Below are positions 1 through 64,000 of a DNA stretch of 64,000 nucleotides, piece by piece. The stretch's first letter is position 1. Every line of letters starts with the position of its first letter. Source of the stretch: a bacterium (GTDB lineage: Bacteria > UBA10199 > 2-02-FULL-44-16 > JAAZCA01); contig JBAZOP010000002.1 of NCBI GenBank assembly GCA_041648665.1, positions 50,262 to 114,261 of the forward strand, in the 5' to 3' direction. The notes beneath the pieces were generated by a model. That model ran no database searches. It was not told where the DNA came from and was given only the letters and a program-made list of their open reading frames with translations. The translations under genes were made by a program, and so were the position numbers.

Positions 1-105
1 GCTCGCCCTTCGCTGGTTTCCCACACGGAGCGCTATGGCGGCTCCATACCTCACCAGCCCCGACCATCGCCACGCACTTCTTCTCGTCAGCCATCGTCGC
101 CTCCG

Positions 106-435
106 TCACGCCTTCCGGCGGTTGCCGCGGGCCGTCACCTCGACGCGCCTCCACCGCTTCCCGCAGTCCACGCACGTCCCGACCTCGGCCCCCCGCTGGT
201 AGACCACCGTGCCGCAGCGGTGCGGCTGCGGGGGGGCATCACGCGCCATCTCGTCCCGGCAGTCGTTGCAGATCCGCTTGCGCCCGTAGTGCAGGTACGG
301 CTGGACCTGCGAGCAGTTCAGGCACACAGGCATGCCGCACCGGAAGCACCGCGAGCGCACCAGGGCGCTGCTGTTCGCCGGAGCGAGGCAGTCGATGTCC
401 ACGACATTGCAGTGTTCCATTCGCATCGTCATGCG
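106..435 (-). CDS. Cys-rich zinc-ribbon protein (about 109 aa, several CxxC pairs)
   Basis: The ORF track 106..813 is a GC-rich run-through. The plausible start is the internal MTMRMEHC, which overlaps the stop of the upstream SWIM gene. CxxC pairs: CFRCG, CLNC, CNDC, CVDCG. Confidence 0.4.
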   Translation of the reverse strand, partial: RMTMRMEHCNVVDIDCLAPANSSALVRSRCFRCGMPVCLNCSQVQPYLHYGRKRICNDCRDEMARDAPPQPHRCGTVVYQRGAEVGTCVDCGKRWRRVEVTARGNRRKA

Positions 436-863
436 GTCCTCCTCGCTGCTGCTGCGGACACCGCCGCGCGCCGCCCCGCCTCTGCCACCAGGACTTCCGG
501 GCGGTACACGATCATCTCCCGATCCCGGCTCACACCACGCTCGATCATCCCCGCGTAGTGCGCCATGGCCGCGATGACGTGCTTGCAGGCGTATGGCTGC
601 GCGCCAGGGTGCGCACGGTTCCACGCGTGCCCCCGATGGAAGTAGTCGGCGCAGGAGCAGTACAGGACGCCATCGCTGCCCAGCCGCAGGACGTAGTAGC
701 CGCCCCCGTGAACGCCCGCCCCCCCCAGAGGGCGCCCGCAGACCTCCTGGCGCTGGCCCCGGCGCGTGCGCCGGTACAGGGCCACCACGTTCGGGTGGCC
801 ATCGGAGTCGCACAGGCGCCGCAGGTGTCTACCTGGCGTGCACGCGTGCAAGTACATGGCCAC
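429..863 (-). CDS. SWIM zinc-finger domain protein
   Basis: CSCADYFHRGH...CKHVIAAM matches the SWIM CxCx(n)CxH signature. A good promoter motif lies upstream at about 897-940. Confidence 0.55.
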   Translation of the reverse strand: MAMYLHACTPGRHLRRLCDSDGHPNVVALYRRTRRGQRQEVCGRPLGGAGVHGGGYYVLRLGSDGVLYCSCADYFHRGHAWNRAHPGAQPYACKHVIAAMAHYAGMIERGVSRDREMIVYRPEVLVAEAGRRAAVSAAAARRTA

Positions 864-896
864 CTCCTTCGCCCAGCATCCGCGCCGGGCCTCCGC

Positions 897-940
897 TCAC
901 ACCCCTATATTAACCACTGAAACAGGTTTGTCAACAGGAA
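897..940 (-). promoter_or_regulatory. sigma70-like promoter (TTGACA, 16 nt, TAATAT) inside conserved CTGTTGACAAAC motif
   Basis: Minus-strand read CCTGTTGACAAACCTGTTTCAGTGGTTAATATAGG. It belongs to the 7-member motif family. Confidence 0.4.
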
Positions 941-943
941 AAG

Positions 944-1555
944 TTATGCAGCATCCCAGCGCTGCCAGCAGGCGAGGCAGAGGAGGTTGGTCGCGCCCGA
1001 AGCCCAGGCACGAACGCGCGCCTCCAAGATATCCGGAGGTGCCGTGCGCCGCAGATAGGCGCACGTGGATCCTGACAACCGGCGCTCCACCTGCGCCCCG
1101 CACCCAGGGCACTTCCACCCGACAACGATCGATCCGTCCCGTTGGACTTCCGCCTCATACTCGACCGGCCCACGGGTCCCCGTCCAACCGAATGGCCACT
1201 GCTCCGGGAGCGGCCGCTTCGCGTGAACACGCATCTTGCCCAAGCGAGCGCGGCCAGCCTTCTTGGGAATGGCAACGAACGAAGATTTGCGAGCTGCAGC
1301 AGCTTCCTCGCGAGCAACCGCTTCGATCTCTCGAATGCGGGCCAGCGCAGACGCCCGCTCGTGCTCTGGCGTGCCGCTATGCGCCGCCAGGGACTGGAGC
1401 CGCTGCAGCAGCTGAGATCGATTCACCTCGATCCTCCTCGCCGATCTGGCGGGACGACCTGGATCACAAGCGGCTCCGTCTTCTCGCGGAACAAGGCCCC
1501 AGCCGCGTACAGCCGCGTCTGCGCCTGCGCCTCCGGCAACCCACTGGGGTACCAC
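944..1555 (-). CDS. hypothetical protein with C-terminal zinc ribbon (CPGCG...CLAC); the true start is probably internal (about 1440)
   Basis: Long ORF; its N-terminus overlaps the 3' end of the phosphoesterase gene. The coiled region followed by CxxC...CxxC looks like genuine coding sequence. Confidence 0.4.
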   Translation of the reverse strand: MVPQWVAGGAGADAAVRGWGLVPREDGAACDPGRPARSARRIEVNRSQLLQRLQSLAAHSGTPEHERASALARIREIEAVAREEAAAARKSSFVAIPKKAGRARLGKMRVHAKRPLPEQWPFGWTGTRGPVEYEAEVQRDGSIVVGWKCPGCGAQVERRLSGSTCAYLRRTAPPDILEARVRAWASGATNLLCLACWQRWDAA

Positions 1556-2163
1556 GTGTAGCGCTCCTTGTGCTCGTGGCCCATCAGCACGATGTCGGCC
1601 CGCCCCAGGACCACCTCGAAGAACTCCTTCGCGTCCTTCAACCGGCAGAACCAGTCGGTGTAGTACGGGTTGTGGTGCAGGGCCACCACGCTCACCGCCC
1701 GGTGCTTCTTCATCTCATCCAGCTTCCACCTCAGCCTGGTGCGCTGCCAGAACCCCACGCGGCCCTGCGCGAAGTCCACGATGCTGCCGGTCCGCAGACA
1801 GGTGTCGAGGCCAATGATCTGCCCCACAGGGAAGCCATCCACGCGGAACATCCAGTTCGTCTCGGCAGCCAGCGCCACCCGCAGCGTGGCGAACCGCCGC
1901 ACGCAGTCCGCGCTGTAGAAGTTGCCCAGCCGCCCGAAGTCGTGGTTCCCGGGAACCAGCATCAGGCGCCCCGTGAACGGCGCGAGGAGCACTTCCGCCT
2001 TGGCGTACTGATCCTCCTTGCCGTCGTCCGTGATGTCGCCGGTCGCCACCACCACGTCGCCCGCCGTGAACATATCCAGGATGCCAGCGAGCTTCTCGCG
2101 CACCACGGCGTTGTCCTTGTTATTGCCGCGGATGTGCAGGTCGCTGATGTGGATGATGCGCAT
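1423..2163 (-). CDS. calcineurin-like metallophosphoesterase
   Basis: MRIIHISDLHIRG...ATGDITDDG...VPGNHD...ALHHNPY...MGHEHK are the classic metallophosphatase motifs. The start was taken at the internal ATG (M160 of the ORF-track product), which overlaps the upstream gene as ATGA. Confidence 0.75.
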   Translation of the reverse strand: MRIIHISDLHIRGNNKDNAVVREKLAGILDMFTAGDVVVATGDITDDGKEDQYAKAEVLLAPFTGRLMLVPGNHDFGRLGNFYSADCVRRFATLRVALAAETNWMFRVDGFPVGQIIGLDTCLRTGSIVDFAQGRVGFWQRTRLRWKLDEMKKHRAVSVVALHHNPYYTDWFCRLKDAKEFFEVVLGRADIVLMGHEHKERYTWYPSGLPEAQAQTRLYAAGALFREKTEPLVIQVVPPDRRGGSR

Positions 2164-2164
2164 T

Positions 2165-2653
2165 TCAGTCTTCCTTCCAACGCCAGGTCCAGATGTGGGC
2201 CGGCCGCAGGCTCCCGATCGGGGGCGATCGGAAGATGAACAGCGCGCTCTCGCGCGGGTTGCTCGTCTGCTTGATACCGGGGGGCGCCACGAACTGCACG
2301 CGCGGCGACAGCAGCCGAATCTCGGCGCCGGCCGCCACCGCCGCCCGCCACCACGCCGTCGAGGGAGCCACGAGGCCCACCAGCACCGCCGTGGACCGTG
2401 GTTCCCGACCCACCTCCGCAATGGCCTTCTGCACCCACCGCTCCATCCCGCTAAAGCCCGGGTTGCACCACACCGTCTGGGAACACAGGGGCGTGCAGCA
2501 GTCCTGGTCCGCCCCGTAGCCCTCCCGATGGACCGGGACCACCCGCGCCTGGCCCACGCCGAACCACGGCCGCGCCAGGCCATCCAAATCCGCGTCGAGG
2601 TAGTACGGAACCACAGCGTTGTCCGCGCTCGCAGCCACATCCAGGTCGAACAA
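2165..2653 (-). CDS. hypothetical protein
   Basis: ORF coupled to the phosphoesterase start. Only a TTG start with a weak SD is available. Confidence 0.4.
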   Translation of the reverse strand: MFDLDVAASADNAVVPYYLDADLDGLARPWFGVGQARVVPVHREGYGADQDCCTPLCSQTVWCNPGFSGMERWVQKAIAEVGREPRSTAVLVGLVAPSTAWWRAAVAAGAEIRLLSPRVQFVAPPGIKQTSNPRESALFIFRSPPIGSLRPAHIWTWRWKED

Positions 2654-2742
2654 GAACTCGGGCTGTAGAGCCCGCAGCAGATCGATCGGCGTGCGCCACT
2701 CCTACCGGATACTATGTTCAGACTCTACTTGCGCGTTTTCCA

Positions 2743-3024
2743 TCATCGGTCAGCTCCTCGCACGACCAAGGTGATCTCTAGTCGGTAATCTACCTCCGGA
2801 TGCAGCGCATAGAAGCTCTCGTTGGAGATCTTTTTTGTGCTTGCAACTGGATGCCCCATCTCTTCGAGAACCACATCTTGCGCCACAATGAGATCAGAAT
2901 GCTGAACTAGGCGCTGGTCATAGAGCGCACGCGCAGCAGCGAGGATCTCGCCTATCAGGCGATCTCGCTCGCGACGCGTTGCATCAGACATCTTCGCGAT
3001 CTGGTATCCGCCGCGTCTCGGCAT
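2743..3024 (-). CDS. hypothetical small protein (alternative start 2991)
   Basis: MPRRGGYQIAKMSDATRRERDRLIGEILAAARALYDQ... Two candidate ATGs follow the stop of the radical SAM gene. Confidence 0.4.
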   Translation of the reverse strand: MPRRGGYQIAKMSDATRRERDRLIGEILAAARALYDQRLVQHSDLIVAQDVVLEEMGHPVASTKKISNESFYALHPEVDYRLEITLVVRGADR

Positions 3025-3034
3025 GACATGCCAC

Positions 3035-3790
3035 CTACTTTCCTCGGGGCGCGGGGCGTCCCGCCTCCAGCAGGTCGTGCTTGAACAGGTGCGCGCGCCC
3101 CTCCAGGAGCCGCGTGGCCGCAGCGAGGAACTCCGGCCAGCTGATGGCCCGGGCCCGCGCGTCGTGGTTCCACTTCCCGACCTTGACAAGGTCGGTCCGG
3201 TCCCGCACCGCGTCGATCGCCCGCAGCCCCTCCGCGGCGTCCAGCACCGGCTCGACGCTGACCCAGGTCCGCACGCCCGCGTCCCGAGCCAGATCGAGGG
3301 CACGGAGGCGCTCCGCGATGGGCGGCGCATGCGGCTCCCAGTGCTGCCGCATCGCCTCGTCCAGGAAGCAGATCGTGGTGCCCAAGCTCCAGCCGCACCG
3401 ATGGAGCTGCGGAAACAGCGGTACCACAGCCAGCGGGTTCTTGGTCAGCACCGTGACCTGGAGCAGCTCACGCTCGGCGATCTCTAGCGCGACCCCGAGG
3501 GCCTCCGCCTGCTCCGCCGTGCCGAGCGGGTCGGTCGCGAAGCTAAACAGGATCTCCCGGGGATCGCCGCGGTGCGCCGCAGCCGATGCCTCGAACCGCG
3601 CCCGCCAGTTTAGCTTCGGTCGCACCGTGGGCCAGTCCTCGGGGCGCACGCGAAGAGCGGCAGACGCATAGCAATAGCGACAAGCGTGGGCACAGCAGAT
3701 GGCGAGGTTGCACGCCAGCGGGGCGTACTCCAGGGCGCGCCCCCGGGGCGTGTAGATGAGATCGTCGCGCGCGGCCATGCGGTCATGCAT
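3035..3790 (-). CDS. radical SAM protein, SplB/DNA-photolyase-like (COG1533-like)
   Basis: CCAHACRYCY fits CX3CX2C with the CYCY signature. The ORF-track start at 3814 is the TTG of the TTGACA -35 box. The real start is probably ATG MHDRMAARD (3790) or MAARD (3778), possibly leaderless. Confidence 0.6.
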   Translation of the reverse strand: MHDRMAARDDLIYTPRGRALEYAPLACNLAICCAHACRYCYASAALRVRPEDWPTVRPKLNWRARFEASAAAHRGDPREILFSFATDPLGTAEQAEALGVALEIAERELLQVTVLTKNPLAVVPLFPQLHRCGWSLGTTICFLDEAMRQHWEPHAPPIAERLRALDLARDAGVRTWVSVEPVLDAAEGLRAIDAVRDRTDLVKVGKWNHDARARAISWPEFLAAATRLLEGRAHLFKHDLLEAGRPAPRGK

Positions 3791-3817
3791 ACGACAGCGG
3801 TGGGCGTTTGTCAACGA
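3775..3817 (-). promoter_or_regulatory. promoter, TTGACA, 17 nt, TATGCA (conserved motif family)
   Basis: CGTTGACAAACGCCCACCGCTGTCGTATGCATGACCGCATGG on the minus strand. An ATG 7-13 nt after the -10 suggests a leaderless transcript. Confidence 0.4.
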
Positions 3818-4098
3818 GGAAGTGGGCCGGCAGCCGCGAATGATACCTGCTGCAATATGTTGAACAGTTTTCTGCCACGCTTCCGCCGCACTCGCTCTGC
3901 TTCCTGTTCCTCTGGCGTTAGGCTATCCCACCATTCCTGCGCCTTGCGCTTCACCTCTGCCTGCTCCCGCTCCCGCCGTTCCTCTGTGCGCGACCCGATG
4001 CCGTGCGCCCTTCGCCACTTCGCTTCGCCCATGGGTAACCTCATCGCTTTTCCAGCATACCTCTCCGTTGGCATGCCGATCAACCGCGCAGGCGCCAC
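3811..4098 (-). CDS. hypothetical basic/acidic small protein
   Basis: Strong SD GGAGGAAAGGGG about 8 nt upstream of ATG (MAPARLIG). The stop overlaps the radical SAM region. Confidence 0.45.
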   Translation of the reverse strand: MAPARLIGMPTERYAGKAMRLPMGEAKWRRAHGIGSRTEERREREQAEVKRKAQEWWDSLTPEEQEAERVRRKRGRKLFNILQQVSFAAAGPLPR

Positions 4099-4511
4099 AT
4101 CGGGCGCCCCTTTCCTCCACGAGGCCCAGACTCAAACCCAGCCGACGCCAGTCGCCCCTGACGCGACAGGCGCCCCAGGGCGGCCGCCACCCGCAAGGCC
4201 GCATCGGGAGCAACGGCAACCCCTTCGGCCAGGGCCCGATCTACCAGCGCTGCGCAGGTCTGCGCCTCACCCTGGAGGGCCCCCGCCACCCATGGCGCCA
4301 GCGAGCGCGCAAGTGCCGGGGGCTTCTGACAGCGCAGGCCGCCAACCTTAACCAGTACCTCCCGGGGCGCGTCCTCCCCTGGCAACTGGGCCTCCACCAC
4401 CACGCCACGTGGATCCACGCGCAGCACACGCACAGACAGGTTGGGACGCACGAGGCGAGCTTGGAATGGACCCCCTTGCATCAGCGCACGCACAGTACTC
4501 CAACGCACCAT
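4080..4511 (-). CDS. hypothetical protein
   Basis: ORF lying between the MazG-like gene and the 3811..4098 gene. No recognisable motifs. Confidence 0.4.
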   Translation of the reverse strand: MVRWSTVRALMQGGPFQARLVRPNLSVRVLRVDPRGVVVEAQLPGEDAPREVLVKVGGLRCQKPPALARSLAPWVAGALQGEAQTCAALVDRALAEGVAVAPDAALRVAAALGRLSRQGRLASAGFESGPRGGKGRPMWRLRG

Positions 4512-4514
4512 AGC

Positions 4515-4925
4515 TCACATCCTTTTCCCGCCGTGCCTGTATGGTCGGCCACGGTTGAACTCGATCTTGTCCCGCAGCGCCCTGGACAGGTCGATCCCGC
4601 GCTCCCCGCAGAAGTCGAAGACTCGGATCAGCACATCCGCCATCTCCTCGGCTACCCCGGGAACCCCAGGTAGGTGATCCGATGGAGCAGCAAGCCCCTC
4701 CGGACTCCGCAGGTACTCTAACGCCTCGGACAGCTCCGAGTGCATCAGTGCGATCAGATCCCCGTCGCTCCTCGGGGCGTCCCACCAGCCGTGCTCACGC
4801 GCGATCTGGTGACATTCGGCCACCATGGCCGCGATCCCATCACACCACATCCGAGGATCGTCTCCATCTTCCTTTTTGTACACAAACGCATACGGCCCAA
4901 CCTTTTTGAATGTATCTGTCATCAC
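4515..4925 (-). CDS. MazG-like nucleoside triphosphate pyrophosphohydrolase
   Basis: ALMHSELSEALE ... EEMADVLIRVFDF ... KIEFNRGRPYRHGGKRM are the typical all-alpha MazG/HisE motifs. The start is GTG-ATG (MM). Confidence 0.65.
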   Translation of the reverse strand: MMTDTFKKVGPYAFVYKKEDGDDPRMWCDGIAAMVAECHQIAREHGWWDAPRSDGDLIALMHSELSEALEYLRSPEGLAAPSDHLPGVPGVAEEMADVLIRVFDFCGERGIDLSRALRDKIEFNRGRPYRHGGKRM

Positions 4926-5098
4926 TGGCCTCTATTGCGGATCTTCACCGTTCGATCCTCGCGCCTCCGAACCTCACACTCGGCCAACTCCAGCAGATCG
5001 CGTAGCTGGTCAGCGTCCACCTCCACCTCGCTCCAATCGTCGTCGGACTCTGCCAGTCGCTTACGGAACGCATCGACCAATGTTCTCTCCTCACTCAT
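4922..5098 (-). CDS. small acidic protein (58 aa, below the ORF-track cutoff)
   Basis: Hand-translated: MSEERTLVDAFRKRLAESDDDWSEVEVDADQLRDLLELAECEVRRREDRTVKIRNRGQ. Its stop overlaps the MazG start (TGATG) and its start sits 7 nt after the upstream stop. Confidence 0.3.
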   Translation of the reverse strand: MSEERTLVDAFRKRLAESDDDWSEVEVDADQLRDLLELAECEVRRREDRTVKIRNRGQ

Positions 5099-5104
5099 CT
5101 CATC

Positions 5105-5383
5105 TCATCCATTCTTCGATGTGGAATCTCGCAGCAGATCGCCCAGGTTCGTCCCGATCTTCGGTCCGCGATGCCCACGATGCTTCCCATTGTCATGAAC
5201 TGAAGTACACGACGTCATCATTTCGCCCAACGGAAGAAGCTGTTTTGCCACCTTCATCCGAACCACCTGCTCCCACGCTTCCTCGACATCGGCATCCGTC
5301 GCCAGCCCAGCTTCTCGTTGCGCCAAAACCGCTTCCAGTCTCGCATTCGCATCGAGAAACTCCTTCTGCTTGGACTTCAACAT
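5105..5383 (-). CDS. hypothetical protein
   Basis: 92-aa ORF, coiled/charged. Confidence 0.4.
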   Translation of the reverse strand: MLKSKQKEFLDANARLEAVLAQREAGLATDADVEEAWEQVVRMKVAKQLLPLGEMMTSCTSVHDNGKHRGHRGPKIGTNLGDLLRDSTSKNG

Positions 5384-5391
5384 GAACGCTC

Positions 5392-5940
5392 CTACGACCT
5401 CGCGTGCGTCAGGATCTTGCGGAACTCACGCTGGTCGAAGATCGCCTGCCGCACCGTCGTCGCGATCTCCGTCTGACGCTCGACCGGGACAAGGACCTGC
5501 ACCGCGCCACCGGTCCGGTCGCTGGACCGGAAGATGAGCAACGACCACCCCATCAGCTTCATCCCGATGGGCGAATTGATGCCGAAGTCGTCGATCCGGA
5601 ACAGCTCGATGTTCTCACCGCCCTTGCTGAGCCAGCCCGTCTCGATGCCCAGCCGCTGCGTCGTGATCGTGAACCGGTTCGACGCCGACTCGTACCAGCG
5701 GCAGATCAGGTAGACCAGCCCGGGGATGACGAACAGCAGCAGCAGGAAGATCAGCAGGATGATCTGCCCGACGCTGTAGAACACCGGGATTTCCCCCTTG
5801 TAGACCAGCTTCTCCTCGGAAACCTCCTGGCGCTTCGCGTTCGCCACGAGGTCCTCGCCGCAGAACCGGCACTTCTTCGCCACCGCCCGGATGGGCTCCC
5901 CACAAATCGGGCACGGGATCAGGTCGTTCGCTTCGGACAT
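5392..5940 (-). CDS. zinc-ribbon plus transmembrane plus bacterial PH-like domain protein
   Basis: CPICG...CRFCG at the N-terminus and a hydrophobic helix IILLIFLLLLFVIPGLVYLI. The C-terminal region resembles a bPH/YdbT-like domain. Start taken at M23 (MSEANDL) because the track N-terminus overlaps the tRNA. GC is visibly lower than in neighbouring genes. Confidence 0.5.
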   Translation of the reverse strand: MSEANDLIPCPICGEPIRAVAKKCRFCGEDLVANAKRQEVSEEKLVYKGEIPVFYSVGQIILLIFLLLLFVIPGLVYLICRWYESASNRFTITTQRLGIETGWLSKGGENIELFRIDDFGINSPIGMKLMGWSLLIFRSSDRTGGAVQVLVPVERQTEIATTVRQAIFDQREFRKILTHARS

Positions 5941-5976
5941 GATTGCTCTCCCTTCGGTTGCGCGCCTACTCCTCGA

Positions 5977-6050
5977 TCGGGGCGAGAGGATTCGAACCTC
6001 CGACATCCAGCTCCCAAAGCTGGCGCGCTACCAGGCTGCGCTACGCCCCG
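5977..6050 (-). tRNA. tRNA-Pro (anticodon TGG)
   Basis: Minus-strand read CGGGGCG-TA-GCGC-AGCCTGGTA-GCGC-G-CCAGC-TTTGGGA-GCTGG-ATGTC-GGAGG-TTCGAAT-CCTCT-CGCCCCG-A. All four stems pair, with U8, GG in the D-loop, TTCGAAT in the T-loop and anticodon TGG. No encoded CCA. Confidence 0.8.
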
Positions 6051-6053
6051 TCG

Positions 6054-6533
6054 TCACCTCAATCCTTGGCCTCCACCCTCCCTTTCGGCGGCGCAATCGC
6101 AGAAGGAGCGCGCGGCCCCGACGACGCGCCAGATCTCCTCGGGCGGCTCCGCGTCCATGTAGCCGCAGAGCTGGCGGGCACCCCCCCCACACCGGGTGCC
6201 GGGGCACCCCTGCGCGACGAGGGCCTTGCAGCGCGCCAGCTCCCGCGCGTACCGGCTGGCGATCGCCCGGGCATCGTCCAGCTTGGCGCGCAGCGCCGGC
6301 CCTGGGTCGGCCCCCGGGGAGGGATCCGCCCCCGCGGCGGGCCCCGCGTCCGCACACGCCGCGCACCCGCAGGGATCGCGCGCCGGATCCTCGGCGAAGT
6401 CCTCCACGAAGATGACCCCCAGGAAGAAGAACCCGACCGCCGTCGCCAACTCCCCCAGGATCGGCGCCACGCACCGATCGAAGAAGCTTCGCGCCGGGAT
6501 CTGGTACCATCCGCCGCCTGCCCTCCGCGCCAT
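6054..6533 (-). CDS. Cys-rich membrane protein
   Basis: Start at MARRAGGG with SD AAGGGAG. TM helix ILGELATAVGFFFLGVIFV. Several CxC/CxxC clusters. The upstream part of the track ORF is GC-rich low-complexity sequence. Confidence 0.45.
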   Translation of the reverse strand: MARRAGGGWYQIPARSFFDRCVAPILGELATAVGFFFLGVIFVEDFAEDPARDPCGCAACADAGPAAGADPSPGADPGPALRAKLDDARAIASRYARELARCKALVAQGCPGTRCGGGARQLCGYMDAEPPEEIWRVVGAARSFCDCAAEREGGGQGLR

Positions 6534-6666
6534 GCCGCTCCCTTTCGCGCTCAAGGGCCCCGGGGCGCCCCCACCTGCGGGGGCCACCCCGGGATCCCAC
6601 ACAACCTGTAAGCAACCACGGGGCGCCGCTCGCTCGGCGCCCCGTCTCTCCACGTGGGCCGCGGTG

Positions 6667-6918
6667 CTAATCGTACCCGTCGGTGGCCTGCCCGGCCCTA
6701 TCCCGCACGCGGAGCCGCCGCGCCATCCCGTGCGCCAGCGCGGCCCTCCGGTGGCCCCAGCCCAGCGAGCCCGGCCCCCCCGCACGCGGGGGGTGCGCGC
6801 CGCCACGTGGCGAGAGCGACGCCCGGATCTCGCCCTGCGTCCGAACCGCCCACTGCCGCACGGGCCGGCCCCATCCCAGGGCCGCACGCACCGTCCGGAG
6901 CAGCGGGGAACGTAGCAT
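6667..6918 (-). CDS. Arg-rich small protein (83 aa)
   Basis: Internal ATG preceded by the strong SD TAGGAGGGG about 9 nt upstream. Otherwise a GC-rich region. Confidence 0.3.
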   Translation of the reverse strand: MLRSPLLRTVRAALGWGRPVRQWAVRTQGEIRASLSPRGGAHPPRAGGPGSLGWGHRRAALAHGMARRLRVRDRAGQATDGYD

Positions 6919-6931
6919 CGTCCTGCCCCTC

Positions 6932-7363
6932 CTACGCCTTGACCGCCCGCGCGCGCACCGCCGCAGCACGCTGTTCCCGCAGCTCCACCGCGAACGCCGG
7001 GAACCACCGCGGCGCCCCCGGCTCGTCCCGCCAGCGGCGGCCCGCGCGTTCCTCCTGGTCGTACTGCTCGCGGAGCGCGTCCAGGCCATCGATGACGATG
7101 TCCATCACCTCGTAGAACGCGGGCCCCCCCCCGGCCCTCTCCAGGATGATCCCCCGCTCGATCGGCGCCGACCGCAGTCGGCTCCGCGCGATCTGCCGGC
7201 CCCGCGTCCGCGAGAACCGACCCAGGTCCGGCGGCGAGCAGAACGCGCAGCCCACCCGGTACAGGGTGATGGGCCGGGGGGCCGGCCGCTGCTCCCGCTC
7301 GATGGCGAACGTCATCGCCCCGTACGCCGTCCGGTAGTGCTTGTAAAAGATCCCGTCCTGCAT
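6932..7363 (-). CDS. hypothetical protein
   Basis: Start at MQDGIFYKHY with SD GGGAGGG, directly downstream of the TTGACA-17-TATACT promoter. Confidence 0.45.
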   Translation of the reverse strand: MQDGIFYKHYRTAYGAMTFAIEREQRPAPRPITLYRVGCAFCSPPDLGRFSRTRGRQIARSRLRSAPIERGIILERAGGGPAFYEVMDIVIDGLDALREQYDQEERAGRRWRDEPGAPRWFPAFAVELREQRAAAVRARAVKA

Positions 7364-7398
7364 GGTAGCCCTCCCGCCGCGCATCCTACGCGGCATGC

Positions 7399-8478
7399 TC
7401 ACCCAGGAGTATAACCGCCGCTGGCGCGTTTGTCAACAGGTAAAACGCCTGGTTCCAGCGCACACGTGTGCGCCCCCTCCCCAGCGGGCCCCCACCCCAC
7501 GTCCAGCGGCTCCGCAGGTGGCCGGTACTCGCCCGCGTCCCGCCCGGCCGCGCGCCCCCGCTTAGCCCCCCCGGGGCCCGGGGCCAGGAACAGCCGCCAG
7601 AACCCCCCCACGAGGGCCTCGATGCTGGGCGCCGGGGCCAGCCGGCCCTGCGTGGTGGCCGCCACCGCCTCCCACCGCCCCACCGCGGCCCCCACCGTCC
7701 GCGCCACCAGCGCCTCCCCGTGCGCCCCCACCAGCGCCGCCACGCGCGCCCGGGTCCGGGGTGCCCACGCCGGCTCCGCCGCCACAGCGGGGCCGTAGCG
7801 GGCCTCCAGCGCAGCCACGTACACCGCCCGGATCCGATCCACCGCCCCCGGATCCCCCTCCCCTCCCTCGCTGCTGCCTTCTTCGATCTCCGTTTCGAGA
7901 TCGATCGCGCGCGCTACGCGCGGGGGGGGGATCTGTTCCTGTTCCTGTTCCTGTTCCTGTTCCTGGATCGGGGATGGCGTCCCGATGCCATCCGGTATGC
8001 CATCCGGTATGCCATCGAGAAGGCATCGCGCATGGCATCCGGAAGGCATCCGGAACGCCTTCCTGAAGGCTTTCAGGAAGGCAGGGGAGAGCCCCTCGCA
8101 CAAGGCTTCCAACAGGTGGAAAAAACTGCCCTTTAGCGGGCTACTGGGCAGCTCATCGAACGCCCGCGCCCACGATTTCAGCGCGTTCAGACTATTGGGC
8201 GTGTTGTACCGCAGGAAGTGCGGCAGCAGCACGACCTGGGCGTGCTCGTCGTACAGGGCGAACCCCTGCGCTTCGGCCTCCCGGAACGCGGCGATGTAGC
8301 GATCGAAGGGCCAGCGCTTCTCCGCCGCCAGCGCCTCCAGGCTGGCCTTGTACAGGCCGAACGGCGACGAGAGCGGCGTGGTTAGCAGGTGCAGGAAGAC
8401 CAGCTGGCAATCATCCGAGGCAAAGGGGAACTTGTCGTCGTTCCAGAGCAGGCAGTGCACCGTGCGGTACCGGCTCAT
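7399..8478 (-). CDS. putative replication initiation / replisome-organiser-like protein with internal repeat linker
   Basis: The N-terminal domain HCLLWNDDKFPFASDDCQLVFLHLL resembles phage replication-organiser N-domains. A DGIPDGIPDGIG and EQEQEQEQEQ linker follows. The C-terminal tail is translated across the promoter and palindrome, so the true 3' end is uncertain. Start at MSRYRTV overlaps the RHH stop as ATGA. Confidence 0.4.
   Translation of the reverse strand: MSRYRTVHCLLWNDDKFPFASDDCQLVFLHLLTTPLSSPFGLYKASLEALAAEKRWPFDRYIAAFREAEAQGFALYDEHAQVVLLPHFLRYNTPNSLNALKSWARAFDELPSSPLKGSFFHLLEALCEGLSPAFLKAFRKAFRMPSGCHARCLLDGIPDGIPDGIGTPSPIQEQEQEQEQEQIPPPRVARAIDLETEIEEGSSEGGEGDPGAVDRIRAVYVAALEARYGPAVAAEPAWAPRTRARVAALVGAHGEALVARTVGAAVGRWEAVAATTQGRLAPAPSIEALVGGFWRLFLAPGPGGAKRGRAAGRDAGEYRPPAEPLDVGWGPAGEGAHTCALEPGVLPVDKRASGGYTPG
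7403..7440 (-). promoter_or_regulatory. promoter, TTGACA, 17 nt, TATACT (conserved motif family)
   Basis: CTGTTGACAAACGCGCCAGCGGCGGTTATACTCC on the minus strand. The palindrome GCGCACACGTGTGCGC lies about 15 nt upstream of the -35 box. Confidence 0.5.
7933..7962. repeat. (CTGTTC)x5 hexanucleotide tandem repeat (encodes EQEQEQEQEQ on the minus strand)
   Basis: Read directly from the sequence. Lies inside the putative replication gene. Confidence 0.8.
7985..8017. repeat. 12-nt tandem repeat ATGCCATCCGGT, about 2.7 copies (encodes DGIPDGIPDGI)
   Basis: Read directly from the sequence, adjacent to the hexamer repeat. Confidence 0.75.
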
Positions 8479-8687
8479 GCTCCACCCCCCGGCGTGCACA
8501 CGTGTTCGCTCGGTTGCCCGGGATCCAGGTCCCGCAGGGTGCCCGCCTGCGCCTCGCGCTCGAACGCCTCATTGACCAGGGCCGACATCAGGTCCTGCAT
8601 GTTGACGCCGCGCACGGCGGCGAGCAGCTTCAGGCGCATCCGGGCTTCCGCGCCCAGGTGCACCGCCTTCCGATCATCGCTCGGCAT
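8475..8687 (-). CDS. ribbon-helix-helix (Arc/CopG-like) DNA-binding protein
   Basis: MPSDDRKAVHLGAEARMRLKLLAAVRGVNMQDLMSALVNEAFERE shows a beta-strand followed by two helices. SD GGAGGG sits 6 nt upstream. It is the first gene of the RHH-replication operon and diverges from the IS. Confidence 0.55.
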   Translation of the reverse strand: MPSDDRKAVHLGAEARMRLKLLAAVRGVNMQDLMSALVNEAFEREAQAGTLRDLDPGQPSEHVCTPGGGA

Positions 8688-8884
8688 TCTGTCCCTCCGG
8701 ATTGTGGAGGCAGACGGTACCATACCCAGATCACGGCAGGCAAGTACTTTCCGTGGGAAAGTGACGCGGCCTACTCTTCCTGCTCGCTGTTGTGGGATCG
8801 GTTGCCGGACATCAATGCCTCCGCGAGGGGACCGTCGTCTTTAGGCGACGGGAGAATCGCGGCCCCTCTCCGCTTGCTTTTCTG

Positions 8885-10115
8885 TTGACTTTCATCTGTT
8901 CATATGGGACTCTTGCATTGTGAGACGGACAATCATCATCGCGCTTGAGCCAGCCAACGAGCAGCTTGCTGCACTCACGGAGACCTGCGACCTGTTCACC
9001 GAGGTCTTCAACGCCGTCTGCACAGGCGGGTGGCAACACGCCGAAAAGAACGGGGTCCGCCTCCACCACGCCTTCTACCGGCCCCTCAAGGCCCAGCACC
9101 CGACCCTCGTGAGCGACCTGCATGTCCAGGCCCGCGTCAAAGCTACGGAGGCTATCCGAAGCGCGTTGGCCCTCAAACGCAAAGGCAAGAAAGTCTCCTG
9201 CCCGCACTCCACCTCTTGCCCCCCGCGCTACAACCTGCACACCTTCAAGATCGACTGGGCTTCCCGCACCGTGCGCCTGTCCACTACGGCGGGGCGCCAG
9301 ACCATCCGGTTCGCCGTCCCCGTTCACGCGGAGCGGTACGCCGAGCATCCAGTGGACACTGCCGATCTCGTCTGCTGCGAAGGTCGTTGGGCCATGCACG
9401 TCTCCGTCACCGTGCCTGCGCCCGCCGTCGATCCCGTCAATGACGTGGTGGGCGTGGACCTCGGGCTGGCCCAGCCAGCCGTCACGTCCAACAACCAGTT
9501 CCTGGGCAAAAAGGCATGGCGCTCTATCGAGAACCGGCTCTTCAAGCTGAAGCGCAGGCTGCAAGAACGAGGAACCAAGAGCGCCAAGCGCCATCTCAAA
9601 AAGATCCACAAGTCGCAAGCCAGGTTCCGCAGAGATTGCGACCACGTGCTCTCCAAGAAAGTTGTCCAGGCTTGCCCCGCTGGCGGCACGATCGTCTTGG
9701 AAAACCTGACCGACATCCGCAAGCGGGCACGGGCCAAGAGCAACACCGAAGCCAAGCGCCGCCTTCACGGGTGGTCCTTCGCGCAGATCAAGATCTTCAT
9801 CGCGTACAAAGCCGAGGAACGGGGTTGTACGGTGGCCGGGGTCGATCCCCGGCATACCTCGCAACGATGCTCTCGCTGTGGACACACGGCGAAGAACAAC
9901 CGCCGCTCCCGCGCCGTGTTCAAGTGTCGGAAGTGTGGATTTTCCCTCCACGCCGACTTGAACGCAGCTCGCAACATCGCGGCCAAGTACCAGACCCACG
10001 TCGGCATGCCCGATATGGGTGGGCACCCTGTCAACGTGCCTATCGCGGGAGTGGGTGAACTCGTTCATTCAGCTACCTGCAAGCCGCCCGCTTTAGCTGG
10101 CGGTCGTTGACGTAG
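8885..10115 (+). mobile_element. IS200/IS605-family TnpB-only insertion (IS1341-like); ends not defined
   Basis: Carries the intact TnpB gene, has lower GC than its flanks, and the CTGTTGAC promoter-like motif sits at its 5' side. Its 3' end overlaps the convergent gene 10073..10810. Confidence 0.5.
8920..10110 (+). CDS. tnpB: TnpB (OrfB) RuvC-like RNA-guided endonuclease, IS200/IS605 family
   Basis: RuvC-I VVGVDLGL, RuvC-II TIVLENLTD, zinc finger CSRCGH...CRKCG, RuvC-III HADLNAARNIA. All catalytic D/E/D residues are present. Confidence 0.8.
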   Translation: MRRTIIIALEPANEQLAALTETCDLFTEVFNAVCTGGWQHAEKNGVRLHHAFYRPLKAQHPTLVSDLHVQARVKATEAIRSALALKRKGKKVSCPHSTSCPPRYNLHTFKIDWASRTVRLSTTAGRQTIRFAVPVHAERYAEHPVDTADLVCCEGRWAMHVSVTVPAPAVDPVNDVVGVDLGLAQPAVTSNNQFLGKKAWRSIENRLFKLKRRLQERGTKSAKRHLKKIHKSQARFRRDCDHVLSKKVVQACPAGGTIVLENLTDIRKRARAKSNTEAKRRLHGWSFAQIKIFIAYKAEERGCTVAGVDPRHTSQRCSRCGHTAKNNRRSRAVFKCRKCGFSLHADLNAARNIAAKYQTHVGMPDMGGHPVNVPIAGVGELVHSATCKPPALAGGR

Positions 10116-10810
10116 CAGCGGCGCTGGAGCAGGTGGATGGGCTCCCCAAGTGCCGCCGGCTCCCCCGCCCGGGCCTGCACGGCCTCCTCGCTGAGCCCAG
10201 CGTAGAGGTCCAGAGACAGCAGCCGCTGGTCGATGCCAGCGCGGACCTCCCGCTGGTCGGCGATGACGGCCTCCACCGGGATCGTCTCGGCATGCATCAG
10301 CCGCCCGAGCCGCTCCGAGGTGTCCCGGATTTGCTTGTACAGGGCGGGGATCTCCTCCGCCTTGGCGCGCTCCAGGGCCTGCCGGTAGGCGGGGATCGGC
10401 TCGTCGCCGCGCAGGGCCAGCGCCGCGGCCTCCCCGCCGCCACCCTCCTCGGGGAGCGCCCGCCCGGGGGCCACGCCAAGCCGCAGCATGAGCGCCTCCA
10501 GGTCGCCAGTCAGCGCCCGCAACTGCTCCTTCTGCCGGGCGCCCGCGGCCCGGAGGACCGCTGGACCGTCGGGGCACAGCGTGCACGATGCCGCCAAGGC
10601 ATCGTAACTAATGCGCGTCACATACTCACCGGCGCCATCCTCGATGACACCACGCAGCAGGACGTAGTTGCTGCCTAAGCGGACGACGCAACCGAGCCAG
10701 CGCTGCCCATCGTCCGGATCCATTACCCAGTACCACTCGCCCACCAGTGGCAGGTCTTCCGGCCGCTCGCGTGTTTTTGTAGGCGCGCACACCTTGTCCA
10801 AGTTGCTCAT
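10073..10810 (-). CDS. hypothetical protein
   Basis: Start MSNLDK with SD GGAGG, directly downstream of a perfect TTGACA-17-TATAAT promoter. Confidence 0.5.
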   Translation of the reverse strand: MSNLDKVCAPTKTRERPEDLPLVGEWYWVMDPDDGQRWLGCVVRLGSNYVLLRGVIEDGAGEYVTRISYDALAASCTLCPDGPAVLRAAGARQKEQLRALTGDLEALMLRLGVAPGRALPEEGGGGEAAALALRGDEPIPAYRQALERAKAEEIPALYKQIRDTSERLGRLMHAETIPVEAVIADQREVRAGIDQRLLSLDLYAGLSEEAVQARAGEPAALGEPIHLLQRRCYVNDRQLKRAACR

Positions 10811-10859
10811 CGCGCCTCCGCAGCAGGTTCGCCGCCAGCATCCTCACTGGCCATTTCCT

Positions 10860-10896
10860 TTCAATTATAACCAGTCGGTATGCGTTTGTCAACATA
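10860..10896 (-). promoter_or_regulatory. consensus sigma70 promoter, TTGACA, 17 nt, TATAAT (conserved motif family)
   Basis: ATGTTGACAAACGCATACCGACTGGTTATAATTGA on the minus strand. Confidence 0.6.
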
Positions 10897-12594
10897 TTAG
10901 GATCGCGTCGTGACGCGCAGAATTTCACCGCTGCGGAGGCCGACCACGGTGTCCCCGGCCGCGACCAGCCGCAACCCGGCGACCGCGGGATCGGCAATGC
11001 GACGGCCGACCTGCGCCCCGCGCTCGGGGAAGAGGGACAGCTCGCCGCCCTCGTCGATCAGGGCCACCACGCCCCGGGCAAGTCGGGCGACGTTCAGCGC
11101 GCCATGACCCACGTTACGATCGGCCCAGCGCAGCTGGGCGCCCGCACTGCCCACCGCGTACACGTAGCGGTCGACGCTGCCCCCGCGCTCGGCCAGGACC
11201 AGCAGGGCGCGCCCCCCGGCCCAGGCGTCCACCACGCGGGCGCCGTCCAGATCCGCCAGCCGCACCTGGTCGCTGCGGCCCGGGGCCGGGAACACGTTCG
11301 CGTACCACGCGCCCAGCACGCTCTGGAGGGCCACGCCGGGGTACAGCTGCGTCGCCAGGGGCGCCACGTTGGCCACCACGCGCGGGGCGGCAACGAGCTG
11401 CCCCCCCAGGCGCGCCAGCTGCACCTCGACCACGTGCTCGCCATCGTGGGCGTACAGGCGACCCTCGGCGGTGGTCAGCGCCGCAGCCTGCACGACGAGG
11501 GGCACCTCCGCCCCGCCATCCAGGGCGCGCATCCGGAGGCGCTGGCGGTCGATCCAGGCGTAGAGCGGCGTGCCGTCGGGGGCCCATGCCAGGGATCCCG
11601 CGCCATCCACGGGGACCTGCCGAGGAGGCCGGGTGCCGTCCCATAGCGTCACCGCGCACCCCGCTGGTCCCCGGACCAAAGCTGCCTCCGCGCCGCCGGG
11701 GATCGCCACGTACTCCAGCACATCCCCATCCACGACATGGAGCACGCGCAGGTCCACGTGCCCGGCGCTCGAAGCAGGCCGCAGCCCACGCATGGGCGCG
11801 CTGGCTTGGGCGCTGGCGGGCGGGGGATCGCGGCGGCCGGCCTCGAACACAGCGCGGTACCAGTCGCGATAGGCGCTCGGGATCACGTCTAGGGGCGGCA
11901 CCAGCGGGGGCACCGACACGGCGGCGTTGAACACCGAGAGGTTGGCGCGCATGCGATCGGGCAGACCACGCACCGTGGGGTGGCGCCCCTTGTAGGGGTG
12001 GATGCCAACGAACAGCTGGAAGGTCACGATGCCCCAGGAAAACCAGTCGGATCCTGTGGTCCAGCAGCCCTGGGCGTGCCAATCCCGCACGCTCTCCATC
12101 AGGGCGGTGGCCGGGAAGCGAGGCGTCTGGTAGGAGTCCACATCGATGAAGCACACCTCCTCGAAGGTGGCGGTGGCCAGGAAGTTCATCTCGTTGGCGT
12201 CCACCACCAGCACGCGGGCGGCGTGCACTGCCTCCATGCTGGCGCGCATGCGCTGCACGAGGCGCAGCACCGTGGAGCCATCCAGGCCGTGCCGCGCCTG
12301 GAATGCCCGGGTGAAGAGCTGGCAGAGCGGGAAGGCATCCGGAACACGGCGCATGCTGTAGCCGACCGGGCGCCCCCGGCCGTCCAGCAGCACGCGCTGC
12401 GGCCGGATCACGCTGTCGTCAGCGATCGCGCTCAACTCGTCGATCTTAGCCTCGGGGACCATGCGCTCGGGCTTCAGGTAGACCTTGAACGCCTCGTCCC
12501 CGTGAGCGTAGACCTGCCCCTCGCCGCCCGCGCCCAGGAAGTTGGCCTGGGTCAGCACGACCTCGCCGCCCCCCCGCATTCGGTACTTCGTCAT
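10897..12594 (-). CDS. Ser/Thr protein kinase-like protein with C-terminal repeat/beta-rich domain
   Basis: Gly-loop LGAGGEGQVY, AFKVY lysine, a D-x4-N catalytic loop (VVDANEMN), DVD in the DFG position, and DWFSWGIVTFQLFVGIHPY as the subdomain IX equivalent. Last gene of the vWA-PP2C-kinase triad. Confidence 0.6.
   Translation of the reverse strand: MTKYRMRGGGEVVLTQANFLGAGGEGQVYAHGDEAFKVYLKPERMVPEAKIDELSAIADDSVIRPQRVLLDGRGRPVGYSMRRVPDAFPLCQLFTRAFQARHGLDGSTVLRLVQRMRASMEAVHAARVLVVDANEMNFLATATFEEVCFIDVDSYQTPRFPATALMESVRDWHAQGCWTTGSDWFSWGIVTFQLFVGIHPYKGRHPTVRGLPDRMRANLSVFNAAVSVPPLVPPLDVIPSAYRDWYRAVFEAGRRDPPPASAQASAPMRGLRPASSAGHVDLRVLHVVDGDVLEYVAIPGGAEAALVRGPAGCAVTLWDGTRPPRQVPVDGAGSLAWAPDGTPLYAWIDRQRLRMRALDGGAEVPLVVQAAALTTAEGRLYAHDGEHVVEVQLARLGGQLVAAPRVVANVAPLATQLYPGVALQSVLGAWYANVFPAPGRSDQVRLADLDGARVVDAWAGGRALLVLAERGGSVDRYVYAVGSAGAQLRWADRNVGHGALNVARLARGVVALIDEGGELSLFPERGAQVGRRIADPAVAGLRLVAAGDTVVGLRSGEILRVTTRS
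10903..10925 (-). terminator. possible hairpin terminator (CGCGTC-AC-GACGCG inverted repeat) after the kinase gene
   Basis: The inverted repeat sits immediately 3' of the kinase stop. No strong U-tract. Confidence 0.25.
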
Positions 12595-13403
12595 GCGCTG
12601 CCCTCCGCGCGCTCCAGGACCACCGCGCCCATGCTGAGGTCGTCATCGTGGCGCCATCCCCGCTGAGCGGCCTTCCGCAGGAACGCCTGGAGGCGCCGCT
12701 GCACAAACACGCCCTGGAGCCCCTTGAACGCCATCAACTCGCCCACGATCACCTCAGAGGGGATGGGCTGGTGGTCCGCATCCAGGAAGGAGCGCACACC
12801 ATCGCTGAACACAGCCACGACGGCGGCGTCCTCGATGGTCCGCTGGAAGGGCTGCACGCCCCGGCATCGCAGCTCCTCGCCATCCGGGCCACGCGCCACC
12901 CACTCCTCACGCTGCAGCACGGCCGCCATGCGCTGGTCGTCCACGAGGTAGTTGGCGTAGCGAGGGTATCCGTCGGGAGCCTCAACTTCCCAGATCCGCA
13001 GGGCGCCCCCCGGGTCCCGGGCGGCGATCACGCCGTCCCCGGTGCACGAGACGAAGGCCGAGGATCTTTGGCCCAGGGCGAAGACCAACGTGGCGTCCAT
13101 CGCCAATGGGTCCAGATTCCAGCACGTTTTCTGGAACAGACGGCGCCGGAGGTCGATCACCTCCATGGCGCCCCAACACCACCACGCGGGATCTGCCATG
13201 GAAGAAATGCGGCCTATTCCAACCTCGCAGCTCAGGGTGAGCAGCCGCGCGCCAACGTCCGTGTCGGGGCTGCCCGAGCAGCCGTCCGAGACGATGGCGT
13301 AGGGGCGGCCCTCTTGCGTCCGTCCGCACCGGGCGTAGTCCTGGCAGACCCGGTGGGCCGCCCCGATGACGTAGGCGCTGTCCGCGTTCGCCCGCATCTC
13401 CAT
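12591..13403 (-). CDS. PP2C-family Ser/Thr protein phosphatase
   Basis: Start MEMRANAD overlaps the vWA stop as TGATG. SDGCSG and SDGVRSF motifs, and a C-terminal DDLSMGAVVL typical of PPM phosphatases. The upstream track extension is GC-rich low-complexity sequence. Confidence 0.65.
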   Translation of the reverse strand: MEMRANADSAYVIGAAHRVCQDYARCGRTQEGRPYAIVSDGCSGSPDTDVGARLLTLSCEVGIGRISSMADPAWWCWGAMEVIDLRRRLFQKTCWNLDPLAMDATLVFALGQRSSAFVSCTGDGVIAARDPGGALRIWEVEAPDGYPRYANYLVDDQRMAAVLQREEWVARGPDGEELRCRGVQPFQRTIEDAAVVAVFSDGVRSFLDADHQPIPSEVIVGELMAFKGLQGVFVQRRLQAFLRKAAQRGWRHDDDLSMGAVVLERAEGSA

Positions 13404-14155
13404 CAGAGGCTGAAGGACATCGGCTGCGAGGGGCCGCCGGTTCCGAGCGCCTGGGACTGGGCGCTGATGCTCTTGCTCACGAAGGCCGCCAACTTGGCCA
13501 GCGTCCGCGCGCTCGCGTCCTTGGTCTCGACGTACTGTCCGATCCCAGCCTCCTGCTGGAAGGCGACCAGGGCGCCGCTCACCTGCGGGTCGTTGCCCAC
13601 CCCGACGCCCACCAGGATGGACACCTGGCTCTCCAGCGCCTCGGACTGGATGGCGCGCTCCAGCTGCGCCCGCACCTGCCCCGGGCCCCCCGCGGAGGCG
13701 TTGTCGCAGCCGTCGGAGATGATCACGGCCACCCCGTTCACGGCGTAGTCGCTGCCGACCAGGGTACGCGCGTAGTCGGCCTGCGCGTGCACGGCGTGCT
13801 CCGCCGCGTCGAACAGCGCCGTCATGCCGCCGCACGACAGGCAGCCGCGGTAGTCGTCGAGGTTGCAGTTGGCGAGCAGCTTGAAGCCGTGCACCTCCCG
13901 CATGTGGTCGTTGAAGGTGATCATCCGCAGCATCAGGTTGTCGGCCCGGGGAGACAGCTTGCAGGCGTTGACCACCTCGCGGATGGCCTGCTCCATATCC
14001 GCAGCGTAGGGCCCCACGGACCCGCTCACGTCCACGGCCAGCGTGACCAGGGTGTACTCGGCCGCCCCCAGGGCGTCCAGGCGCGTGGCGCTGTACCCGA
14101 ACGCGGTGGTCGGGAGCGCGCGCTCCTCCATGGACAGGTCGTTGATCTTCGGCAT
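13403..14155 (-). CDS. von Willebrand factor A (vWA, TerY-like) domain protein
   Basis: MIDAS motif LAVDVSGSVG. SD GAGGGAA. Start at MPKINDL (M137 of the track ORF). Confidence 0.65.
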   Translation of the reverse strand: MPKINDLSMEERALPTTAFGYSATRLDALGAAEYTLVTLAVDVSGSVGPYAADMEQAIREVVNACKLSPRADNLMLRMITFNDHMREVHGFKLLANCNLDDYRGCLSCGGMTALFDAAEHAVHAQADYARTLVGSDYAVNGVAVIISDGCDNASAGGPGQVRAQLERAIQSEALESQVSILVGVGVGNDPQVSGALVAFQQEAGIGQYVETKDASARTLAKLAAFVSKSISAQSQALGTGGPSQPMSFSL

Positions 14156-14187
14156 CGGTTCCCTCGCCTTCCTGCTAGCGCACCGCG

Positions 14188-14991
14188 CTAGCGCAGCACG
14201 TCCACCGTGGTCGACGTCTGCATCCCCTTCGCCGTCATTTCGGCGACGAAGTCCTCTTGGAGCTTCTCGAACCCGGGCACCGGGCTGAGAGCGTCGGTGA
14301 GCAGCACGAACTTCTGGACGTAGTCCGCGCTGCTGAACCCGGCCGCCACGTCCCGGATCGTGTTGGCGACGCAGTGGCTGCCCGCCTCGCCCGCGATCAG
14401 GATCAGGTCCGCCTCCTCCAGCGCCTGGATGAGGCGCAGGTTGATCTGGGTCGACGGATCTGCCGGGTCCGGCACCTCGGCCTTCACCCCGGAGTAGTGC
14501 TCCGTGAACAGGTTGCTGCCCTTGCTCACGAAGTCGATCACGCCCGGGCCCGCGGCCGCCCAAGCGTTGAGCGCCTCCAGCACGGCCGGCACCAGGGTGG
14601 CGCCCGGGCTACCGATCAGGCAGTGCGGGGGCCAGATGCACAGCGGGTACCGGTGTCCGGCCTCCAGCGCGCGCACGTAGTCGAGCATGCGGCGCGTGAG
14701 GCTGGGGATGCACGGCGTCCAGGCGCCGCTCTCCACGTCCTGTGGCGTGATGATCGTGAACGGCGTCGGCGGCTGGCCGTCGGGCCCGCGCCACATGGCC
14801 GGGTGCGCCACGTCCAGCAGGTGATGCTGGTCGAGCGTCGCGTGGATGTCGTGCAGCCGCGCCCCCAACCGCTGGACCATGGCGGCCACGCGCTGCATGT
14901 CCTCCGCGGCGCCAGGCACGAACAGCGCCCCAGTAGGGTCGCAGAAGTCGTGCTGCGCGTCGATCAGGAACAGGTCCACCTTCTTCGTCAT
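14188..14991 (-). CDS. pncA: nicotinamidase PncA (isochorismatase/cysteine-hydrolase family)
   Basis: DLFLIDAQHDFCDP matches the isochorismatase N-motif. DIHATLDQHH are metal-binding His. IWPPHCLIGSPGA matches the PncA signature WPPHCV. Catalytic Cys in GEAGSHCVANT. Confidence 0.7.
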   Translation of the reverse strand: MTKKVDLFLIDAQHDFCDPTGALFVPGAAEDMQRVAAMVQRLGARLHDIHATLDQHHLLDVAHPAMWRGPDGQPPTPFTIITPQDVESGAWTPCIPSLTRRMLDYVRALEAGHRYPLCIWPPHCLIGSPGATLVPAVLEALNAWAAAGPGVIDFVSKGSNLFTEHYSGVKAEVPDPADPSTQINLRLIQALEEADLILIAGEAGSHCVANTIRDVAAGFSSADYVQKFVLLTDALSPVPGFEKLQEDFVAEMTAKGMQTSTTVDVLR

Positions 14992-15003
14992 CGGATCCTC
15001 CTC

Positions 15004-15753
15004 TCAGGCCGGCTCCCGCCGGAAATGCGGCGGCACGCAACGCTTGTGCGCGCTCACCGTGTGCAACTCGTCGATCTTCCGCGCCACCTCCACCTCGATG
15101 GCCTCCCCGCGCAGGTAGGCGTCGATGGCGCCGTACACGTTGGACGTTCCCAGGATGCCCCCCAACTCTTCTTGGTCGGTCTGGCCGATCCAGAGGCCAG
15201 CCGTCGGGGGACGATCTACCAGCGCCTCCGGCAGCCCAAGCAGCCGCCCCAGCTGGCGCACCTCGCCCTTGTCGAACGCGAGGAGCGGCTCCAGGTCCAC
15301 CCCGTGATCGCCGTACTTCGTGGCGTACCCAATGTACGCCTCGGCCGCGTTGGTCGTGCCCACCACGAGGCCACCACGGTGGTTCGCCACCGCGTAGAGG
15401 GCCACCATGCGCAGGCGCGCCTGCATGTTGCCGCAGGTCAACGCGTTCAGCAGGGGATCACCTGTTGCGAAGCGCAGCTCCTTCTCCATCGCCTCGTATG
15501 CGCTGCGGATGTTCACCGGGAGCGCGTCCGCGGTGCACCCCAGGTGCTTCACCAGCGTGTTCGTCCACCGCACATCCGGGTCGGCCCCACACGGCATCCG
15601 GACCAGGACCGTGTGATCGCGGCCTACCGCGCGCACACACAACGCAGCCACCACGGAGGAGTCCACCCCCCCGCTGATGCCCACCACGGCGCGGTGTAGG
15701 CCGCTTAGCAGATGCTCCCGCAGCCAGCCGCACAGGGCATCCACGTCGCCCAT
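15004..15753 (-). CDS. nadE: NH3-dependent NAD+ synthetase NadE
   Basis: PP-loop GISGGVDSS. The C-terminal half of the track ORF is the real gene. The ATG lies 2 nt after the PncB stop. Confidence 0.75.
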   Translation of the reverse strand: MGDVDALCGWLREHLLSGLHRAVVGISGGVDSSVVAALCVRAVGRDHTVLVRMPCGADPDVRWTNTLVKHLGCTADALPVNIRSAYEAMEKELRFATGDPLLNALTCGNMQARLRMVALYAVANHRGGLVVGTTNAAEAYIGYATKYGDHGVDLEPLLAFDKGEVRQLGRLLGLPEALVDRPPTAGLWIGQTDQEELGGILGTSNVYGAIDAYLRGEAIEVEVARKIDELHTVSAHKRCVPPHFRREPA

Positions 15754-15755
15754 CG

Positions 15756-16928
15756 TCACGCACCCACGAGTCCCAGCGCCTGCTTGCATCGCTCCACCTC
15801 CTCTGGATCTCCCGAGTGCTTCGTGGGCACATCGGACAGCTTGACCGCGGGGCGCCACGGATTGGTCGGCCACGCCCGCGCCCGCGTCATCTTGATAACC
15901 ATGTTGAGGGGCCGCACCCCCGGGACGTCGCAGGTCAGCGACGTGCCAAGGAGGAACCGCGCCCCGATGCGTCCCTCCATCGCTGACCGAATCGCCTGGA
16001 CGTCGTCCAGGCCCAGGCCGTCGGAGAAGACCATGACCTTCGACCGTGGGTCGATGCCGAGCCGCTCGTAGTGGGCGATCACCTGCTGCGCGCACAGGAG
16101 CGGATCCCCAGAGTCCTGCCGCACGCCGTCGTAGATCCGCGCCCGGAGCCCGTTGAAGGCCCGCAAGAACACCGGCGTCGTGTAGGTGTCCAGGAGCCCG
16201 ATCCCGAGCGCTCCCCGGTAGGTCTCCACCCAGCGGTCGAGCGCGATCGCCGTCGCCTCCTCGTAGCCGAGGATTGCGCCATGGTACATGGTCCACTCGT
16301 GCGCCACGGTGCCCACGCAGGGGAGCCCCATCTCCAGTGCCATGCCCACGTTGCTGGTGGGGATGTTCAGGGCCGCGAGGACCCGCTGGTGTATCTCCCG
16401 CGAGAAGCGGCGCCGCGTGCCGCCCTCGACCACCGGCAGTTGATCCCGGCGGATGAGCAAGCCCTTGGCCGCCGCCCGGTTCACTACGTCCGCGTCGCGG
16501 GCGGGCAGGCTGCCCCCGTGCGACAGCAGGTGGTAGCGCTCGGAGATCAGCGCCATCAGCGGAACCTCCCAGAGCACGGTGCGCAGCCATGGACCGCGCA
16601 CGATCAGACGCAGACGGCGCTCCTCGTCCAAGCTGCACTCCACGATCTCGGACGGGTCGAAGCGGTAGCGCGCCAAGAAGGAGCGGTACCACGGCTGCAC
16701 CGGCAGGACGCGCCCCAGGCCGTCAACCTCGGACTCGGTGAGCGCTGGAGCCGCGACCAGCTCCTCATCGATCCAGCTGCGCAGCTGGGCAAAGGCGGCA
16801 GGCCACGCCACAGGCGTCCGCACGATCAGCTCGTACTCCGCCTCCGCCTGGGGGTAGTGCTGCCCGATGGCTTGCTGCATCGAAAACTTGTAGAGGTCGG
16901 TATCGAGCAAGTGCATCACACGCTCCAT
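15756..16928 (-). CDS. pncB: nicotinate phosphoribosyltransferase (PncB/NAPRTase family)
   Basis: N-terminal LLDTDLYKFSMQQA is the NAPRTase signature. 390 aa. Confidence 0.75.
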   Translation of the reverse strand: MERVMHLLDTDLYKFSMQQAIGQHYPQAEAEYELIVRTPVAWPAAFAQLRSWIDEELVAAPALTESEVDGLGRVLPVQPWYRSFLARYRFDPSEIVECSLDEERRLRLIVRGPWLRTVLWEVPLMALISERYHLLSHGGSLPARDADVVNRAAAKGLLIRRDQLPVVEGGTRRRFSREIHQRVLAALNIPTSNVGMALEMGLPCVGTVAHEWTMYHGAILGYEEATAIALDRWVETYRGALGIGLLDTYTTPVFLRAFNGLRARIYDGVRQDSGDPLLCAQQVIAHYERLGIDPRSKVMVFSDGLGLDDVQAIRSAMEGRIGARFLLGTSLTCDVPGVRPLNMVIKMTRARAWPTNPWRPAVKLSDVPTKHSGDPEEVERCKQALGLVGA

Positions 16929-16957
16929 TCCCGTTCGTTCATGCCTCTACGCCTGAT

Positions 16958-17536
16958 TCACCTGATGGACGCCGTGGCCCCGGCCTCGGCCAGGAGCCTC
17001 ACCGCCCGATCCGCCTCCTCCTTCGACACGCCCATCATCACCGTCGAAGGGGCGCAGTCGGTGAGGTCTTTGGAGTCCTTCAGCCCCAGGCCGGTCAACT
17101 CCCGGATCTCCTTGATGACGTTGATCTTCCTTTCGCCCACCATCTGCAAGATCACGTCGTACTTCTGCTCGGCAGATCCCGGGTGCAACCCCGCGTCCAC
17201 CTCTTTCAGGAACGCAGGCACATCGACAACGCTGCCACGCAGGTCGGCGATGGCCGCGAGGAGGCGCAGGTGATCGATCGGATCCGGCATTCGCAACCTG
17301 TCGAGGATGTCGGCGACACGCTCCCTCTGCTCGTCATCCTCCATCGCCTCCTTGGCGAGGATGCTTCTCTGTTCCTCCAAATCGTAGATTTTCTCGCGGA
17401 ACGCATCGTTCTCCGCCCGGAGTTGCGGGAGATGCTCCCGGAGGGTCGCGATCTCCGCTTCCATCTCGTCCGCCGTCTGCTGCTTCTTCTTCTTCTCGGC
17501 CATGGCATCCTCCTGTTTCGTTGTTTTGCTACCCAC
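16958..17536 (-). CDS. coiled-coil protein with ribosomal protein bL12 (L7/L12) C-terminal-domain homologue
   Basis: The C-terminus KINVIKEIRELTGLGLKDSKDLTDCAPSTVMMGVSKEEADRAVRLLAEAGATASI aligns with the L7/L12 CTD ([47 protein letters not shown]). The N-terminus is charged coiled coil. Confidence 0.6.
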   Translation of the reverse strand: MGSKTTKQEDAMAEKKKKQQTADEMEAEIATLREHLPQLRAENDAFREKIYDLEEQRSILAKEAMEDDEQRERVADILDRLRMPDPIDHLRLLAAIADLRGSVVDVPAFLKEVDAGLHPGSAEQKYDVILQMVGERKINVIKEIRELTGLGLKDSKDLTDCAPSTVMMGVSKEEADRAVRLLAEAGATASIR

Positions 17537-17999
17537 GCGCCCCGTCGTCCGCCAGCTCCCCGTCGCGGTCCTCGGACGCGCGCAGGCAGTCCTCGCAGAT
17601 ATCGCCTACTGCGCCGAACGGGATCGGCTCCCCGCAGTCGTAGCACTCCCGGTCGAGCTGCCCGGCCTCCCGCGCCGCATCGAAGGCGCCCTCGGTGGGC
17701 GGGAAGACCAGGTCCGGGTCGTCGATCCGCATCATCATCACCTTCACCGGCACGTAGCGCTGGAGCGCGCGCCAGACCGCGCGCTGCAGGTCCGTCGCTC
17801 GCGTCTCCGGCGCGCACCCCCCGGTGAGGTAGCCGTCCCCGTGGCCGTGGACGCTGAAGCGGACCGGCTGGCCCGGTGGCGCCCACATGTCGCACTCCAG
17901 GGACAGGTTCCACTCCTCCTCCAGCGCCTCCTGCGCCATCCGCTGCTCCCGCTGGGATGCCACCTCCACGTCCACCCACACACGGTATTCTCGGCTCAT
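17529..17999 (-). CDS. hypothetical protein with C-terminal zinc ribbon (CYDCG...CEDC)
   Basis: Start MSREYRV overlaps the upstream stop as ATGA. Confidence 0.45.
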   Translation of the reverse strand: MSREYRVWVDVEVASQREQRMAQEALEEEWNLSLECDMWAPPGQPVRFSVHGHGDGYLTGGCAPETRATDLQRAVWRALQRYVPVKVMMMRIDDPDLVFPPTEGAFDAAREAGQLDRECYDCGEPIPFGAVGDICEDCLRASEDRDGELADDGARG

Positions 18000-18271
18000 G
18001 CGTCCTCCTTGCCGAACAACTTGGCGAGCAGCATGGACGCCGCCGCGTGCCAGCCCGCACGCTCCAGCGCGGCGCACACCTCGCCCTGCACGGCCGTCAC
18101 GCCGCTGTCCCAGCCGCTCTCCCAGGCCGCCCGAACCAGCGCCCCCCGGGCATCCTCCGGCCAGCGCCCGCGAGTCTCTGGCACCAGGCGCGCCAGGCAG
18201 AGATCCCGCTCGGATCCGTGCTGCCGCTCAGCGATCTCGCTATCCTCGGTCCACCTGACGGTCTTGCTCAT
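17996..18271 (-). CDS. hypothetical protein
   Basis: 91-aa ORF inside the operon. Confidence 0.4.
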   Translation of the reverse strand: MSKTVRWTEDSEIAERQHGSERDLCLARLVPETRGRWPEDARGALVRAAWESGWDSGVTAVQGEVCAALERAGWHAAASMLLAKLFGKEDA

Positions 18272-18280
18272 GGTCGACTC

Positions 18281-18544
18281 CTAGAACGCCACGCACGCGC
18301 CCTGGTCGCATGGAGACCTGGGCAGCGACACCGCGCGCGCCAGATCCGCCACCGCGATCTCCAGGGCGTGGCGCACGTCCGCGTAGCACGCCTGCATCTC
18401 CACAGCCAGCTTGTCCCACGCCCACAGGCGCGCGTACACTGCATCGACGTGCTCCTCCGCCACCGCGAAGGCGTTCTCCAGTCCGCGCTCCTCCGCCACG
18501 GCCCGGGCCGTGGCCACCACCCGCTCCCTCACCTGCCGGTTCAC
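18281..18544 (-). CDS. hypothetical protein
   Basis: GTG start (VNRQVRE) overlaps the upstream stop as GTGA. The track N-terminal extension is low-complexity. Confidence 0.35.
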   Translation of the reverse strand: MNRQVRERVVATARAVAEERGLENAFAVAEEHVDAVYARLWAWDKLAVEMQACYADVRHALEIAVADLARAVSLPRSPCDQGACVAF

Positions 18545-18765
18545 CGGACCACCGCCCGCAGGAGGTACTGGGCGGCCGCGATCACCGCGATCATTCTCTC
18601 CCGCACCTCCGGGGGCGCCCCCAGTACCTCCTCGGCCGTCACGTGGGCCGCGTACTCCTCCATGTCGGAAGACACGCGGCGGAGGCGCACACGCAGATCC
18701 TGCGCGCGCTCCAGAGCTGCCGCCTGCGAATGCTGCTGCACATTGGCGCCATCGGTGTTCTTCAT
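18541..18765 (-). CDS. hypothetical protein (first gene of the long accessory operon)
   Basis: SD GGGAGGAAG directly downstream of the TTGACA-17-TAAGCT promoter. Confidence 0.45.
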   Translation of the reverse strand: MKNTDGANVQQHSQAAALERAQDLRVRLRRVSSDMEEYAAHVTAEEVLGAPPEVRERMIAVIAAAQYLLRAVVR

Positions 18766-18807
18766 CGCTTCCTCCCGGGCAGGGCATCTTCGACCCTGCC
18801 ACCGTGA

Positions 18808-18843
18808 GGATAGCTTAACCCGTTGTTATGCGTTTGTCAACAG
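18808..18843 (-). promoter_or_regulatory. promoter, TTGACA, 17 nt, TAAGCT (conserved motif family)
   Basis: CTGTTGACAAACGCATAACAACGGGTTAAGCTATCC on the minus strand. Confidence 0.5.
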
Positions 18844-18876
18844 AGAAAAAAGAAAAAAGCGCACACGTGTTCGCGC
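18844..18876 (-). terminator. intrinsic terminator: palindrome GCGCGAACACGTGTGCGC followed by a U-tract (TTTTTTCTTTTTT)
   Basis: On the minus strand the 18-bp palindrome is immediately followed by a 13-nt T-rich run and then the next promoter. Confidence 0.5.
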
Positions 18877-18881
18877 GCGGA

Positions 18882-19190
18882 TCAGGCGAACTTCTTGGCC
18901 ACGGCCTCGGCCATGCGGTTGACCTCGTCGGCGTACTTGCGGAGGGCGGGCACGAGGATGCTGTTGAACAGGTCCGGGGCCGCGCGGGTGGGCAAGCCAA
19001 TGCGCGAGTAGCCGTCCAGCTTCCGCTTTGCATTCGCGAACGCCGGCTGCAGGATCCGCTCCGCCTTGCTCTCCAGGGTATCGTACAGCTGCTTCGGATG
19101 CTCGATCATGCGACGCGCCTCGTCCTGCGGGTCCGGCGCATCCGGATCGACGGACGTCGCTTCCATCAACTGCTCGATCAGATGTCGCAT
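18882..19190 (-). CDS. MRHLIEQL-family small protein (paralogue 1)
   Basis: N-terminus MRHLIEQLMEA is shared with four other proteins in this window. Confidence 0.5.
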   Translation of the reverse strand: MRHLIEQLMEATSVDPDAPDPQDEARRMIEHPKQLYDTLESKAERILQPAFANAKRKLDGYSRIGLPTRAAPDLFNSILVPALRKYADEVNRMAEAVAKKFA

Positions 19191-19199
19191 GTGGTCCTC

Positions 19200-19532
19200 C
19201 TACGAGCGTCCAAGCGCCATCTTCGCTGCGTCGGTCCCGGGGGCGCGCAGCCTCTTCCCCACCTGTCTCCAGAGCACCTTCCAGGCCAGGTCCAGGACGG
19301 CGTCGGACCGCGGGCTGTCTATGCCTCCAGGAACAAGAGAAAAGATCTCTCCCTCCATGTCGCCCTCGAACTCCTCCATCGCGTTCTCGATGGCCGCCAC
19401 CAGCTTGTCCGCGAAGGGGCCCACCAGCCCCACCAGGTCCTTGGCCAACACGGTGCTGCTCGCCATCCCCTCGACCACGGAGGCGCTACCGTCGCGCATC
19501 ACGAAGTCGATCTGCTCGATCAGCCGTCTCAC
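19200..19532 (-). CDS. MRHLIEQL-family small protein (paralogue 2; GTG start, M-RRLIEQIDFV)
   Basis: The GTG start overlaps the upstream stop as GTGA. The track N-terminal extension is low-complexity. Confidence 0.45.
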   Translation of the reverse strand: MRRLIEQIDFVMRDGSASVVEGMASSTVLAKDLVGLVGPFADKLVAAIENAMEEFEGDMEGEIFSLVPGGIDSPRSDAVLDLAWKVLWRQVGKRLRAPGTDAAKMALGRS

Positions 19533-19894
19533 GACGCCACCATGCGCACGATCACGGGGTTGGCCGGGGCCACGACGCCCGCGGTGCCCGGGCTGGTCAC
19601 GCAGGCGAACGACAGGTGCGCGAAGCCCCACCCCTCGGGGACCACCACGCTGCGGCGCTGGTTGGCCGGCACGCGCACGACCAGCTCGGGCGCCGTCGTG
19701 CCCACGGTGGGCGCCGCGCTGTCGTACACCTTCAGGCACGCCTGATCAGCCGGGTTGCCCGTGTTGTCCACGTCGATCATGTAGAGGGTGCCCGCGCCGC
19801 CGGTCACGTCCGTGTCCGGCGTGACGCCCGCGCCCGTCTCCACGATCAGCTTGCTCCCCACCGGGGAGACCTGAGTCGAAACCGAAAGTGCCAT
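19529..19894 (-). CDS. hypothetical protein, possibly structural
   Basis: SD GAGAAGGA downstream of the TTGACA-17-TAATGT promoter. Ala/Val/Gly/Thr-rich beta-type composition. Confidence 0.45.
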   Translation of the reverse strand: MALSVSTQVSPVGSKLIVETGAGVTPDTDVTGGAGTLYMIDVDNTGNPADQACLKVYDSAAPTVGTTAPELVVRVPANQRRSVVVPEGWGFAHLSFACVTSPGTAGVVAPANPVIVRMVAS

Positions 19895-19911
19895 TTTTCA
19901 ATCCTTCTCGC

Positions 19912-19947
19912 ACCCACATTATCATATGGGTTTGCGTTTGTCAACCA
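19912..19947 (-). promoter_or_regulatory. promoter, TTGACA, 17 nt, TAATGT (conserved motif family)
   Basis: GGTTGACAAACGCAAACCCATATGATAATGTGGG on the minus strand. Confidence 0.5.
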
Positions 19948-20576
19948 TCCTGGCGCCACATGACGGCCTCGACGTCCAGGGTGGCGGGGACCCAGACCTC
20001 CCAGCGGGCGCTCGCCCAGGTGGTGCCGCGGGCCTCCTCGACCCAGGGCGCCCCCAGGGCCATCCGCGCCACCTCCGCGCCCCCCAGCCGCCACGCGCCG
20101 CGGTGGCCCCAGCCCACCAGCCGCCACAGGAAGTCCTCGGGGGTCAGCAGCCGCGTGAACGCGCTCCGCACCCGCTCCGCCCGCTCCTCGCCAACGGCCC
20201 GCAGCGCGGCCCCCAGGGCGAACCGCGCGCCGTCGTCGCAGGGGCTCGGGGCCGCCTGCGCCATGAACATCTCCGTCACCGCGCCGTCCACGCTCACGCC
20301 CGCGCCCCCGGCCCGGCTGGGGTGCACGTCGAACCGCGCCTCGCAGCGCACGCTGCCGTCCGCCTGGGGCGCCTGGCTGATGCGCTGGAGCACGCACGCC
20401 TCGGCGTCCCCCAGGGTCACCCGCAGCGGCGGCGGCCCGTCCGCCCAGCGCTCCCCATTGGGCAGCACGCCCTCGCGCAGCAGCCGGAGCGCCGCGCGGT
20501 AGGCCGGCGTCTCCACGAGGTCGGGCGTGCCGACCACCCGGAGCGCTGCCTCGCCCAACCGCCGAAGTCGTCCCAC
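19941..20576 (-). CDS. hypothetical protein
   Basis: 211-aa ORF. ATGA overlap with the upstream gene. Confidence 0.45.
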   Translation of the reverse strand: MGRLRRLGEAALRVVGTPDLVETPAYRAALRLLREGVLPNGERWADGPPPLRVTLGDAEACVLQRISQAPQADGSVRCEARFDVHPSRAGGAGVSVDGAVTEMFMAQAAPSPCDDGARFALGAALRAVGEERAERVRSAFTRLLTPEDFLWRLVGWGHRGAWRLGGAEVARMALGAPWVEEARGTTWASARWEVWVPATLDVEAVMWRQDG

Positions 20577-20578
20577 GG

Positions 20579-21220
20579 CTACGCCTCCCCTTCCAGCATG
20601 GCCAGCAGGCGTCCCATAGATCCCGCGTTGCTCTCCGCCACGTTCTTGCCCGCCGTGCTGATGCTCAGCGCGCCGCTCTTGGATCGCTTCAGCAACCCAC
20701 GCCGCACCAGCGCGTCCACCTCCGCAGGCTGCACGCGCTCGTGATCGAACACCTCCTTGCGCGCCGACGAGATGAGGCTCCGGATCGTGCGCAGGATCAT
20801 CTGCTCCCGGGGCGTCACCTCAGCGCCGGCCGGCAGCAGCGGCGCCAGGGCGTCCGGGTGCACGTAGACCGTGGCCATGGTCCGCGGGTGGCCCTGCGTG
20901 CCGACGACGATGGCGCCCCCAGGCGGGATGCGCACCGGCTTGTTGGCGAAGTCGATCTCCTGCGGGTCGTCCGGCCGCGCGCCCCCCCATCCGCCCCCGA
21001 GGTCGCGCGCGCGCCCGCTGGCGAGGTCCACCACCAGCACGAACCCCTTCTGGCCCTCCCCCGCGTAGGGGTTGGGCACCACGCTCTCCTGCGGCACCAC
21101 CGCGATGTCCGCCGCGCGGTACTCCACGCGCTTCAGCGCCGCCCGCAGGCTCGCTGGCAGATCACGCAGGGGCAGGTGTACCTGCCGCGCTTCCGTCATC
21201 CGCTGTAGCAAGTCCCGCAT
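20579..21220 (-). CDS. hypothetical protein
   Basis: Start taken at MRDLLQRM with SD GGAGGCGAG. The track start is a GTG inside the palindrome. Confidence 0.45.
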   Translation of the reverse strand: MRDLLQRMTEARQVHLPLRDLPASLRAALKRVEYRAADIAVVPQESVVPNPYAGEGQKGFVLVVDLASGRARDLGGGWGGARPDDPQEIDFANKPVRIPPGGAIVVGTQGHPRTMATVYVHPDALAPLLPAGAEVTPREQMILRTIRSLISSARKEVFDHERVQPAEVDALVRRGLLKRSKSGALSISTAGKNVAESNAGSMGRLLAMLEGEA

Positions 21221-21257
21221 GTCCGATCTCGCCTCCGTGCTGGCGAACACGTGTTCG

Positions 21258-21746
21258 CTACGCCCTCACCTCGCCCGCGATATCCTTCAGCTCGCCCGCC
21301 GCCTGCTCCAGGTCCCGCGCGAACGACGCTGCCATGTCCCGCGTGAACCGCGATCTGCCCACGTTGTCGGCGTAGGCCCGCGCCTTCTCGATGGCCCGCT
21401 CCAGCGTGGCCCGGATGCCCGCCGCCGTGATCGCCTCGTCCAGTCCCTCGGCCGCCAGCCGCCCCCGCACCGGGGGCGTGATGTCCACCACGGCCAGCTC
21501 GGTGTCGAAGATGGCCTTGGCCAGCCGGTCCAGGGCGTCCAGGGCGACCCGGAGCGCCCGCTTCACCTGCGGGCTGGCGGAGGCCACCTCCTCCTCCGGC
21601 TCCCCCTTGGCGATGGCCCGCATGGCCAGATCCCCCGCGAAGTTGCGCACCCGGCTCCCGAAGTCGTACACCTGCGCCTTGCGCACGTCGCGCGGGCCCA
21701 GCCGCTTGAATGCCGCCTCTTCCAACTGGCGTAGCAGTGATCGCAT
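21258..21746 (-). CDS. MRHLIEQL-family protein (paralogue 3; MRSLLRQLEEA)
   Basis: Internal ATG. Shares the family N-terminus. Confidence 0.45.
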   Translation of the reverse strand: MRSLLRQLEEAAFKRLGPRDVRKAQVYDFGSRVRNFAGDLAMRAIAKGEPEEEVASASPQVKRALRVALDALDRLAKAIFDTELAVVDITPPVRGRLAAEGLDEAITAAGIRATLERAIEKARAYADNVGRSRFTRDMAASFARDLEQAAGELKDIAGEVRA

Positions 21747-21759
21747 GGTACAACCTACC

Positions 21760-22044
21760 TCATTCGAAGGGCGCCCCATGGTCGAATTCCTTGGACCACA
21801 CCTTCTCCGCGAAGACTGGGAGCGCCTTGCAGGCAAACATCAGGTGCTCCTGGAGCGCGTCCAGCTCCTTCTCCGGCAGATCGGCCTCCACGATCCGGTC
21901 GATCAGGTCCCGCACCTGCCCCTCGATCTCGGCCCGCAGGTCGCGGACCGCCTTGGCCAGCGTGCGGAAGTTGTCGCGCCCCTCCGCCAGCGCCCCGGGG
22001 CGCCCGGTCACGGCCTCGTTGAGTTGATCGACCAGGTGTCGCAT
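21760..22044 (-). CDS. MRHLIEQL-family protein (paralogue 4; MRHLVDQLNEA)
   Basis: Internal ATG. ATGA overlap with 22047..22643. Confidence 0.45.
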   Translation of the reverse strand: MRHLVDQLNEAVTGRPGALAEGRDNFRTLAKAVRDLRAEIEGQVRDLIDRIVEADLPEKELDALQEHLMFACKALPVFAEKVWSKEFDHGAPFE

Positions 22045-22046
22045 CG

Positions 22047-22643
22047 CTACTCCTCCCATCCGTGAGCTTTGTTCCATTTGGTGGCTGCGTCCATGGCAAC
22101 GTCCCAGATCCAGTGCGTATCGTCATCCAGCCACTCGTCATGCCCCAGATCGTGCGCGACGTTCTCCGCGATCTGCGTCGCGTTGGCTTCCTCGTCATCT
22201 TCCAGGTCGCGCAGCTCGCGGGTCGCAGCCGCCTGCGCCTTGCGGATCAACGCGAACTGCTTCTGCTTCCACGCCTCCTGGTCCTTCTTAAAGCGCAAGC
22301 CGTCCGCGGCGCCCCACCCGCGCGGCAGAGTCAGGAAACGCTCCAGCGTTCCCTCCTCCAGCCGCCGCAGTAACTGATCCATGCTCTCTTCTTTCCCCTT
22401 CCGGCCGCGCTGCACGGCCCGCTCGAAGGCGCCCGCCTTCGCCCCCATGTCATCCTGGCCCTTGAAGTGCTTCTCGCGAGCGGCCCCCCGGGGCGTCTGC
22501 GTGCGCGCCCCCGGCTGGCTGTACCCGCTCTTCTGGCTCTGCGCCGTGCAGATGGCGAAGGCCGCGCCCAGGTCCTTCCCCTGACCGCTGACGTCCGCCA
22601 CGCACCGCTGCATGAACCGTGATTGCTTGCGGGGACCGGGCAT
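22047..22643 (-). CDS. hypothetical charged protein
   Basis: 198-aa ORF. Confidence 0.45.
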   Translation of the reverse strand: MPGPRKQSRFMQRCVADVSGQGKDLGAAFAICTAQSQKSGYSQPGARTQTPRGAAREKHFKGQDDMGAKAGAFERAVQRGRKGKEESMDQLLRRLEEGTLERFLTLPRGWGAADGLRFKKDQEAWKQKQFALIRKAQAAATRELRDLEDDEEANATQIAENVAHDLGHDEWLDDDTHWIWDVAMDAATKWNKAHGWEE

Positions 22644-22664
22644 GGGCGACCTCCTCCGAGGAGG

Positions 22665-23171
22665 TTACAGCAACCCGAAGATTTTCACAAGGAACAGCCC
22701 GACCACCACCGCGACAGCGATCACTGACCCTACCACCCACGCCACCCACGGCACCCCACGCGGCGCCAACTCACCCGAAGCCCGCTCGCGCTCCGCTCGC
22801 AGGTCCACCACCTTGCTGATCTCTCGACCCACGTCGATGTCACCGCTGTCCGACTCCGCTTTCTTCTTGGCCCGCCAGTGCGCAGGACACGACTCGACGT
22901 GGGCCTCGATAGCCTTGCCGATCTCCTCATGCACCGTCTTGATGTCCGGCTGCACATCGGCGCGGATCGTGTGCCACAAGCTCTTGATGCTAGACCCGTG
23001 CTCGCCCTGCTCGCGGATGAACGTCTTCACGTCCTTTCGCAGCTCGCGCACCTCCCCCAGCAACGTCGCGTTCTGCTGGGTCAGCATGGCGAACATCCGC
23101 GAGCACCCGGGGCGAATATCATCTGGAATTGAAAGATCTGGGGCCGGAGCGTAGCTGGATCCGTTTCCCAC
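22665..23171 (-). CDS. hypothetical protein with C-terminal transmembrane anchor
   Basis: C-terminus VAWVVGSVIAVAVVVGLFLVKIFGLL. Confidence 0.45.
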   Translation of the reverse strand: MGNGSSYAPAPDLSIPDDIRPGCSRMFAMLTQQNATLLGEVRELRKDVKTFIREQGEHGSSIKSLWHTIRADVQPDIKTVHEEIGKAIEAHVESCPAHWRAKKKAESDSGDIDVGREISKVVDLRAERERASGELAPRGVPWVAWVVGSVIAVAVVVGLFLVKIFGLL

Positions 23172-23234
23172 TTGTGACTCCTATGCAGATGCCGTCAGTA
23201 GGCTCATGCAAGGCACGGAACAAATGGCTACAGC

Positions 23235-23687
23235 CTACGTCAGGCGCCAGCCGATGGAGTGGAACAGGTCGGCCGAGGTCGGACCACCAGCGTCGGCCTG
23301 CGTCCAGATCACCGTGATCAGGTCGCCCGCCACGAAGTCGTCCGCCGCCGGGTCCACGGCGCCCTGCTCCACGCCAGTGCCAGAAGCCGCGTTGATCACG
23401 TACGGCGCCGTCAGGCAGCTCACGCCGCCGATCTGCACGTCGATCGTGACCGTCTCGCCAGCCGCACACCCGGTTCCGAGCGCCGCAGCCGCAGACAGGA
23501 TGGTCCCGGCCGCGGGGGCGATGAAGCTGTTGACGGTAGTCGGGCCACCGACGAGAGCGCCCGCCACGATGTCCGACTTGGCGCCAGGTCCACGGCCAGC
23601 GGCGATGTCCGCAACCGCTGCAGCAGCATCGACGATCGCATCACGCACATCGTGGGAAACAAGTTGTCCAATCATTTCTTCCTCCAT
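23235..23687 (-). CDS. hypothetical protein sharing a C-terminal domain with 23765..24922
   Basis: AAGTILSAAAALGTGCAAGETVTIDVQIGGVS...FVAGDLITVIWTQ compares with AAGTIVACSAETGTAAAAGESMTFDVQIAGVS...FAAGELITVVRTY. Confidence 0.45.
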   Translation of the reverse strand: MEEEMIGQLVSHDVRDAIVDAAAAVADIAAGRGPGAKSDIVAGALVGGPTTVNSFIAPAAGTILSAAAALGTGCAAGETVTIDVQIGGVSCLTAPYVINAASGTGVEQGAVDPAADDFVAGDLITVIWTQADAGGPTSADLFHSIGWRLT

Positions 23688-23764
23688 CCGTGGTCGCTAC
23701 GTGCGCCACGATCGATCCAGTTGTTGCACTAGGGGCGACCGCAGCCGCCCCAGATCACGATCCG

Positions 23765-24922
23765 CTAGTCGAACTGAACTTCGATGTCGCACACCGTGTC
23801 GCGCATCGGAGTCGGGCCACCGCCAGCGACGTAGGTCCGCACAACCGTGATCAGCTCGCCAGCCGCGAAGGCGTTCGCGGCCGCGTCCACGACGCCCGCC
23901 ACCGGAGTGTCGATGACCGTGGTGTCATCGACCGTGATGACGCCCGTCAGGGCCGACACGCCCGCGATCTGCACGTCGAAGGTCATCGACTCGCCAGCCG
24001 CAGCTGCTGTGCCGGTCTCCGCCGAGCAGGCCACGATGGTCCCAGCCGCCAGGGCCCGGAACACCCGCATGGTCTCCGTGGCCGCCGCCAGCTGCCGCGA
24101 GTCGGCCTGGCTGCGCCCGGCGTCGATAGCCGCGAGCCGCGCCGTCGCGGTCTGCATCTCGGTCCGGTTGGCCACGATCACCCACACCCATGTCCCGGCA
24201 CCGGTCTGCGCAGCCTCCAGCAGCGCCCCGCCGTAGTTCGTGTTGAGCACGAGCGTCGCGGCGCCGTTGATCGTGTTCGCGCCGTTCGGCGTGATCGTGA
24301 TCGGGTTCGTCCCACCAGCACCCTGCGAATCGACGACCAGCACCTGCTTGCCGAGGATGGCCGCGGACAGCGCGGGCAGGTTCACGACGGACGGAGCACC
24401 GATGGTCGTGGTGGCCACCTCGACGATGGCCAGATCACCACCGCCCACGGCCACGGGGGTCGCGACCGCGTACTGCCGGTACACGCCCTTGTCGGTCTGC
24501 GTGTAGTTGACGCCGTTCCAGGAGATGACCGCGCCCGCCAGGAACGCCTGCCCGGTGTTCGTGCGTGTCGGATCGTTGTCGGTCACGTCCGCCGTGACGA
24601 AGTACGTCCAGCCGTTCACGACAGCCGCTGGGGTCGGGAAGTCGGCCGCGGCCGCGATGTCCCCCTGGTAGGGGAACGCGCCCACCGGGTTCAGCAGCCG
24701 ATCCGTCAGGTTCAGCTCGACGCCCGCCTGGCTCTTCATCCGGATCGAGTCGTCGGCCGCCATCGCGTACAGCAGGCTGGACGGCTTGTCCGTGGTGGAC
24801 GTCGGGGCCGCAGCCTGGTGGACCAGCTCCACGAACGGCGTCTCCACGTCGCCCGCGAACTGCGCCTCGGTGTCGCTGATCACGGACTGGTTCAAGCGGA
24901 TGGTCTTGTCTTCGTCGGTCAT
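23765..24922 (-). CDS. hypothetical structural-type protein (385 aa)
   Basis: Beta-rich Ala/Thr/Val composition. Shares its C-terminal domain with 23235..23687. Confidence 0.45.
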   Translation of the reverse strand: MTDEDKTIRLNQSVISDTEAQFAGDVETPFVELVHQAAAPTSTTDKPSSLLYAMAADDSIRMKSQAGVELNLTDRLLNPVGAFPYQGDIAAAADFPTPAAVVNGWTYFVTADVTDNDPTRTNTGQAFLAGAVISWNGVNYTQTDKGVYRQYAVATPVAVGGGDLAIVEVATTTIGAPSVVNLPALSAAILGKQVLVVDSQGAGGTNPITITPNGANTINGAATLVLNTNYGGALLEAAQTGAGTWVWVIVANRTEMQTATARLAAIDAGRSQADSRQLAAATETMRVFRALAAGTIVACSAETGTAAAAGESMTFDVQIAGVSALTGVITVDDTTVIDTPVAGVVDAAANAFAAGELITVVRTYVAGGGPTPMRDTVCDIEVQFD

Positions 24923-24990
24923 CGTTCTACTCCTTGTTGCTCACGGCCATCAGGATCCCACGTGGATCCCACACTGACACCCCCACGCTA

Positions 24991-25932
24991 TCACCCACTT
25001 ATGCCTGCGTCAAGAACCTGGGGTGCGCGCACGAACAGCACGCCCTCGTTGGACGCCGTCTCAGCGATCTCGTTCCACCGCTTCCGGTTCTTCTCCCACG
25101 ACATCTCGCCCATGAACCGCAGCGCCTCACCGAAGTTTGGGTTGATCCCAATGGCCTGGAGGCAACTCTGCCGCGCCTCCTGCCCGCGTCGGAGCATCCA
25201 CAGGCACCGGGCTTTCATCAGACACGCGTCCGCGATCTCCGGCGCCCACTTGGCCCTAGACAGGTAGTCGTCGTACCAGCGCACGGCCGTCTCGTACTTC
25301 CGCCTGTACCAGTACTCCCTGGCCAGGTAGTACGCCTCGCGCACGAGAGTCGGATCGCGCGCCATCTCCTTCTCCAAGATCCGCAACGCCCTATCCGGGT
25401 CGTTCTTGTGCGCCTCGCTGTAGCCGTAGGTGACCACGACATCGCTCTCGTATTCAGCCAGCGCGCTCAGGTGGTTGTGAATCGCCCCCTGCCAGTACAC
25501 CTCGGGGCAACGCCGGAAGGCTCGGACGGATCGATGTTCCTGCCCCGACGATTTCGCCACGGTTCGGAAACTGATGGTTCTACGCACGTCGCTAGCGAAG
25601 AAGACCGGACGAGCACTGACGTCTGCAATTACACCTCTTAACTTATCTATACCACCCGGTTCTAGCACCTCGTCTGCGTCGATCACGAGCACCCAGTCCC
25701 CTGTGCACTGGGCCAGCGCGTAGTTCCGCGCCGCCGCGAAATCGTCACGCCATGGGAAGGAGAACACCCGTGCGCCTGCGTCCAGCGCAATCTCCCGCGT
25801 TCGGTCTGGCGGATCCCCCGGTAGGCTCGTGTCCACGACCACCAGCTCGTCCGCCCCAGCCACCGAGGCCAGGCACGCAGAGAGACAGGACTCCTCGCCC
25901 CGGACGATCATGCTCACGCTCAGCCGCATCAT
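24991..25932 (-). CDS. family 2 glycosyltransferase (GT-A) with C-terminal TPR-like region
   Basis: VSMIVRGEE, DDFAAARNYA and the DADE (DxD) motif. C-terminal helical repeats. Confidence 0.65.
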   Translation of the reverse strand: MMRLSVSMIVRGEESCLSACLASVAGADELVVVDTSLPGDPPDRTREIALDAGARVFSFPWRDDFAAARNYALAQCTGDWVLVIDADEVLEPGGIDKLRGVIADVSARPVFFASDVRRTISFRTVAKSSGQEHRSVRAFRRCPEVYWQGAIHNHLSALAEYESDVVVTYGYSEAHKNDPDRALRILEKEMARDPTLVREAYYLAREYWYRRKYETAVRWYDDYLSRAKWAPEIADACLMKARCLWMLRRGQEARQSCLQAIGINPNFGEALRFMGEMSWEKNRKRWNEIAETASNEGVLFVRAPQVLDAGISG

Positions 25933-25938
25933 CCCCTC

Positions 25939-28803
25939 CTACTTCGACAACACCAGCGCACAGGCGTCATCCGCCTTGCTCTCCGCCGCCTTCAACTTCT
26001 CACCCATCGTGTTGGCCCCGTAGTCCACCGCCGCCGACGCCGTCCACACGTCCAGCGCCGACGCCAGCGTGGCAATCGGGGGCGTCACCGGGAGAGCCGC
26101 GTCCCAGATATCCAAGCCTCCCAGGTTGAGCGCCACGCCCGCCGGGTAGAACACCGAAGCGTCGTCCCAGTAGAAGTACCGGTCCGTTCCCGTCGCGTCC
26201 GTCTGCCCGCTCAACGTGACCGTGATCTTGCCCGTGGCCGTCGCAGGCGTGAACGTCACCGAAAGCAACTGCCAAGCCGTCGTCTGCGCCGCCGCCGCGT
26301 ACACCTCCGTCCCCCCGTCGTACTCCACCGTCAGCCGGGGCATCTCATGCGTCCCCGCCCAGTACGCAGCGTTGTTCAGCTTGCACCAGATGGCGATCAC
26401 CATCGTCTTGGTCTGGATATTTCCGGTGGGCACATCGAACGCCCACTCGAACGTCTCCCCAGCAGTTGTCGGCTCGAACCGCATCGCGCTGCCCCCCGCC
26501 GTGTGCACCGTGGTGTCGGCCAGCGCGGCGTTCGTCCGCTGCGTCTTGCCCAGCGTGTAGATCCGCCGGTCGTCCGTGGCCGTGTCGTCGTAGTCCGCGA
26601 ACCCGACGCTGAACCCCTCGACCATGTCGGGCACGTTCCCCTCCGAGAGCGTGAGCGCCCCGGTGGGCGAGTCGAACGTGTAGGAGGGCATGCACCCGCT
26701 GTCGAACCCGATGTCCACCGTGTTGGCCGCCTCCGCGCCGAACTCGCTGTCCACGTCTACCGCGTTCCGCTGCGTGTTGGGGTAGAACACGACGGCGCAG
26801 AGGCAGTTGTCGTAGTGGTTCCGGGCGACCTCGATGGGGTTGATCAGCTGCCCCACGCCGACCGCCCCGCCCGTGCTCGGACTGTCCACGTTCTCGTCCT
26901 GGGCGCTCCCCCAGACGTAGTTATCGGTGAACTGCGACTCCGTGCCGCAGATGCAGAACGCCCCGTAGGCCGCGGTCGCATGGGCCCGCATGTTGTGGGA
27001 GTAGTTGCCGGTAAAGGTCTTCCGCAGCGCACCGTCCGTCCCGGGGTGGTAGCCGTAGATCGCCGCTTCTACGCTGTCGCGCAGCGTGAAGCGCCCCGAG
27101 ACGTGCCCCAGCTTGTTGAAGGCGGTGGTGCTATGTGTCGCGTGCCGGTTCCAGCCGTAGTAGCGCTCCACCAGCAGGCCGTCCGGCGGTACGCGCGGGG
27201 TGACCAAAAAGTAGCCGTTCGCCGCGCCCGTGACCCACGACACCACGTCCCGGATGAGGTACTGGCTTCGACAGGCGGCGTCCAGCGCGGCCAGATGTGG
27301 CTGATACGAGAGGCTCCCAGCTGCCCGGAATACAGCGGTATCCACGTCCACCCCCTGCAACTGGTAGTTCGCGGCAGTCCACAGGTTGTTATCGACCGTC
27401 GCCACTGCGTTCTTGATCTTCACCCCGCAGCGGTCCAGGCGGATGACCCAGCCGCCCGCGATCCGGTCGTAGTTCGCCACGTTGCCCGTGAGCGTGATGT
27501 CCGCCCCGGCAACGCCCTGGACCGTGTACGACGCGTAGGAGCCCTGTCCCTGCACGTCCTGCTTGGTCATCACCACGGTGTCGCCGTTGACCCAGTCCAC
27601 CGCGTCGGCAACGAGCAAATGCGCCTGTCCGACCACCGCATCGTTGGTCAGCTGCGTCGCCATGTAGCGCGGGATCTGGCCGTAGGCGAACAGGCTGTTC
27701 CGCCCCGCCCAGTCGTAGGCGTTACTCGTGCGCTGCGTAATGCTGGGGGCCGCCGTCCCGGCCGCCGCCGCGACGAAGTCCAGGATAGCGCGCTCGGCGT
27801 AGGGGATGTTCCCCCAGACCAGCGTGTGCGTGCCGTCGCCGTCCGAGGTCGTGTCGATGGCTGCGCCGCCCGAGGTCGCCGACACCGTGAACGTGTCCGC
27901 CGTGGGCGTGCTCTCCACGTAGTAGTAGACCCCCCGCGTGTCATCAAGCGGCGCCGGTAGCGTGCCCGTCGTCCGGAACGCGATCAGTTGCCCGACCGCC
28001 AGCCCGTGGCCAACCTTCGTCACCACGCCGGGGCTCGCGTGCGAGATGGTACACGTAGACGTCTCCTCGGACCCGATCCGTATCCCGGTGAGCCCACCCA
28101 GCACCAGCTTGCCCTTGACCGTCAGCGTGTACGCCGCCGCCGGGGGATTCTCCCACTCCAGCAGCGCTACCGTGGCGATCTCCGGGGCCGCCACGTTCGA
28201 GCACACGACGCATGCTATACCGTTCACCGCGTCGCCCGTCCCCAGGACGGCCCCGAACGACGTGGTGGCGTCCACCGTTACCTTGTCCTTGCAAACCAGT
28301 ACATCGTCGGCGTTCCAGGACAGCGCGTTGTCGCACCACGTCGCGTAGAACGGCGCCGTGCCGTTGCTCGTAGCGAGGTTCCACGTGCCCACGCCCGCAC
28401 CGTGGCTGATCTCGAACCGCCACTTGCCCGCCGCGACGTCCACCGCGTAGGGTGCGCCGAACACGCACGGCGTGACGTACTCGCCCCTATACTGGTAGGT
28501 GCCGCTCGTGCACGTGCCTGCGATGTCGGTTGTGGACATCGTGACCGAGGCGCGGTCCGTCCACACCGCCCCCACCAGCTCCTGGAGCTTCACCACGACC
28601 TCGCGGTCGGTCATCGAATTGGTCAGCAGGCCGAGCACCACGCCCTGGCAGTTGCCCGCGTTGGCGAACGTCACGGCGATGGTCCGCGTGGTCGTCAGCG
28701 CGAGGTTAGTTGTGCCGAACCACGACAGGTTGTGGGCTTCCACCCGGTAGAAACCGTTGACTGTAGATAGGCTGGTCGGTCCGTTGCTGATGATCACGCT
28801 CAT
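25939..28803 (-). CDS. large tail fibre / tailspike-like structural protein (954 aa)
   Basis: Long beta-rich ORF in the fibre region next to the glycosyltransferase. Confidence 0.5.
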   Translation of the reverse strand: MSVIISNGPTSLSTVNGFYRVEAHNLSWFGTTNLALTTTRTIAVTFANAGNCQGVVLGLLTNSMTDREVVVKLQELVGAVWTDRASVTMSTTDIAGTCTSGTYQYRGEYVTPCVFGAPYAVDVAAGKWRFEISHGAGVGTWNLATSNGTAPFYATWCDNALSWNADDVLVCKDKVTVDATTSFGAVLGTGDAVNGIACVVCSNVAAPEIATVALLEWENPPAAAYTLTVKGKLVLGGLTGIRIGSEETSTCTISHASPGVVTKVGHGLAVGQLIAFRTTGTLPAPLDDTRGVYYYVESTPTADTFTVSATSGGAAIDTTSDGDGTHTLVWGNIPYAERAILDFVAAAAGTAAPSITQRTSNAYDWAGRNSLFAYGQIPRYMATQLTNDAVVGQAHLLVADAVDWVNGDTVVMTKQDVQGQGSYASYTVQGVAGADITLTGNVANYDRIAGGWVIRLDRCGVKIKNAVATVDNNLWTAANYQLQGVDVDTAVFRAAGSLSYQPHLAALDAACRSQYLIRDVVSWVTGAANGYFLVTPRVPPDGLLVERYYGWNRHATHSTTAFNKLGHVSGRFTLRDSVEAAIYGYHPGTDGALRKTFTGNYSHNMRAHATAAYGAFCICGTESQFTDNYVWGSAQDENVDSPSTGGAVGVGQLINPIEVARNHYDNCLCAVVFYPNTQRNAVDVDSEFGAEAANTVDIGFDSGCMPSYTFDSPTGALTLSEGNVPDMVEGFSVGFADYDDTATDDRRIYTLGKTQRTNAALADTTVHTAGGSAMRFEPTTAGETFEWAFDVPTGNIQTKTMVIAIWCKLNNAAYWAGTHEMPRLTVEYDGGTEVYAAAAQTTAWQLLSVTFTPATATGKITVTLSGQTDATGTDRYFYWDDASVFYPAGVALNLGGLDIWDAALPVTPPIATLASALDVWTASAAVDYGANTMGEKLKAAESKADDACALVLSK

Positions 28804-29000
28804 GGCTCTTCCTCAACGGGCGCTTCCTGCTCCCGCTCCAGCGCCGCCAGTTCCAGCAGCTTCACCCGCGCCGCGAACTCGTCCTCAGTCCGGCACCAGA
28901 TCGTGTACCGCCGCCCGCCGATCTCCACCGTGCGCTCGATGTGCGTCATGCCACGCTCCAGCTCGTGATGCGGTTGTTCGCGTCCCGCGTGAAGGTCCAC
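28800..29000 (-). CDS. hypothetical small protein
   Basis: ATGA overlap with the downstream gene. Weak support. Confidence 0.25.
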
Positions 29001-29539
29001 ACCCGCGTCCCATCGTCGGCCTCGATCAGGTAGTGGGCCGCGTTGCGCGTCAGCGTCACCGTCCGCCCCGCCGTCACCGCCACCTCCTCGATGTACCCGT
29101 CCCCGTCCCGCGTCACCGCCCCTGCGTTCACCGCCACCAGCTCGCGGGCGAAGACTGCGCCACCCACGGCCAAATCCTGGGCCACCTTGTCGTAGGTCAG
29201 GCCCGCGTCTCCCGCCGCGGCTCCACCATCGTTGAAGACGATCTGGGTGTCGATGCCCGCCACTGGGCCAGTCGGACCAGTCGCGCCGGTCGGGCCTGTT
29301 GGACCGGTAGGACCAATCGGACCTGCTGGTCCTGGAGGGCCCGTTGGACCTGTTGGACCGGTGGGACCAACAGCAGCTGGGTCGTTGTTGTGGGCCTCGG
29401 CGATGGCCCGTGCCAGCTCATCCACCCCAGCCGCGTCACGCGCCAGGTTGTAAGCCGGCCCGTACGCCTCGCGGCGGTAGCGCGCGATCAGGCCGGCTAG
29501 TCCGGTCCCTCGGACCGCATCACCCTCATCAATCGCCAC
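28946..29539 (-). CDS. collagen-like repeat tail fibre protein
   Basis: [35 protein letters not shown] is a Gly-X-Y triple-helix repeat. Confidence 0.55.
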
Positions 29540-29773
29540 GGGCCTGCTCCTCGTCCACGCGCGCGCGCAGCAGCTTCAGGGCCGCCCCCAGGGCCTCCGG
29601 CGGCGCCACCCCCAGGTCACGCGCCAGCGCCAGCACGGCGTCCCAGGCGTCCCGGGGGAACAGGACCATGACCAGGCCATCGTCTTGCGCCGGATCTGAT
29701 GTGCGGGCCGCCCGGCCTGATCCCAGCGAACACGTGTGCGCTTTCCCGTGGACGATCTGTGCGCGCATCGCCA

Positions 29774-30607
29774 CTAGGACACTTCTCCAGGATTCACGCC
29801 TCTTGGTTTACGACCAGCGCCCGGGGCGGGAACCTTGGAGCCAGCAGCGCGCCCAGCACTCTCATAGTTGGATGGCTGAACGTACGAGGTGTCCGGCGTG
29901 CGCAGCGCATACATGGATGGCGACCCGATGCTCAGCCCGCGATACAACACCCCCCTATCCTTGGTCTGCACGATCTGCCGGAAGGTCAGCGCCACCGTGG
30001 CGTTCCGCGGCACGCCGTTGGGGAACAGCAGGTTGTAGGTCACGTCGCAGCCCGTCATCACGGCGTAGATCACGTCGCCACCGGTTTCGTTCAACCCCAC
30101 CCCAGGCACGCACAGGCATGCCACCGGCGGCGGGTACGACACCGTGCTGCCATCCGCCACGTCGTAGCCGTAGCTGGGGTAGCAGTAGGCCCGCAGGTAG
30201 CGGATCTCCGCATCCACGTCCACGTTGTGGGGCCGCATGTCCTTCAGGTACTCGTTGCCGGGCGCCGTGAGCCCGAACGGGTCCAGGATCTTCTCGAAGA
30301 CCGTGCGGTCCTCCACCGGCTTCATGAACCGGTGCAGGCGCACTTCGAAGCTGATCGTGCGCCCCCCGTTGCTGTTCCACTGCGCCAGCGCGTGCGACGC
30401 CCCCGGGATCTCCTTGAAGTTCCACCCCACCTCGATGCTGTCCTGGATGCTCTCCGGCCAGAACTGGAACGCGCGCTCCGGTAGCAGCACCGCGCTGCCC
30501 GCCGGGTCCGTCGGGTCGATGCCCACGATGGACATGGAGGCGCTCTCCATGCCCTCCGGGCCGTTCATGATGGCCTCGACCAGCTGCCCAATGAACCCGC
30601 CAGCCAT
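29774..30607 (-). CDS. hypothetical tail/baseplate-associated protein
   Basis: 277-aa ORF in the structural operon. Confidence 0.45.
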   Translation of the reverse strand: MAGGFIGQLVEAIMNGPEGMESASMSIVGIDPTDPAGSAVLLPERAFQFWPESIQDSIEVGWNFKEIPGASHALAQWNSNGGRTISFEVRLHRFMKPVEDRTVFEKILDPFGLTAPGNEYLKDMRPHNVDVDAEIRYLRAYCYPSYGYDVADGSTVSYPPPVACLCVPGVGLNETGGDVIYAVMTGCDVTYNLLFPNGVPRNATVALTFRQIVQTKDRGVLYRGLSIGSPSMYALRTPDTSYVQPSNYESAGRAAGSKVPAPGAGRKPRGVNPGEVS

Positions 30608-30610
30608 CTC

Positions 30611-30958
30611 CTACTCCCGTCTCTTCCTAGAATGATCCTCCACTACATCTTCATCGCACGCCAACACGTGCATTGATGCATCCATATCGGTTGCGGTGCT
30701 CCCATCTGCGTGCAACCCAAGATCGTGCAAACGCTTGTGTAGTGTCTGGATAGCCCGATAGCGCGCCAGCAGTCGAGGTGGAACATCAACACATGTCACG
30801 CATTGCACAAATAAGTAGACACTGCGGCATGTCGGGCATATTGGAAACTCCACAACGCGACCGCGCACACGCAAGTCGGATAATGGAAACGAGTGATCGT
30901 GCCCACACCCAAACACGACACTTGCCGTATCTCTTGTAACTCTATATAGGCCCATAGT
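30611..30958 (-). CDS. Cys-rich small protein, possibly a tail-fibre assembly/chaperone protein
   Basis: Sits immediately downstream of the fibre gene with lower GC. Internal start MGLYRVTRD; the track N-terminus overlaps the fibre gene. Confidence 0.3.
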   Translation of the reverse strand, partial: TMGLYRVTRDTASVVFGCGHDHSFPLSDLRVRGRVVEFPICPTCRSVYLFVQCVTCVDVPPRLLARYRAIQTLHKRLHDLGLHADGSTATDMDASMHVLACDEDVVEDHSRKRRE

Positions 30959-30960
30959 TC

Positions 30961-33198
30961 CTAATCCTCCACTGTCAAGTGCCCGTGGCACCACAGAACA
31001 TCTCCTTGTGTCCATGTCCGAATTTTCGAGACTGCCTGCACATGGCATCCCCATTCATCTGGCAATGTAGCCAAAACACTTCCGGTTGACCAATCCGGAT
31101 TACCCGGAGGATTTTCTGACTCCGAGTCAATGAACACGTTGATTGTGCTCGGAGTGGTAGCATAGTGAGAATGCCACGTCACACCCTGGCAAGCAGTCTG
31201 GACTCCAGGTGCTCCCATGGTAAAAGGAGCTAAAAGAGCCCACCCGAATTTCACCTCCTCGTATGTGTCCCCATCCACCTCCATGCAAGAGAACGACTCC
31301 GGGCCAGCACCACTGGTTTGCCCAATCTTCCACTCAGTCGTCCAATCATCATCTGCCCACGGCACTGCCGTTTCGTCCAAGTGCTTCTTGCACACGATCA
31401 TCCCAAACGGATAAATTTTAACCTTGATGGCATCGAACCCAGCAAGATCCCTGGTCCACAGTCCGCTGACCCCTACACTCGGGTCCCAGGAGCAATTGGA
31501 AGCAAAGTACGTTCCGTATTGTGACATATACCGACGAAAGCGAGGAATGCCAGCGCCGAGTGGCGTTGCCTGTTCGTATAGCCCCATCTCGCTCGCATCC
31601 GCCGCCATCGGCTGGATCTGGTGATGAACATCATCGCCTGTGTCAAGGTTCCATCGCAACGGGGTACCACCAAGAACAGAATAGTTGTTCCCCACGCCAA
31701 AGGTCGAATCCCACCCCGTCACGATATCCCACGTGGTCGGTGACGCCGCGATCTTGCTAGCGCAGATGATCGCCCCGCTGGACGTTCCTCCCCGCAGGAA
31801 GAAGGCCAGCGTCGTGAACGCAGCTGCTCCAGTCCCAGCCCGCACCGTCAAGCCCCCCGCCTCGATGTAGCCGCCGACCAGGATGGCGAGCCCCTGCGTG
31901 TTGTGCCAATAGATGGAGCATGTGCCCTTGGTCACGTTGGCGTCCAGCGTGACATTGTGCGACCGCCACAGCAGCACCCAGTCCGCTGGGGCCGCCGTCG
32001 GGTGGATCGTGCGAATGCGATCATTGATGAACCCGAGGAGCGCCGCCAGCTGGGTCTCCAACACCCCCCCAGCCAGCGCCGACGGCGTCCCCGCCGCTGC
32101 GCGCGCCGCTACCTGCACCGCATGCCCCACCACCTCGATATCGCCCACCGGGAACGCCCCCGCTGGCGCGTTGTCCAGCGTGAGCAGCGTCTGCTTCTTG
32201 TAGCAGAGCAAGCGCAGCGTCCCCGTGAACGCCACGTCCACAGTCGCCGCGAAGCTGATCTCGACCCACGGATCCTCGTAGAACCCCTCCGCGTCCGCGT
32301 CGGCCGACGGCGTCAGCAGCGTGATGCCGTCCGTCTGGTACACGTCCCCCACGCGTAGCAGCCCCGCATCAGATCCCAGCAGCGGAGCGTTCTGCGTCGC
32401 CGTGCTGTGCAGCAGGCGGAAGTGCTTCGCCGCCGTGCCCACCGCCCCGGTCCCCACGAAGTACAGCCCGCTGAGCTGGAACTGAGTCACGCCTACCAGC
32501 CCCGCATAGGTCTCCACCGTGGGCTCTGCGAACGACCGCACATCTTCACCGCTGGCTGCCCCAGTTCCCAGGCACCACTTGGACACGCTGTCGAGCAGAC
32601 CCCAGAACTCGTCGCCTTCCACCAGATCACCTGGCGTCTGCCGCGCCGTCGGCGATGGCAGCGACCGCCGCTCATACATGCCCGCCAGCGGCCACAACGC
32701 GAAGTCCGGGAAGATCGTCGATCCCATGGGCATCGGGATCGCGCACAGGATAACCGCGTAGGGATCGTAGTTCAGCTGAGCAATATCGTGAGGGTCCGTG
32801 TTCTCCACGCGGTAGTGGGCCGTGGTCGTGTTGTAGGCAGAGTAGTCCGCCACGATGTAGACGTACCACGTCTCATCGGCGGGCAGCCCCATCGGAGGGA
32901 ACAGCGCCGCGCAGTCGATCTCCACGTCCATGGTCTCGCGCACCGACACAGCGAAGCCCCGATCCCGATTGGCGTAGACCGCGAACTGGTCCTCGTCCAC
33001 GTGGTGGGGGGGCGTGTATGGGTCGATCTGCAACCGCAGCACGGTGTCCGCCACCAGCCGAGGAAAGACCCAGTATCCGCGGTAAGCCCCGCGCGGGTGC
33101 GCCAGCGCGCGCTCGTTGGCGCCATCCGTGACGTACTTCTCGCGCCACGCCAACTTGATCTTGCCCTCGTCGATCAGCACGGGGATAATTCCAGCCAT
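30961..33198 (-). CDS. tail fibre protein (745 aa); distal part lower-GC
   Basis: Long beta-rich ORF. The 3' portion (about 30.96-31.7 kb) is visibly more AT-rich. Confidence 0.5.
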   Translation of the reverse strand: MAGIIPVLIDEGKIKLAWREKYVTDGANERALAHPRGAYRGYWVFPRLVADTVLRLQIDPYTPPHHVDEDQFAVYANRDRGFAVSVRETMDVEIDCAALFPPMGLPADETWYVYIVADYSAYNTTTAHYRVENTDPHDIAQLNYDPYAVILCAIPMPMGSTIFPDFALWPLAGMYERRSLPSPTARQTPGDLVEGDEFWGLLDSVSKWCLGTGAASGEDVRSFAEPTVETYAGLVGVTQFQLSGLYFVGTGAVGTAAKHFRLLHSTATQNAPLLGSDAGLLRVGDVYQTDGITLLTPSADADAEGFYEDPWVEISFAATVDVAFTGTLRLLCYKKQTLLTLDNAPAGAFPVGDIEVVGHAVQVAARAAAGTPSALAGGVLETQLAALLGFINDRIRTIHPTAAPADWVLLWRSHNVTLDANVTKGTCSIYWHNTQGLAILVGGYIEAGGLTVRAGTGAAAFTTLAFFLRGGTSSGAIICASKIAASPTTWDIVTGWDSTFGVGNNYSVLGGTPLRWNLDTGDDVHHQIQPMAADASEMGLYEQATPLGAGIPRFRRYMSQYGTYFASNCSWDPSVGVSGLWTRDLAGFDAIKVKIYPFGMIVCKKHLDETAVPWADDDWTTEWKIGQTSGAGPESFSCMEVDGDTYEEVKFGWALLAPFTMGAPGVQTACQGVTWHSHYATTPSTINVFIDSESENPPGNPDWSTGSVLATLPDEWGCHVQAVSKIRTWTQGDVLWCHGHLTVED

Positions 33199-33208
33199 GG
33201 TTCTGCTC

Positions 33209-35656
33209 CTAGCCTAGCGTACTGCGCGTCACGCGGAACGTCCAGCGCACGTCGCCGTAGGTGATAGCCCCAAACCCCTCGGCGCGCACGCGCACCCCGT
33301 CCACCTCGTCGTCCACGGAATCCGTGATGTCGCGATCAACCCACCCCGCGACTGGATACCACGTCACGGGATCGTTCACCCCGCTCTGCACCGGCAGCGC
33401 GCCCGTGTCCACCGTCGGGAAGACGGCCCCGCCCCCGATCTGGAGGATGCGCAGCCGATGGCCGTTCCCGGGCGCAGCCAGCTCGCCGCGCTGCTCCATG
33501 GTCAGCAGCACGCGCCCAGAGATCCCAAGATCCAGGAACTCCCCGCCCGTGAGCACCTTCTCGGAGAGCCGCCCCGCCAGCATGTCCAGCATGGTCAGGT
33601 CCCACTCTGTGGTGACCACCCACTCGGCCACGCGCGCATGGATGGGCAGCAGCTTGTCCTCGATCTTGGCCTGCAGCCGGGCAATGGCCACCTGCATCTC
33701 CGCATCGGTCCCGTAGTGGTCATACGCCTGGGCCTTGGGCTCGATGAGCACGCGCACGCGGTACGACCGGCAGTAGCAGCAATCCCCCTTGTCCACCTCG
33801 GGCCAGTACCGCACCGCCACGTGCGCCCCAGGCCCCGGCACCGTCGCGCCCACGCCCGTGCCCACGATGACCGTCCAGCGCCCCACGTCCTGGTCCGGGA
33901 ATCCCGGCACAGGCGCCGTCACGGTCCACGCCGCATCCTCGTAGTCGATCCAGTACACCTGATCGTCCAAGGCGGGCGGCGTCACCCCGTGCTCGTAGAC
34001 CGTCAGGCCGAAGTTGCCCCGGCGGAAGCTGAACGCATCCGCCTGGCAGCGCATCATCTCCACGGTCACGCGGTAGCCCGCTGCCAGGTTCATCGACGCT
34101 GCCTCGGTCGCGGAGAGCGCATCCGCCGCGATGATGATCGCGGGCGTGCGCGGCAGCGGGTCCACCTCCGACACCTGGCCGTAGTATCCCTGCGTCACGT
34201 CCAGCGCGAAGGCCAGCCCCACCGACATGCCGTCGGTCATCGCCGCGTCCTCGTACAGGTAGGCCCGGTCCGCCAGCGTCAGCCACGCCGGAGAGGGGAA
34301 GAGGATGGGGTCGTGGTCGAACGTGTCGTAGTACTGCTCGTCGCCACGGATGTCGTCAAACCGCAGCGACCGTGGCTCCAGGTCGGTGTACCACGTGCCC
34401 CCGTACTCGAACACGTGCGCCGCGGGCAGCATGGCGGCCAGGTCCGCGTCGCAGATGTGCCAGAGCCCCTGCACGACCACGTCGAACAGGCTGATCTCTC
34501 CACGGATGCGATAGGCGTCCTGCGCCCCCTTGCATCCGAAGTACTGCCACAAGTGCGCGATGGCCGCCCGCTGCCTATCCTCCGGGTCGTTGCGGTCGTT
34601 GTCGAAGCCGTAGTCCTTGGCTAGGTGATCCAGCACCCGCGGAGGCATGAACTGGAGGTAATACCCCCGCGCCAGCCAGTGCGCGGTCATCGGCACGTCG
34701 TAGATCGAGTAGACGCCAAGCAGGCCCAGATCGGGCACCAGGGTCCCCCCCAGGTAGTCCACGGTCCCCAGCGGATTGACCAGATCAAGAGCAACTGGGT
34801 TCATTGGATCCACCGCGCGGTAAAGCGTCCCAGTATCAGGCGTCGGATCGGGAACGTCGTAGAGCCGCAGCGGGCCTGCATCCGTGAGGATATCGAGCAC
34901 GATGGCAGCACCCAGAGCGGTGCCCGTGGTGTTCGACCGCAGCCGCACCAGCGGCCCTGGCAGCGTCACCGGGGGCACTGCCGTCCCGTCCCCACGCCCC
35001 ACCGGGACGCCAGATCCGAAGACACCAGCGTCCGTGGCCGCGTTGCCAGTCACAACCCACCCCGCCGGCCGCTGGAATGGCAGCGCCAGCTCGCCCCCCT
35101 GCACCCACACCTCGTTCGCCAGCGAGCGCCCCGCCGCGTAGATGGCCGCCTGATCGAAGCTCCGCGTCCGCACCAGAGCGACCTTGTACTCGGTCGGATC
35201 CTCCGCCCCCGTCACATCGTCAACCGCTGGGATCGTAGTGCGCCACCAGCGCGCCGTGCTGCTGATCGGAGCGTAGGGGTACCATGGGTAGCGGTCAGCA
35301 GGCCCGACCGGCGCAGCCAGCGGGTCGCCCGTGTTGGGCATCTGGGAAAAGTCCGCCTCCCCGATCAGCCTCGTCACGCTGCCCCACACGTCCGACGCCC
35401 AGGCCCGCGCCTCCCCCACGTAGAACCACTCGGACTCCGTGCTGTCCGCCCGGGCCTCGTAGGGGTCCCGCTGGATCGGCAGCTGCCCGATGGCCCCCAG
35501 GAACGCCTCCAGCTCGTCGCCGTAGATGCCCAGGAGCTGCTCCAGGTAGCCATGCGCGTCCAGCTCCCGCTGCTGGATGGGCACGTTGTCCCAGAGCACC
35601 CGGCGGCCCCAGAACCCCTTCCCGAAGAACCCGAACCCTGGCTCGCTCCAGCTCAA
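33209..35656 (-). CDS. large baseplate/tail structural protein (815 aa)
   Basis: TTG start with SD GAGGTGA, 20 nt after the 18-bp palindrome. Confidence 0.5.
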   Translation of the reverse strand: MSWSEPGFGFFGKGFWGRRVLWDNVPIQQRELDAHGYLEQLLGIYGDELEAFLGAIGQLPIQRDPYEARADSTESEWFYVGEARAWASDVWGSVTRLIGEADFSQMPNTGDPLAAPVGPADRYPWYPYAPISSTARWWRTTIPAVDDVTGAEDPTEYKVALVRTRSFDQAAIYAAGRSLANEVWVQGGELALPFQRPAGWVVTGNAATDAGVFGSGVPVGRGDGTAVPPVTLPGPLVRLRSNTTGTALGAAIVLDILTDAGPLRLYDVPDPTPDTGTLYRAVDPMNPVALDLVNPLGTVDYLGGTLVPDLGLLGVYSIYDVPMTAHWLARGYYLQFMPPRVLDHLAKDYGFDNDRNDPEDRQRAAIAHLWQYFGCKGAQDAYRIRGEISLFDVVVQGLWHICDADLAAMLPAAHVFEYGGTWYTDLEPRSLRFDDIRGDEQYYDTFDHDPILFPSPAWLTLADRAYLYEDAAMTDGMSVGLAFALDVTQGYYGQVSEVDPLPRTPAIIIAADALSATEAASMNLAAGYRVTVEMMRCQADAFSFRRGNFGLTVYEHGVTPPALDDQVYWIDYEDAAWTVTAPVPGFPDQDVGRWTVIVGTGVGATVPGPGAHVAVRYWPEVDKGDCCYCRSYRVRVLIEPKAQAYDHYGTDAEMQVAIARLQAKIEDKLLPIHARVAEWVVTTEWDLTMLDMLAGRLSEKVLTGGEFLDLGISGRVLLTMEQRGELAAPGNGHRLRILQIGGGAVFPTVDTGALPVQSGVNDPVTWYPVAGWVDRDITDSVDDEVDGVRVRAEGFGAITYGDVRWTFRVTRSTLG

Positions 35657-35689
35657 TAGTCACCTCACACAGCGAACACGTGTTCGCTG

Positions 35690-36217
35690 CTACACTCCGC
35701 CACGGGTGTTCCCTGACCCAGGCGTCACACTGGCATCCGATGATCTCTTCTTCCACAGACAGAAAAACTCGATCTCGCAATCCGTATCCGCGTCCACTGT
35801 CACGTGGAACCCAATGGTCGCACTCGCCTCCTTCTTCGGAGAAGCCAAAACAGGACAAAGGACAGACGCAGGAACCGTCACGTCTATCACGTCATACCCA
35901 GCCTTGTCCGCCAACGATGCTGCTACGCCGGTCAGGTCCGTCTTGGCAAGAATAGACCCCGCCAGCACGCCGCTACAATCCGTGCCAACTGCCGTATCTG
36001 TCAGATCCGCCGTACCGCCAAGACCACCGATATCCCATCCACACCCAGAAACGGTAACAACCTGCGAAGTATTCGTAAACACTCCCCACAACCCAACGAT
36101 TTCCACAGACCCGACTATATCAAAGCACTCATAAATGAGCGCCCCGCCGATAGCATCCCCTACCGCAACCGTTTTCGTTGACTTGTAGACAGGATCCGCT
36201 TCTGGATAGTACGTCAT
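35690..36217 (-). CDS. hypothetical protein (lower GC)
   Basis: 175-aa ORF. Confidence 0.4.
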   Translation of the reverse strand: MTYYPEADPVYKSTKTVAVGDAIGGALIYECFDIVGSVEIVGLWGVFTNTSQVVTVSGCGWDIGGLGGTADLTDTAVGTDCSGVLAGSILAKTDLTGVAASLADKAGYDVIDVTVPASVLCPVLASPKKEASATIGFHVTVDADTDCEIEFFCLWKKRSSDASVTPGSGNTRGGV

Positions 36218-36229
36218 GGCTCTACCTCG

Positions 36230-36562
36230 CTAGATGATGAATACATCTGACCCGTCGGTCTGCAATGTCACCGACGCTCCGTCCACGTTGATGACCAAAT
36301 CCAAGGCGGACCCCTCTATCAATTCCCCAGCCTCGGTCGCTACTGTAATGTTGTTCAACGACGCATTCATCCCGCTGTCCTTAACGGTGATCGTGTTCCC
36401 GCCCTTAGCAATCCACGCGGACTTCAGGTTGATCGTCACCGGAGCCGTTGCCGTATGGCTAACCAACAGCGTGGCCATGCGGTCATCCGCCAACACGTCA
36501 TAGGAAACCGCTGCAACATCGTAGTGCTCGTTGCGGATATATCGCTGTCCACCTCGCTCCAT
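36230..36562 (-). CDS. hypothetical protein (lower GC)
   Basis: 110-aa ORF. Confidence 0.4.
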   Translation of the reverse strand: MERGGQRYIRNEHYDVAAVSYDVLADDRMATLLVSHTATAPVTINLKSAWIAKGGNTITVKDSGMNASLNNITVATEAGELIEGSALDLVINVDGASVTLQTDGSDVFII

Positions 36563-39500
36563 TAGAACGCCTCCACTTCTGGGTCAATCACGTTATATCC
36601 GTCCACAATCAGATTCGTCACCGTAGCACCAATGTCGATGCCCAACCGGCAATGCGCCATCTTGATGTCCATCCCACCACCACCGGAATCGGTTATAGAT
36701 GGGTTAGCACCAGGGGTAGTTTTCCGAATCGTGCAATCGTATAGCACGGCGGGTGCGGTGTCGTCGTACAAATCAATCACTGGAAAATCACCCAGCATGA
36801 TAAGTGTACACCCAGATAGCTTATTGGAACTACCAAGGTGCCAGACATCTGTACCAGTACGAGTTGAACGGTAACATCTGATAAAGGTACACTTTTCAGC
36901 GCCACCAACCCCTCCAACCCGCGAACCCCAGCAATCCTCCCCGCCAACACAATCAGTGTACACCCCGTTGCATGAACCTGGGACAGCCGCACCGCCAGAA
37001 CCGAAGGAACGTTCACCCGCAGTACACCGAGTAACGCTGCCTTTGACCGTACAACACGCAACAGAATCAGCGGTAACGATGCACGATCCAAACGACCTAA
37101 CCCCGGCGTGACAATCAGTGGCGACCCCCTGGAACGCAGCCGTAACACCAGCAGGGGGGTTATTAGTCACACCAAAGCACCCGTCACCCCCTGTAACCCT
37201 ATTCAGAATAGCGTCACATAGCGCGTTGTTATCAACCGACGTACCGAAACATCCGTCCCCTCCAATGGTGTCCTCTATCGTCCCGCTGCAAGTTCCAGGG
37301 CTACTTGCACCATATCCAAAGGAATAATCCCCAGACTCGCAATGCTTGGCAGTTCCAGTAAACGACGCTGATGCGGGTTGCACAGTAGCAGCACCAAAGG
37401 AATAAATCCCAGCAACACAATGATCCAAATCGCCGCTACAAAGCATATCATACATCGTAGAATCATCAGCACCGCACCCAAAGCAACGCTCCGTTCCGAT
37501 GCAGTCAGACGCCTCTCCGCTGAAAGTGCTATGCCCATGTTCCGCATATCCGTAACTGTAGCCACGGGCCTCACAATCTACCATTGTCGCGGAGCACTCC
37601 GCGTTTCCACCAGTTCCAGGAGGAGCGCCGGTCAACACAGAAACACCAAACGCATAGTTGCCTGGAACAACACATCGAGTCAGCGTCCCAGCACACAACA
37701 CATTTCCACCATTGCTCGCAACACCAAAACTACATGTGCCAGCAACACAGTCCATTGCTGTACCATCAAACGTTGCCCCCACATCTGGACCTGAAGACGC
37801 GCCAAAGCTCAATGAACCCGCTGTACAATTCTTGTAAAGCCCAGTAGCAGAACCACCATAAATGAACCCGTTCAAGTCCGTGTGGCAATCGTACCATGCA
37901 GATGAACACGACACCCCCATAAGCATCACCGCATAAGGCGGCGATACACCGGTCCCACGGAAGAACAACTCCTTGAACACACTACTAGGACTATCCTTCC
38001 GCATCAACAAACAAGCCTGTCCAGGAGTAGTAGCTATTTTCAAAATGCCGATCCGCTCCATGCGACCGCTATCAGCATCCCACCCCAGATCTATCCCATC
38101 AGGCACCAAGATCCTGGTCGAAGGTGTGCGAGCATCCCCGGACGCCTCCAGCACAGGAGAACTCCCCGCGCCGACAACCGACACATACTCCTGATCCAGA
38201 TCCTTGCTGGCACCCATAACATAGGTTCCGCTCTGCAACTCAATGGTGAGCATGTTCGACGCGCTAAGTGCGACGCCTAACGAAACCCAGTTTGGAGCAC
38301 AATCATACGTGTGCTCGAACAGCCTCCACCCTGCTGTCGGATCGGAGGACAAATCCAACGACGCAGGAATCCTGACGCAATCGTGCGCTGAACGGTATTC
38401 GCTTTCCCCATTCCACCAGCCGCGACCGTAGGCTCCAAGATTATCCAACGTGAAACCGACGAAAGACAGCCCACCGAGATCGGGACACGCCATCGCCATG
38501 GTTACGAGTGACGACTCATCGAAGACGATCGCGTTGCAAGTCGTGTGGTACTGTGCATTGACACTAGGATCCGGACCCATCCCAAAGTAACTGTCGATCA
38601 GAGCCTTCGACCGATGGATCACCGCGCCCCTGACGTTTCCGTACCCGCCATCAACCCTACCGTAAGCGTACGGATTCCCAAAGATGTCCCTGTCAAAGTT
38701 TGCGAAGTACTCGCAGTCCTCCATCCAGTTGATCCTGCACACCCCACACATGAACACTGACGACCTCGCGGCATAGATATCGATACGGTTATCCTGAAAC
38801 CACCCACCAGGAACGTCACTGGTGTCAACGTGCGCACAGATCCACGAATGGTTCCCACCGTCATCTTGCGCTGGGCTGTCCTTCAAATAGAGTTTCATGA
38901 CCCTGGTGGCGTCCAACTCATCGGCAGTTCCGCTGGCGTCGTTGAAAACATAGAAGCTCTCACGGACAGCGCCATTGATCTCCACGACATGAAAATCCGG
39001 CATCGGGAAACCGCAGCCTGCGTTCGCGTTCTGAACCTGTATACTGCCATCAACCAGCCTGAACCCTTGCGGGTAATTGTCATCATGAATCTTCAACCCC
39101 GGTTCCCATCCCACAGATGGCTTGCGCACAAATCTGACCGTTGGCGCATCCTTGTCCGTAGCCAGCCCGTAGGTATTCCACAGCTGAGGATCAATCGTCC
39201 ACATGATGGCATTTGGCGTGGACAGCCGACAGTTGTCCCCCGTTATCGTGATGTGCATCCTCTGCGGAAGATACGTTGCCATCCCCTCGGCGTACACTCC
39301 GGGAGCAAGGTGGAACGTGAGGGGCTGCAAGAACACTGCAACATCCAACGGCCCAGGAATCGGTTGCGCATCACACGCCGCTTTGAACGTCTGGTACGGC
39401 TTCCCGATGGACCCGTCCCCCGTCACATCATTCCCGTCCACAGCGTCCACGTAGATCTCGCCGTTGCCGGTGATGGCCACGCTGCCTGTGATCGGCACCC

Positions 39501-39687
39501 ACGCACCGTTCATCCGCCCCACGAACTCGTTCGTCGTGGTGCTGTAGTACCATGTCCCATCGACGGGCACGCCGAGGCCGTCCTGCGTCGAGTCCCAGCG
39601 GTTGGCCAACACGAACGCCGTCGCCGCAGCGTCATCCACGAGGTTGCCGAGGAAGTTCTTGTTGCCGTAGGGATCTTGAAACGCCAT
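36562..39687 (-). CDS. Cys-rich-repeat tailspike / receptor-binding protein (1041 aa)
   Basis: More than 10 repeats of a C-x-G-x-(Y/R)SFG-type unit (GTCSFGVA, GIYSFGAAT, GDYSFGYGA, GDGCFGTS, GVRSFGSC, GERSFGSG). GC markedly lower at 36.6-38.9 kb. Confidence 0.5.
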   Translation of the reverse strand: MAFQDPYGNKNFLGNLVDDAAATAFVLANRWDSTQDGLGVPVDGTWYYSTTTNEFVGRMNGAWVPITGSVAITGNGEIYVDAVDGNDVTGDGSIGKPYQTFKAACDAQPIPGPLDVAVFLQPLTFHLAPGVYAEGMATYLPQRMHITITGDNCRLSTPNAIMWTIDPQLWNTYGLATDKDAPTVRFVRKPSVGWEPGLKIHDDNYPQGFRLVDGSIQVQNANAGCGFPMPDFHVVEINGAVRESFYVFNDASGTADELDATRVMKLYLKDSPAQDDGGNHSWICAHVDTSDVPGGWFQDNRIDIYAARSSVFMCGVCRINWMEDCEYFANFDRDIFGNPYAYGRVDGGYGNVRGAVIHRSKALIDSYFGMGPDPSVNAQYHTTCNAIVFDESSLVTMAMACPDLGGLSFVGFTLDNLGAYGRGWWNGESEYRSAHDCVRIPASLDLSSDPTAGWRLFEHTYDCAPNWVSLGVALSASNMLTIELQSGTYVMGASKDLDQEYVSVVGAGSSPVLEASGDARTPSTRILVPDGIDLGWDADSGRMERIGILKIATTPGQACLLMRKDSPSSVFKELFFRGTGVSPPYAVMLMGVSCSSAWYDCHTDLNGFIYGGSATGLYKNCTAGSLSFGASSGPDVGATFDGTAMDCVAGTCSFGVASNGGNVLCAGTLTRCVVPGNYAFGVSVLTGAPPGTGGNAECSATMVDCEARGYSYGYAEHGHSTFSGEASDCIGTERCFGCGADDSTMYDMLCSGDLDHCVAGIYSFGAATVQPASASFTGTAKHCESGDYSFGYGASSPGTCSGTIEDTIGGDGCFGTSVDNNALCDAILNRVTGGDGCFGVTNNPPAGVTAAFQGVATDCHAGVRSFGSCIVTADSVACCTVKGSVTRCTAGERSFGSGGAAVPGSCNGVYTDCVGGEDCWGSRVGGVGGAEKCTFIRCYRSTRTGTDVWHLGSSNKLSGCTLIMLGDFPVIDLYDDTAPAVLYDCTIRKTTPGANPSITDSGGGGMDIKMAHCRLGIDIGATVTNLIVDGYNVIDPEVEAF

Positions 39688-39704
39688 AGCGTCGTCCTCC
39701 TAAA

Positions 39705-40325
39705 TCAGATCACGCTCCAGGTCATCGCGCCGTCGATGTTCATGTAGATGACCCCGGTCAATGTATCACGGTAGGGCGTGCCCGCCAGGGCCGTCACCAC
39801 CCCGTTCGGGTTCCCCGCGCCCGTCATCCAGCCTGATCCACCCGTCGCCGGGAAGGCGAACAGGGTTGTAGGCGTCAGCAAGTCCAGCCGCGCACCGTTG
39901 AACCACTGGATGGTGTAGTCGTCGTTGACCACGCCGAAGACCATGCGCGAGGAAGAGATTTCCGTCTGGCTCACGTCCAGCTCCCACTGGACGGCCTGGG
40001 GACCCACGGCACCGGGCTGCAGGTCGGCGCAGATGAGACCACCCCGCACCAGCGTGAGGTCGTTGGGCCCAACTGAGATCTCGACCTGCAGCGTGCGCGA
40101 GATGAAGATGGCAGAGTCCACCTGGGTGAACGTCCAAGCTCCCGGCGCGTTCGTGACCTCGACGGTCGGAAGCTGCCGATGGATCAGTGTGAGGTGCTCC
40201 AGCAGCGCAAACGCCGTCGCATCCGCCCCCTGGGCGAAGGTGCCGAACAGCTGCTGCCACTTCTGCCAGTCCGCGTTCCACGGCGGGATCGGCCACTGGA
40301 AGCGTCCTGTGTACTCGTTGGCCAT
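39705..40325 (-). CDS. tail/baseplate protein (gpI-position)
   Basis: Follows the baseplate J-like gene. Confidence 0.4.
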   Translation of the reverse strand: MANEYTGRFQWPIPPWNADWQKWQQLFGTFAQGADATAFALLEHLTLIHRQLPTVEVTNAPGAWTFTQVDSAIFISRTLQVEISVGPNDLTLVRGGLICADLQPGAVGPQAVQWELDVSQTEISSSRMVFGVVNDDYTIQWFNGARLDLLTPTTLFAFPATGGSGWMTGAGNPNGVVTALAGTPYRDTLTGVIYMNIDGAMTWSVI

Positions 40326-40335
40326 CCTCGTCCTC

Positions 40336-42555
40336 CTACGCCGCCAGGTTGCTGATCGCCAGCGACCCCAGCGTGATGATCCGGTTGGCGGCCGGCACGA
40401 GGTTGCCCTCCGGATCGATATCCGAGGGCCCCGTGATGGCGATGTTCGTGTAGACCATGCCGACCGCGGCCTCCTCCACCACTCGGTGCAGGTCCGACAG
40501 GTACAGCGGCTCGTTGAAGTCGCGGCCCTTCAGCAGCTCCACGATGGCCGCCCGCGCCTTGGCCGCCTCCTCCTCGTACACGTAGGCTGGCCCAACGAGC
40601 AGCTCGACCTCGATCTGGGCCGGCACCAGCGCAGCGGCACCGTTTACCACCTGCACCTGCTGCGTGACCTCCTTGATGCCGTCCAGGTACGCCTGGAGTC
40701 CCATGATGAGCCCAACCGATGGCGCCACGTAGTTGCCATCGGCGTCCAGCGACAGGATGGGCACCTGCACGTAGTTGCTCAGGCAGTCGTCGCTGAACAT
40801 CTGGGCGATGCGGACGCGCATCGCATCGGTCTTGACCACGATGTTGGCCTGCAGATCCTCCGCTTTGCCGTCGATATCCGCTGCCTCAGCGCCCAGCGTG
40901 ATCACCAGCGTCTGCAAGCTCGTGGCTGCCGCATCCACGGCCACCTTGATCGCCGGGATCGAGGTGTCCGGCGCCACTGGCGCGTCGTTCGTGAGGGCGT
41001 CCAGCGTGGGGTTGAGCAGGGTGCTGACCGTCAAGTCCAGCATGCCCCCCGCCGCCTGGACCGCGGCCAGGGCCGTCGCCCCCTGCCCCGTAATGCCAGT
41101 CGCCTGGCCGATGGCCGACGTCAGCTCATCAAGTACGTGCGTGCGCGCCGCGCTCGGCGCGAAATTCGCATCATCACTGACGTACGCGTACAAAACCTCC
41201 AACGCCGTCTTCTGGTTCGCTGACGTATCGTTGACGACGGCGATGGCTGTCTCGGCCGTCGTTCCCTGCGCCCGGGCAGCCTGCACGTTGACCTTGGCGC
41301 TCGTAACCCATCCCACGAGGCTGTCCGCCCCCAAAGCCCGCAGATTCTCCAGGGCAGCCATCTGCGCCTGGATCGTGGCCACGTACGTGCTCATGGTGGT
41401 GGCCCCGGTGGCCAGATCCGCCTCCAGGGCAGCCACAGCCGCGACGTACGCTACCAAGTACGCCTCCACATCCTCGACCAGGTTGTTGAAGGTCAGGTCC
41501 GCGTAGGTGCCGCGGGGGTTGAACGCGTACGCCTTGGCCACCGACCCGTACAATGGGTCCACGAAGCTATTGGACAGGGCGTCGTAGTCCAGGGCCGTGA
41601 TGGCCGCGCCGCGCGCAGCGAACGACAGCGGGGCCAGGCGCCGGGCGTGGTCGGTCTCCTCGGGGTCCGTGCCGCCCGTAGGGGCCACCTCGTGGTCCAC
41701 CTCGAACGTGACCTCGGCCCCGCCAATGGAGAGCACGTCGATGCTGCTGCTGATGCTGTGCGCCTTGGGCTCGTTGCCCTTGATCCCGTCGATCACGACG
41801 AAGCGGAGCTTGACCTCCGCACCCGTAGGCGGGATGGCGCCCGCGATGCCATCGCCGAACCGCACGAGGGGCGGCTGCGCCGTGTAGTCCACCTCGAACT
41901 GCTCGTCGTTGGCGTAGGTGAGGAAGGTGCGCTCCTCCCACTCCAAGCCGTCCACCCAGGCTTCCACGCTCAGATCAGCCAGGTAGCGATCCTCGGGCAC
42001 GCTCGACAGCGGGTAGGTCTGGTTGGCCGCCCCGTTCGCCGTGAACGTCAGCAGGAACGTGTCGCCCTGGCGCACGCTCACTGTCCGCTGGGTTCCTGGA
42101 GCCAACGCCAGGGGCTCAACGAGCGCCGCGTAGGACTCGTAGACGAGCCCCGCCGGCCCCTGGTACCGCCACCGCGCGGGCATCGTGAAGGGCCCCGTGG
42201 TGCCATCGGGGAAGGTCAGCGAGAGTTCCACGCTGGCCGCCGCGGCCGGACGCATCTTGTAGCCCAGCTGCCGCACGATCCTGTTCGCGGCGCTCGGCGT
42301 GCGGGCTGTCTCCAGGAAGCAGTCCGACGCCGTCCGGTCCAGGTACCACTGGAGCTGCGCCGTGGCGTAGGCCATCATCTCGATGAGCATGATGCCCTGC
42401 GTCGTAGTGGCGTAGTCGTTGTACACCGTGGTATAGACCGCCTTCAGCCGCCGCAGCAAGTCGTCGAAGATCGACGCGTAGTCGCGGGCCGCGTACTTCA
42501 CCGTGTTGAGCGGCGCCCGGTCAGCTACCAGCGGCTCGTATGGATCGGTTGCCAT
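40336..42555 (-). CDS. baseplate J-like protein (gp6/gpJ/Mu gp47 family)
   Basis: N-terminal ARDYASIFDDLLRRLKAVY...GIMLIEMMAYATAQLQWYL is the typical Baseplate_J signature. Confidence 0.6.
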   Translation of the reverse strand: MATDPYEPLVADRAPLNTVKYAARDYASIFDDLLRRLKAVYTTVYNDYATTTQGIMLIEMMAYATAQLQWYLDRTASDCFLETARTPSAANRIVRQLGYKMRPAAAASVELSLTFPDGTTGPFTMPARWRYQGPAGLVYESYAALVEPLALAPGTQRTVSVRQGDTFLLTFTANGAANQTYPLSSVPEDRYLADLSVEAWVDGLEWEERTFLTYANDEQFEVDYTAQPPLVRFGDGIAGAIPPTGAEVKLRFVVIDGIKGNEPKAHSISSSIDVLSIGGAEVTFEVDHEVAPTGGTDPEETDHARRLAPLSFAARGAAITALDYDALSNSFVDPLYGSVAKAYAFNPRGTYADLTFNNLVEDVEAYLVAYVAAVAALEADLATGATTMSTYVATIQAQMAALENLRALGADSLVGWVTSAKVNVQAARAQGTTAETAIAVVNDTSANQKTALEVLYAYVSDDANFAPSAARTHVLDELTSAIGQATGITGQGATALAAVQAAGGMLDLTVSTLLNPTLDALTNDAPVAPDTSIPAIKVAVDAAATSLQTLVITLGAEAADIDGKAEDLQANIVVKTDAMRVRIAQMFSDDCLSNYVQVPILSLDADGNYVAPSVGLIMGLQAYLDGIKEVTQQVQVVNGAAALVPAQIEVELLVGPAYVYEEEAAKARAAIVELLKGRDFNEPLYLSDLHRVVEEAAVGMVYTNIAITGPSDIDPEGNLVPAANRIITLGSLAISNLAA

Positions 42556-42629
42556 GGCGATCTTACCATTTCACAAACAGGACGAGATGCCGCTTGACAT
42601 TCGCCCCAACGTGACCCATATTGTCTCCT

Positions 42630-42764
42630 ATGAGACGCGAAAACTTCAAGGTCAACCTGGATCCCGACTTGGCCGCCTGGCTCCGCGCCGAGGCCGCCCG
42701 CCGCCGCTGCTCCTTCTCGCAGGTCGTGCGGGAACTCATCGCCGCCGCCATGGCCCAAAAATGA
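42630..42764 (+). CDS. ribbon-helix-helix small protein (44 aa), translationally coupled to TnpB
   Basis: Hand-translated MRRENFKVNLDPDLAAWLRAEAARRRCSFSQVVRELIAAAMAQK. Its stop overlaps the tnpB ATG as ATGA. Confidence 0.45.
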   Translation: MRRENFKVNLDPDLAAWLRAEAARRRCSFSQVVRELIAAAMAQK

Positions 42765-43957
42765 TCCTGGCCCAGCGCATCCGGCTCGCCCCCAACAACG
42801 TCCAGGCGAGCTTCCTGGAGCGCTGCGCCGGTGCGGCCCGCTTCACCTACAACTGGGGCCTGGCCCGCTGGCAGGAAATCCACGCCGTCGGCGGCACGCC
42901 CTCCTGGCGCACCCTCAACGCCGAGATCAACGCCCGGAAGGACCGCGACCTGGGGTGGCTCCGCGATCTTCCATGGGCCGTCCCCAACACCGCCCTCGCC
43001 GACCTCGGGCGCGCCTTCGGCCACTTCTTCCGGCGGGTGAAGGCCGGCCAGCGCCCCGGCTACCCGCGCTTCAAGGCCAAGAAACGCTGCACCCCCGCCT
43101 TCGCCATCGAGGGCCGCGCGATCCACTTCGACGGCCGCCGCGTGCACCTCCCCAAGCTCGGCTGGGTGCGTACCCGCCAGCCCCCCCGCTTCCCCGGCCG
43201 CGTGCTGAGCGCACGCTTCTCGAAACACGCCGGCCACTGGGACCTCGCTATCCAAGTCGAGATCGACGAAACCCGCTGGACCTACCCCCACCGCTGCGAA
43301 ACCCAAGCAGCGGTCGGCGTGGACCTCGGCGTGGTCGACCTCGCCGTGCTCTCCACCGGCGAACACGTCCCGGCCCCCCGCAGCCTGCGGCACCACGCCG
43401 CCCAACTCCGGAGGTTGAACAAGGAACTGTCCCGCCGCACCCGCGGCGGCCAGAACTGGCAGAAAACGAAGGCGAAGCTCGGGCTCCTGCACGAGCACAT
43501 TGCCCACGTGCGGCACGCCGCCACCCACGCGCTGACCGCCTCCCTCGTCCACCACTTCCGCTGGATCGGCATCGAGGACCTGCACGTCGCCGCGATGATG
43601 CGAGGAAGGCTCGCCACCTCCCTCCAGGATGCCGCGATGGCCGAGGTTCGCCGTCAACTCGCTTACAAGGCGCCCCTCGCCGGGAGCACCGTGGTCGTCG
43701 CCGACCGCTTCTACCCGAGCAGCAAGACGTGCGCCACCTGCGGCGTCATCTACGCCGACCTCGCCCTGAACGAGCGCCGGTGGACCTGCGAAAGCTGCGG
43801 GGCCGAGCACGACCGCGACGAGAACGCCGCCGAGAACCTGTACCAATTGGCCGCCGCCCAGGCGGTGACAGCCTGCCGCCACGAGAGCGCTGGCGCCCTT
43901 CGGGACGCGCAACTCTCGCTTGGGCAGGAATCGGGCCACGCTGTTAGCTTCGGTTAG
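42761..43957 (+). CDS. tnpB: TnpB (OrfB) RuvC-like endonuclease, IS200/IS605 family
   Basis: AVGVDLGVVD, IGIEDLHV, CATCG...CESCG, HDRDENAAENL. The catalytic triad is intact. Start at MILAQRIRL; the track extension is upstream junk. Confidence 0.8.
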   Translation: MILAQRIRLAPNNVQASFLERCAGAARFTYNWGLARWQEIHAVGGTPSWRTLNAEINARKDRDLGWLRDLPWAVPNTALADLGRAFGHFFRRVKAGQRPGYPRFKAKKRCTPAFAIEGRAIHFDGRRVHLPKLGWVRTRQPPRFPGRVLSARFSKHAGHWDLAIQVEIDETRWTYPHRCETQAAVGVDLGVVDLAVLSTGEHVPAPRSLRHHAAQLRRLNKELSRRTRGGQNWQKTKAKLGLLHEHIAHVRHAATHALTASLVHHFRWIGIEDLHVAAMMRGRLATSLQDAAMAEVRRQLAYKAPLAGSTVVVADRFYPSSKTCATCGVIYADLALNERRWTCESCGAEHDRDENAAENLYQLAAAQAVTACRHESAGALRDAQLSLGQESGHAVSFG

Positions 43958-43982
43958 CATCGTTTTAGTCCCGAATGGGATG

Positions 43983-44411
43983 TCATCCACCTGCCAGCGG
44001 CAGCGTCACCTGCGTCTGCTGGGTCTGCGGCTGTCCCACCCTGCGGTACAGCACGTCCACGATGATCGCTGTCTCTACCCCGTCCGCCTTCTCGCTCAGG
44101 CGCGAGTCCACGGCCAGCACCTCCGCCTGCGGCACGAAGGTCTCGATCGCCTGCGTCACCTCGCTGGCGACGCGCGCTTGCAACAGCGGAGTCATGTTGT
44201 TGAAGATCAGCCGGTGGATGTTCACCCCCATGTCCGCATGCATCAGCCGCTCGTTCGTCCCCGTCAGCATCAGCGCCACGATCGAGCAGAACAGCGCCGC
44301 ATCCGGGTCCGCCAGCGCCGGGAACCCCTCCTTCCCCAACTGGAAGGGGAACGCGAAGGTCTTGACGACCTGCGCATCGGAGACGGGCGGTGGCGCGTTG
44401 ACCGTCGGCAT
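43983..44411 (-). CDS. baseplate assembly protein W (gp25-like, GPW_gp25)
   Basis: FPFQLGKEGFPA...NIHRLIFNNMTPLLQARVAS. Confidence 0.65.
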   Translation of the reverse strand: MPTVNAPPPVSDAQVVKTFAFPFQLGKEGFPALADPDAALFCSIVALMLTGTNERLMHADMGVNIHRLIFNNMTPLLQARVASEVTQAIETFVPQAEVLAVDSRLSEKADGVETAIIVDVLYRRVGQPQTQQTQVTLPLAGG

Positions 44412-44477
44412 CTTCCTACCCTATCACGCCAGCGCGCGAAAGGCACGCTGCTGGACCAGCGAACACGTGTGCGCCGA

Positions 44478-44819
44478 TCAGTCGAGGGGGCATCCTGGCA
44501 TCTCCGGTAGGCCCGGCAGCCCCGGGATCGCCGGGATCGGCAACCCGGGGATGGGAATCGCCAGCTTCAGCGTCGGCAACCCCAGCGACAGCCCCACACT
44601 TGGGAGCCCTGGCAGCCCTGGCAGCCCCGGGGGGGACGGGAGCGCGAACGGCAGCCCCGGCACCGGGATCGCCAGCGTCAGGGAGGGCAGCCCCAGCGAC
44701 ACGCCAAAGGACGGGAGGCTGGGCAGCCCTGGCAGCCCCGGGATCGCCGGGATCGGTAGCCCGGGCACGGGGATCGCCAGCGCCAGCGTGGGCGGCGTCG
44801 GGATCCGGCAGTTCGACAT
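44478..44819 (-). CDS. Pro/Leu/Gly-rich (GLP)n repeat protein
   Basis: Strong SD GAAGGAG 8 nt upstream of ATG. About 35-aa units (LAIPVPGLPIPAIPGLPGLPSLPSFGVSLGLPSLT) repeated roughly 2.5 times. Confidence 0.45.
   Translation of the reverse strand: MSNCRIPTPPTLALAIPVPGLPIPAIPGLPGLPSLPSFGVSLGLPSLTLAIPVPGLPFALPSPPGLPGLPGLPSVGLSLGLPTLKLAIPIPGLPIPAIPGLPGLPEMPGCPLD
44490..44800. repeat. about 105-nt tandem repeat, roughly 2.5 copies, underlying the GLP-repeat protein
   Basis: Repeated PGLPGLP / LAIP(V/I)PGLP blocks visible in the translation and in the DNA. Confidence 0.5.
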
Positions 44820-44834
44820 GGATGCGCTCCTTCG

Positions 44835-45815
44835 TCATGCGACGTACACCTTGGTCGACAGCTCCTTGCCCATCGTAGGCGGTGGCTGCGCCCCGGGGGC
44901 CACCGGGCTCCCCGGCGTTGGCGTCCCGATGAGGTGGCCCGCTGCGCCATGGGTGATGGCCCAGATCATGAGCTTAGTCCCCAGCACAGCGGGCTCGCTC
45001 GCCCCCTTGCCCAACATGACCGTGCCCGCGTTAGCCGCGAACTGCTGCGAGCAGTCGGCGACCACGTTGTCCCCCGTGATCGTGATGTTCTTGCCGTCGA
45101 TGCCGATGGCCCCGCCGCTCTTCGTGGCCAGCGTGATCTTGTCGTCGCCCAGCATCAGCAGCGACGTGACCTCCTGCTGGTCGTTGGCGGTCATGATGCT
45201 GGTCTCCGCCTTCGTAGCGCTCATGAAGATCGTGCTACCGTTCTGGTTTTCGATCTGCACCGCGCCGTCCTTGTCCATCGCCAGGAAGACCGGGCTGGGC
45301 GCCCCCGCCCCGTCGCCCTTGCACAGCATGATGTGGAGATCCTCGGGGTCGTCCGACATGCGCAGGAAGTGACCCGCGCGCGTGCGGATGCCCTTCCGCA
45401 ACGCACCCTCCGCATCAAAGGTGTCGCTGGCTTTCTCCGCGATGAGGTAGCCCCCCATGTAGACGGGAAATTCCGGGTCGCCGTGCTGGAACTGCATCCA
45501 TACCGCCGCGCCGACATCCGGCGGGTGGAACAGTCCGCTCACCTGCTTGGTTTCCGGGTCCACCGCCAGCCCCGGCATGCATGGCCAGGCCCACCACCCC
45601 TTCCCCACCTGATCGGGGCGCCGCACGCCAACGGCGGGGCACAGCGCTTGAATGCGGCCCCGGTTGTCCGGGTCGGCGTTGTTCACCACCGTGCCGGGGT
45701 AGATGCCGTAGTAGCGCTTGGCGAACCCCTCGATTCCAATGCGCGCCAGCGTATCACACAGCCACCCGATCGGGTCCAACCGGCGCCTGTTCGCATCTGG
45801 GCGGTTCCCTAACAT
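44835..45815 (-). CDS. baseplate hub/spike protein (gpV / Mu gp45-like, Phage_base_V OB-fold)
   Basis: GTVVNNADPDNRGRIQALCPAVG is the typical gpV/VgrG N-terminal motif. Confidence 0.6.
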   Translation of the reverse strand: MLGNRPDANRRRLDPIGWLCDTLARIGIEGFAKRYYGIYPGTVVNNADPDNRGRIQALCPAVGVRRPDQVGKGWWAWPCMPGLAVDPETKQVSGLFHPPDVGAAVWMQFQHGDPEFPVYMGGYLIAEKASDTFDAEGALRKGIRTRAGHFLRMSDDPEDLHIMLCKGDGAGAPSPVFLAMDKDGAVQIENQNGSTIFMSATKAETSIMTANDQQEVTSLLMLGDDKITLATKSGGAIGIDGKNITITGDNVVADCSQQFAANAGTVMLGKGASEPAVLGTKLMIWAITHGAAGHLIGTPTPGSPVAPGAQPPPTMGKELSTKVYVA

Positions 45816-45818
45816 GAT

Positions 45819-47195
45819 CTACTCCGGCACCTGTCCCGCGGGCGTCGTCTTCTTTTCGCCCTCTGGATCTACGCCGCCAGCCCCCTGGCGCATGACGGTC
45901 AGGCTCATCTCGTAGCTGCCCGGCCCCCACGTGTGGGTCGCCTTCTGCACAAGGTAGGGGCCGTTGTAGATCTCGCCGGCCCCCGCGAGGTTGACGTACA
46001 TGCCCGGGATCACCCAGGGCAAGCCCAGCGACGTGATGACGCCCTGCTGCGCTGGGTTCCCAGCCGTTTGCCGCCAATCCGCAACGTTCTGAGCGCGGCT
46101 CGCTCCTGCTGCTCCAGGAGGCATGGGCTCACTCGCGTAAACAGCTGGCGTGCCATCCTGCTTGACGCCGTCTCCGATCAGTTCTCCACCTCCCTCATCT
46201 GCGAGGGACAAATCCTGCTGGATCGCCGGCAACGACCCAGCCGTCGCCACCTGCTGCTCCTCTGGCAGCGCAACCTTCTCCACAACCTTTCCCGTGTCCT
46301 GATCGATGTAGGCGATCAGCACACCCTTGCCTGCTTGATCATCCCCACCAACCAGCCACGTCGCGCTCGCCCCTCCCCCTTCCGGGGCCCAACTCAGGCA
46401 CGGGAAGGTGGACGTAGACAAGTCCACGACCCCGCGCAAGCGAAATGTCGGCCGCGGCAACGTAGACGGATCCGCCTTAGATCCGGTCGCAGCCTGCTTG
46501 ATGAACCCGAGCGACACCTCCAGCTCAGTAGCAACGTAGACCGTGTTGATCCGCGAGCTAGGATCTGTTACGTCCGGCCCGATCCAGTAGGTCAGGTTCA
46601 TGAGAGCGCAGATCCGCTTGATCGCTTCCCAAGCCGTCAGCCTCGCATACGCCAGCGGGTGCCACATCGTTTTGAACGATGCGAAGGAGTCCGGGTCATA
46701 TGACGCAGCAATCTGACACGCATCCAGCGCCCCAGGAGAAAGCGCGGGCAGCAGACCCATCGCCGCGATGCACTTCTCCAGCATGCTCTTCGGCGACTGG
46801 TCCAGCACGACCAGCTCCTTCGAGATTGTGTAGTGCGCCCCCTCCGCTGTCACCTGCACGGTGATCTGGCCCGACAGGCCGTTCGCGTCCAACGTGAGGC
46901 CATCGCCCCCAGCCTTCAGGAATCCCCCGAACCACGGCGTCCACCAGTCGGGCCGCGATGCGTACCCGATGCGCGCCTGCGCGTGCATGCCAATGGCAAA
47001 CGGCGTGTCGCTCCCCAGCATCGCGATCGCCTCGTCGTACGGCGCATCGAACGTGAGCTGCAAGGTGGCCGTCCGGCCAAACTCGTACAGCATCGCGACG
47101 CCCGTCAGGAACGGCGCGCTCGGGGGCGCAAAGATCCACTCCCTGCCCGATTTTGGGCTCTTGAACCGAACCTGCGCCACGGGATCGGTGAACAT
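45819..47195 (-). CDS. tail protein D-like (late control D / baseplate hub)
   Basis: Right position (after TMP and X) and size. Weak motif similarity only. Confidence 0.45.
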   Translation of the reverse strand: MFTDPVAQVRFKSPKSGREWIFAPPSAPFLTGVAMLYEFGRTATLQLTFDAPYDEAIAMLGSDTPFAIGMHAQARIGYASRPDWWTPWFGGFLKAGGDGLTLDANGLSGQITVQVTAEGAHYTISKELVVLDQSPKSMLEKCIAAMGLLPALSPGALDACQIAASYDPDSFASFKTMWHPLAYARLTAWEAIKRICALMNLTYWIGPDVTDPSSRINTVYVATELEVSLGFIKQAATGSKADPSTLPRPTFRLRGVVDLSTSTFPCLSWAPEGGGASATWLVGGDDQAGKGVLIAYIDQDTGKVVEKVALPEEQQVATAGSLPAIQQDLSLADEGGGELIGDGVKQDGTPAVYASEPMPPGAAGASRAQNVADWRQTAGNPAQQGVITSLGLPWVIPGMYVNLAGAGEIYNGPYLVQKATHTWGPGSYEMSLTVMRQGAGGVDPEGEKKTTPAGQVPE

Positions 47196-47198
47196 GCG

Positions 47199-47564
47199 TC
47201 AGCTTCCCTGCGGGAGGAGCTTGCGCTCCACCCACTCCCGCCGAGGGATCTTCAGGAGGCGCCCCACGTACAACTGCACGTCCGGCAGGTCCATGCCGTT
47301 GCGTGCCGCGATGACCCACCCGCGATCGCTGCGGCTGTAGTAGCGCAGCGACAGGATGTCCAGCCGCATGCTGGGGCTGTCCACGACGTAGTCGTCCTCG
47401 TTCTCGGTCACCCCCTCCCAGGAAGGCATGACGAACGGCTCGCGGAACCGCACGGGGGATCCCACCTCCAGGTCCCACACCACCGCCTCCGCCATGAAGC
47501 GCATCGGCGATCCAGCGTCCGCCGTGAGCACGCGCGCGGGGATGGTCGGGGTCGGCGCAGGCAT
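47199..47564 (-). CDS. tail protein X-like with LysM-like domain
   Basis: MRLDILSLRYYSRSDRGWVIAARNGMDLPDVQLYVGRLLKIP fits the LysM pattern. Confidence 0.45.
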   Translation of the reverse strand: MPAPTPTIPARVLTADAGSPMRFMAEAVVWDLEVGSPVRFREPFVMPSWEGVTENEDDYVVDSPSMRLDILSLRYYSRSDRGWVIAARNGMDLPDVQLYVGRLLKIPRREWVERKLLPQGS

Positions 47565-47567
47565 TGA

Positions 47568-50500
47568 TCAGCCTCCCAGTACAACCTCTCCACCCGACCC
47601 AACCTTGCCGCGGGTGATGAGGTCGCTCTTCGCGATGGTTTCCGTGTTCGCGCGGATCTTGTCCAGGATCGCGCGCTGCTTCGCGCTCTCGTTGATGATG
47701 GCCATGGTCACCCCGGCCATCCCGGGGATGTTCAGCATGGCGCGCATCTGGGCCTTCACGTCCTCGGTTTTTCCCTCCACCGTCACCGTGCTCTGGAGCG
47801 ACCCGCCGAAGTCGCGCATCATCATGTTCGCCACGTCTGCCAGCAAGCTCTTCTTCCGCGCCAACTCCTCCATCTTGGCCTTGTAGGCGTCGAACGTCGC
47901 GTACACCGAGGCGTCCAGGGTGTCGTTCACCGCCTGGGTCACCAGATCCACGCTCGTCGTGATCCCGCTAGCGAAAGACTCCATCAGCGCCATGCCAGCG
48001 TTGAACGCCGGATCAGCCGGTCCTCCAGCTCCAACGTTTGCCAATGGTCCGTCCAGAATCGGAGAATGTGACGTCAGGCGATCCGCCACCGTCTGCGCAG
48101 CGATATCCGCTCCCTTTACCATCGCATCAATGCTCGGCTGTTCAGTCATGCCACCGGCGAACCCCAGGCTGACTTCTGCACCGGCATTCATCGCGCCCAC
48201 CGCTGCCTGCCCGAACGCCTCGCTCACCTTCTGCGCGGCAGCCTGCGCTGCAAGCTGCGCCTGCGATTCCACGTTGGTCAACCGCTGCTGGGCCTCCTCC
48301 ATCTGGATCTTCGCCTCGGCCCGGACCTCTTCCTGGCGGATGATCAAGTCCATGGCCTTCTTCACACCGACCGTCAGCGCATCGTCCTTGATGCCAGCAG
48401 CACCGGCTGACTTCGTGATCTGCGCCTGTACCCCCTTCAAGACGGCAGACGCCTTCGCTGCCTCCGTCTCGGCTTGCGTCAGCGCCGATAGCCCTTCTGG
48501 TGTAGTAATGTCCTTCCCCTGCAACCCCGACAGGGCCTTCTTGGCTTCCGCTTCCTGGTGAGCAGCCACTGACAACTTGTCCGCCTGCGCCTGCCACCCA
48601 GCCATCCACTTCTGTTCACGCTCGACCTGTTTCTTACCCTTCTTCTCGCCCGCGATGTCCGCGCCAGTGCCGATGCCAAACGCCTCCAGCGCGCCCGTTG
48701 CAGCCACCCCCTGCCCTTCCACCATCGCTGTCCAATTCTTCTTGTGCTTTTCAAACCCTTCCTTCACCTGCGCAAGACGGTCTTGCATATCCTTGGCCCG
48801 CTCTGATGCAAGTTTCGCTTCTAATTCTTTTCCCTTCTTCTCTGCGTACTCTGGATATGCCAACTGCAATACAATATCCTGCAACCCAACAGACACTTCC
48901 TGGATGAACTTCTGCACCTTCAGCGCGAACCCGTGGATGTAGTTGCGCATCGACTCCAGCATGTTGGAGAAGTACCGCGAGATCGAGACATCGCCTTCCT
49001 GGGATGCCTGATCCATTCCGCTTCCAAACATACCAGCAATGGTCTGTGTCAACCCTACTGTGCTCACTCCGGCGATCCGGATTGCTCCCTCTCCAGCGGT
49101 CATGATGCTATCACGAGCACGTCCAATCCATTTGGCCGTGGTCGTTGCCCACGATGTATCCAATTCAGCCGAATCGAACGTCGCCAGTTCATTCAAAGCC
49201 GCTTTGCGGTACTCTACGCTCTGAAGCGCGATCTGCTGCGACACCGCCGTAGACGCGCGGATACCGTTGGCGATGCCACTCACCAGCGATGATCCAGCGT
49301 CCTCCCCGGCACCCTCCAGGTTTATGTCTTTTACCAAAGACTTCGACTTTTTTACCGCATGCTCCATCCCATCATCGAAGTTATTCTTGAAGTTGTACCA
49401 CCAGTCTTCGATGGCCCATCCTGCGTCCTGCAACCCCTCCTTCACGTTGAGTTTGAACTCGCTGAACTCGGGGTCCTTCTGCAACCCATCCCACCACCCC
49501 TTGATGCTGTCGCCCATCCCGGAGAAGCTGTCCTTCACGTCCTCCCACGTCCATGAGTCCCACCACTCCGAAACGCTGTCCACGACCTCCTTGCCCAGCC
49601 CCCACAGCATCTTGCCCAGGCCCTTGGCCGCCTCCCAGATGGCGCCCCCCAGGTTCTCGATGAACTTGGTCCCAGCCTTCCCAAGCTCCCCTTCTGCTTC
49701 CTTGCCAGTGATCCACCCCCAGATGGCCTTGGGGATGAACGTGAGTGCATTCCACACGAAGCTACCGATGCTCTTTCCCACCTGCGCCCAATCGATCTTG
49801 GCCAGAAAATCGCGGATCTTTCCCGCAAGTCCTCCCACCCAATCGAGTGCTTTGGAAAAGACCTTACCCAGGTCCATCCCCCTCTTGGAAAGCATCTTTA
49901 TGCCGACCACGACGCCGCCAATCACTAACCCGATGAGTCCTAGCTTTCCAATGAATCCACCCAGTCCCCGTGTGAGCAATCCACCCGGCCCAGTCAGGAT
50001 GGACAACTGGCCGAACAACGACATGACTGGCCCCGCCGACGTTGCCACCGACCCCAACGCCGATCCTGCCAGCTCAACGATGGCCGAGAACTTGGCCATC
50101 TCCTTGTTGGACCCCTCCAAGTCCATGATCAACCCTCTGAACCCCAGCTGGTTCGCCGCCGACAGCCGCTTGATCAGCGGCCCCCATGTCTCGTCCGACG
50201 CCAGCTGCTTGGTCTGCGCTGCCACCTCGTTGTAGGCCCGCCCCATGTCTCCCACGAACCGCACCACGTCCTTGCGGGCGATAGCCCGGAACTTGGTCTC
50301 GAAGCTGGACTTCATGAGGTCCATCGACTCCTGGAGCGTGCGGCCCGTGCTGAACGCCTGGTTGGCGTAGTCCTTCAGCGAGAACTTGCCATCCGACGTG
50401 ATCTTGCTGACCCGCTCCAGCGCCTTGGCGCCAGAATCCCCGCGCTGCGCGAGGTACCCCAGCCCGTTCGCCGCCTCGCCCAGCGCCCCGCTGAGTTCAG

Positions 50501-51530
50501 ACAGCATGGCCTGCTGCTGCGCACCACCCGTGCCGAAGCGATCGAACACCCCCTGGAGCAACTGCGTGCCCTTCACCGCGTCGCGCGACCCCACCTCGAT
50601 GATGTTCACCGCCTCGTCCATCCCCACGCCCAGCTTGGTCATCCATTGGAACAGCGGAGAGTCATCAAGGGACCCGATGCCGTACTTCATCGCCCGCTCA
50701 ATCGCAACCGCCTGATCCGCGAACATCTGGGCCGTCTGCTGGCCCAACTGGACCGCCTCCTCCTCGCTGCTGCCCATGGACCGGAACGCGCCCGAGAGGC
50801 GCACGGTGGACTCGGTGAGCGCCATCATCTCGTCGCCGCTACGCCGCATCTCCGGGGGCACCTTCTCGAACGTCTTGGCCAGGCCCTCCAGGTTGCCCTT
50901 GAGCTTCTTGAGCGGTTCCACGCCCACGCCCGCCTTGCGTCCCAAGTCGGTCAAGCGATTGATGTACTTGACCTCGTCCGCCGCGCTGGCCTGCCACCAC
51001 GCCCCCAGGCCGCCCATGGCGTCGGTCAGCTGGTCCATCTCGATCCCGGTCGTCTCCGTGATCTTCACCCAGTCCTTGGCCGAGTACCCCAGCGCGTCCA
51101 GCGCCTCCTTGGCAGGCCCCGTCGCCTGGTTCATCCCCTTGAACACCTTCGCCACCGTCTCCGCGCCGACGTTCAGCGAGATCGCCATCGACGAGATCTG
51201 GCCCGTCATCCGCCGGGCTTCCTTGCCCGTCAGGTTCAGGGATGCCACAAACGGCTTGGCCGCCTTGGCGTTGGCCACGGCCATCGCCTCCAGGCTGTTG
51301 GTCAGGTTGCCCGTGTCGCCCGTCAGGGAGCGCACATCCGACGCGATGGAGGCGATGTTGAACTGCTTGATGCTCTCGAAGAACCCCGGGACGTCCGACT
51401 TCTTGGCGATCTTGGACTGGGTCTCCATCGTGTCGTTGAGCTTGTCCATGCTGGACTGCGCCGACGACATGGCGGCCTTCATCCCCACGTCCCGCGCCCC
51501 CATGCCCCATGAGATGCCCAGCAGGTTCAC
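47568..51530 (-). CDS. tail tape-measure protein (1320 aa)
   Basis: Very long helical, Ala/Gly/Lys-rich ORF directly downstream of the chaperone frameshift pair. GTG start with SD GGTAGGAGG. Confidence 0.8.
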   Translation of the reverse strand: MNLLGISWGMGARDVGMKAAMSSAQSSMDKLNDTMETQSKIAKKSDVPGFFESIKQFNIASIASDVRSLTGDTGNLTNSLEAMAVANAKAAKPFVASLNLTGKEARRMTGQISSMAISLNVGAETVAKVFKGMNQATGPAKEALDALGYSAKDWVKITETTGIEMDQLTDAMGGLGAWWQASAADEVKYINRLTDLGRKAGVGVEPLKKLKGNLEGLAKTFEKVPPEMRRSGDEMMALTESTVRLSGAFRSMGSSEEEAVQLGQQTAQMFADQAVAIERAMKYGIGSLDDSPLFQWMTKLGVGMDEAVNIIEVGSRDAVKGTQLLQGVFDRFGTGGAQQQAMLSELSGALGEAANGLGYLAQRGDSGAKALERVSKITSDGKFSLKDYANQAFSTGRTLQESMDLMKSSFETKFRAIARKDVVRFVGDMGRAYNEVAAQTKQLASDETWGPLIKRLSAANQLGFRGLIMDLEGSNKEMAKFSAIVELAGSALGSVATSAGPVMSLFGQLSILTGPGGLLTRGLGGFIGKLGLIGLVIGGVVVGIKMLSKRGMDLGKVFSKALDWVGGLAGKIRDFLAKIDWAQVGKSIGSFVWNALTFIPKAIWGWITGKEAEGELGKAGTKFIENLGGAIWEAAKGLGKMLWGLGKEVVDSVSEWWDSWTWEDVKDSFSGMGDSIKGWWDGLQKDPEFSEFKLNVKEGLQDAGWAIEDWWYNFKNNFDDGMEHAVKKSKSLVKDINLEGAGEDAGSSLVSGIANGIRASTAVSQQIALQSVEYRKAALNELATFDSAELDTSWATTTAKWIGRARDSIMTAGEGAIRIAGVSTVGLTQTIAGMFGSGMDQASQEGDVSISRYFSNMLESMRNYIHGFALKVQKFIQEVSVGLQDIVLQLAYPEYAEKKGKELEAKLASERAKDMQDRLAQVKEGFEKHKKNWTAMVEGQGVAATGALEAFGIGTGADIAGEKKGKKQVEREQKWMAGWQAQADKLSVAAHQEAEAKKALSGLQGKDITTPEGLSALTQAETEAAKASAVLKGVQAQITKSAGAAGIKDDALTVGVKKAMDLIIRQEEVRAEAKIQMEEAQQRLTNVESQAQLAAQAAAQKVSEAFGQAAVGAMNAGAEVSLGFAGGMTEQPSIDAMVKGADIAAQTVADRLTSHSPILDGPLANVGAGGPADPAFNAGMALMESFASGITTSVDLVTQAVNDTLDASVYATFDAYKAKMEELARKKSLLADVANMMMRDFGGSLQSTVTVEGKTEDVKAQMRAMLNIPGMAGVTMAIINESAKQRAILDKIRANTETIAKSDLITRGKVGSGGEVVLGG

Positions 51531-51563
51531 CGATGCCTCCTACCAGCGAACACGTGTGCGCTC

Positions 51564-52609
51564 CTACCTTCGCCTGCGCGCATGCCGCCGCGCGGATGCC
51601 GCCTGCTGCTCCGCCTGGGAGCGCCGCGACTCTTCGAGGCGCCCCTTCTGCTCCACGAACCGCTTGCGGCGGCTGTATGGCATGCCCATGATGCTGTCGT
51701 AGGTGCCACCTTGCAGCTCCATGAGGAAGAACACCTCGCTCTCCTGCGCCGCTAGGGCGCCGAGGGGAAGAAAAAACTGGGCTGCCCCAGGTTCAAGTCG
51801 TCCCGCCACTCATGCTGACACGACGGACACGCAAAGTCTACTACCGTGTCCACGTGGCCTTCGTACTGCTCGAAGAGGGCCCGGATCTCGTTGCGGTCCC
51901 GCGTGGGGAGCCCCTTCAGGCACGCCATGGCCTCCTTGTGCTTCCGATCGCGCTCGACGGGCACGCCGTCGATGGCCTCCACGCGCGTCAGCAGCCCCAG
52001 CGTCAGCGTGTCCTCCTTGCGCTTGCCCTTCGCGCTCAGCCACTCCTCGTCCGCCGCGGTCATGACGTGCCAGCGCACCACGCGCCCGGAGGACAGCGTG
52101 TGCTCCCACACCCGCTGCGTCCGATCCTGCATCGGCCGGATCTCGACCTGCGCGAGGTCCAGCGTGTAGCGCACCTCGTCGCGGCATTCCGGGCTGGGGC
52201 ACTGCACCTTGACCTCGTACTGGTCGCCCAGTGACACGCGCCGGATGGCCAGGAGGGCCACCATGCGATCGCTGGCCGTCAGCGCCGCCACCGCTGCGTT
52301 GAGCGCCGCCCGATCATCGATGTTGCCAAGCCGGTGCGTGCAGTTCAGGATGATCTGGTTGAGCCGCTGAAGCACCGGGCCCTTCGCCGTCAGCAGGTCC
52401 TCCTCGTACCCCGTCATCTCGCCCACCACCAGCTCGCTGTGCACGCTCCCCTCCCGGTCCAGGTAGCCGCACGGCAGCTCCACCGTCAGCACGGTGGGGC
52501 GGATATCGGACCGATCCCAGTCCTGCTGCACCGCTGCCAGCTTCTCCTTGGTCGGCACGATCGGCGCCTCCGGCGCCCCCTGCTCGCCCTTCTGATCCTG
52601 ATCCGTCAT
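51564..52609 (-). CDS. tail assembly chaperone frameshift fusion product (GT-like, via -1 PRF)
   Basis: A -1 slip at T_TTT_TTC joins the 285-aa frame to FFLPLGALAAQESEVFF...RRHARRRR*, which ends 34 nt before the TMP start. Confidence 0.45.
51752..52609 (-). CDS. tail assembly chaperone (G-like, 285 aa, with CxxC...CxxC zinc ribbon)
   Basis: Ends ...QPSFFFPSAP* at the slippery site. Overlaps the -1 frame ORF 51564..51809. Confidence 0.5.
   Translation of the reverse strand: MTDQDQKGEQGAPEAPIVPTKEKLAAVQQDWDRSDIRPTVLTVELPCGYLDREGSVHSELVVGEMTGYEEDLLTAKGPVLQRLNQIILNCTHRLGNIDDRAALNAAVAALTASDRMVALLAIRRVSLGDQYEVKVQCPSPECRDEVRYTLDLAQVEIRPMQDRTQRVWEHTLSSGRVVRWHVMTAADEEWLSAKGKRKEDTLTLGLLTRVEAIDGVPVERDRKHKEAMACLKGLPTRDRNEIRALFEQYEGHVDTVVDFACPSCQHEWRDDLNLGQPSFFFPSAP
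51770..51776 (-). promoter_or_regulatory. -1 programmed ribosomal frameshift slippery heptamer T_TTT_TTC
   Basis: Minus strand CCC AGT TTT TTC TTC. The zero frame stops 8 codons later and the -1 frame continues for 70 codons. Confidence 0.55.
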
Positions 52610-52803
52610 TGCTCTTGCACCTTTCTATGTGCCCGCTGCGCATCCAGCGACAGCAGCTCTGCTTCGGCGCGGCGCTCCTGCCGCACCCAGCCGACGATCA
52701 ACTCGCGCACCACGTCCGAGAGCGACCGCCCCAGGCGATCCGCGCGATCCCGGAACTCCACCAGCACGTCCTCTTGGATTTCCATATTGAGCCTCGACAT
52801 GCT
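52606..52803 (-). CDS. ribbon-helix-helix (CopG/Arc-like) protein heading the tail operon
   Basis: MSRLNMEIQEDVLVEFRDRADRLGRSLSDVVRELIVGWV. SD GGAGGTAGC. ATGA overlap with the chaperone gene. Confidence 0.55.
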   Translation of the reverse strand, partial: SMSRLNMEIQEDVLVEFRDRADRLGRSLSDVVRELIVGWVRQERRAEAELLSLDAQRAHRKVQEQ

Positions 52804-52814
52804 ACCTCCTGCGC

Positions 52815-52848
52815 ACAGTCTACGCATGATCTGCGCACGCGGTCAACC
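52815..52848 (-). promoter_or_regulatory. promoter, TTGACC, 18 nt, TAGACT, with flanking TGCGCA...TGTGCGCA inverted repeat (possible RHH operator)
   Basis: GGTTGACCGCGTGCGCAGATCATGCGTAGACTGTGCGCAGGAGG on the minus strand. Confidence 0.4.
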
Positions 52849-52876
52849 ATCCGGCCCCAAAAAAGTGCAGGCATAG

Positions 52877-52906
52877 GGTTGACAAACGCAATGGAGGCAT
52901 TATTAT
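52877..52906 (+). promoter_or_regulatory. plus-strand promoter, TTGACA, 16 nt, TATTAT (conserved motif family, only plus-oriented copy)
   Basis: GGTTGACAAACGCAATGGAGGCATTATTATAG. Diverges from the RHH/tail promoter. Confidence 0.5.
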
Positions 52907-52954
52907 AGTCCCAAGATGCCGGGCGCTAAGCCCAGGCCAACCGAGGAGGATCCA

Positions 52955-53092
52955 ATGAAGATCGAACGCATCCGACGCCGGGTCATGCAGATCACCTACG
53001 ACGGCCGCTCCCCGGAGATGGAGGCCCGGGCCAGCGCGCTCGCGCTCGCGCTGGGCGCGCGCGGCTACACCGTGACGCTGGTGAAAGCGTAG
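52955..53092 (+). CDS. small protein (45 aa)
   Basis: Hand-translated MKIERIRRRVMQITYDGRSPEMEARASALALALGARGYTVTLVKA with SD GAGGAGG. Below the ORF-track size cutoff. Confidence 0.4.
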   Translation: MKIERIRRRVMQITYDGRSPEMEARASALALALGARGYTVTLVKA

Positions 53093-53169
53093 GGAACTGG
53101 ACGCGCACACGTGTGCGCATGATCGTGCCCACAACGGTGCCACGCACCGTTCAACCAGGAGGAGAAGCC

Positions 53170-53958
53170 ATGAACGAGACCGAGACCCCCAAGACGATCG
53201 ACGGGCTGATCGTGGAGCTGCAGGAGGCCGAGGAGCGCCGCGACGACGCCCTGGCCGACTACGGCCGCGTGCTCCAGGAGAAGCTGGCGCTGGAGGCGAC
53301 CTGCGAGACCCTGCAGGTGCTCGTGGCCTCCGCCGAGGGGGCCGCCACGGGGTACAAGGCCGCGGTCGCCGACCTCGCGGCCCGGCTCCAGCTGGCCGAG
53401 GCCGAGCGCGACGCGCGCGCCCTGGACGAGGAGTGGCGGGCCAAGCGCATCGAGATCCAGAAGCTCCGCGACAAGTGCGAGCAGATGCGCAAGAACCTGA
53501 TCGCCGTGGACGCCCGGGCGGACGAGCGGTACGAGGCGCGCGTCGTCGAGATCTGCGCCGAGCGCGACCGGGCCATCGCCGCCGCCCAGGCCGACGCAGC
53601 TGCCCAGATCGCCACCGCGGAGGCCGGCGTCGCGGAGCGCATCGCCACGATCCGGGCCGAGGCCGCCCAGACCATCACCGAGCGCTGCGCCCAGTCCGAT
53701 GCCGCCGCGCGGCTGGCCACGGTCGCGCACGGGGAGGCCGACGCCCGGGCCGCCGCCGCCACGCAGCGGGCCGAGATCGCGGAGCGCAACCTGGCCATGG
53801 TCCGCCAGGCCAACGTCCACCGGGTCGATGCCCTTCGGGACGCGGTGGCCCTGACGTTCGCCTGGGAGCGGCGCGACACGCGAAAGGTCAAGTCGGCGGA
53901 CGACCTGATGCAGCAGCTCCAGAAGACGCTGTACCAGGCGATCGCCGTGGCGCGGTAG
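53170..53958 (+). CDS. coiled-coil protein (263 aa)
   Basis: Start MNETETPK with SD AGGAGGAG. The palindrome GCGCACACGTGTGCGC lies about 50 nt upstream. Ala/Glu/Arg-rich heptad-like sequence. Confidence 0.5.
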   Translation: MNETETPKTIDGLIVELQEAEERRDDALADYGRVLQEKLALEATCETLQVLVASAEGAATGYKAAVADLAARLQLAEAERDARALDEEWRAKRIEIQKLRDKCEQMRKNLIAVDARADERYEARVVEICAERDRAIAAAQADAAAQIATAEAGVAERIATIRAEAAQTITERCAQSDAAARLATVAHGEADARAAAATQRAEIAERNLAMVRQANVHRVDALRDAVALTFAWERRDTRKVKSADDLMQQLQKTLYQAIAVAR

Positions 53959-54029
53959 GTGCGGAGGATCCCCCCTCCCCCTGGGCAGAACCTGCGAGGT
54001 CCGGCATGGCCGGGCGAAGGAGAAGAAAG

Positions 54030-54251
54030 ATGGACCGCAGCGACTTGGGAACCGACACGACCCTGGTGATCAACCTCGACGCCGAGATCTGGGCGGCCTG
54101 CCCCGACGAGCCCCTCAGCGCGGCCCCCCCGCTGCGCCTGGCGCCCGACCTGCGCTGGCGCGACCTCTACGACGAGGACGAGCCGGGATGCCTGTTCGAC
54201 CGCTACCCGCGCACCGGCCGGGCCCGCAGCCGCCGGCGGCACGCCGCGTAA
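54030..54251 (+). CDS. hypothetical small protein (73 aa)
   Basis: Strong SD GGCGAAGGAGAAGAAAG before ATG (MDRSDLG). Confidence 0.45.
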   Translation: MDRSDLGTDTTLVINLDAEIWAACPDEPLSAAPPLRLAPDLRWRDLYDEDEPGCLFDRYPRTGRARSRRRHAA

Positions 54252-54254
54252 CCA

Positions 54255-54659
54255 CTACTGCGCAGGAGACAGCACGGGATCGGCGGCTGGATCGACGGTG
54301 GGATCGGGGGCGGGCCCGGGCGCCTCCTCGGCCTGGGCCATGCCCCGCAGGGCGGTCCGCACGGACGCGGCGCTGGCGCCGCTCACCTTGCCGCCCACCC
54401 GCTGGAGGCAGTTCACGATCACGGGGTAGAGCGCCTGCCGCAGCTCCGCCAGGACGGCCCCCGCGTCCCCCTCCTTGCCCACCACGGCCTGGAGGCGGGG
54501 CTTGACCTGGCTCCCTCCCAGCAGCGCCTCCAGGAGGCGCTCCACCTCCGCCTGGCTGGTGCGGAACGCGGGCGCGCCCTCCTCCAAGGACTCCTGGCGG
54601 GGCTCCCGAGTGGACTCCCGCATGAGCTGCCGCAACTGCCGTGCCTTCTCCGTCAACAT
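54255..54659 (-). CDS. hypothetical protein
   Basis: 134-aa ORF. Confidence 0.4.
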   Translation of the reverse strand: MLTEKARQLRQLMRESTREPRQESLEEGAPAFRTSQAEVERLLEALLGGSQVKPRLQAVVGKEGDAGAVLAELRQALYPVIVNCLQRVGGKVSGASAASVRTALRGMAQAEEAPGPAPDPTVDPAADPVLSPAQ

Positions 54660-54681
54660 CGTCGCACCGTCCTTTCGTTCA

Positions 54682-55425
54682 CTAGCTGCGGGCCGCGCCC
54701 TTCAGCTCGCGCGCGCCCTTGGAGAGCACCCCTGCCGACACCGTGGCCCCGGCCGCCGCCAGCGCCTTGGCCACCAGCGCCTCCAGCGGGCCCTGGATCA
54801 TGCCCGCGAACATCTGCGCCTGCCCCTCGTCGTCGAAGGTCCGGGTGAGCAGCACCTCCAGCTTGGGCGCCCCCAGCATGGCCTCCGCCATCCGCCCCAC
54901 GACGCCCGCGCTGACCGCCTCGTCCACGCCATCCAGCTCGCGCAGGATGTCCTCGAAGCGAACCCCCATTGGGGCGCGCGCCGGAGCGGATGGCGCAGCA
55001 GCACCGGGCCTCTGGGCAACTGTCTTCTTCTCTGCCTTCCTCTTTTTCTCCCGAGCCTTGTTCACTTTGAGCAAGGTATTTTTTTGCCCCCGTTCAAAGT
55101 GACCGACCACACTGGCCTTCACACACTTCCCGAAGACCATCTTCATTCCAGGCGGACACCCGCGCCCCAGCGCCTCGTCCATCTCCTCCTGCGTCGCCCC
55201 CGGAGCCGCCCCCTTGGCCCGGGCGATCTTGGCGCACAGCGCCTCCGGGTCGTCCACGCCGCCCTTACAGCGCATAAACTCGACGCAGCTCTGGAAGCGC
55301 TCCCCCTTCTCCCCCTTGAACCGGCCCGTCTCCGAGTCGATGTACTTGGCCTTGCACGGCTCGTCGGCCTCGGCCATCAGCACTTCCACCTCGACCTGCT
55401 CCAGGATCTCTCGCATGCTTCCCAT
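54682..55425 (-). CDS. Lys/Ala-rich protein (paralogue of 58320..59156)
   Basis: Shares PG(M/T)KMVFGK(C/I)VK and an acidic N-terminus (VEVLMAEADE vs ALALLMEADGD). Confidence 0.45.
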   Translation of the reverse strand: MGSMREILEQVEVEVLMAEADEPCKAKYIDSETGRFKGEKGERFQSCVEFMRCKGGVDDPEALCAKIARAKGAAPGATQEEMDEALGRGCPPGMKMVFGKCVKASVVGHFERGQKNTLLKVNKAREKKRKAEKKTVAQRPGAAAPSAPARAPMGVRFEDILRELDGVDEAVSAGVVGRMAEAMLGAPKLEVLLTRTFDDEGQAQMFAGMIQGPLEALVAKALAAAGATVSAGVLSKGARELKGAARS

Positions 55426-55590
55426 GATCCATTCCTCCAGATCCCTACGGGGATCCCGTAGGCGAAACCGCGGGCAGCGGCGCGCCGGTGCTCACCGACA
55501 CGGGCAGCGGGACAATCCCGCTGGTCTGACGTAAGCGCGGGTCCCGCCGACGGCGCCGACGTTTTCCCTGCTGCATGTCCACGATACCCT

Positions 55591-55941
55591 TCACCGACCT
55601 CGCTCCCGTGGCCGCAGGGCCACCTCCGCTCCGCGATCCGTGCGCTGCGCATCCGCGCGATCAACATCTTCCACCATCGCGAAGATCTTGGCAAGCTGCT
55701 GGGCTACCATCATGGCGTGGCGCCCCTCGATCTGCATCGTGATCGCCATGGGTCCCGCCGGCGTGGGGCGCGCTGCAAACCTATAACTGGACACCAGCCG
55801 CCCCCGCACCGCGCGCTCCCCACGCATGCGCAGGAAGCTCAGCAACCGGCTCTCCGTGCGCGTGAGGGCGCGCTCCTTTGCTGCCGCGACCGGGGGAACC
55901 TCGTCCAGGAGCGCCCGCAGGCGCTCGCTCTCGCGGGCCAT
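55591..55941 (-). CDS. hypothetical protein
   Basis: Start MARESERL, 2 nt after the amidase stop. Confidence 0.35.
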   Translation of the reverse strand: MARESERLRALLDEVPPVAAAKERALTRTESRLLSFLRMRGERAVRGRLVSSYRFAARPTPAGPMAITMQIEGRHAMMVAQQLAKIFAMVEDVDRADAQRTDRGAEVALRPRERGR

Positions 55942-55943
55942 GC

Positions 55944-56624
55944 TCACGGGATCGCATCCATGAGATGGTCCAGCAGGTAGCGGCCATCTGCATGCCCAGC
56001 GAAGTCGCGGTGCGCCACGATGCCAGGGCCCGGCTTCGCGGACCACCCCAGTGGGGGCTTGCGCCACCCCCGGATCCGCGGCTGGGGCGCCCCCAGGTCG
56101 CGCGTGGGGAACACCACGGGGATCCCCAGGTGGTCGCACAGCCAGGGCACCAGGACCACCGTCACCGCCAGCTGGATCGGCAGCGGAGTCACGTAGAGGC
56201 GCTTGGCCCCCTTGGGCACCCAGCACCACCACGGCGCCGACACGATGATGCCGTGCGGCTCCCGCGCCAGCTCCGGCCGGTACGGGTTCACCACCTCCAG
56301 GCCCACCGACACCTTGTTGACCTGCCCCGCGTGCCAGCACACCTCCGTCGCCAAGTCCGCGTGGTTGTGGATCACGCCGTCCTTCCCCAGCACGAGGTGG
56401 ATGCCCAGCTTGCGGCGCCGGATCGTGTCCGCGCAGCCCGTCGCCGAGTTGCCCGCCGTCTCGTGCAGCACGAAGGTGGTCAGCAGCTTCAGGCGCTCGG
56501 CGTTGGCCAGGTGCGGCTCGCCGTCGTCCTTCCAGTTGCGCGCCGTGCCCCCCGCCTCCAGCACGATCCGTGGCAGCGGCAAGCGCTCGCCACGCACGAT
56601 GAGGTTGTTCGATGGCTCGCTCAA
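55944..56624 (-). CDS. N-acetylmuramoyl-L-alanine amidase (Amidase_2/PGRP-type endolysin)
   Basis: FVLHETAGNS...GIHLVLGKDGVIHNHADLATEVCWHAG...NKVSVGLEVVNPY...IVAHRDFA. TTG start with SD GGAGGTG. Confidence 0.7.
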   Translation of the reverse strand: MSEPSNNLIVRGERLPLPRIVLEAGGTARNWKDDGEPHLANAERLKLLTTFVLHETAGNSATGCADTIRRRKLGIHLVLGKDGVIHNHADLATEVCWHAGQVNKVSVGLEVVNPYRPELAREPHGIIVSAPWWCWVPKGAKRLYVTPLPIQLAVTVVLVPWLCDHLGIPVVFPTRDLGAPQPRIRGWRKPPLGWSAKPGPGIVAHRDFAGHADGRYLLDHLMDAIP

Positions 56625-57052
56625 ATGACACCTCCTGCCTTCCGGATGCGCCGGAACGCCCGGACCATGGACCGCAGCGGCACGCTGCCCTCCGCCGTCC
56701 ACTGGACCGCCGTCAGGACCATGCCCACGCCCACGAGGTCGGCATCCTCGGGCGCCTCCACGGCCCCGAGCTTCCCCTCCTTCTCGAACCAGAATCCGTA
56801 GGCGTCCCGCGTCCAACGCACGGTCGCCGTTGCGGGCCCCGCCGGATCGTGGGGCACCAGGACGACCACGCGCAGGTCGCCCACCTCCTTGCCCTTGGGC
56901 CCCCGCAGGCGCGAGGCGAAGCGCGCCGTCGCCCGGGCCACCCCGTCGGACGGCCGCTGTGGCAGGCGCGCCCGGGCCGCCAGGCGGCGGTCGAAGATCG
57001 CCTCCATGATGCGGTCAAGAATGCCCGCCGCTACTGCCGTCCGCGCATCCAC
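56621..57052 (-). CDS. hypothetical protein
   Basis: 143-aa ORF overlapping the amidase start. Confidence 0.4.
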   Translation of the reverse strand: MDARTAVAAGILDRIMEAIFDRRLAARARLPQRPSDGVARATARFASRLRGPKGKEVGDLRVVVLVPHDPAGPATATVRWTRDAYGFWFEKEGKLGAVEAPEDADLVGVGMVLTAVQWTAEGSVPLRSMVRAFRRIRKAGGVI

Positions 57053-57053
57053 G

Positions 57054-57359
57054 TCAGATCTTCCCGGCCTTGCGCTTCGCGCTCAGCTCCCGCCGCAGCC
57101 CCTCCGGACTGGTGTCCTTCTTCCGGGCCTTCTTCATGGCCTTCGGCATGCCAAGTGGCTCCCCGCCGTCGTCCGGGAAGAAGATCTCGCTGCCGTTCAC
57201 CGTGCGCCAGTGCCCCTTCTTGCCCTGGAACTCCCACGTGTCGTCGCCGACCTTCTTGGAGACCGTCCTGCGCTTGGCCTTCCGCAGCGCATTCCAGAGC
57301 TTCTCCGCGCCCCCCGCCTCCTCCAGCGCCTCGAACACCTGCTCCATCGTCACCGACAT
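57054..57359 (-). CDS. hypothetical basic protein
   Basis: 101-aa ORF. Confidence 0.4.
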   Translation of the reverse strand: MSVTMEQVFEALEEAGGAEKLWNALRKAKRRTVSKKVGDDTWEFQGKKGHWRTVNGSEIFFPDDGGEPLGMPKAMKKARKKDTSPEGLRRELSAKRKAGKI

Positions 57360-57363
57360 GGCA

Positions 57364-58278
57364 TCACCCTGCTTTCCAGGAGGCGAAGAGCTTCTGGGCC
57401 TGCTTCAGCATGGCCTCCAGCGCGTCCACCTCCTCGTCGTGCTGCTTGTTCAGCTCCTCGCGCTCGCGCTTGTCCTTGGCATCCATCGGCGTCCCAGCCC
57501 CGTAGATGCGCGCCCGCAGATGCTGGATCTCCTGCCAGTGCCGCTGCAGCTCGGACAGCGCAAGCGAGAACCGCGCCCCCTCCCGGCTCTCCTCCATCAG
57601 CGCCCGCTTGGGATCGGCCGCCGCCGCCTCTGGGATCGTCACGCGCACGGTCTTCCCCGCGCTGTGCTTCACCGGGTAGGTCGGCACCCGGCCCGAGTTG
57701 CTGAACCACGCCCGCACGCCGTCCAGCAACGCCTGGGCCTTGTCCTCCAGCGCGTGCATGGCAGCCTCGTGCTGCTTCCAGTTCTTTTTGGCCTCCTGCA
57801 GCGCGACCTCCTTCCACGCATCGCCCAACCCATTCACGATGCTAGCCAGTGCGGCCTGGGACCCGTGCGACGCTTCTGGCGCTGGCACGCCAGCCAGCGA
57901 TGCCAGATCCTTGGCGATCCACTTGCCGTCCCGCGCGCTGTCAAGCACCCTTCGAACAGCCCGGTCGATCTTGAACTTGTCGATGGGCTTGTCAGACGGA
58001 AGCTCGTCGATCACGGCATCCGCGAAGTGGCGGCCGCCCTTCCCATCCAGGAACTCCCGGATGGCCTTGGATGGGATGCCCTGATACTTCTGCACGAACA
58101 CCCGGAACGCTCCGTTCCACGCCTCATCCGGAGGTACAGATCCAGACGGAGCGTCTGATAGTCTGCTCGACATTGTCCCGAAGAACCCCCACGACGTGTT
58201 CTCCGTGGGCAACACCTGCCCCTGCCGCTTCCCTACCGCTTCGCAGATCTGCTGCCCCAGCTGCCGCAACGTTCCCAT
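57364..58278 (-). CDS. hypothetical protein
   Basis: Start taken at MGTLRQLGQQ with SD AAAAAGGAGAAG. The track start is a GTG inside the palindrome. Confidence 0.45.
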   Translation of the reverse strand: MGTLRQLGQQICEAVGKRQGQVLPTENTSWGFFGTMSSRLSDAPSGSVPPDEAWNGAFRVFVQKYQGIPSKAIREFLDGKGGRHFADAVIDELPSDKPIDKFKIDRAVRRVLDSARDGKWIAKDLASLAGVPAPEASHGSQAALASIVNGLGDAWKEVALQEAKKNWKQHEAAMHALEDKAQALLDGVRAWFSNSGRVPTYPVKHSAGKTVRVTIPEAAAADPKRALMEESREGARFSLALSELQRHWQEIQHLRARIYGAGTPMDAKDKREREELNKQHDEEVDALEAMLKQAQKLFASWKAG

Positions 58279-58319
58279 CAGCTTCTCCTTTTTCTCAGCG
58301 AACACGTGTTCGCCATCTA

Positions 58320-59156
58320 CTACGCGCGCTCCTCCAGCACACGGAACACGTCCTCCATCGACTCCTTGCGGACCCGCGCCTTCCCCTTGCTCCTCCCCTT
58401 GGGCGCCGCCCCGCGCTTGGGCGCCACGGCCGGCGCACCCTTCTTCTTGCCCGGGGCCGCCCCCTTCTTAGCGGGGGCCTTCCGGGCGCCCTTCGCGGGC
58501 GCCGCAGCGGCCTGGGGAGCCCGCTTCTTGGCCGGCGCCTTCGCCGCGCCGCCCGGGCCGTACGACGCCGCCCGGGCTCCCTTGCCCGCTCGCTCCTGCG
58601 CGCGCGCGGCCTGCCCGGACGCGAACGCGTGCGTCTCGCCTGCCCGGGACGCCGCTTGGTAGGTCCCCTTGGCCGCCGCGTAGGACGCCTTGCCAGCGGC
58701 CCGCCCCTTCACGTCGCGCACCTTCTTGGCCGCCTGCCGGGCCTGCTTGCCCGCCTGTGTGAAGCGGAAGCTGTGCGCCTGCACCCCCCGCTTGGCCGTG
58801 ACGGCCGCCTTGCCCACGGCCTTGGCCGCGCCCGCGACCCCCTTGCCCACCTTCACGATCTTGCCGAAGACCATCTTGGTCCCGGGCGGCAGCTTCTTCT
58901 TGACGGCCGCCGCCTTGCCCTTGAGCCAGCTGCCCAGCCCCTCCAGCGCCAGCTCCTGCTGCGCCGTCAGCGGGCCATCCGCAGCCGCCTCCAGCAGGTC
59001 CGCCAGGAAGTCCAGCCGATCCGCGTCCGCCTCCTCGAAGAGATCTGCCAGCATGTCGCCGTCCGCCTCCATGAGGAGCGCCAGCGCCTCCTCCCCCTCG
59101 ACCTCGAACAGCGGCCCCCCCTCGATTCCCTCAAACACGTCCTGCATCGTCCTCAT
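58320..59156 (-). CDS. histone H1-like Lys/Ala/Pro-rich protein
   Basis: AKAPAKKRAPQAAAAPAKGARKAPAKKGAAPGKKKGAPAVAPKRGAAPKGRSKGKARVRK. Acidic N-terminal domain. Paralogue of 54682..55425. Confidence 0.45.
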   Translation of the reverse strand: MRTMQDVFEGIEGGPLFEVEGEEALALLMEADGDMLADLFEEADADRLDFLADLLEAAADGPLTAQQELALEGLGSWLKGKAAAVKKKLPPGTKMVFGKIVKVGKGVAGAAKAVGKAAVTAKRGVQAHSFRFTQAGKQARQAAKKVRDVKGRAAGKASYAAAKGTYQAASRAGETHAFASGQAARAQERAGKGARAASYGPGGAAKAPAKKRAPQAAAAPAKGARKAPAKKGAAPGKKKGAPAVAPKRGAAPKGRSKGKARVRKESMEDVFRVLEERA

Positions 59157-59166
59157 GGCGACCCTC

Positions 59167-59634
59167 CTACTCTGCTTCCTCTTGTAGCGCACGCGCCGCT
59201 AGCTGGTCCAGATCCTTCGGCAACGAAGCCGCGCGCGCTGGCATGGGCGCAGCAGTCACGGGCACTACCTCCACCACCGGAGGAACCGCTCCCCCCTGGC
59301 CAGCCCCGGCCACCATGGGCATCCGCATGTAGCCCGTGCTCACAGACGCACGCTGGAGCAACATCGCGTTCACCGTCTCGCGCAATGCAGTTTCCGCAGC
59401 ATCCATCCGCTCCATGCGCTCGCACATCGACTCTATGCGCGCCTTCAGCAGCTGGTACGCCACATCCGCCTTGGCCTCCGCCTTGTCATCCGTGTCGTCC
59501 AAGAATTCCCAGAACCCTGGCACCCCCATGGCCGCCACAAGAAGGACTGCAACCGTAGGGAGCCCAGCACGCTTCAACATGGAAGCCTTCTCCGCGATCT
59601 CGGAAATTCCACTCTGCTTGTCGGTCTTCGCCAC
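59167..59634 (-). CDS. membrane protein (possible holin/spanin-type lysis accessory protein)
   Basis: TM helix LPTVAVLLVAAMGVPGFW. Confidence 0.4.
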   Translation of the reverse strand: MAKTDKQSGISEIAEKASMLKRAGLPTVAVLLVAAMGVPGFWEFLDDTDDKAEAKADVAYQLLKARIESMCERMERMDAAETALRETVNAMLLQRASVSTGYMRMPMVAGAGQGGAVPPVVEVVPVTAAPMPARAASLPKDLDQLAARALQEEAE

Positions 59635-59646
59635 GGTACACCTCTC

Positions 59647-60126
59647 CTAAACTTCGTCTGGCTCGGTATCGTATCCACCGCACTTCGGACACTTCACCTC
59701 GAACGTGCTCTTGCCCAGCTTCTTCCGAAAGCGCGCGCCACACTCGTTGCACAGCATCCGCGTGCCAACAGCCTCGGCAACGATGTCCTCGCTGACAACC
59801 TTGGTCGCGCCAATGACCACCGTCGTCTCGTCGCTCAGGAAGCCGCCCGTGATGCGGAACAGCACGCCGTCCCCCTGCCGCTCCCACCGCACCTGCACCG
59901 GCCGGTACGCCGGGTCTCCACCCTCCTTCCGGTGGTGGAACTCCGCCACCTCGCGCTCCCGCAGCGGCCCCCGGCCGTTCCACCACTCGCCCCCCAGGCC
60001 GATCTCCAGTGCCCCGTCCAGGGGGTGCCAGATGAAGTCCAGCAGCCCCTTCGTGGCCGCGATGCGCAGCGTCGAGGCGAAGCCCTCGTTCACCGCTCGG
60101 TCCAACTGCTCGATCAAGTGCCTCAT
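59647..60126 (-). CDS. MRHLIEQL-family protein with C-terminal zinc ribbon (paralogue 5)
   Basis: MRHLIEQLDRA N-terminus. CNECG...CPKCGG. Confidence 0.5.
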   Translation of the reverse strand: MRHLIEQLDRAVNEGFASTLRIAATKGLLDFIWHPLDGALEIGLGGEWWNGRGPLREREVAEFHHRKEGGDPAYRPVQVRWERQGDGVLFRITGGFLSDETTVVIGATKVVSEDIVAEAVGTRMLCNECGARFRKKLGKSTFEVKCPKCGGYDTEPDEV

Positions 60127-60129
60127 GAT

Positions 60130-60714
60130 TTAGAACCTCCCAGCTAATCCCTCTCTCGCAGAGAAGATCCGCAGTTCGGTGAACGCTTCAACTTGAACAT
60201 CGAGTTCCATGATGCTGACCTCGCCAGAGGTGGCATCCATATCAGACCCTGGCTTGTACCTGGTCGGAATTGCGTTCCACAATAACCAAACTCTACCTGG
60301 AAGAAACTGCGATGATTCCCATGCCTCAATAGCAATCGGAAGCATAACTTCCAAATCGTCCTTGTTCTTTGTGTTGATGTTCGTGAACTGGATCAGCAGC
60401 AGGTTGCGCGGCACCATGTCGATACCGCGGAGCGCGCGCGTGATCCACTGGTAGAACGTGTCGTCGTAGCAGCGCGCGCCGCGCATCAGCGTGATCGCGC
60501 CCACGCTCCCCCCGCTGTACACGTACTTTTTGTACATGGAGTTGACCTGCTTGACCTCGTCCACCTCCAGCGTCAGCTCGGGCATCGTGATGCTCTGGTA
60601 GCCCATGATGGGCGACCCCAGCACGAAGAAGGGGAACGTGGACGAGGGCACCAGGTCCAGCAGCCAGAAGCGGTGACTTTGGAGGAGGTCCTCCAGCGGG
60701 TGACGATTCGGCAT
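60130..60714 (-). CDS. tail tube protein (gp19/FII-like), lower GC
   Basis: QSITMPELTLEVDEV...DATSGEVSIMELDVQVEAF. Paralogue of the next gene. Confidence 0.6.
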   Translation of the reverse strand: MPNRHPLEDLLQSHRFWLLDLVPSSTFPFFVLGSPIMGYQSITMPELTLEVDEVKQVNSMYKKYVYSGGSVGAITLMRGARCYDDTFYQWITRALRGIDMVPRNLLLIQFTNINTKNKDDLEVMLPIAIEAWESSQFLPGRVWLLWNAIPTRYKPGSDMDATSGEVSIMELDVQVEAFTELRIFSAREGLAGRF

Positions 60715-60741
60715 CTTGGGCGCCTCCTCGCCCGCCGGGGA

Positions 60742-61275
60742 CTAGGAGTTGAGCAGCTCGACCTTCTCCAGGGCGAAGTCCACCTCGGCCAGCGACACCT
60801 CGCCAGACATCGAGTCGAAGTCCGCGGACGGCTTCACGCGCATGGGGATGCAGTTGTGGCACACGACGCGCCGGAAATCCGTGCTCTGCGCAGATTGCGC
60901 TGCATCGGCCATTTCCGCGCGCTGGTAGTGCCAGATGGTCACGTCAGACCGGAACTTCTCGCCAGTGACAGCCCGCATCACCCAGTCGTAGAACGCCATA
61001 TCCCGCTTCGCCACGCCCCGCATCAGCGTGCAGTCGGACACGGTGGGAGGCCCCGCGTACTTCTGCGTCCAGGTCCAGGTGCCCTCCCTGTACTCCGACG
61101 CCTCCAGCGAGATCTCGGGGATGGTCACCGACTGGAAGCCCGCCTGGCCGCCACCCTCGAACGGTTCGAGGCTTGCCCCACGCTCGGGCGTCTGGAGCAG
61201 ATCTGTCCCATCCTCGTTCACCGCCGAAGCGTGGAACCGGAAGCCCTGCATGAGATCGTCTACCGTCGCGCGCAT
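60742..61275 (-). CDS. tail tube protein paralogue
   Basis: QSVTIPEISLEASEY...DSMSGEVSLAEVDFALEKV. Confidence 0.6.
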   Translation of the reverse strand: MRATVDDLMQGFRFHASAVNEDGTDLLQTPERGASLEPFEGGGQAGFQSVTIPEISLEASEYREGTWTWTQKYAGPPTVSDCTLMRGVAKRDMAFYDWVMRAVTGEKFRSDVTIWHYQRAEMADAAQSAQSTDFRRVVCHNCIPMRVKPSADFDSMSGEVSLAEVDFALEKVELLNS

Positions 61276-61295
61276 GTCACTCTCCTTCGCTCGCG

Positions 61296-61778
61296 CTACC
61301 GCCCGGGCGGGTAGCTCTCCGCGCCCAGGATGGGCGCCATGTCAAACGTGTTCTGGCTCCAACCCGGCCCCGTGAACACGACCACCCGGCCGTTGCCCGG
61401 CGCCATCACTGCCGCCGAGGTCACCTGGATCGCCCATCCCGGCGGCACCAGGATTCCGCCCCCCTCGCGCGACACGTACTCGCCCGACGCCGCCGCCACC
61501 TGGTTCAACTGGTAGATCACGCCGTCCGGGTCCACCAAGTTGATCGTGATGTTGCCGCCGCCGTTCAGGTTCCACACCACCCGCTCCAGGCGCCACCCGT
61601 TCCCGAAGCCCACCGGCAGCTGGAACAGGCCCGCCACCGTGCACGCCATCCAGCGCCGGTAGCCGCCCCGGAACAGCGTCTCCTCGCTGTCGGTCCCGTC
61701 GGGGGCCACCCCCGTGAGCTGGTTGCCCGCCGCGATCTCGTGGACCATCACCTGCGGGATGCGCCGGATCTCAGCCAT
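61296..61778 (-). CDS. hypothetical tail protein
   Basis: 160-aa ORF between the tube and sheath genes. Confidence 0.4.
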   Translation of the reverse strand: MAEIRRIPQVMVHEIAAGNQLTGVAPDGTDSEETLFRGGYRRWMACTVAGLFQLPVGFGNGWRLERVVWNLNGGGNITINLVDPDGVIYQLNQVAAASGEYVSREGGGILVPPGWAIQVTSAAVMAPGNGRVVVFTGPGWSQNTFDMAPILGAESYPPGR

Positions 61779-61819
61779 GCTCCACCTCGAACCTATTTAC
61801 ACATCTTCCAGTCATGTGC

Positions 61820-63964
61820 CTAACCAATCGAACGTTGGCTGAACCGGAAACAAATATATTCCGCCGGCTTGTTGCAGGCGATGCCCACGTCGCAGTAGAC
61901 GATGCCCTGGTCGACTGTGTTCTGCGGGTTGTTGGACCGGTTGCAGATCACGAAGAAGGCCTCCTCGGGGGTGCTGCCGGCGAAGTAGCCGCCCTGGTAG
62001 AGGCCGGACAGGAAGTTGGTCAGCTGGGTGGTGATCGCGTTCCAGAGCGGCGGCCCGTTGTTCTTGAAGACGTGGATGTGGGTGGCGTTGAACACGCTCT
62101 TCTCGACGAACATGAACAGCCGCCGCATCTGGATGTAGGGCCACTCGCCACCGGCCACGTCCAGGGAGCGCACGCCCCAGACCACGCGGCCAGTGATGGG
62201 CCACTCTACGAGGCAGTTGATCTTGTTCTCGGTGCAGTAGCCCACCTGGGCCTGCGTGAGCGTGTACTCCAGGCCCTGCGACCAGGACAGGGATCCGTCC
62301 TCCATGCCGCCGGGCGCCTTGCCCACGTTCTTGTTGCTGTCCGTGCGCGCGTACACGCCCGCGACGTGGCCGCCCGGGGGCACGTCCACCACGGTGGAGG
62401 TGATCGGGTCGCGCACCTTGATGTGCGGGTAGTAGATGGCGCCGAAGGAGCTGTAGCGGTTGAGCGTGAAGCGCTTCCAGGTCACGGCCTCCTGGTACTC
62501 CAGGCCGAACGGCACCGCGCAGATGACGAACTTGTCCTTCATCAGCTCAGCGTAGGTGAGCAGCGCGTCGATGACGTAGGGGTCGGTCTGGAAGTCGGCC
62601 GCCACCAGCTGCATCAGCTCGTCCACCTTGCCGAAGGCGTACAGGCCGCGCATGTCGGCCGCCAGCAGCGGGCTCACGATGTCGTCGCTGTCGGTAGCGG
62701 ATCCATCCAAGCCGCCGGTCAGCAGACCCTCGATGGACGAATCCGGCTCGGCGTAGTAGTCCGCCAGCTCGCCGCCCGTGAGGGAATCGGCACCGAACAC
62801 GTCCAGCGGCGCCGTGATGCCCAACGCGGTGAGCGTACCCGCGGGCACCGGGTTGGAGAAGGTCAGCTCGGCTGTCGCCCCGGTCAGCAGCGTGCGGGTG
62901 GTCTGCGTGCCGTCGCCGTTGTCATCCACCACCACGACCCCGGGCAACCCGGCCTCGACCAGCGCCTCGTATTCATCCGCGCGCACCGCTTCGATGTCGT
63001 CCACGTCGCCGGTGCCATTCACGGGCGGGTTAAGCCAATCCAGCAGCGCGTCCGCCGTCCCGCCAGCGACGTGGGCCACGGTGGAGTTGAGCCCCCACAC
63101 GTCGGACGTGACGCGCATGTTGACGCCGTCCAGGGACGCGAACGCCCCGGGCACCTGCGCGTTGACCGCGTTGATCGCATCCGCAACCGCCCACACGCCA
63201 CCCAGCGGCGGCGTGAACGTCACCGTGCGCTGCGTCCCGCCGATGTCCAGGATCGTCGTCAGGCCATCCAGCAAGAGGCCCGCACCCCACACCGTCGACT
63301 CGGTGAGGTACCCCTGCGTGGCGTTGAACGTGATCGTGGCGGGGGCGCCCAGGCCGTTTGCGTCGAGATCGAAGCTGCAGCCAGGAGTGAGGACCCACGG
63401 CCCCGCCGTCGAGGTCTTCGATGCGGCCGTGGCCGTGGTGAACGTGCCGGCCGGCCCGGCCGCGGGGTCGCCCGCGATCTTCCAGGTCAGCACGATCTCG
63501 CCGGTGTCGTAGTCGATCGTGTTGGTGCCCGACGTGTTCAGCTCGAACTTGGTCGGGGATCCCACCACCGGAGGCGTCAGCGTGGCCGGGTCGGCGATGC
63601 TCAGCACGCCGTTGCCATCGTCGATCACCGTCACGGGCTGCGCATAGGTGCAATCGATCAGCACCGCGGAGTCCACCACGAATGTGTCAGCCGCTGGCGT
63701 GAGGTCGATCGCGATGGCGCCGGTGGTGTAGGTGATGGTGCCGACGCCGAACCCGCCATAGGTCAGGTTTCCAGCGCCGTCGTCTACCAGCACGCTGCCA
63801 GGGCCGCCGCCCGTGAGGTTGGCGGTGATCAGCACGCTGCCCGCCACCAGCGCCGCCGGGGTCCACGTCAGGTTGGGCACCGCCGTGATCGGGTTGGTGC
63901 CCGTGCCGATGCGGGTGAGGTGCTCGATGAAGCGGAACTCGGCCACGAACGTGGTCGGGAACAC
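61820..63964 (-). CDS. tail sheath protein (N-terminus may lie beyond the window)
   Basis: The C-terminal domain ...VICAVPFGLEYQEAV...GVYARTDSNKNVGKAPGG...VVWGVRSL... is typical of contractile sheath proteins. Confidence 0.7.
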   Translation of the reverse strand: MFPTTFVAEFRFIEHLTRIGTGTNPITAVPNLTWTPAALVAGSVLITANLTGGGPGSVLVDDGAGNLTYGGFGVGTITYTTGAIAIDLTPAADTFVVDSAVLIDCTYAQPVTVIDDGNGVLSIADPATLTPPVVGSPTKFELNTSGTNTIDYDTGEIVLTWKIAGDPAAGPAGTFTTATAASKTSTAGPWVLTPGCSFDLDANGLGAPATITFNATQGYLTESTVWGAGLLLDGLTTILDIGGTQRTVTFTPPLGGVWAVADAINAVNAQVPGAFASLDGVNMRVTSDVWGLNSTVAHVAGGTADALLDWLNPPVNGTGDVDDIEAVRADEYEALVEAGLPGVVVVDDNGDGTQTTRTLLTGATAELTFSNPVPAGTLTALGITAPLDVFGADSLTGGELADYYAEPDSSIEGLLTGGLDGSATDSDDIVSPLLAADMRGLYAFGKVDELMQLVAADFQTDPYVIDALLTYAELMKDKFVICAVPFGLEYQEAVTWKRFTLNRYSSFGAIYYPHIKVRDPITSTVVDVPPGGHVAGVYARTDSNKNVGKAPGGMEDGSLSWSQGLEYTLTQAQVGYCTENKINCLVEWPITGRVVWGVRSLDVAGGEWPYIQMRRLFMFVEKSVFNATHIHVFKNNGPPLWNAITTQLTNFLSGLYQGGYFAGSTPEEAFFVICNRSNNPQNTVDQGIVYCDVGIACNKPAEYICFRFSQRSIG

Positions 63965-64000
63965 GTCGTGCGCGAGCTGGTACTGCCAGCCCTTCCAGAC

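Follow-up and report, generated by a model that had tools for sequence, protein, structure and literature searches.

Operons that combine a vWA protein, a PP2C phosphatase, and a Ser/Thr kinase are known as TerY-P, and three consecutive genes of this composition were found in the window analyzed here (the whole 64,000-nucleotide stretch of DNA), within a phage and next to NAD-salvage genes. The preliminary description of this triad, made from the sequence alone, matched it to the TerY-P of tellurite loci and of a reported anti-phage defense system, and noted its place directly after NAD-salvage genes. The question is whether such a triad acts on its own or belongs to the NAD-salvage genes that precede it.

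Organization of the Locus and Its Phage Context

The features discussed below are as follows.

61820-63964: tail sheath (phrog_23, 7e-41)
40336-42555: baseplate wedge (4e-28)
15756..16928, minus strand: PncB, nicotinate phosphoribosyltransferase, 390 aa (Pfam NAPRTase 137.7 bits and NAPRTase_N 82.5 bits)
15004..15753, minus strand: NadE, NAD synthetase, about 249 aa (Pfam NAD_synthase 190.3 bits)
14188..14991, minus strand: nicotinamidase-like (PncA-like) isochorismatase-fold hydrolase, 267 aa (homolog-profile PDB matches)
14155->13403 (13403..14155), minus strand: vWA gene, 250 aa
13403->12591 (12591..13403), minus strand: PP2C gene, 270 aa
12594->10897, minus strand: kinase gene, 565 aa, Hanks-type kinase fused to a C-terminal beta-propeller
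11809..12594, minus strand: N-terminal part of the kinase, Hanks/eukaryotic-type Ser/Thr kinase domain of the YegI family, residues 1 to about 262
10897..11757 (including the stop codon), minus strand: C-terminal part of the kinase, WD40-like beta-propeller of ~285 aa with roughly 7 blades
10864..10892, minus strand: sigma-70 promoter, perfect consensus TTGACA-17-TATAAT, 5 nt after the kinase stop codon
7399-8499: DnaD-like helicase loader, on the other side of the triad from the tail genes

The vWA, PP2C, and kinase genes overlap and all lie on the minus strand; their coordinates and motifs were re-checked and all hold. The vWA gene starts with an ATG at 14155, preceded by a AGGCGAGGG Shine-Dalgarno sequence. 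Its TGA stop codon (13405-13403) overlaps the PP2C start codon as TGATG, and the PP2C stop codon overlaps the kinase start codon as ATGA, confirming the translational coupling proposed earlier. Upstream, PncB opens the NAD-salvage part of the cassette, and the ATG of NadE lies 2 nt after the PncB stop codon. The triad indeed lies distally in an operon headed by NAD-salvage genes: PncB, NadE, nicotinamidase, vWA, PP2C, and kinase form a six-gene phage operon for Preiss-Handler NAD+ salvage. At the promoter downstream of the kinase (12/12 consensus matches, the only one of its kind in 11 kb), the cassette ends on its 3' side and a new transcription unit begins.

Genes for phage tail and replication functions are present on both flanks. 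The tail sheath, the baseplate wedge, and the replication genes around the triad bear out the contractile-tailed phage context; the window also encodes further tail proteins, and a phosphoesterase/exonuclease gene lies on the same side as the helicase loader.

Sequence and Structural Features of the Signaling Proteins

The domains and motifs of the triad, in TerY-P gene order, were confirmed, and multiple alignments showed that all three predicted signaling proteins keep their catalytic or metal-binding residues. Pfam searches recovered the PP2C (PP2C_2, 38.2 bits, cutoff 24), whereas the vWA protein fell under the cutoff when searched alone (20.8 vs 23.8 bits) and the window kinase itself had no Pfam match.

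For the vWA protein, the MIDAS is complete, with D42, S44, S46, T112, and D148 invariant across 35-43 homologs, and the AF2 model (pLDDT 85) matched integrin I-domains at probability 1.0, with ArnB (8s05) among the structural matches. Because of these invariant residues and the I-domain match, its identity is confirmed despite the sub-cutoff score. Its homologs are labeled 'YegL' by JGI, which we take to be the TerY-type vWA COG, and 'vWA domain-containing protein' by NCBI. The protein has the MIDAS-containing, TerY-like vWA domain expected of TerY-P, at marginal similarity to E. coli YegL (hhalign probability 28%). The C-terminal helix and tail are Ser-rich, with S227, S229, S231, S234, and S243 invariant, and were modeled with lower confidence (pLDDT about 60-78). 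In I-domains, the C-terminal helix is coupled to the state of the MIDAS.

The metal-binding motifs of the PP2C protein (D40-G41, D123-G124, D201-G202, and D254-D255) are invariant. Together with the PP2C_2 score and the TGATG overlap, they identify it as a PP2C-like phosphatase adjoining the vWA gene, as in TerY-P.

The kinase was predicted with high confidence (AF2 pLDDT 92). In the model, residues 1-260 resemble eukaryotic-type protein kinases and residues 280-565 resemble WD40-type propellers, the best structural match for the whole model being the kinase and WD40 domains of LRRK2. Foldseek aligned the kinase domain with CDPK, NIK, IRAK4, and PKMYT1 at probability 1.0, the family profile retrieved only Ser/Thr kinases from PDB, and about half of the full-length homologs carry a precomputed PF00069 match. 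Eleven residues are invariant in the family (G23, G24, K37, D132, N137, D151, D153, D183, W184, H199, and P200), and the kinase fold with the catalytic K37/D132/N137/D151 validates the earlier assignment. The propeller part is all-beta in the model, with about 28 strands, and resembles the propellers of WDR5, PALB2, and the clathrin terminal domain. In BFVD, a Myoviridae kinase matches the protein over its full length (E 9.5e-29); among GenBank phages, the kinase was found in only three records, all uncultured huge phages.

Profile comparison by hhalign indicates a specific relationship between this kinase and E. coli YegI (probability 98%, E 1.2e-13, with 28% identity across 245 columns). The motifs GGEGxVY, KIY, DxNxxNF, IDxDS, and HPY are common to both. 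The kinase domain aligns specifically with that of YegI, and the catalytic Lys and two Asp are retained: K37, D132, and D151 correspond to Lys-39, Asp-141, and Asp-159 of YegI (10.1101/819920). By its fold, catalytic residues, and kinship to YegI, it is the Ser/Thr kinase that completes a TerY-P-like operon.

The Nicotinamidase-Like Protein and Its NAD Partners

A profile of the nicotinamidase-like protein (36 homologs) gave top PDB matches exclusively to nicotinamidases, the best being yeast Pnc1 (2h0r, 5e-15), with PncA of P. horikoshii, M. tuberculosis, and Acinetobacter among the others. D54, H56, K157, and C207 are invariant and D11 and H63 near-invariant; the protein has the isochorismatase fold, the Asp-Lys-Cys triad, and the Asp/His metal site of nicotinamidases. 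By homology, the 267-aa protein is predicted to have nicotinamidase activity. It also contains a ~60-aa insert that is absent from solved PncA structures and could change the substrate. An acidobacterial ortholog is 55% identical. PncB and NadE are the only NAD/ADP-ribose partner genes in the window; no NrtR, NadD, Macro, or NADAR gene was found within its 64 kb.

Conservation in Phages

Three surveys address whether these genes form a unit. In viral loci anchored on the vWA gene, nicotinamidase was present in all 79 and adjacent to the vWA gene in 79/79, with PP2C in 76/79 and kinase in 74/79. The preliminary description had counted the nicotinamidase-like gene with the NAD genes, apart from the triad, a division that these loci overturn: the triad makes up the distal three of the four genes in a conserved module (nicotinamidase-like, vWA, PP2C, and kinase), hereafter the tetrad. 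Anchoring on the kinase (92 loci, mostly IMG/VR viral contigs) recovered PP2C in 88/92, vWA in 79/92, and nicotinamidase in 75/92, the prevailing order being PncAl-vWA-PP2C-Kin; the exact six-gene order of the window occurs in 8 loci. Finally, 98 of 108 IMG/VR viral lineages (non-redundant after collapse at 90% identity), many on contigs of 200-600 kb, carry the full tetrad, and the median gaps are 50 bp between nicotinamidase and vWA and 70 bp between PP2C and kinase.

With recurrence in more than 100 non-redundant lineages, the grouping of vWA, PP2C, and kinase is far beyond chance. Fortuitous adjacency of three unrelated accessory genes has nothing in its favor except the general mosaicism of phage accessory regions; it is refuted by the surveys, since more than 100 lineages, sharing no more than 30-45% identity, have the genes in fixed order and the start and stop codons overlap, and we regard it as virtually impossible.

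The nearest relatives of this phage depart from the pattern. They have the kinase without vWA and PP2C or wholly alone: the L254 locus has nicotinamidase, two small genes, and kinase but neither vWA nor PP2C, and at L002-L004 and L013 the kinase stands entirely alone. The expectation that the module would be conserved as a unit in related phages therefore failed in the closest lineage, where the kinase is alone or accompanied by nicotinamidase only, and held overwhelmingly in the wider family. Since these relatives keep the kinase without vWA and PP2C, the kinase must have some vWA-independent function.

Genomic Neighborhood and Chromosomal Copies

Among the 108 viral lineages, PncB is found in 41, within 8-9 kb of the tetrad, and NadE in 32. 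Over about 250 loci, the recurrent families beside the tetrad include nicotinamidase, PncB, NadE, NrtR-, NadD-, Macro-, NADAR-, and ARG-like families and RNA-repair genes. The NrtR-like family was counted at 93 loci, the NadD-like cytidylyltransferase at 27, and Macro and NADAR at 18 each. These counts show that the recurrent neighbors are genes of NAD+ and ADP-ribose metabolism, and no property of the family is more conserved than its position next to NAD genes.

The four-gene operon is also present in the chromosomes of Acidobacteriota, Armatimonadota, Myxococcota, and others, often adjoining NrtR, an ADP-ribose-responsive regulator. These orthologs are collinear, 39-59% identical, and located on contigs of 0.5-4 Mb, where they adjoin NrtR, ADP-ribosylglycohydrolase, NADAR, PARG, or NAPRTase. 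The four genes were thus shown to co-occur in fixed order in both phages and bacterial chromosomes: the tetrad is conserved in more than 100 phage lineages and several bacterial phyla, and it travels with NAD+ salvage genes.

These data bear on two other interpretations. One is that the kinase is mainly a host-takeover enzyme like T7 gp0.7, phosphorylating host proteins such as NADase defense effectors or NAD-metabolic enzymes, with PP2C and vWA tuning or buffering it. That the closest relatives keep the kinase after loss of vWA and PP2C, that a propeller is a typical protein-docking domain, and that the kinase family is very common in large phages all fit this idea. However, orthologous operons exist in bacterial chromosomes without phage context, so a purely anti-host role cannot be ancestral, and the kinase keeps all three partners in 98/108 viral lineages; we consider this interpretation unlikely.

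The other is that the tetrad serves reversal of, or signaling by, ADP-ribosylation instead of NAD+ resynthesis. The vWA protein would chaperone ADP-ribosylated proteins, phosphorylation would determine the direction, and nicotinamidase would remove nicotinamide, an inhibitor of sirtuins and ADP-ribosyltransferases, thereby steering ADP-ribosyl cycles. ARG, PARG, NADAR, and Macro genes and Nudix-type regulators do recur beside the module, and vWA chaperones have been predicted in ARG- and Nudix-regulator-centered systems that counter viral ADP-ribosylation (PMC9503650). Yet PncB and NadE, which make sense only for NAD+ synthesis, are the commoner partners in phages and the sole ones in the window, and the published ARG systems carry no mention of kinase, PP2C, or nicotinamidase. 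This alternative seems improbable to us.

Comparison with Known Systems

In PADLOC v2, presumed to include TerY-P models, the window proteins matched no model named TerY (E<=0.1); the window PP2C was the sole member of its family scanned. At E<=0.01, such a model was likewise missed by all 57 members of the kinase family and all 35 of the vWA family that were scanned. TerY-P comprises a TerY-like vWA protein, PP2C, and a Ser/Thr kinase in one operon, for which a role as phosphorylation-dependent switch has been proposed (Anantharaman et al. 2012, via PMC11090510); the kinase C-terminus is a zinc ribbon in the classical form or an OB fold in the defense version (Gao et al. 2020), and the neighbors are Ter genes, CoCoNuT/McrBC, and other restriction systems (PMC11090510). 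The window shares the three-protein operon. In contrast, its kinase has neither C-terminal domain: residues 280-565 form the propeller in place of an OB fold, with no Cys-pair motif beyond the kinase domain, and the nicotinamidase is an obligatory partner. Ter and restriction genes are absent among the recurrent neighbor families that a general survey identified at the ~250 loci. The propeller, the nicotinamidase, and the lack of a TerY-named match speak against the view of a TerY-P system lying by chance beside NAD genes.

A stand-alone TerY-P-type anti-phage or superinfection-exclusion system, whose kinase would detect a rival infection and set off an abortive or exclusion response and to which the NAD genes are unrelated, could still account for the three-domain architecture and gene order, the OB-fold version being a proven defense system (PMC11090510). 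Exclusion genes are frequent in phage accessory regions, and members of the kinase family weakly match the defense-associated Ser/Thr kinase models mad6, PD-T4-6, MkoA, and PglW (best E about 3e-8). Against it stand not only the absent TerY match and the different kinase C-terminus but also the essentially obligatory nicotinamidase, the pervasive link to NAD genes, the lack of any effector domain (nuclease, pore, or NADase), and bacterial copies that lie in NrtR/ADP-ribose metabolic neighborhoods and not with restriction or Ter genes. We give this explanation little credence; the conserved NAD-gene link and the NrtR-adjacent chromosomal copies likewise speak against the exclusion-module or decoy roles suggested at first. 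The preliminary interpretation is partly supported: the triad has the architecture of TerY-P but is not, on this evidence, a free-standing defense module.

The yeg operon of E. coli offers a related triad. Kinase activity of YegI has been shown experimentally; its partner phosphatase is PphC and its vWA partner is YegL (bioRxiv 10.1101/819920). YegL-PphC-YegI has the same order of vWA, PP2C, and Ser/Thr kinase, its kinase domain shows a specific relationship to that of the window (hhalign probability 98%), and the C-terminus of YegL is also Ser-rich; similarity of the vWA and PP2C proteins is marginal (hhalign probability 28% and 38%). Unlike the window kinase, which is modeled as kinase plus propeller without hydrophobic helices, YegI spans the membrane twice, has two transmembrane helices and a C-terminus that is long and helical, and is missing the catalytic-loop Asn found invariantly in the window kinase family. 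Neither a nicotinamidase nor NAD genes are present at the yeg locus.

Phages are known to reconstitute NAD+ against NADase defenses by NARP1 (Adps+Namat), NARP2 (Nampt+Nmnat), and NARP3 (PnuC+NadR) (bioRxiv 10.1101/2024.02.11.579819; PMC13464706), and jumbo phages carry Preiss-Handler genes as pncB-nadD-nadE clusters plus pncA (PMC11662467). As in these systems, the phage enzymes here would rebuild NAD+ from breakdown products or precursors. However, the window cassette (PncB, NadE, and nicotinamidase) contains none of the NARP1-3 enzyme pairs; conversely, none of NARP1-3 has nicotinamidase, PncB, or NadE, or a protein-phosphorylation module. The phage NAD+ literature searched contains no mention of a kinase, PP2C, or vWA protein beside phage NAD genes.

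A vWA protein under phosphorylation control is known in archaea, where ArnB is switched by the kinase ArnC and the phosphatase PP2A (PMC12852372, PMC7472852, PMC6509490). There too, a Hanks-type kinase toggles the interactions of a vWA protein and a Ser/Thr phosphatase undoes the change; on the other hand, the Arn switch controls archaellum expression, works through an FHA partner with a phosphatase of the PP2A type, and has no NAD link. The resemblance is mechanistic analogy, not system homology.

Possible Function of the Tetrad

We lean toward the hypothesis that the tetrad includes a phosphorylation switch attached to Preiss-Handler NAD+ salvage, which phages carry probably to rebuild NAD+. 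The kinase and PP2C would form a reversible switch that likely acts on the vWA protein, by way of the invariant serines clustered in its C-terminal helix and tail. The vWA protein may bind or gate the nicotinamidase encoded directly upstream, and the beta-propeller could be a sensor or docking surface. In bacteria, NrtR might induce the operon upon ADP-ribose build-up; in the phage, the cassette may turn nicotinamide released by NAD+-cleaving defenses back into NAD+ in a regulated manner, with NadD coming from the host or from another part of the phage genome. No description of such a tetrad or NAD-salvage switch was found in the literature searched.

A more specific version, which we put forward as speculative, is that the tetrad provides the regulatory core for a fourth route of phage NAD+ reconstitution, a signal-gated, Preiss-Handler-type 'NARP', with the same switch operating in bacteria under NrtR. 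The propeller would then sense a consequence of NADase immunity (ADP-ribose, nicotinamide, or a modified protein), phosphorylation of the Ser-rich vWA tail would turn nicotinamidase on, and PP2C would reset it. If true, the same switch in bacteria would represent a hitherto unrecognized post-translational control of NAD+ salvage under NrtR.

Gene Organization and Phage Setting

The preliminary description placed a phage-borne, TerY-P-like triad of vWA, PP2C, and Ser/Thr kinase genes at 10897-14155. These coordinates hold, all three genes lie on the minus strand, and every motif quoted there (DVSGS, GAGGEGQVY, D-x4-N, and HPY) was found in the window proteins. The vWA stop codon TGA shares bases with the PP2C start codon (TGATG), and the PP2C stop and the kinase ATG overlap as ATGA. 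Directly upstream of the triad and in the same orientation are a nicotinamidase-like gene, NadE, and PncB, separated by gaps of 2-32 nt. We refer to this six-gene operon as the cassette, and to the triad together with the nicotinamidase-like gene as the tetrad.

18879-18860, terminator-like hairpin upstream of the cassette
16928-15756, minus strand, PncB (NAPRTase, 138 bits)
15753-15004, minus strand, NadE (NAD_synthase, 190 bits)
14991-14188, minus strand, nicotinamidase-like gene (267 aa)
14155-13403, minus strand, vWA gene (250 aa), with the Shine-Dalgarno sequence AGGCGAGGG ahead of its start
13403-12591, minus strand, PP2C gene (270 aa)
12594-10897, minus strand, kinase gene (565 aa)
10864-10892, minus strand, sigma-70 consensus promoter (perfect TTGACA-17-TATAAT)

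The promoter is the sole such site in 11 kb, compared with 0.8 expected for weaker matches, and is located within a small AT-rich island, the genome as a whole having 68% G+C. Since this perfect promoter lies 5 nt past the kinase stop, the kinase is the final gene of the cassette unit.

Matches to phage families flank the cassette on either side, which bears out the placement of the triad inside a contractile-tailed phage and rules out host flanking DNA as its location. To one side lie the genes for the tail sheath (61820-63964), the baseplate wedge (40336-42555), and further tail and baseplate proteins; the other side encodes a phosphoesterase/exonuclease and, at 7399-8499, a DnaD-like helicase loader. 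Nearly all genes are carried by one strand. Exact copies of the proteins are encoded on a MAG contig of 161 kb.

Several other features of this region were observed. Directly upstream of PncB and in the same operon, a minus-strand gene (16958-17536) encodes a phage protein of 192 aa in which a Lys/Glu-rich coiled region is followed by a ribosomal protein L7/L12 C-terminal domain (PF00542, 78.8 bits) that makes up the final 66 residues; such a domain could disturb the recruitment of translation factors. At 8920-10110, the only clearly coding plus-strand gene in its part of the phage encodes a TnpB-type protein of 396 aa (OrfB_IS605 and a Cas12f1-like TNB domain); it overlaps the 3' end of a 245-aa minus-strand ORF (10073-10810) by 38 nt and probably entered the phage as an insertion of the IS200/IS605 family. 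The helicase loader, on the minus strand, contains mid-protein low-complexity runs (EQEQEQEQEQ and GIPDGIPDGI), and G+C in the surrounding 6-8 kb stretch reaches 0.75, the maximum for the window.

Catalytic Features of the Four Proteins

Single-sequence searches of the kinase against Pfam, NCBIfam, and PDB returned nothing useful (including no Pfam match), and its identification took a family-level alignment together with structure prediction and a fold search. PF00069 is found in about half of the full-length homologs, and the family profile matches only Ser/Thr kinases in PDB. The AF2 model (pLDDT 92) consists of a bilobed protein-kinase domain (residues 1-260) followed by an all-beta propeller (280-565); its top fold match in PDB is the kinase plus WD40 arrangement of LRRK2, followed by CDPK, NIK, IRAK4, and PKMYT1 kinases and WDR5-type propellers. 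Eleven residues are invariant in 57 sequences (G23, G24, K37, D132, N137, D151, D153, D183, W184, H199, and P200). The kinase fold and the catalytic Lys and Asp, named in advance as the points on which the assignment depended, are both present. A small-molecule kinase of protein-kinase-like fold is ruled out by the motifs DWFSWG and HPY (subdomain IX/X), which are those of true protein kinases, and by kinship to the Escherichia coli kinase YegI.

The PP2C protein clears the Pfam cutoff for PP2C_2 (38 bits), and its four Asp-containing metal motifs are invariant among 36 homologs. The vWA protein falls just short of the Pfam cutoff and matches phrog_7371; its homologs are labeled YegL at JGI and vWA proteins at NCBI. 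Its AF2 model (pLDDT 85) matched integrin I-domains at probability 1.0, and its MIDAS residues (D42, S44, S46, T112, and D148) are invariant across homologs. Serines in the C-terminal helix/tail of this family are invariant (S227, S229, and S234) or near-invariant (S231 and S243). Neither the vWA nor the PP2C family profile had a PDB match at E<=0.01.

The upstream partner gene is predicted from its sequence to encode a nicotinamidase. Its family profile (36 homologs) ranked nicotinamidases first in PDB, with yeast Pnc1 at 5e-15 and further matches to PncA of P. horikoshii, M. tuberculosis, and Acinetobacter. Both the Asp-Lys-Cys triad (D11, K157, and C207) and the Asp/His metal site (D54, H56, and H63) are conserved in the family, whose members are labeled "nicotinamidase-related amidase" at JGI. 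An insert of ~60 residues sets the protein apart from solved PncA structures.

Conservation of the Tetrad in Viruses and Bacteria

A close-relative scan of IMG/VR with the vWA protein found none; an alignment-based scan succeeded. The kinase-anchored IMG/VR scan yielded 85 viral loci, many of them on 200-600 kb contigs. Iterative HMMs built from the window proteins were then run against all ORFs of 92 loci (80 viral loci from IMG/VR and 12 fetched earlier, three of these bacterial), and detected PP2C in 88/92, vWA in 79/92, the nicotinamidase-like gene in 75/92, PncB in 34/92, and NadE in 25/92. The dominant order was nicotinamidase-vWA-PP2C-kinase, and the six-gene order of the window occurred in eight loci. 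In the reciprocal, vWA-anchored survey, nicotinamidase was present in all 79 loci, PP2C in 76, and the kinase in 74; in at least three of the five loci lacking the kinase (L189, L199, and L200), the contig breaks off at or shortly downstream of vWA. After viral lineages were collapsed at 90% identity, 98 of the 108 non-redundant lineages had the complete tetrad, which substantiates its conservation as a unit. In these lineages, the median gap was 50 bp between nicotinamidase and vWA and 70 bp between PP2C and kinase; the former two genes are always adjacent, the latter two mostly so. Among GenBank phages, the only matches were three uncultured huge-phage records, with none from a cultured phage.

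In bacteria (one genome per species), relatives are encoded in 127 of 185,579 species, belonging to Blastocatellia/Pyrinomonadaceae, Armatimonadota, Myxococcota, Desulfobacterales, Thiotrichales, and a few others. The tetrad operon recurs wherever contig extent permits, and NrtR adjoins it in 29/80 loci. Chromosomal loci of Acidobacteriota and Capsulimonadaceae, on 0.5-4 Mb contigs, encode full-length kinase homologs (~40% identity) in the order 267 aa, 247 aa, PP2C_2, kinase; these tetrads lie directly after an NrtR-type Nudix regulator and beside ADP-ribosylglycohydrolase, NADAR, and PARG, or else beside NAPRTase. The window genes are collinear with the acidobacterial set, at identities of 55% (nicotinamidase-like), 59% (vWA), 39% (PP2C), and 42% (kinase).

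Clustering of all ORFs identified recurrent neighbors: an NrtR-like family (93 loci), NadD-type cytidylyltransferase (27), Macro (18), and NADAR (18), as well as calcineurin-like phosphoesterase and the RNA-repair genes RtcB, Thg1, and RlaP. None of the NrtR-, NadD-, Macro-, NADAR-, ARG-, PARG-, or YAcAr-like genes sought in the 64-kb window was found there. The true unit is the nicotinamidase-vWA-PP2C-kinase tetrad tied to NAD+ salvage, and not the triad alone; we have little doubt about the reality of either the tetrad or its link to NAD genes.

RtcB, Thg1-like, and RlaP genes were seen near viral tetrads at, for example, L229 (16258-17478), L190 (4402-5235), and L075 (10243-11250), and in L002-L004 the kinase is bordered by RtcB and by a gene for a CCA-adding enzyme. 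Because RNA-repair genes recur near the tetrad, this suggests that the phage accessory region clusters counter-measures to NAD+ depletion and tRNA cleavage. Separately, a 740-aa protein with several methyltransferase-family matches follows the kinase in 20/80 genome loci (L008, 7794-10016, and 19 other bacterial loci); it occurs in Acidobacteriota and is absent from the window and nearly all viral loci. A complete tetrad, with a kinase 28% identical to that of the window, was also found on a 31 kb contig of a Promethearchaeota MAG (L150, DAOUVJ010000012.1, Asgard bin), which could be a virus or mis-binned.

Cassette Decay in the Nearest Relatives

Among the phage's nearest relatives, the cassette can be followed through successive stages of decay. 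L253 (8096-9004) has PncB, NadE, nicotinamidase, and vWA before the contig ends, with a LAGLIDADG homing-endonuclease-like gene inserted between NadE and nicotinamidase; L254 (1606-2433) has nicotinamidase and kinase, with two small unrelated genes in place of vWA and PP2C; and in L002-L004 (L002, 9079-9998) and L013 only the kinase is left. The kinase-only lineages include IMGVR_UViG_3300037067_016086. The region is a gene-turnover hot spot. Since L254, L002-L004, and L013 hold the kinase without vWA and PP2C, the kinase can be retained without those partners, which argues for additional kinase targets. Its persistence after the loss of vWA and PP2C also keeps alive an alternative role of the kinase in host takeover.

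Relationship to TerY-P and Yeg Triads

TerY-P consists of a TerY-like vWA protein, a PP2C, and a Ser/Thr kinase with a C-terminal zinc ribbon, which is replaced by an OB fold in the defense version of Gao et al. (PMC11090510). The window triad matches this plan in its three core domains and in gene order; however, its kinase bears a beta-propeller instead of the zinc ribbon or OB fold, and among the recurrent neighbors identified for its family are NAD, ADP-ribose, and RNA-repair genes. No PADLOC model named TerY was matched by the triad or by other members of the kinase and vWA families, the TerY-P content of the PADLOC copy being unconfirmed; family members matched only generic Ser/Thr kinase models (mad6, PD-T4-6, MkoA, and PglW). 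The TerY-P label thus stands as an architectural analogy in domains and gene order, but not as family membership.

The closest characterized relative is the yegL-pphC-(yegJ)-yegI locus of E. coli K-12. Between the window kinase family and YegI, hhalign gave a probability of 98% (E 1.2e-13); for YegL and PphC, the alignments to the window vWA and PP2C families were only marginal. A Ser-rich C-terminal segment is common to YegL and the phage vWA protein. YegI has kinase activity, and its partner phosphatase is PphC (10.1101/819920).

Proposed Function

The four genes combine conserved catalytic machinery with obligatory linkage and an NAD/ADP-ribose context. The kinase and PP2C may form a reversible phospho-switch acting on the vWA protein, which would control MIDAS-dependent association of the latter with nicotinamidase; the propeller might serve as a sensor or docking surface. 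We propose this because nicotinamidase and vWA are adjacent, the vWA tail serines are conserved, and the C-terminal helix of I-domains, as in integrin, is coupled to the MIDAS state. A precedent for a switched vWA protein is found in archaeal ArnB/ArnC/PP2A (PMC12852372, PMC7472852). The specific vWA-tail model is tentative, and we consider it rather doubtful.

The phage six-gene operon would turn nicotinamide back into NAD+ through nicotinamidase, PncB, host NadD, and NadE. Such recycling fits the logic of phage NAD+ reconstitution against NADase defenses (10.1101/2024.02.11.579819; PMC13464706), and Preiss-Handler genes have been reported in jumbo phages (PMC11662467). On balance, we lean slightly towards the view that the tetrad serves the phage in regulated salvage or reconstitution of NAD+.

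Significance

NAD+ depletion is among the commonest outputs of bacterial immunity, and NAD+ reconstitution by phages is a recent and active topic. To our knowledge, all described phage NAD+ reconstitution pathways are purely enzymatic; with the tetrad, NAD+ salvage would gain a switch based on Ser/Thr phosphorylation. Our literature search, whose coverage did not extend to an older NAD-pathway survey (de Souza & Aravind 2012), found nothing relevant linking NAD salvage to vWA, PP2C, or kinase, and the association is unmentioned in the Aravind-group virus NAD+ survey, a jumbo-phage survey, the paper on the phage NAD+ reconstitution pathway (NARP), and the jumbo-phage NAD paper (PMC11662467).

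The system is broad, spanning >100 phage lineages, including many jumbo phages, and NrtR neighborhoods in several bacterial phyla. The TerY-P and YegL-PphC-YegI triads, poorly understood even in E. coli, gain a concrete metabolic partner, and the triad mechanism therefore becomes directly testable (kinase on the vWA tail; gating of nicotinamidase). If the tetrad were instead a defense or exclusion device, it would be unprecedented among TerY-P-like systems in that its output is a defined small-molecule enzyme.

What the first reader, a model, noticed from the sequence alone, without database searches (positions are those of the whole stretch)
14188..16928. Phage-encoded NAD+ salvage set: PncB, NadE and PncA in one operon
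Contiguous genes encode a nicotinate phosphoribosyltransferase (LLDTDLYKF), an NH3-dependent NAD synthetase (SGGVDSS PP-loop) and a nicotinamidase (WPPHCL, DxHxxxD...HH). That is three of the four Preiss-Handler steps from nicotinamide to NAD+; only NadD is missing and could be host-supplied. Phage NAD+ reconstitution pathways have been described as counter-measures to NAD+-depleting immunity (Thoeris, DSR, some CBASS). A PncA/PncB/NadE-based version directly upstream of a TerY-P-like triad would be a distinct variant.
Basis: partly seen in the sequence, partly recalled or inferred. Interest (0 to 1): 0.75.

Follow-up and report, generated by a model that had tools for sequence, protein, structure and literature searches.

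The report
Phage NAD salvage genes with kinase switch
A large uncultured phage carries three enzymes that recycle nicotinamide into NAD+, fused into one operon with a sensor-like trio (adhesion-type domain protein, phosphatase, kinase), and that pairing recurs in well over a hundred other phage contigs (67 found from the nicotinamidase, 80 listed of 159 from the kinase) and in bacterial chromosomes, which suggests a regulated NAD+-recycling module that has not been described.

Summary
On the minus strand lie PncB (16928-15756), NH3-dependent NadE (15789-15004) and a divergent nicotinamidase (14991-14188). PncB and NadE pass NCBIfam equivalog cut-offs. The third protein hits no Pfam model. It does keep the Asp/Lys/Cys triad and the metal ligands, and its AlphaFold model matches nicotinamidases first.

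No NadD/NMNAT was found in the 64-kb window. Related phages carry a NadD-like gene inside the same block.

The main new result is that the downstream vWA/PP2C/kinase trio is not a chance neighbour. Nicotinamidase, vWA, PP2C and kinase form a conserved four-gene core:
- 57, 55 and 48 of 60 non-redundant loci found from the nicotinamidase carry the three partners.
- 69 of 80 loci found from the kinase carry the nicotinamidase.
- PncB, NadE and NadD are repeatedly inserted between the core genes, in different orders.
- The cassette also sits in bacterial chromosomes among housekeeping genes.

The trio resembles TerY-P in architecture only. Its kinase ends in a beta-propeller, and no TerY-P defence profile matches.

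Preiss-Handler gene clusters in jumbo phages were already reported bioinformatically, and no experiment links them to immunity. Verdict: a real, non-recent NAD+ salvage operon. It is a new variant through its coupling to a phospho-switch. The counter-defence role is plausible but untested.

The parts
15756..16928 (-). PncB, nicotinate phosphoribosyltransferase (390 aa). It makes NaMN from nicotinate and PRPP.
   Evidence: TIGR01514 scores 309 bits against a cut-off of 269.55. Pfam NAPRTase and NAPRTase_N both hit. It aligns full length to 2IM5 and 1YIR, and the GTxAHEW motif is kept with H210. NCBI names the identical protein nicotinate phosphoribosyltransferase.
15004..15789 (-). NadE, single-domain NH3-dependent NAD+ synthetase (261 aa from the ATG at 15789 with a GGAGG SD; alternative ATG at 15753).
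   Evidence: TIGR00552 scores 199.6 bits against a cut-off of 63.65. Pfam NAD_synthase 5e-56. The PP-loop SGGVDSS is present. PDB best hits are 3FIU (2.5e-36) and 4XFD (6.6e-34). Start codons are mapped.
14188..14991 (-). Divergent nicotinamidase (PncA-like cysteine hydrolase, 267 aa, with about 60-80 extra residues relative to canonical PncA).
   Evidence: D11/K157/C207 and D54/H56/H63/H123 are invariant. Sequence-profile and fold searches put nicotinamidases first. The gene sits next to PncB in 17 of 60 phage loci and 23 of 80 bacterial loci.
13403..14155 (-). vWA-domain protein (250 aa) with an intact MIDAS motif and a conserved Ser-rich C-terminal tail.
   Evidence: The window protein's own Pfam VWA hit (20.8 bits, E 4.8e-4) is below the 23.8-bit gathering cut-off; VWA or VWA_2 hits several family members (VWA_2 9, VWA 7, of 16; overlap not resolved). 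D39xS41xS43, T109 and D145 are invariant, as are tail serines S224, S226, S228, S231 and S240. It follows the nicotinamidase in 57 of 60 loci.
12591..13403 (-). PP2C-type protein phosphatase (270 aa). Its ATG overlaps the vWA stop codon.
   Evidence: Pfam PP2C_2 1.5e-9 for the window protein and 15 of 15 family members. The metal-binding Asp motifs are invariant. The overlap is shown.
10897..12594 (-). Ser/Thr protein kinase (residues 1-260) fused to a C-terminal seven-bladed beta-propeller (280-565). Its ATG overlaps the PP2C stop.
   Evidence: Pkinase hits 9 of 12 family members. G23/G24, K37, D132, N137 and D151 are invariant, and E53 is invariant in A4 (12 sequences) but not listed among the conserved columns of A7 (36 sequences). 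The AF2 model has pLDDT 90.4. Foldseek finds LRRK2 kinase-WD40, WDR5 and the clathrin terminal domain.
10864..10892 (-). Perfect sigma-70 consensus (TTGACA-17-TATAAT) immediately after the kinase stop. It marks the downstream boundary of the six-gene block.
   Evidence: a 12/12 match, the only promoter-like site in 9800-18300 (0.4 expected from shuffles).

Best explanation
This is a six-gene phage operon that joins a Preiss-Handler NAD+ salvage set to a reversible-phosphorylation trio.

Chemistry (inferred from homology):
- The nicotinamidase deamidates free nicotinamide to nicotinate plus NH3.
- PncB condenses nicotinate with PRPP to give NaMN.
- NadD, supplied by the host here and phage-encoded in some relatives, adenylylates NaMN to NaAD.
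- The NH3-dependent NadE amidates NaAD to NAD+. It could re-use the NH3 that the nicotinamidase releases.

The vWA, PP2C and kinase-propeller genes are translationally coupled to each other. They are the nicotinamidase family's most constant neighbours in phages and in bacterial chromosomes. I infer that they form a phospho-switch that gates or organises the salvage enzymes. My best guess is that the propeller recruits the conserved Ser-rich tail of the MIDAS-vWA protein for phosphorylation, and that PP2C reverses it.

For the phage, the pay-off is to keep NAD+ up during infection by recycling nicotinamide. This includes nicotinamide released by NADase-type immunity.

Shown: gene identities, catalytic residues, synteny and distribution. 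Inferred: substrate flow, regulation, and the counter-defence benefit.
For: Enzyme identities.

Operon packing with overlapping start and stop codons.

Conserved core:
- Starting from the nicotinamidase, 60 non-redundant loci carry vWA in 57, PP2C in 55 and kinase in 48.
- Starting from the kinase, 80 loci carry PP2C in 78, vWA in 71 and the nicotinamidase in 69.

NAD genes are interleaved with the trio in different orders:
- PncA>vWA>PP2C>PncB>NadE>Kin
- PncA>vWA>PncB>NadE>PP2C>NadD
- PncA>vWA>NadE>PncB>PP2C>Kin

Further support:
- A NadD-like HxGH/ISST nucleotidyltransferase lies in 9 of 60 and 17 of 80 related loci.
- Other guests inside the module include Tpt1/KptA, NADAR, NUDIX and a SLOG domain, which I know as NAD+/ADP-ribose-associated families.
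- Bacterial versions carry PncB next to the cassette. Some have PncA-PncB alone.
- In a Capsulimonadaceae chromosome the cassette lies between leuB, P-II, leuA and a sugar kinase, so it is cellular and not a prophage.
- A Variovorax megaplasmid places the nicotinamidase-vWA pair beside two NUDIX genes, a macro domain gene and NAD kinase.
- The genes are not a recent pick-up.
- Phage NAD+ rebuilding counters NADase defences in three other pathways: 10.1101/2024.02.11.579819 and PMC13464706.
Against: - No biochemical or infection data exist for any member.
- The window protein itself misses Pfam PF00857 and the NCBIfam PncA cut-off.
- No NadD in the window, so the pathway is incomplete as encoded. 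The other ~97 kb of the 161-kb contig could not be read.
- Only about a third of related loci carry PncB, NadE or NadD within 8 kb (22 of 60). The core can therefore work without a phage-encoded downstream pathway.
- Nothing shows that the trio acts on the salvage enzymes. Synteny is the only link.
- The closest kinase relative (L150, 67% identity) has no trio or nicotinamidase within 6.6 kb upstream.
Confidence: 0.55

Rival explanations
1. The block is a general metabolic booster and not a counter-defence. It simply raises NAD+ supply for a large phage's own needs, with no specific relation to NADase immunity.
For: Jumbo phages with complete NAD+ synthesis sets are reported together with many NAD+-consuming enzymes (PMC11662467; PMC7824862). 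The same cassette exists as a cellular locus among housekeeping genes, which points to ordinary NAD+ homeostasis.
Against: No NAD+-consuming enzyme was found in the 64-kb window. The starting substrate, free nicotinamide, is exactly the product of NADase effectors. Three other phage NAD+ pathways were shown to act as counter-defence. The two roles are not exclusive.
Confidence: 0.25
2. The four-gene core (nicotinamidase plus vWA/PP2C/kinase) is a conflict or signalling system in its own right, and PncB/NadE are optional add-ons. Possible actions are removing nicotinamide to starve competitors' nicotinamide-dependent NAD+ rebuilding, relieving nicotinamide inhibition of NAD+-consuming enzymes, or superinfection exclusion like TerY-P defence.
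For: The core is far more conserved than PncB or NadE. TerY-P-like triads act as stand-alone antiphage systems (Gao 2020, as summarised in PMC11090510). The kinases hit kinase models of defence systems (PD-T4-6, mad6, MkoA).
Against: No TerY model matches, and only one PP2C member weakly hits a PADLOC PP2C model. The only recurrent guests in the module are NAD+ salvage genes, and bacterial cassettes carry PncB. A nicotinamidase has no obvious toxic or abortive effector activity. The Capsulimonadaceae locus is not in a defence island.
Confidence: 0.15
3. NadE works as an NMN synthetase, amidating NaMN directly. The route would then be Nam > NA > NaMN > NMN, finished by an NMN adenylyltransferase instead of by NadD acting on NaMN.
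For: The best solved-structure match is 3FIU (2.5e-36). From memory this is the Francisella NMN-synthetase form of NadE. The phage enzyme is a short form of about 250 aa, like it.
Against: The margin over ordinary NadE (4XFD, 6.6e-34) is negligible, and specificity residues could not be checked because the paper is not held. An adenylyltransferase is still required. The NadD-like genes in relatives fit either order.
Confidence: 0.1
4. The 267-aa protein is an isochorismatase-family amidase for a different substrate, so the salvage set is only PncB plus NadE.
For: No Pfam or PHROG hit, and identity to solved nicotinamidases is about 20%. It has about 60-80 extra residues. Other family members (maleamate amidase, biuret hydrolase, carbamoylsarcosine amidase) appear further down the fold list.
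Against: The metal site (D54/H56/H63/H123 and the WPPHC motif) is invariant. From established structures this site binds the free pyridine nitrogen and distinguishes nicotinamidases. The top 11 fold hits and all top sequence-profile hits are nicotinamidases. The gene recurs next to PncB.
Confidence: 0.07

Closest known systems
Preiss-Handler NAD+ gene clusters of 'NAD-jumbo phages' (pncB-nadD-nadE, e.g. Kuafu_71; PMC11662467)
   Same: Phage-encoded PncB and NadE are clustered, the same deamidated route to NAD+ is used, and pncA is also noted in such phages. The evidence is bioinformatic only.
   Different: Here NadD is absent from the window and PncA is included. The phage contig is 161 kb, below the 200-kb jumbo cut-off. 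The cluster is embedded in a conserved vWA/PP2C/kinase module that the paper does not mention.
NARP1, NARP2 and NARP3 phage NAD+ reconstitution pathways (10.1101/2024.02.11.579819; PMC13464706)
   Same: The phage rebuilds NAD+ from breakdown products or precursors, and nicotinamide is the entry substrate as in NARP1 and NARP2.
   Different: The enzymes are entirely different: there is no Adps/Namat, no Nampt/Nmnat and no PnuC/NadR. The route goes through deamidated intermediates, needs four steps and a host enzyme, and carries an associated kinase/phosphatase/vWA trio. It has not been tested experimentally.
TerY-P triad (Anantharaman 2012; Gao 2020 defence system; described in PMC11090510)
   Same: It has a MIDAS-vWA protein, a PP2C phosphatase and a Hanks-type Ser/Thr kinase in one operon, and is proposed to act as a phosphorylation switch.
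   Different: The kinase C-terminus is a seven-bladed beta-propeller, not a zinc ribbon or OB fold. No TerY or TerY-P profile in PADLOC matches. The constant partner is a nicotinamidase, not restriction or CoCoNuT genes.
Bacterial PncA-PncB nicotinamide salvage (E. coli, M. tuberculosis, yeast Pnc1)
   Same: The catalytic triad, metal site and fold are the same, and the downstream enzyme (PncB) is the same.
   Different: Identity to solved nicotinamidases is about 20%, there are extra insertions, curated PncA models miss the protein, and it is coupled to the trio.

Membership tests
Nicotinamidase (PncA/Pnc1, isochorismatase-like cysteine hydrolase) | Catalytic Asp-Lys-Cys triad | tested here: met
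   D11, K157 and C207 align with D8/K96/C138 of Mtb PncA and with the yeast Pnc1 triad. They are invariant in 40 homologues.
Nicotinamidase (PncA/Pnc1, isochorismatase-like cysteine hydrolase) | Metal site (Asp, His, His, His) that binds the pyridine nitrogen, with the WPxHC motif | tested here: met
   D54, H56, H63, H123, W120 and P121 are invariant and align with D49/H51/H71 of 3PL1. The equivalence of H63 to Mtb H57 is inferred from spacing.
Nicotinamidase (PncA/Pnc1, isochorismatase-like cysteine hydrolase) | Passes curated family models (Pfam PF00857 Isochorismatase; NCBIfam NF008623 PncA) | tested here: not met
   No Pfam hit. NF008623 scores 27.3 bits against a cut-off of 174. 17 of the 120 listed homologues carry a precomputed PF00857 hit.
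Nicotinamidase (PncA/Pnc1, isochorismatase-like cysteine hydrolase) | Nicotinamidase fold | tested here: met
   The AF2 model has pLDDT 93.7. The Foldseek top 11 hits are all nicotinamidases, led by 2WTA at 2e-14 with target-normalised TM 0.79.
Nicotinamidase (PncA/Pnc1, isochorismatase-like cysteine hydrolase) | Hydrolyses nicotinamide to nicotinate | not testable with these tools
   Needs an enzyme assay.
PncB (nicotinate phosphoribosyltransferase, TIGR01514 type) | Scores above the curated equivalog cut-off and has both NAPRTase domains | tested here: met
   TIGR01514 scores 309 bits against 269.55. The subfamily model NF003704 scores 338.9, below its cut-off of 379. Pfam NAPRTase_N and NAPRTase both hit.
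PncB (nicotinate phosphoribosyltransferase, TIGR01514 type) | Conserved GTxAHEW histidine (the ATP-coupled phosphohistidine; role recalled from memory) | tested here: met
   VGTVAHEW with H210 aligns with GTMAHEW of 1YIR and GTHPHEW of 2IM5.
NadE (NH3-dependent NAD+ synthetase) | PP-loop ATP pyrophosphatase domain above the curated cut-off, with no glutaminase domain | tested here: met
   TIGR00552 scores 199.6 bits against 63.65. SGGVDSS is present, the protein is 249-261 aa, and no CN_hydrolase hit was found.
Complete Preiss-Handler route encoded by the phage | NadD (NaMN adenylyltransferase) present | tested here: not met
   None in the 64-kb window. The rest of the 161-kb contig could not be read. 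NadD-like genes occur in related loci.
NARP1 | Adps (PRPS-like) plus Namat (NAMPT-family transferase) | tested here: not met
   No PRPP-synthase-like or NAMPT family was found in the window. PncB hits the nicotinamide-PRT PHROG only weakly (3e-5) but passes the nicotinate-PRT equivalog cut-off.
NARP2 | Nampt plus Nmnat | tested here: not met
   Neither was found in the window.
NARP3 | PnuC transporter plus NadR-like kinase/adenylyltransferase | tested here: not met
   Neither family appeared in the Pfam inventory of the window.
TerY-P triad | vWA protein with an intact MIDAS motif, a PP2C phosphatase and a Ser/Thr kinase in one operon | tested here: met
TerY-P triad | Kinase fused at its C-terminus to a zinc ribbon (or an OB fold in the defence version) | tested here: not met
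   The C-terminal 285 residues fold as a seven-bladed beta-propeller. The definition is taken from PMC11090510.
TerY-P triad | Matches TerY-P profile models of a defence database | tested here: not met
   No window protein hits at E<=0.01. Among 43 family members there is no TerY hit and one weak PP2C hit. The kinases hit other kinase models.

The most novel reading that the evidence does not exclude
Nicotinamidase, MIDAS-vWA, PP2C and kinase-propeller form a previously undescribed, widely distributed four-gene system shared by large phages and several bacterial phyla. In it a phosphorylation switch controls nicotinamide salvage. In phages it would recruit PncB, NadE and NadD to form a fourth, deamidated-route NAD+ reconstitution pathway that defeats NADase immunity.
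Probability: 0.3. Interest if true: 0.8.

Novelty: new variant of a known kind. Interest (0 to 1): 0.6.

Why it matters
NAD+ depletion is a major bacterial anti-phage strategy. The three phage counter-pathways validated so far all use amidated intermediates or ADP-ribose. A deamidated (Preiss-Handler) route would widen that picture, and it would exploit the host's essential NadD.

The tight and reciprocal linkage of a nicotinamidase to a vWA/PP2C/kinase trio matters more. It occurs in phages and in cellular chromosomes. It gives a concrete functional context to a TerY-P-like switch, a class whose mechanism is unknown. It also suggests that NAD+ salvage can be controlled by Ser/Thr phosphorylation. 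Both ideas can be tested directly with a six-gene cassette.

Tried and rejected
- Nucleotide search against GenBank phages found only one uncultured 485-kb phage, and only over the nicotinamidase gene. A protein search added two more huge uncultured phages and a 6.5-kb uncultured 'Bacteriophage sp.' contig from human faeces (33% identity), and no cultured phage.
- An exact-protein lookup of the nicotinamidase found no contig on record. The remaining ~97 kb of the source contig therefore could not be inspected for NadD.
- PADLOC scans did not support calling the trio a TerY-P defence system.
- I considered that PncB might be a Namat-like ADPR-PP transferase, a nicotinate version of NARP1. I rejected this because no PRPS-like Adps is present and PncB passes the nicotinate-PRT equivalog cut-off.
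- I considered that bacterial copies are prophage-borne. I rejected this for Capsulimonadaceae, where the flanks are leuB, P-II, leuA and a sugar kinase, and module GC equals flank GC.
- I tried to read the Francisella NMN-synthetase paper to check NadE specificity residues. It is not held.
- The Rfam scan of the window found only one tRNA.
- Literature searches for a phage nicotinamidase acting as anti-defence, or for a nicotinamidase-vWA-PP2C-kinase module, found nothing.
Full report
**What is there**

The window is about 67% G+C, and most called genes, including all of the block studied here, lie on the minus strand. It encodes myovirus structural proteins: tail sheath, baseplate wedge, gp9/10-like, gp25 and two gp19-type tube proteins. 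The nicotinamidase-like protein, the kinase and PncB are identical to proteins of one NCBI MAG contig of 161,166 bp labelled only 'bacterium' (locus tags WC683_01410 for the kinase and WC683_01425 for the nicotinamidase). This is therefore a large uncultured phage.

At the reported coordinates three co-directional genes are present exactly as described.
- PncB runs from 16928 to 15756.
- NadE runs from 15789 to 15004. The ATG at 15789 has a GGAGG Shine-Dalgarno sequence and overlaps the PncB 3' end. A second ATG lies at 15753.
- A 267-aa protein runs from 14991 to 14188, 12 nt after NadE.

Three more genes follow directly.
- A vWA protein runs from 14155 to 13403.
- A PP2C phosphatase runs from 13403 to 12591, and its ATG overlaps the vWA stop.
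- A 565-aa kinase runs from 12594 to 10897 with an ATGA overlap.

A perfect TTGACA-17-TATAAT promoter consensus sits just after the kinase stop and precedes the next gene. The six genes therefore look like one transcription and translation unit.

**Enzyme identities**

PncB passes the NCBIfam equivalog cut-off (TIGR01514, 309 against 269.55 bits). It has both Pfam NAPRTase domains and aligns end to end with solved PncB structures, including the GTxAHEW histidine.

NadE passes TIGR00552 (199.6 against 63.65 bits). It carries the SGGVDSS PP-loop and has no glutaminase domain, so it is the NH3-dependent type.

It hits no Pfam or PHROG family and only grazes the PncA model. Three independent lines nevertheless identify it as a nicotinamidase.
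- By single sequence the two best solved matches, and 4 of the 9 listed (E up to 10), are nicotinamidases; with a 40-sequence profile, 7 of the 8 solved matches are nicotinamidases (Pnc1, Mtb PncA, P. horikoshii PncA, 29IV, Leishmania PnC1 3R2J, pneumococcal 3O90/3O94), the eighth being an unassigned cysteine hydrolase (3IRV).
- Residues aligning with the catalytic Asp/Lys/Cys (D11, K157, C207) and the metal ligands (D54, H56, H63, H123, within WPPHC) are invariant across homologues of 57-81% identity.
- An AlphaFold model (pLDDT 93.7) has nicotinamidases as its top eleven Foldseek hits in the PDB.

**NadD**

No NadD/NMNAT was found in the window. tblastn with nine phage NadD-like proteins gave nothing better than E = 0.08. 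A Pfam scan of the 44 remaining ORFs found no cytidylyltransferase-like, Nudix, PRPP-synthase or NAMPT family. The other ~97 kb of the contig could not be retrieved.

**The unexpected part: the neighbours**

A scan of IMG/VR with the nicotinamidase returned 67 loci, many on contigs of 160-550 kb. With the Logan-derived locus L001 added, these reduce to 60 non-redundant loci. In them the nicotinamidase is followed on the same strand by the vWA gene in 57, the PP2C in 55 and the kinase in 48. PncB occurs in only 17, NadE in 13 and a NadD-like HxGH/ISST nucleotidyltransferase in 9.

The reverse scan started from the kinase family. Of 80 loci it found PP2C in 78, vWA in 71 and the nicotinamidase in 69. 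The four genes are thus a reciprocal, conserved core.

When PncB, NadE or NadD are present they are often inserted between the core genes, and in different orders:
- PncA>vWA>PP2C>PncB>NadE>Kin
- PncA>vWA>PncB>NadE>PP2C>NadD
- PncA>vWA>NadE>PncB>PP2C>Kin
- the window's own PncB>NadE>PncA>vWA>PP2C>Kin

Shuffled order with a retained neighbourhood is the classical signature of functional linkage. The closest relatives keep the window's order but carry a LAGLIDADG endonuclease and several small ORFs inserted in the block. Other, non-recurrent guests inside the module include Tpt1/KptA, NADAR, NUDIX and a SLOG domain, which I know as NAD+/ADP-ribose-associated families.

**The cassette is not phage-specific**

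A scan of GTDB representative genomes found 245 loci. Among the best 80, vWA occurs in 45, kinase in 40, PP2C in 27 and PncB in 23. Some loci have PncA and PncB adjacent without the trio. Many of these contigs are short, so the counts are minimum figures.

In complete Capsulimonadaceae chromosomes the order is PncA-vWA-PP2C-kinase-PncB. Module G+C equals that of the flanks. The neighbours are leuB, a P-II protein, leuA, a PAS histidine kinase and a sugar kinase. This is a cellular locus and not a prophage.

In Variovorax megaplasmids the nicotinamidase-vWA pair lies beside two NUDIX genes, a macro-domain gene, a deoxyribosyltransferase-like gene and NAD kinase.

**The trio itself**

The domain assignments are solid at family level.
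- PP2C_2 hits 15 of 15 members.
- Pkinase hits 9 of 12.
- VWA or VWA_2 hits several of the 16 vWA members (VWA_2 9, VWA 7; overlap not resolved); the window protein's own VWA hit is sub-threshold.
- The MIDAS motif, the PP2C metal aspartates and the kinase catalytic residues are invariant.

The vWA protein ends in a strikingly conserved Ser-rich tail, FVSxSISSQSQALGTGGPSQ. The kinase carries a C-terminal seven-bladed beta-propeller.

By the published definition, TerY-P kinases end in a zinc ribbon, or in an OB fold in the defence version (PMC11090510). No TerY-P profile in PADLOC matches these proteins. The trio is TerY-P-like in architecture but is not a demonstrated member.

**How it most likely works**

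The chemistry follows from the enzyme families. Nicotinamide is converted to nicotinate plus NH3, then to NaMN using PRPP, then to NaAD by the host NadD, then to NAD+ by NadE. NadE could re-use the NH3 that the nicotinamidase releases.

The trio is inferred to be a reversible phospho-switch coupled to this pathway. My specific guess is that the propeller docks the vWA tail for phosphorylation and that PP2C resets it. I also guess that the vWA state gates or scaffolds the enzymes. This is inference from anatomy and synteny only.

The benefit to the phage, sustaining NAD+ when NADases liberate nicotinamide, is by analogy with NARP1-3. A plain metabolic-booster role is a serious rival. A stand-alone conflict role for the four-gene core cannot be excluded.

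**Origin**

The genes are not a recent host pick-up. Their GC3 (0.86-0.97) matches that of the structural genes (0.90-0.93). The nearest PncB relatives (58-59% identity) lie on the same contigs as the nearest nicotinamidase relatives, while the closest named bacterial PncB reach at most 46%.

**Comparison with what is known**

Preiss-Handler clusters (pncB-nadD-nadE) and pncA in jumbo phages were reported from metagenomes without experiments (PMC11662467). The validated phage pathways are NARP1 (Adps plus Namat), NARP2 (Nampt plus Nmnat) and NARP3 (PnuC plus NadR). None uses PncA, PncB or NadE.

I found no description of the nicotinamidase-vWA-PP2C-kinase module, including in the comparative jumbo-phage survey. 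The public record annotates the nicotinamidase and the kinase as hypothetical proteins.

**Verdict**

The salvage set alone is a new member of a kind already noted. Its conserved coupling to a phospho-switch trio, shared with bacteria, makes it a new variant worth experimental follow-up. The counter-defence function is unproven.

Noticed in passing
window 16958-17536 (-): The gene just upstream of PncB encodes a 181-192 aa protein. It has a charged coiled-coil N-terminus and a ribosomal L7/L12 C-terminal domain (Pfam 3.7e-22). It is not conserved next to the module in related loci.
   Followed up: partly
window 8920-10110 (+) and 42503-43957 (+): Two plus-strand ORFs, in a genome whose genes lie mostly on the minus strand, are 27% identical to each other. 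They are very probably the two ORFs that hit OrfB_IS605 / Cas12f1-like TNB (TnpB) in the pooled Pfam scan, which suggests IS605-family elements inside the phage.
   Followed up: partly
window 36562-39687 (-): A 1041-aa protein with Cys- and Gly-rich 'CxxGxxSFG'-like repeats lies in a distinctly lower-GC stretch (0.53-0.58 against about 0.67) among the baseplate genes. It may be an exchanged tail fibre or receptor-binding protein. It was not in any family scan I ran.
   Followed up: no
window 10864-10892 (-): A perfect 12/12 sigma-70 consensus promoter (TTGACA-17-TATAAT) sits 5 nt after the kinase stop and ahead of a 245-aa gene with no PADLOC hit (not scanned against Pfam on its own) (10810-10073).
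   Followed up: partly
window 5977-6050 (-); 3035-3922 (-): A single tRNA-Pro(TGG) gene, confirmed by ARAGORN and Rfam. A radical-SAM domain protein lies nearby.
   Followed up: no
L149 (Variovorax sp. WDL1 plasmid 2, NZ_LR594690.1, 650675-665358): An 816-kb linear replicon places the nicotinamidase-like 'cysteine hydrolase' and its vWA partner in an NAD/ADP-ribose-themed block. The block holds two NUDIX genes, a macro domain gene, a nucleoside 2-deoxyribosyltransferase-like gene and NAD kinase, but no PP2C or kinase.
   Followed up: partly
L150 (IMGVR_UViG_3300037067_016086): The closest kinase relative (67% identity) has no PP2C, vWA or nicotinamidase within 6.6 kb upstream. The module can therefore be split in some genomes.
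   Followed up: partly
L230 12071-12979; L232 12036-12956: In the closest relatives a LAGLIDADG-type homing endonuclease gene is inserted between NadE and the nicotinamidase. An AAA ATPase gene lies just before the kinase.
   Followed up: no
L001 4086-6757: A MoxR-type AAA ATPase and a second, CoxE-like vWA protein lie about 4 kb upstream of the module in a related phage.
   Followed up: no
14 related loci, e.g. L015 1545-2126, L022 1859-2410, L056 1727-2356, L063 1822-2385: An ORF family of ~200 aa whose sequence looks like a calcineurin-type metallophosphoesterase (judged by eye; the family was not scanned against Pfam) recurs in 14 of 60 related loci. It often lies about 5.5 kb upstream of the nicotinamidase. 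One window ORF also hits Pfam Metallophos (3.8e-18), but I did not identify which ORF it is.
   Followed up: no
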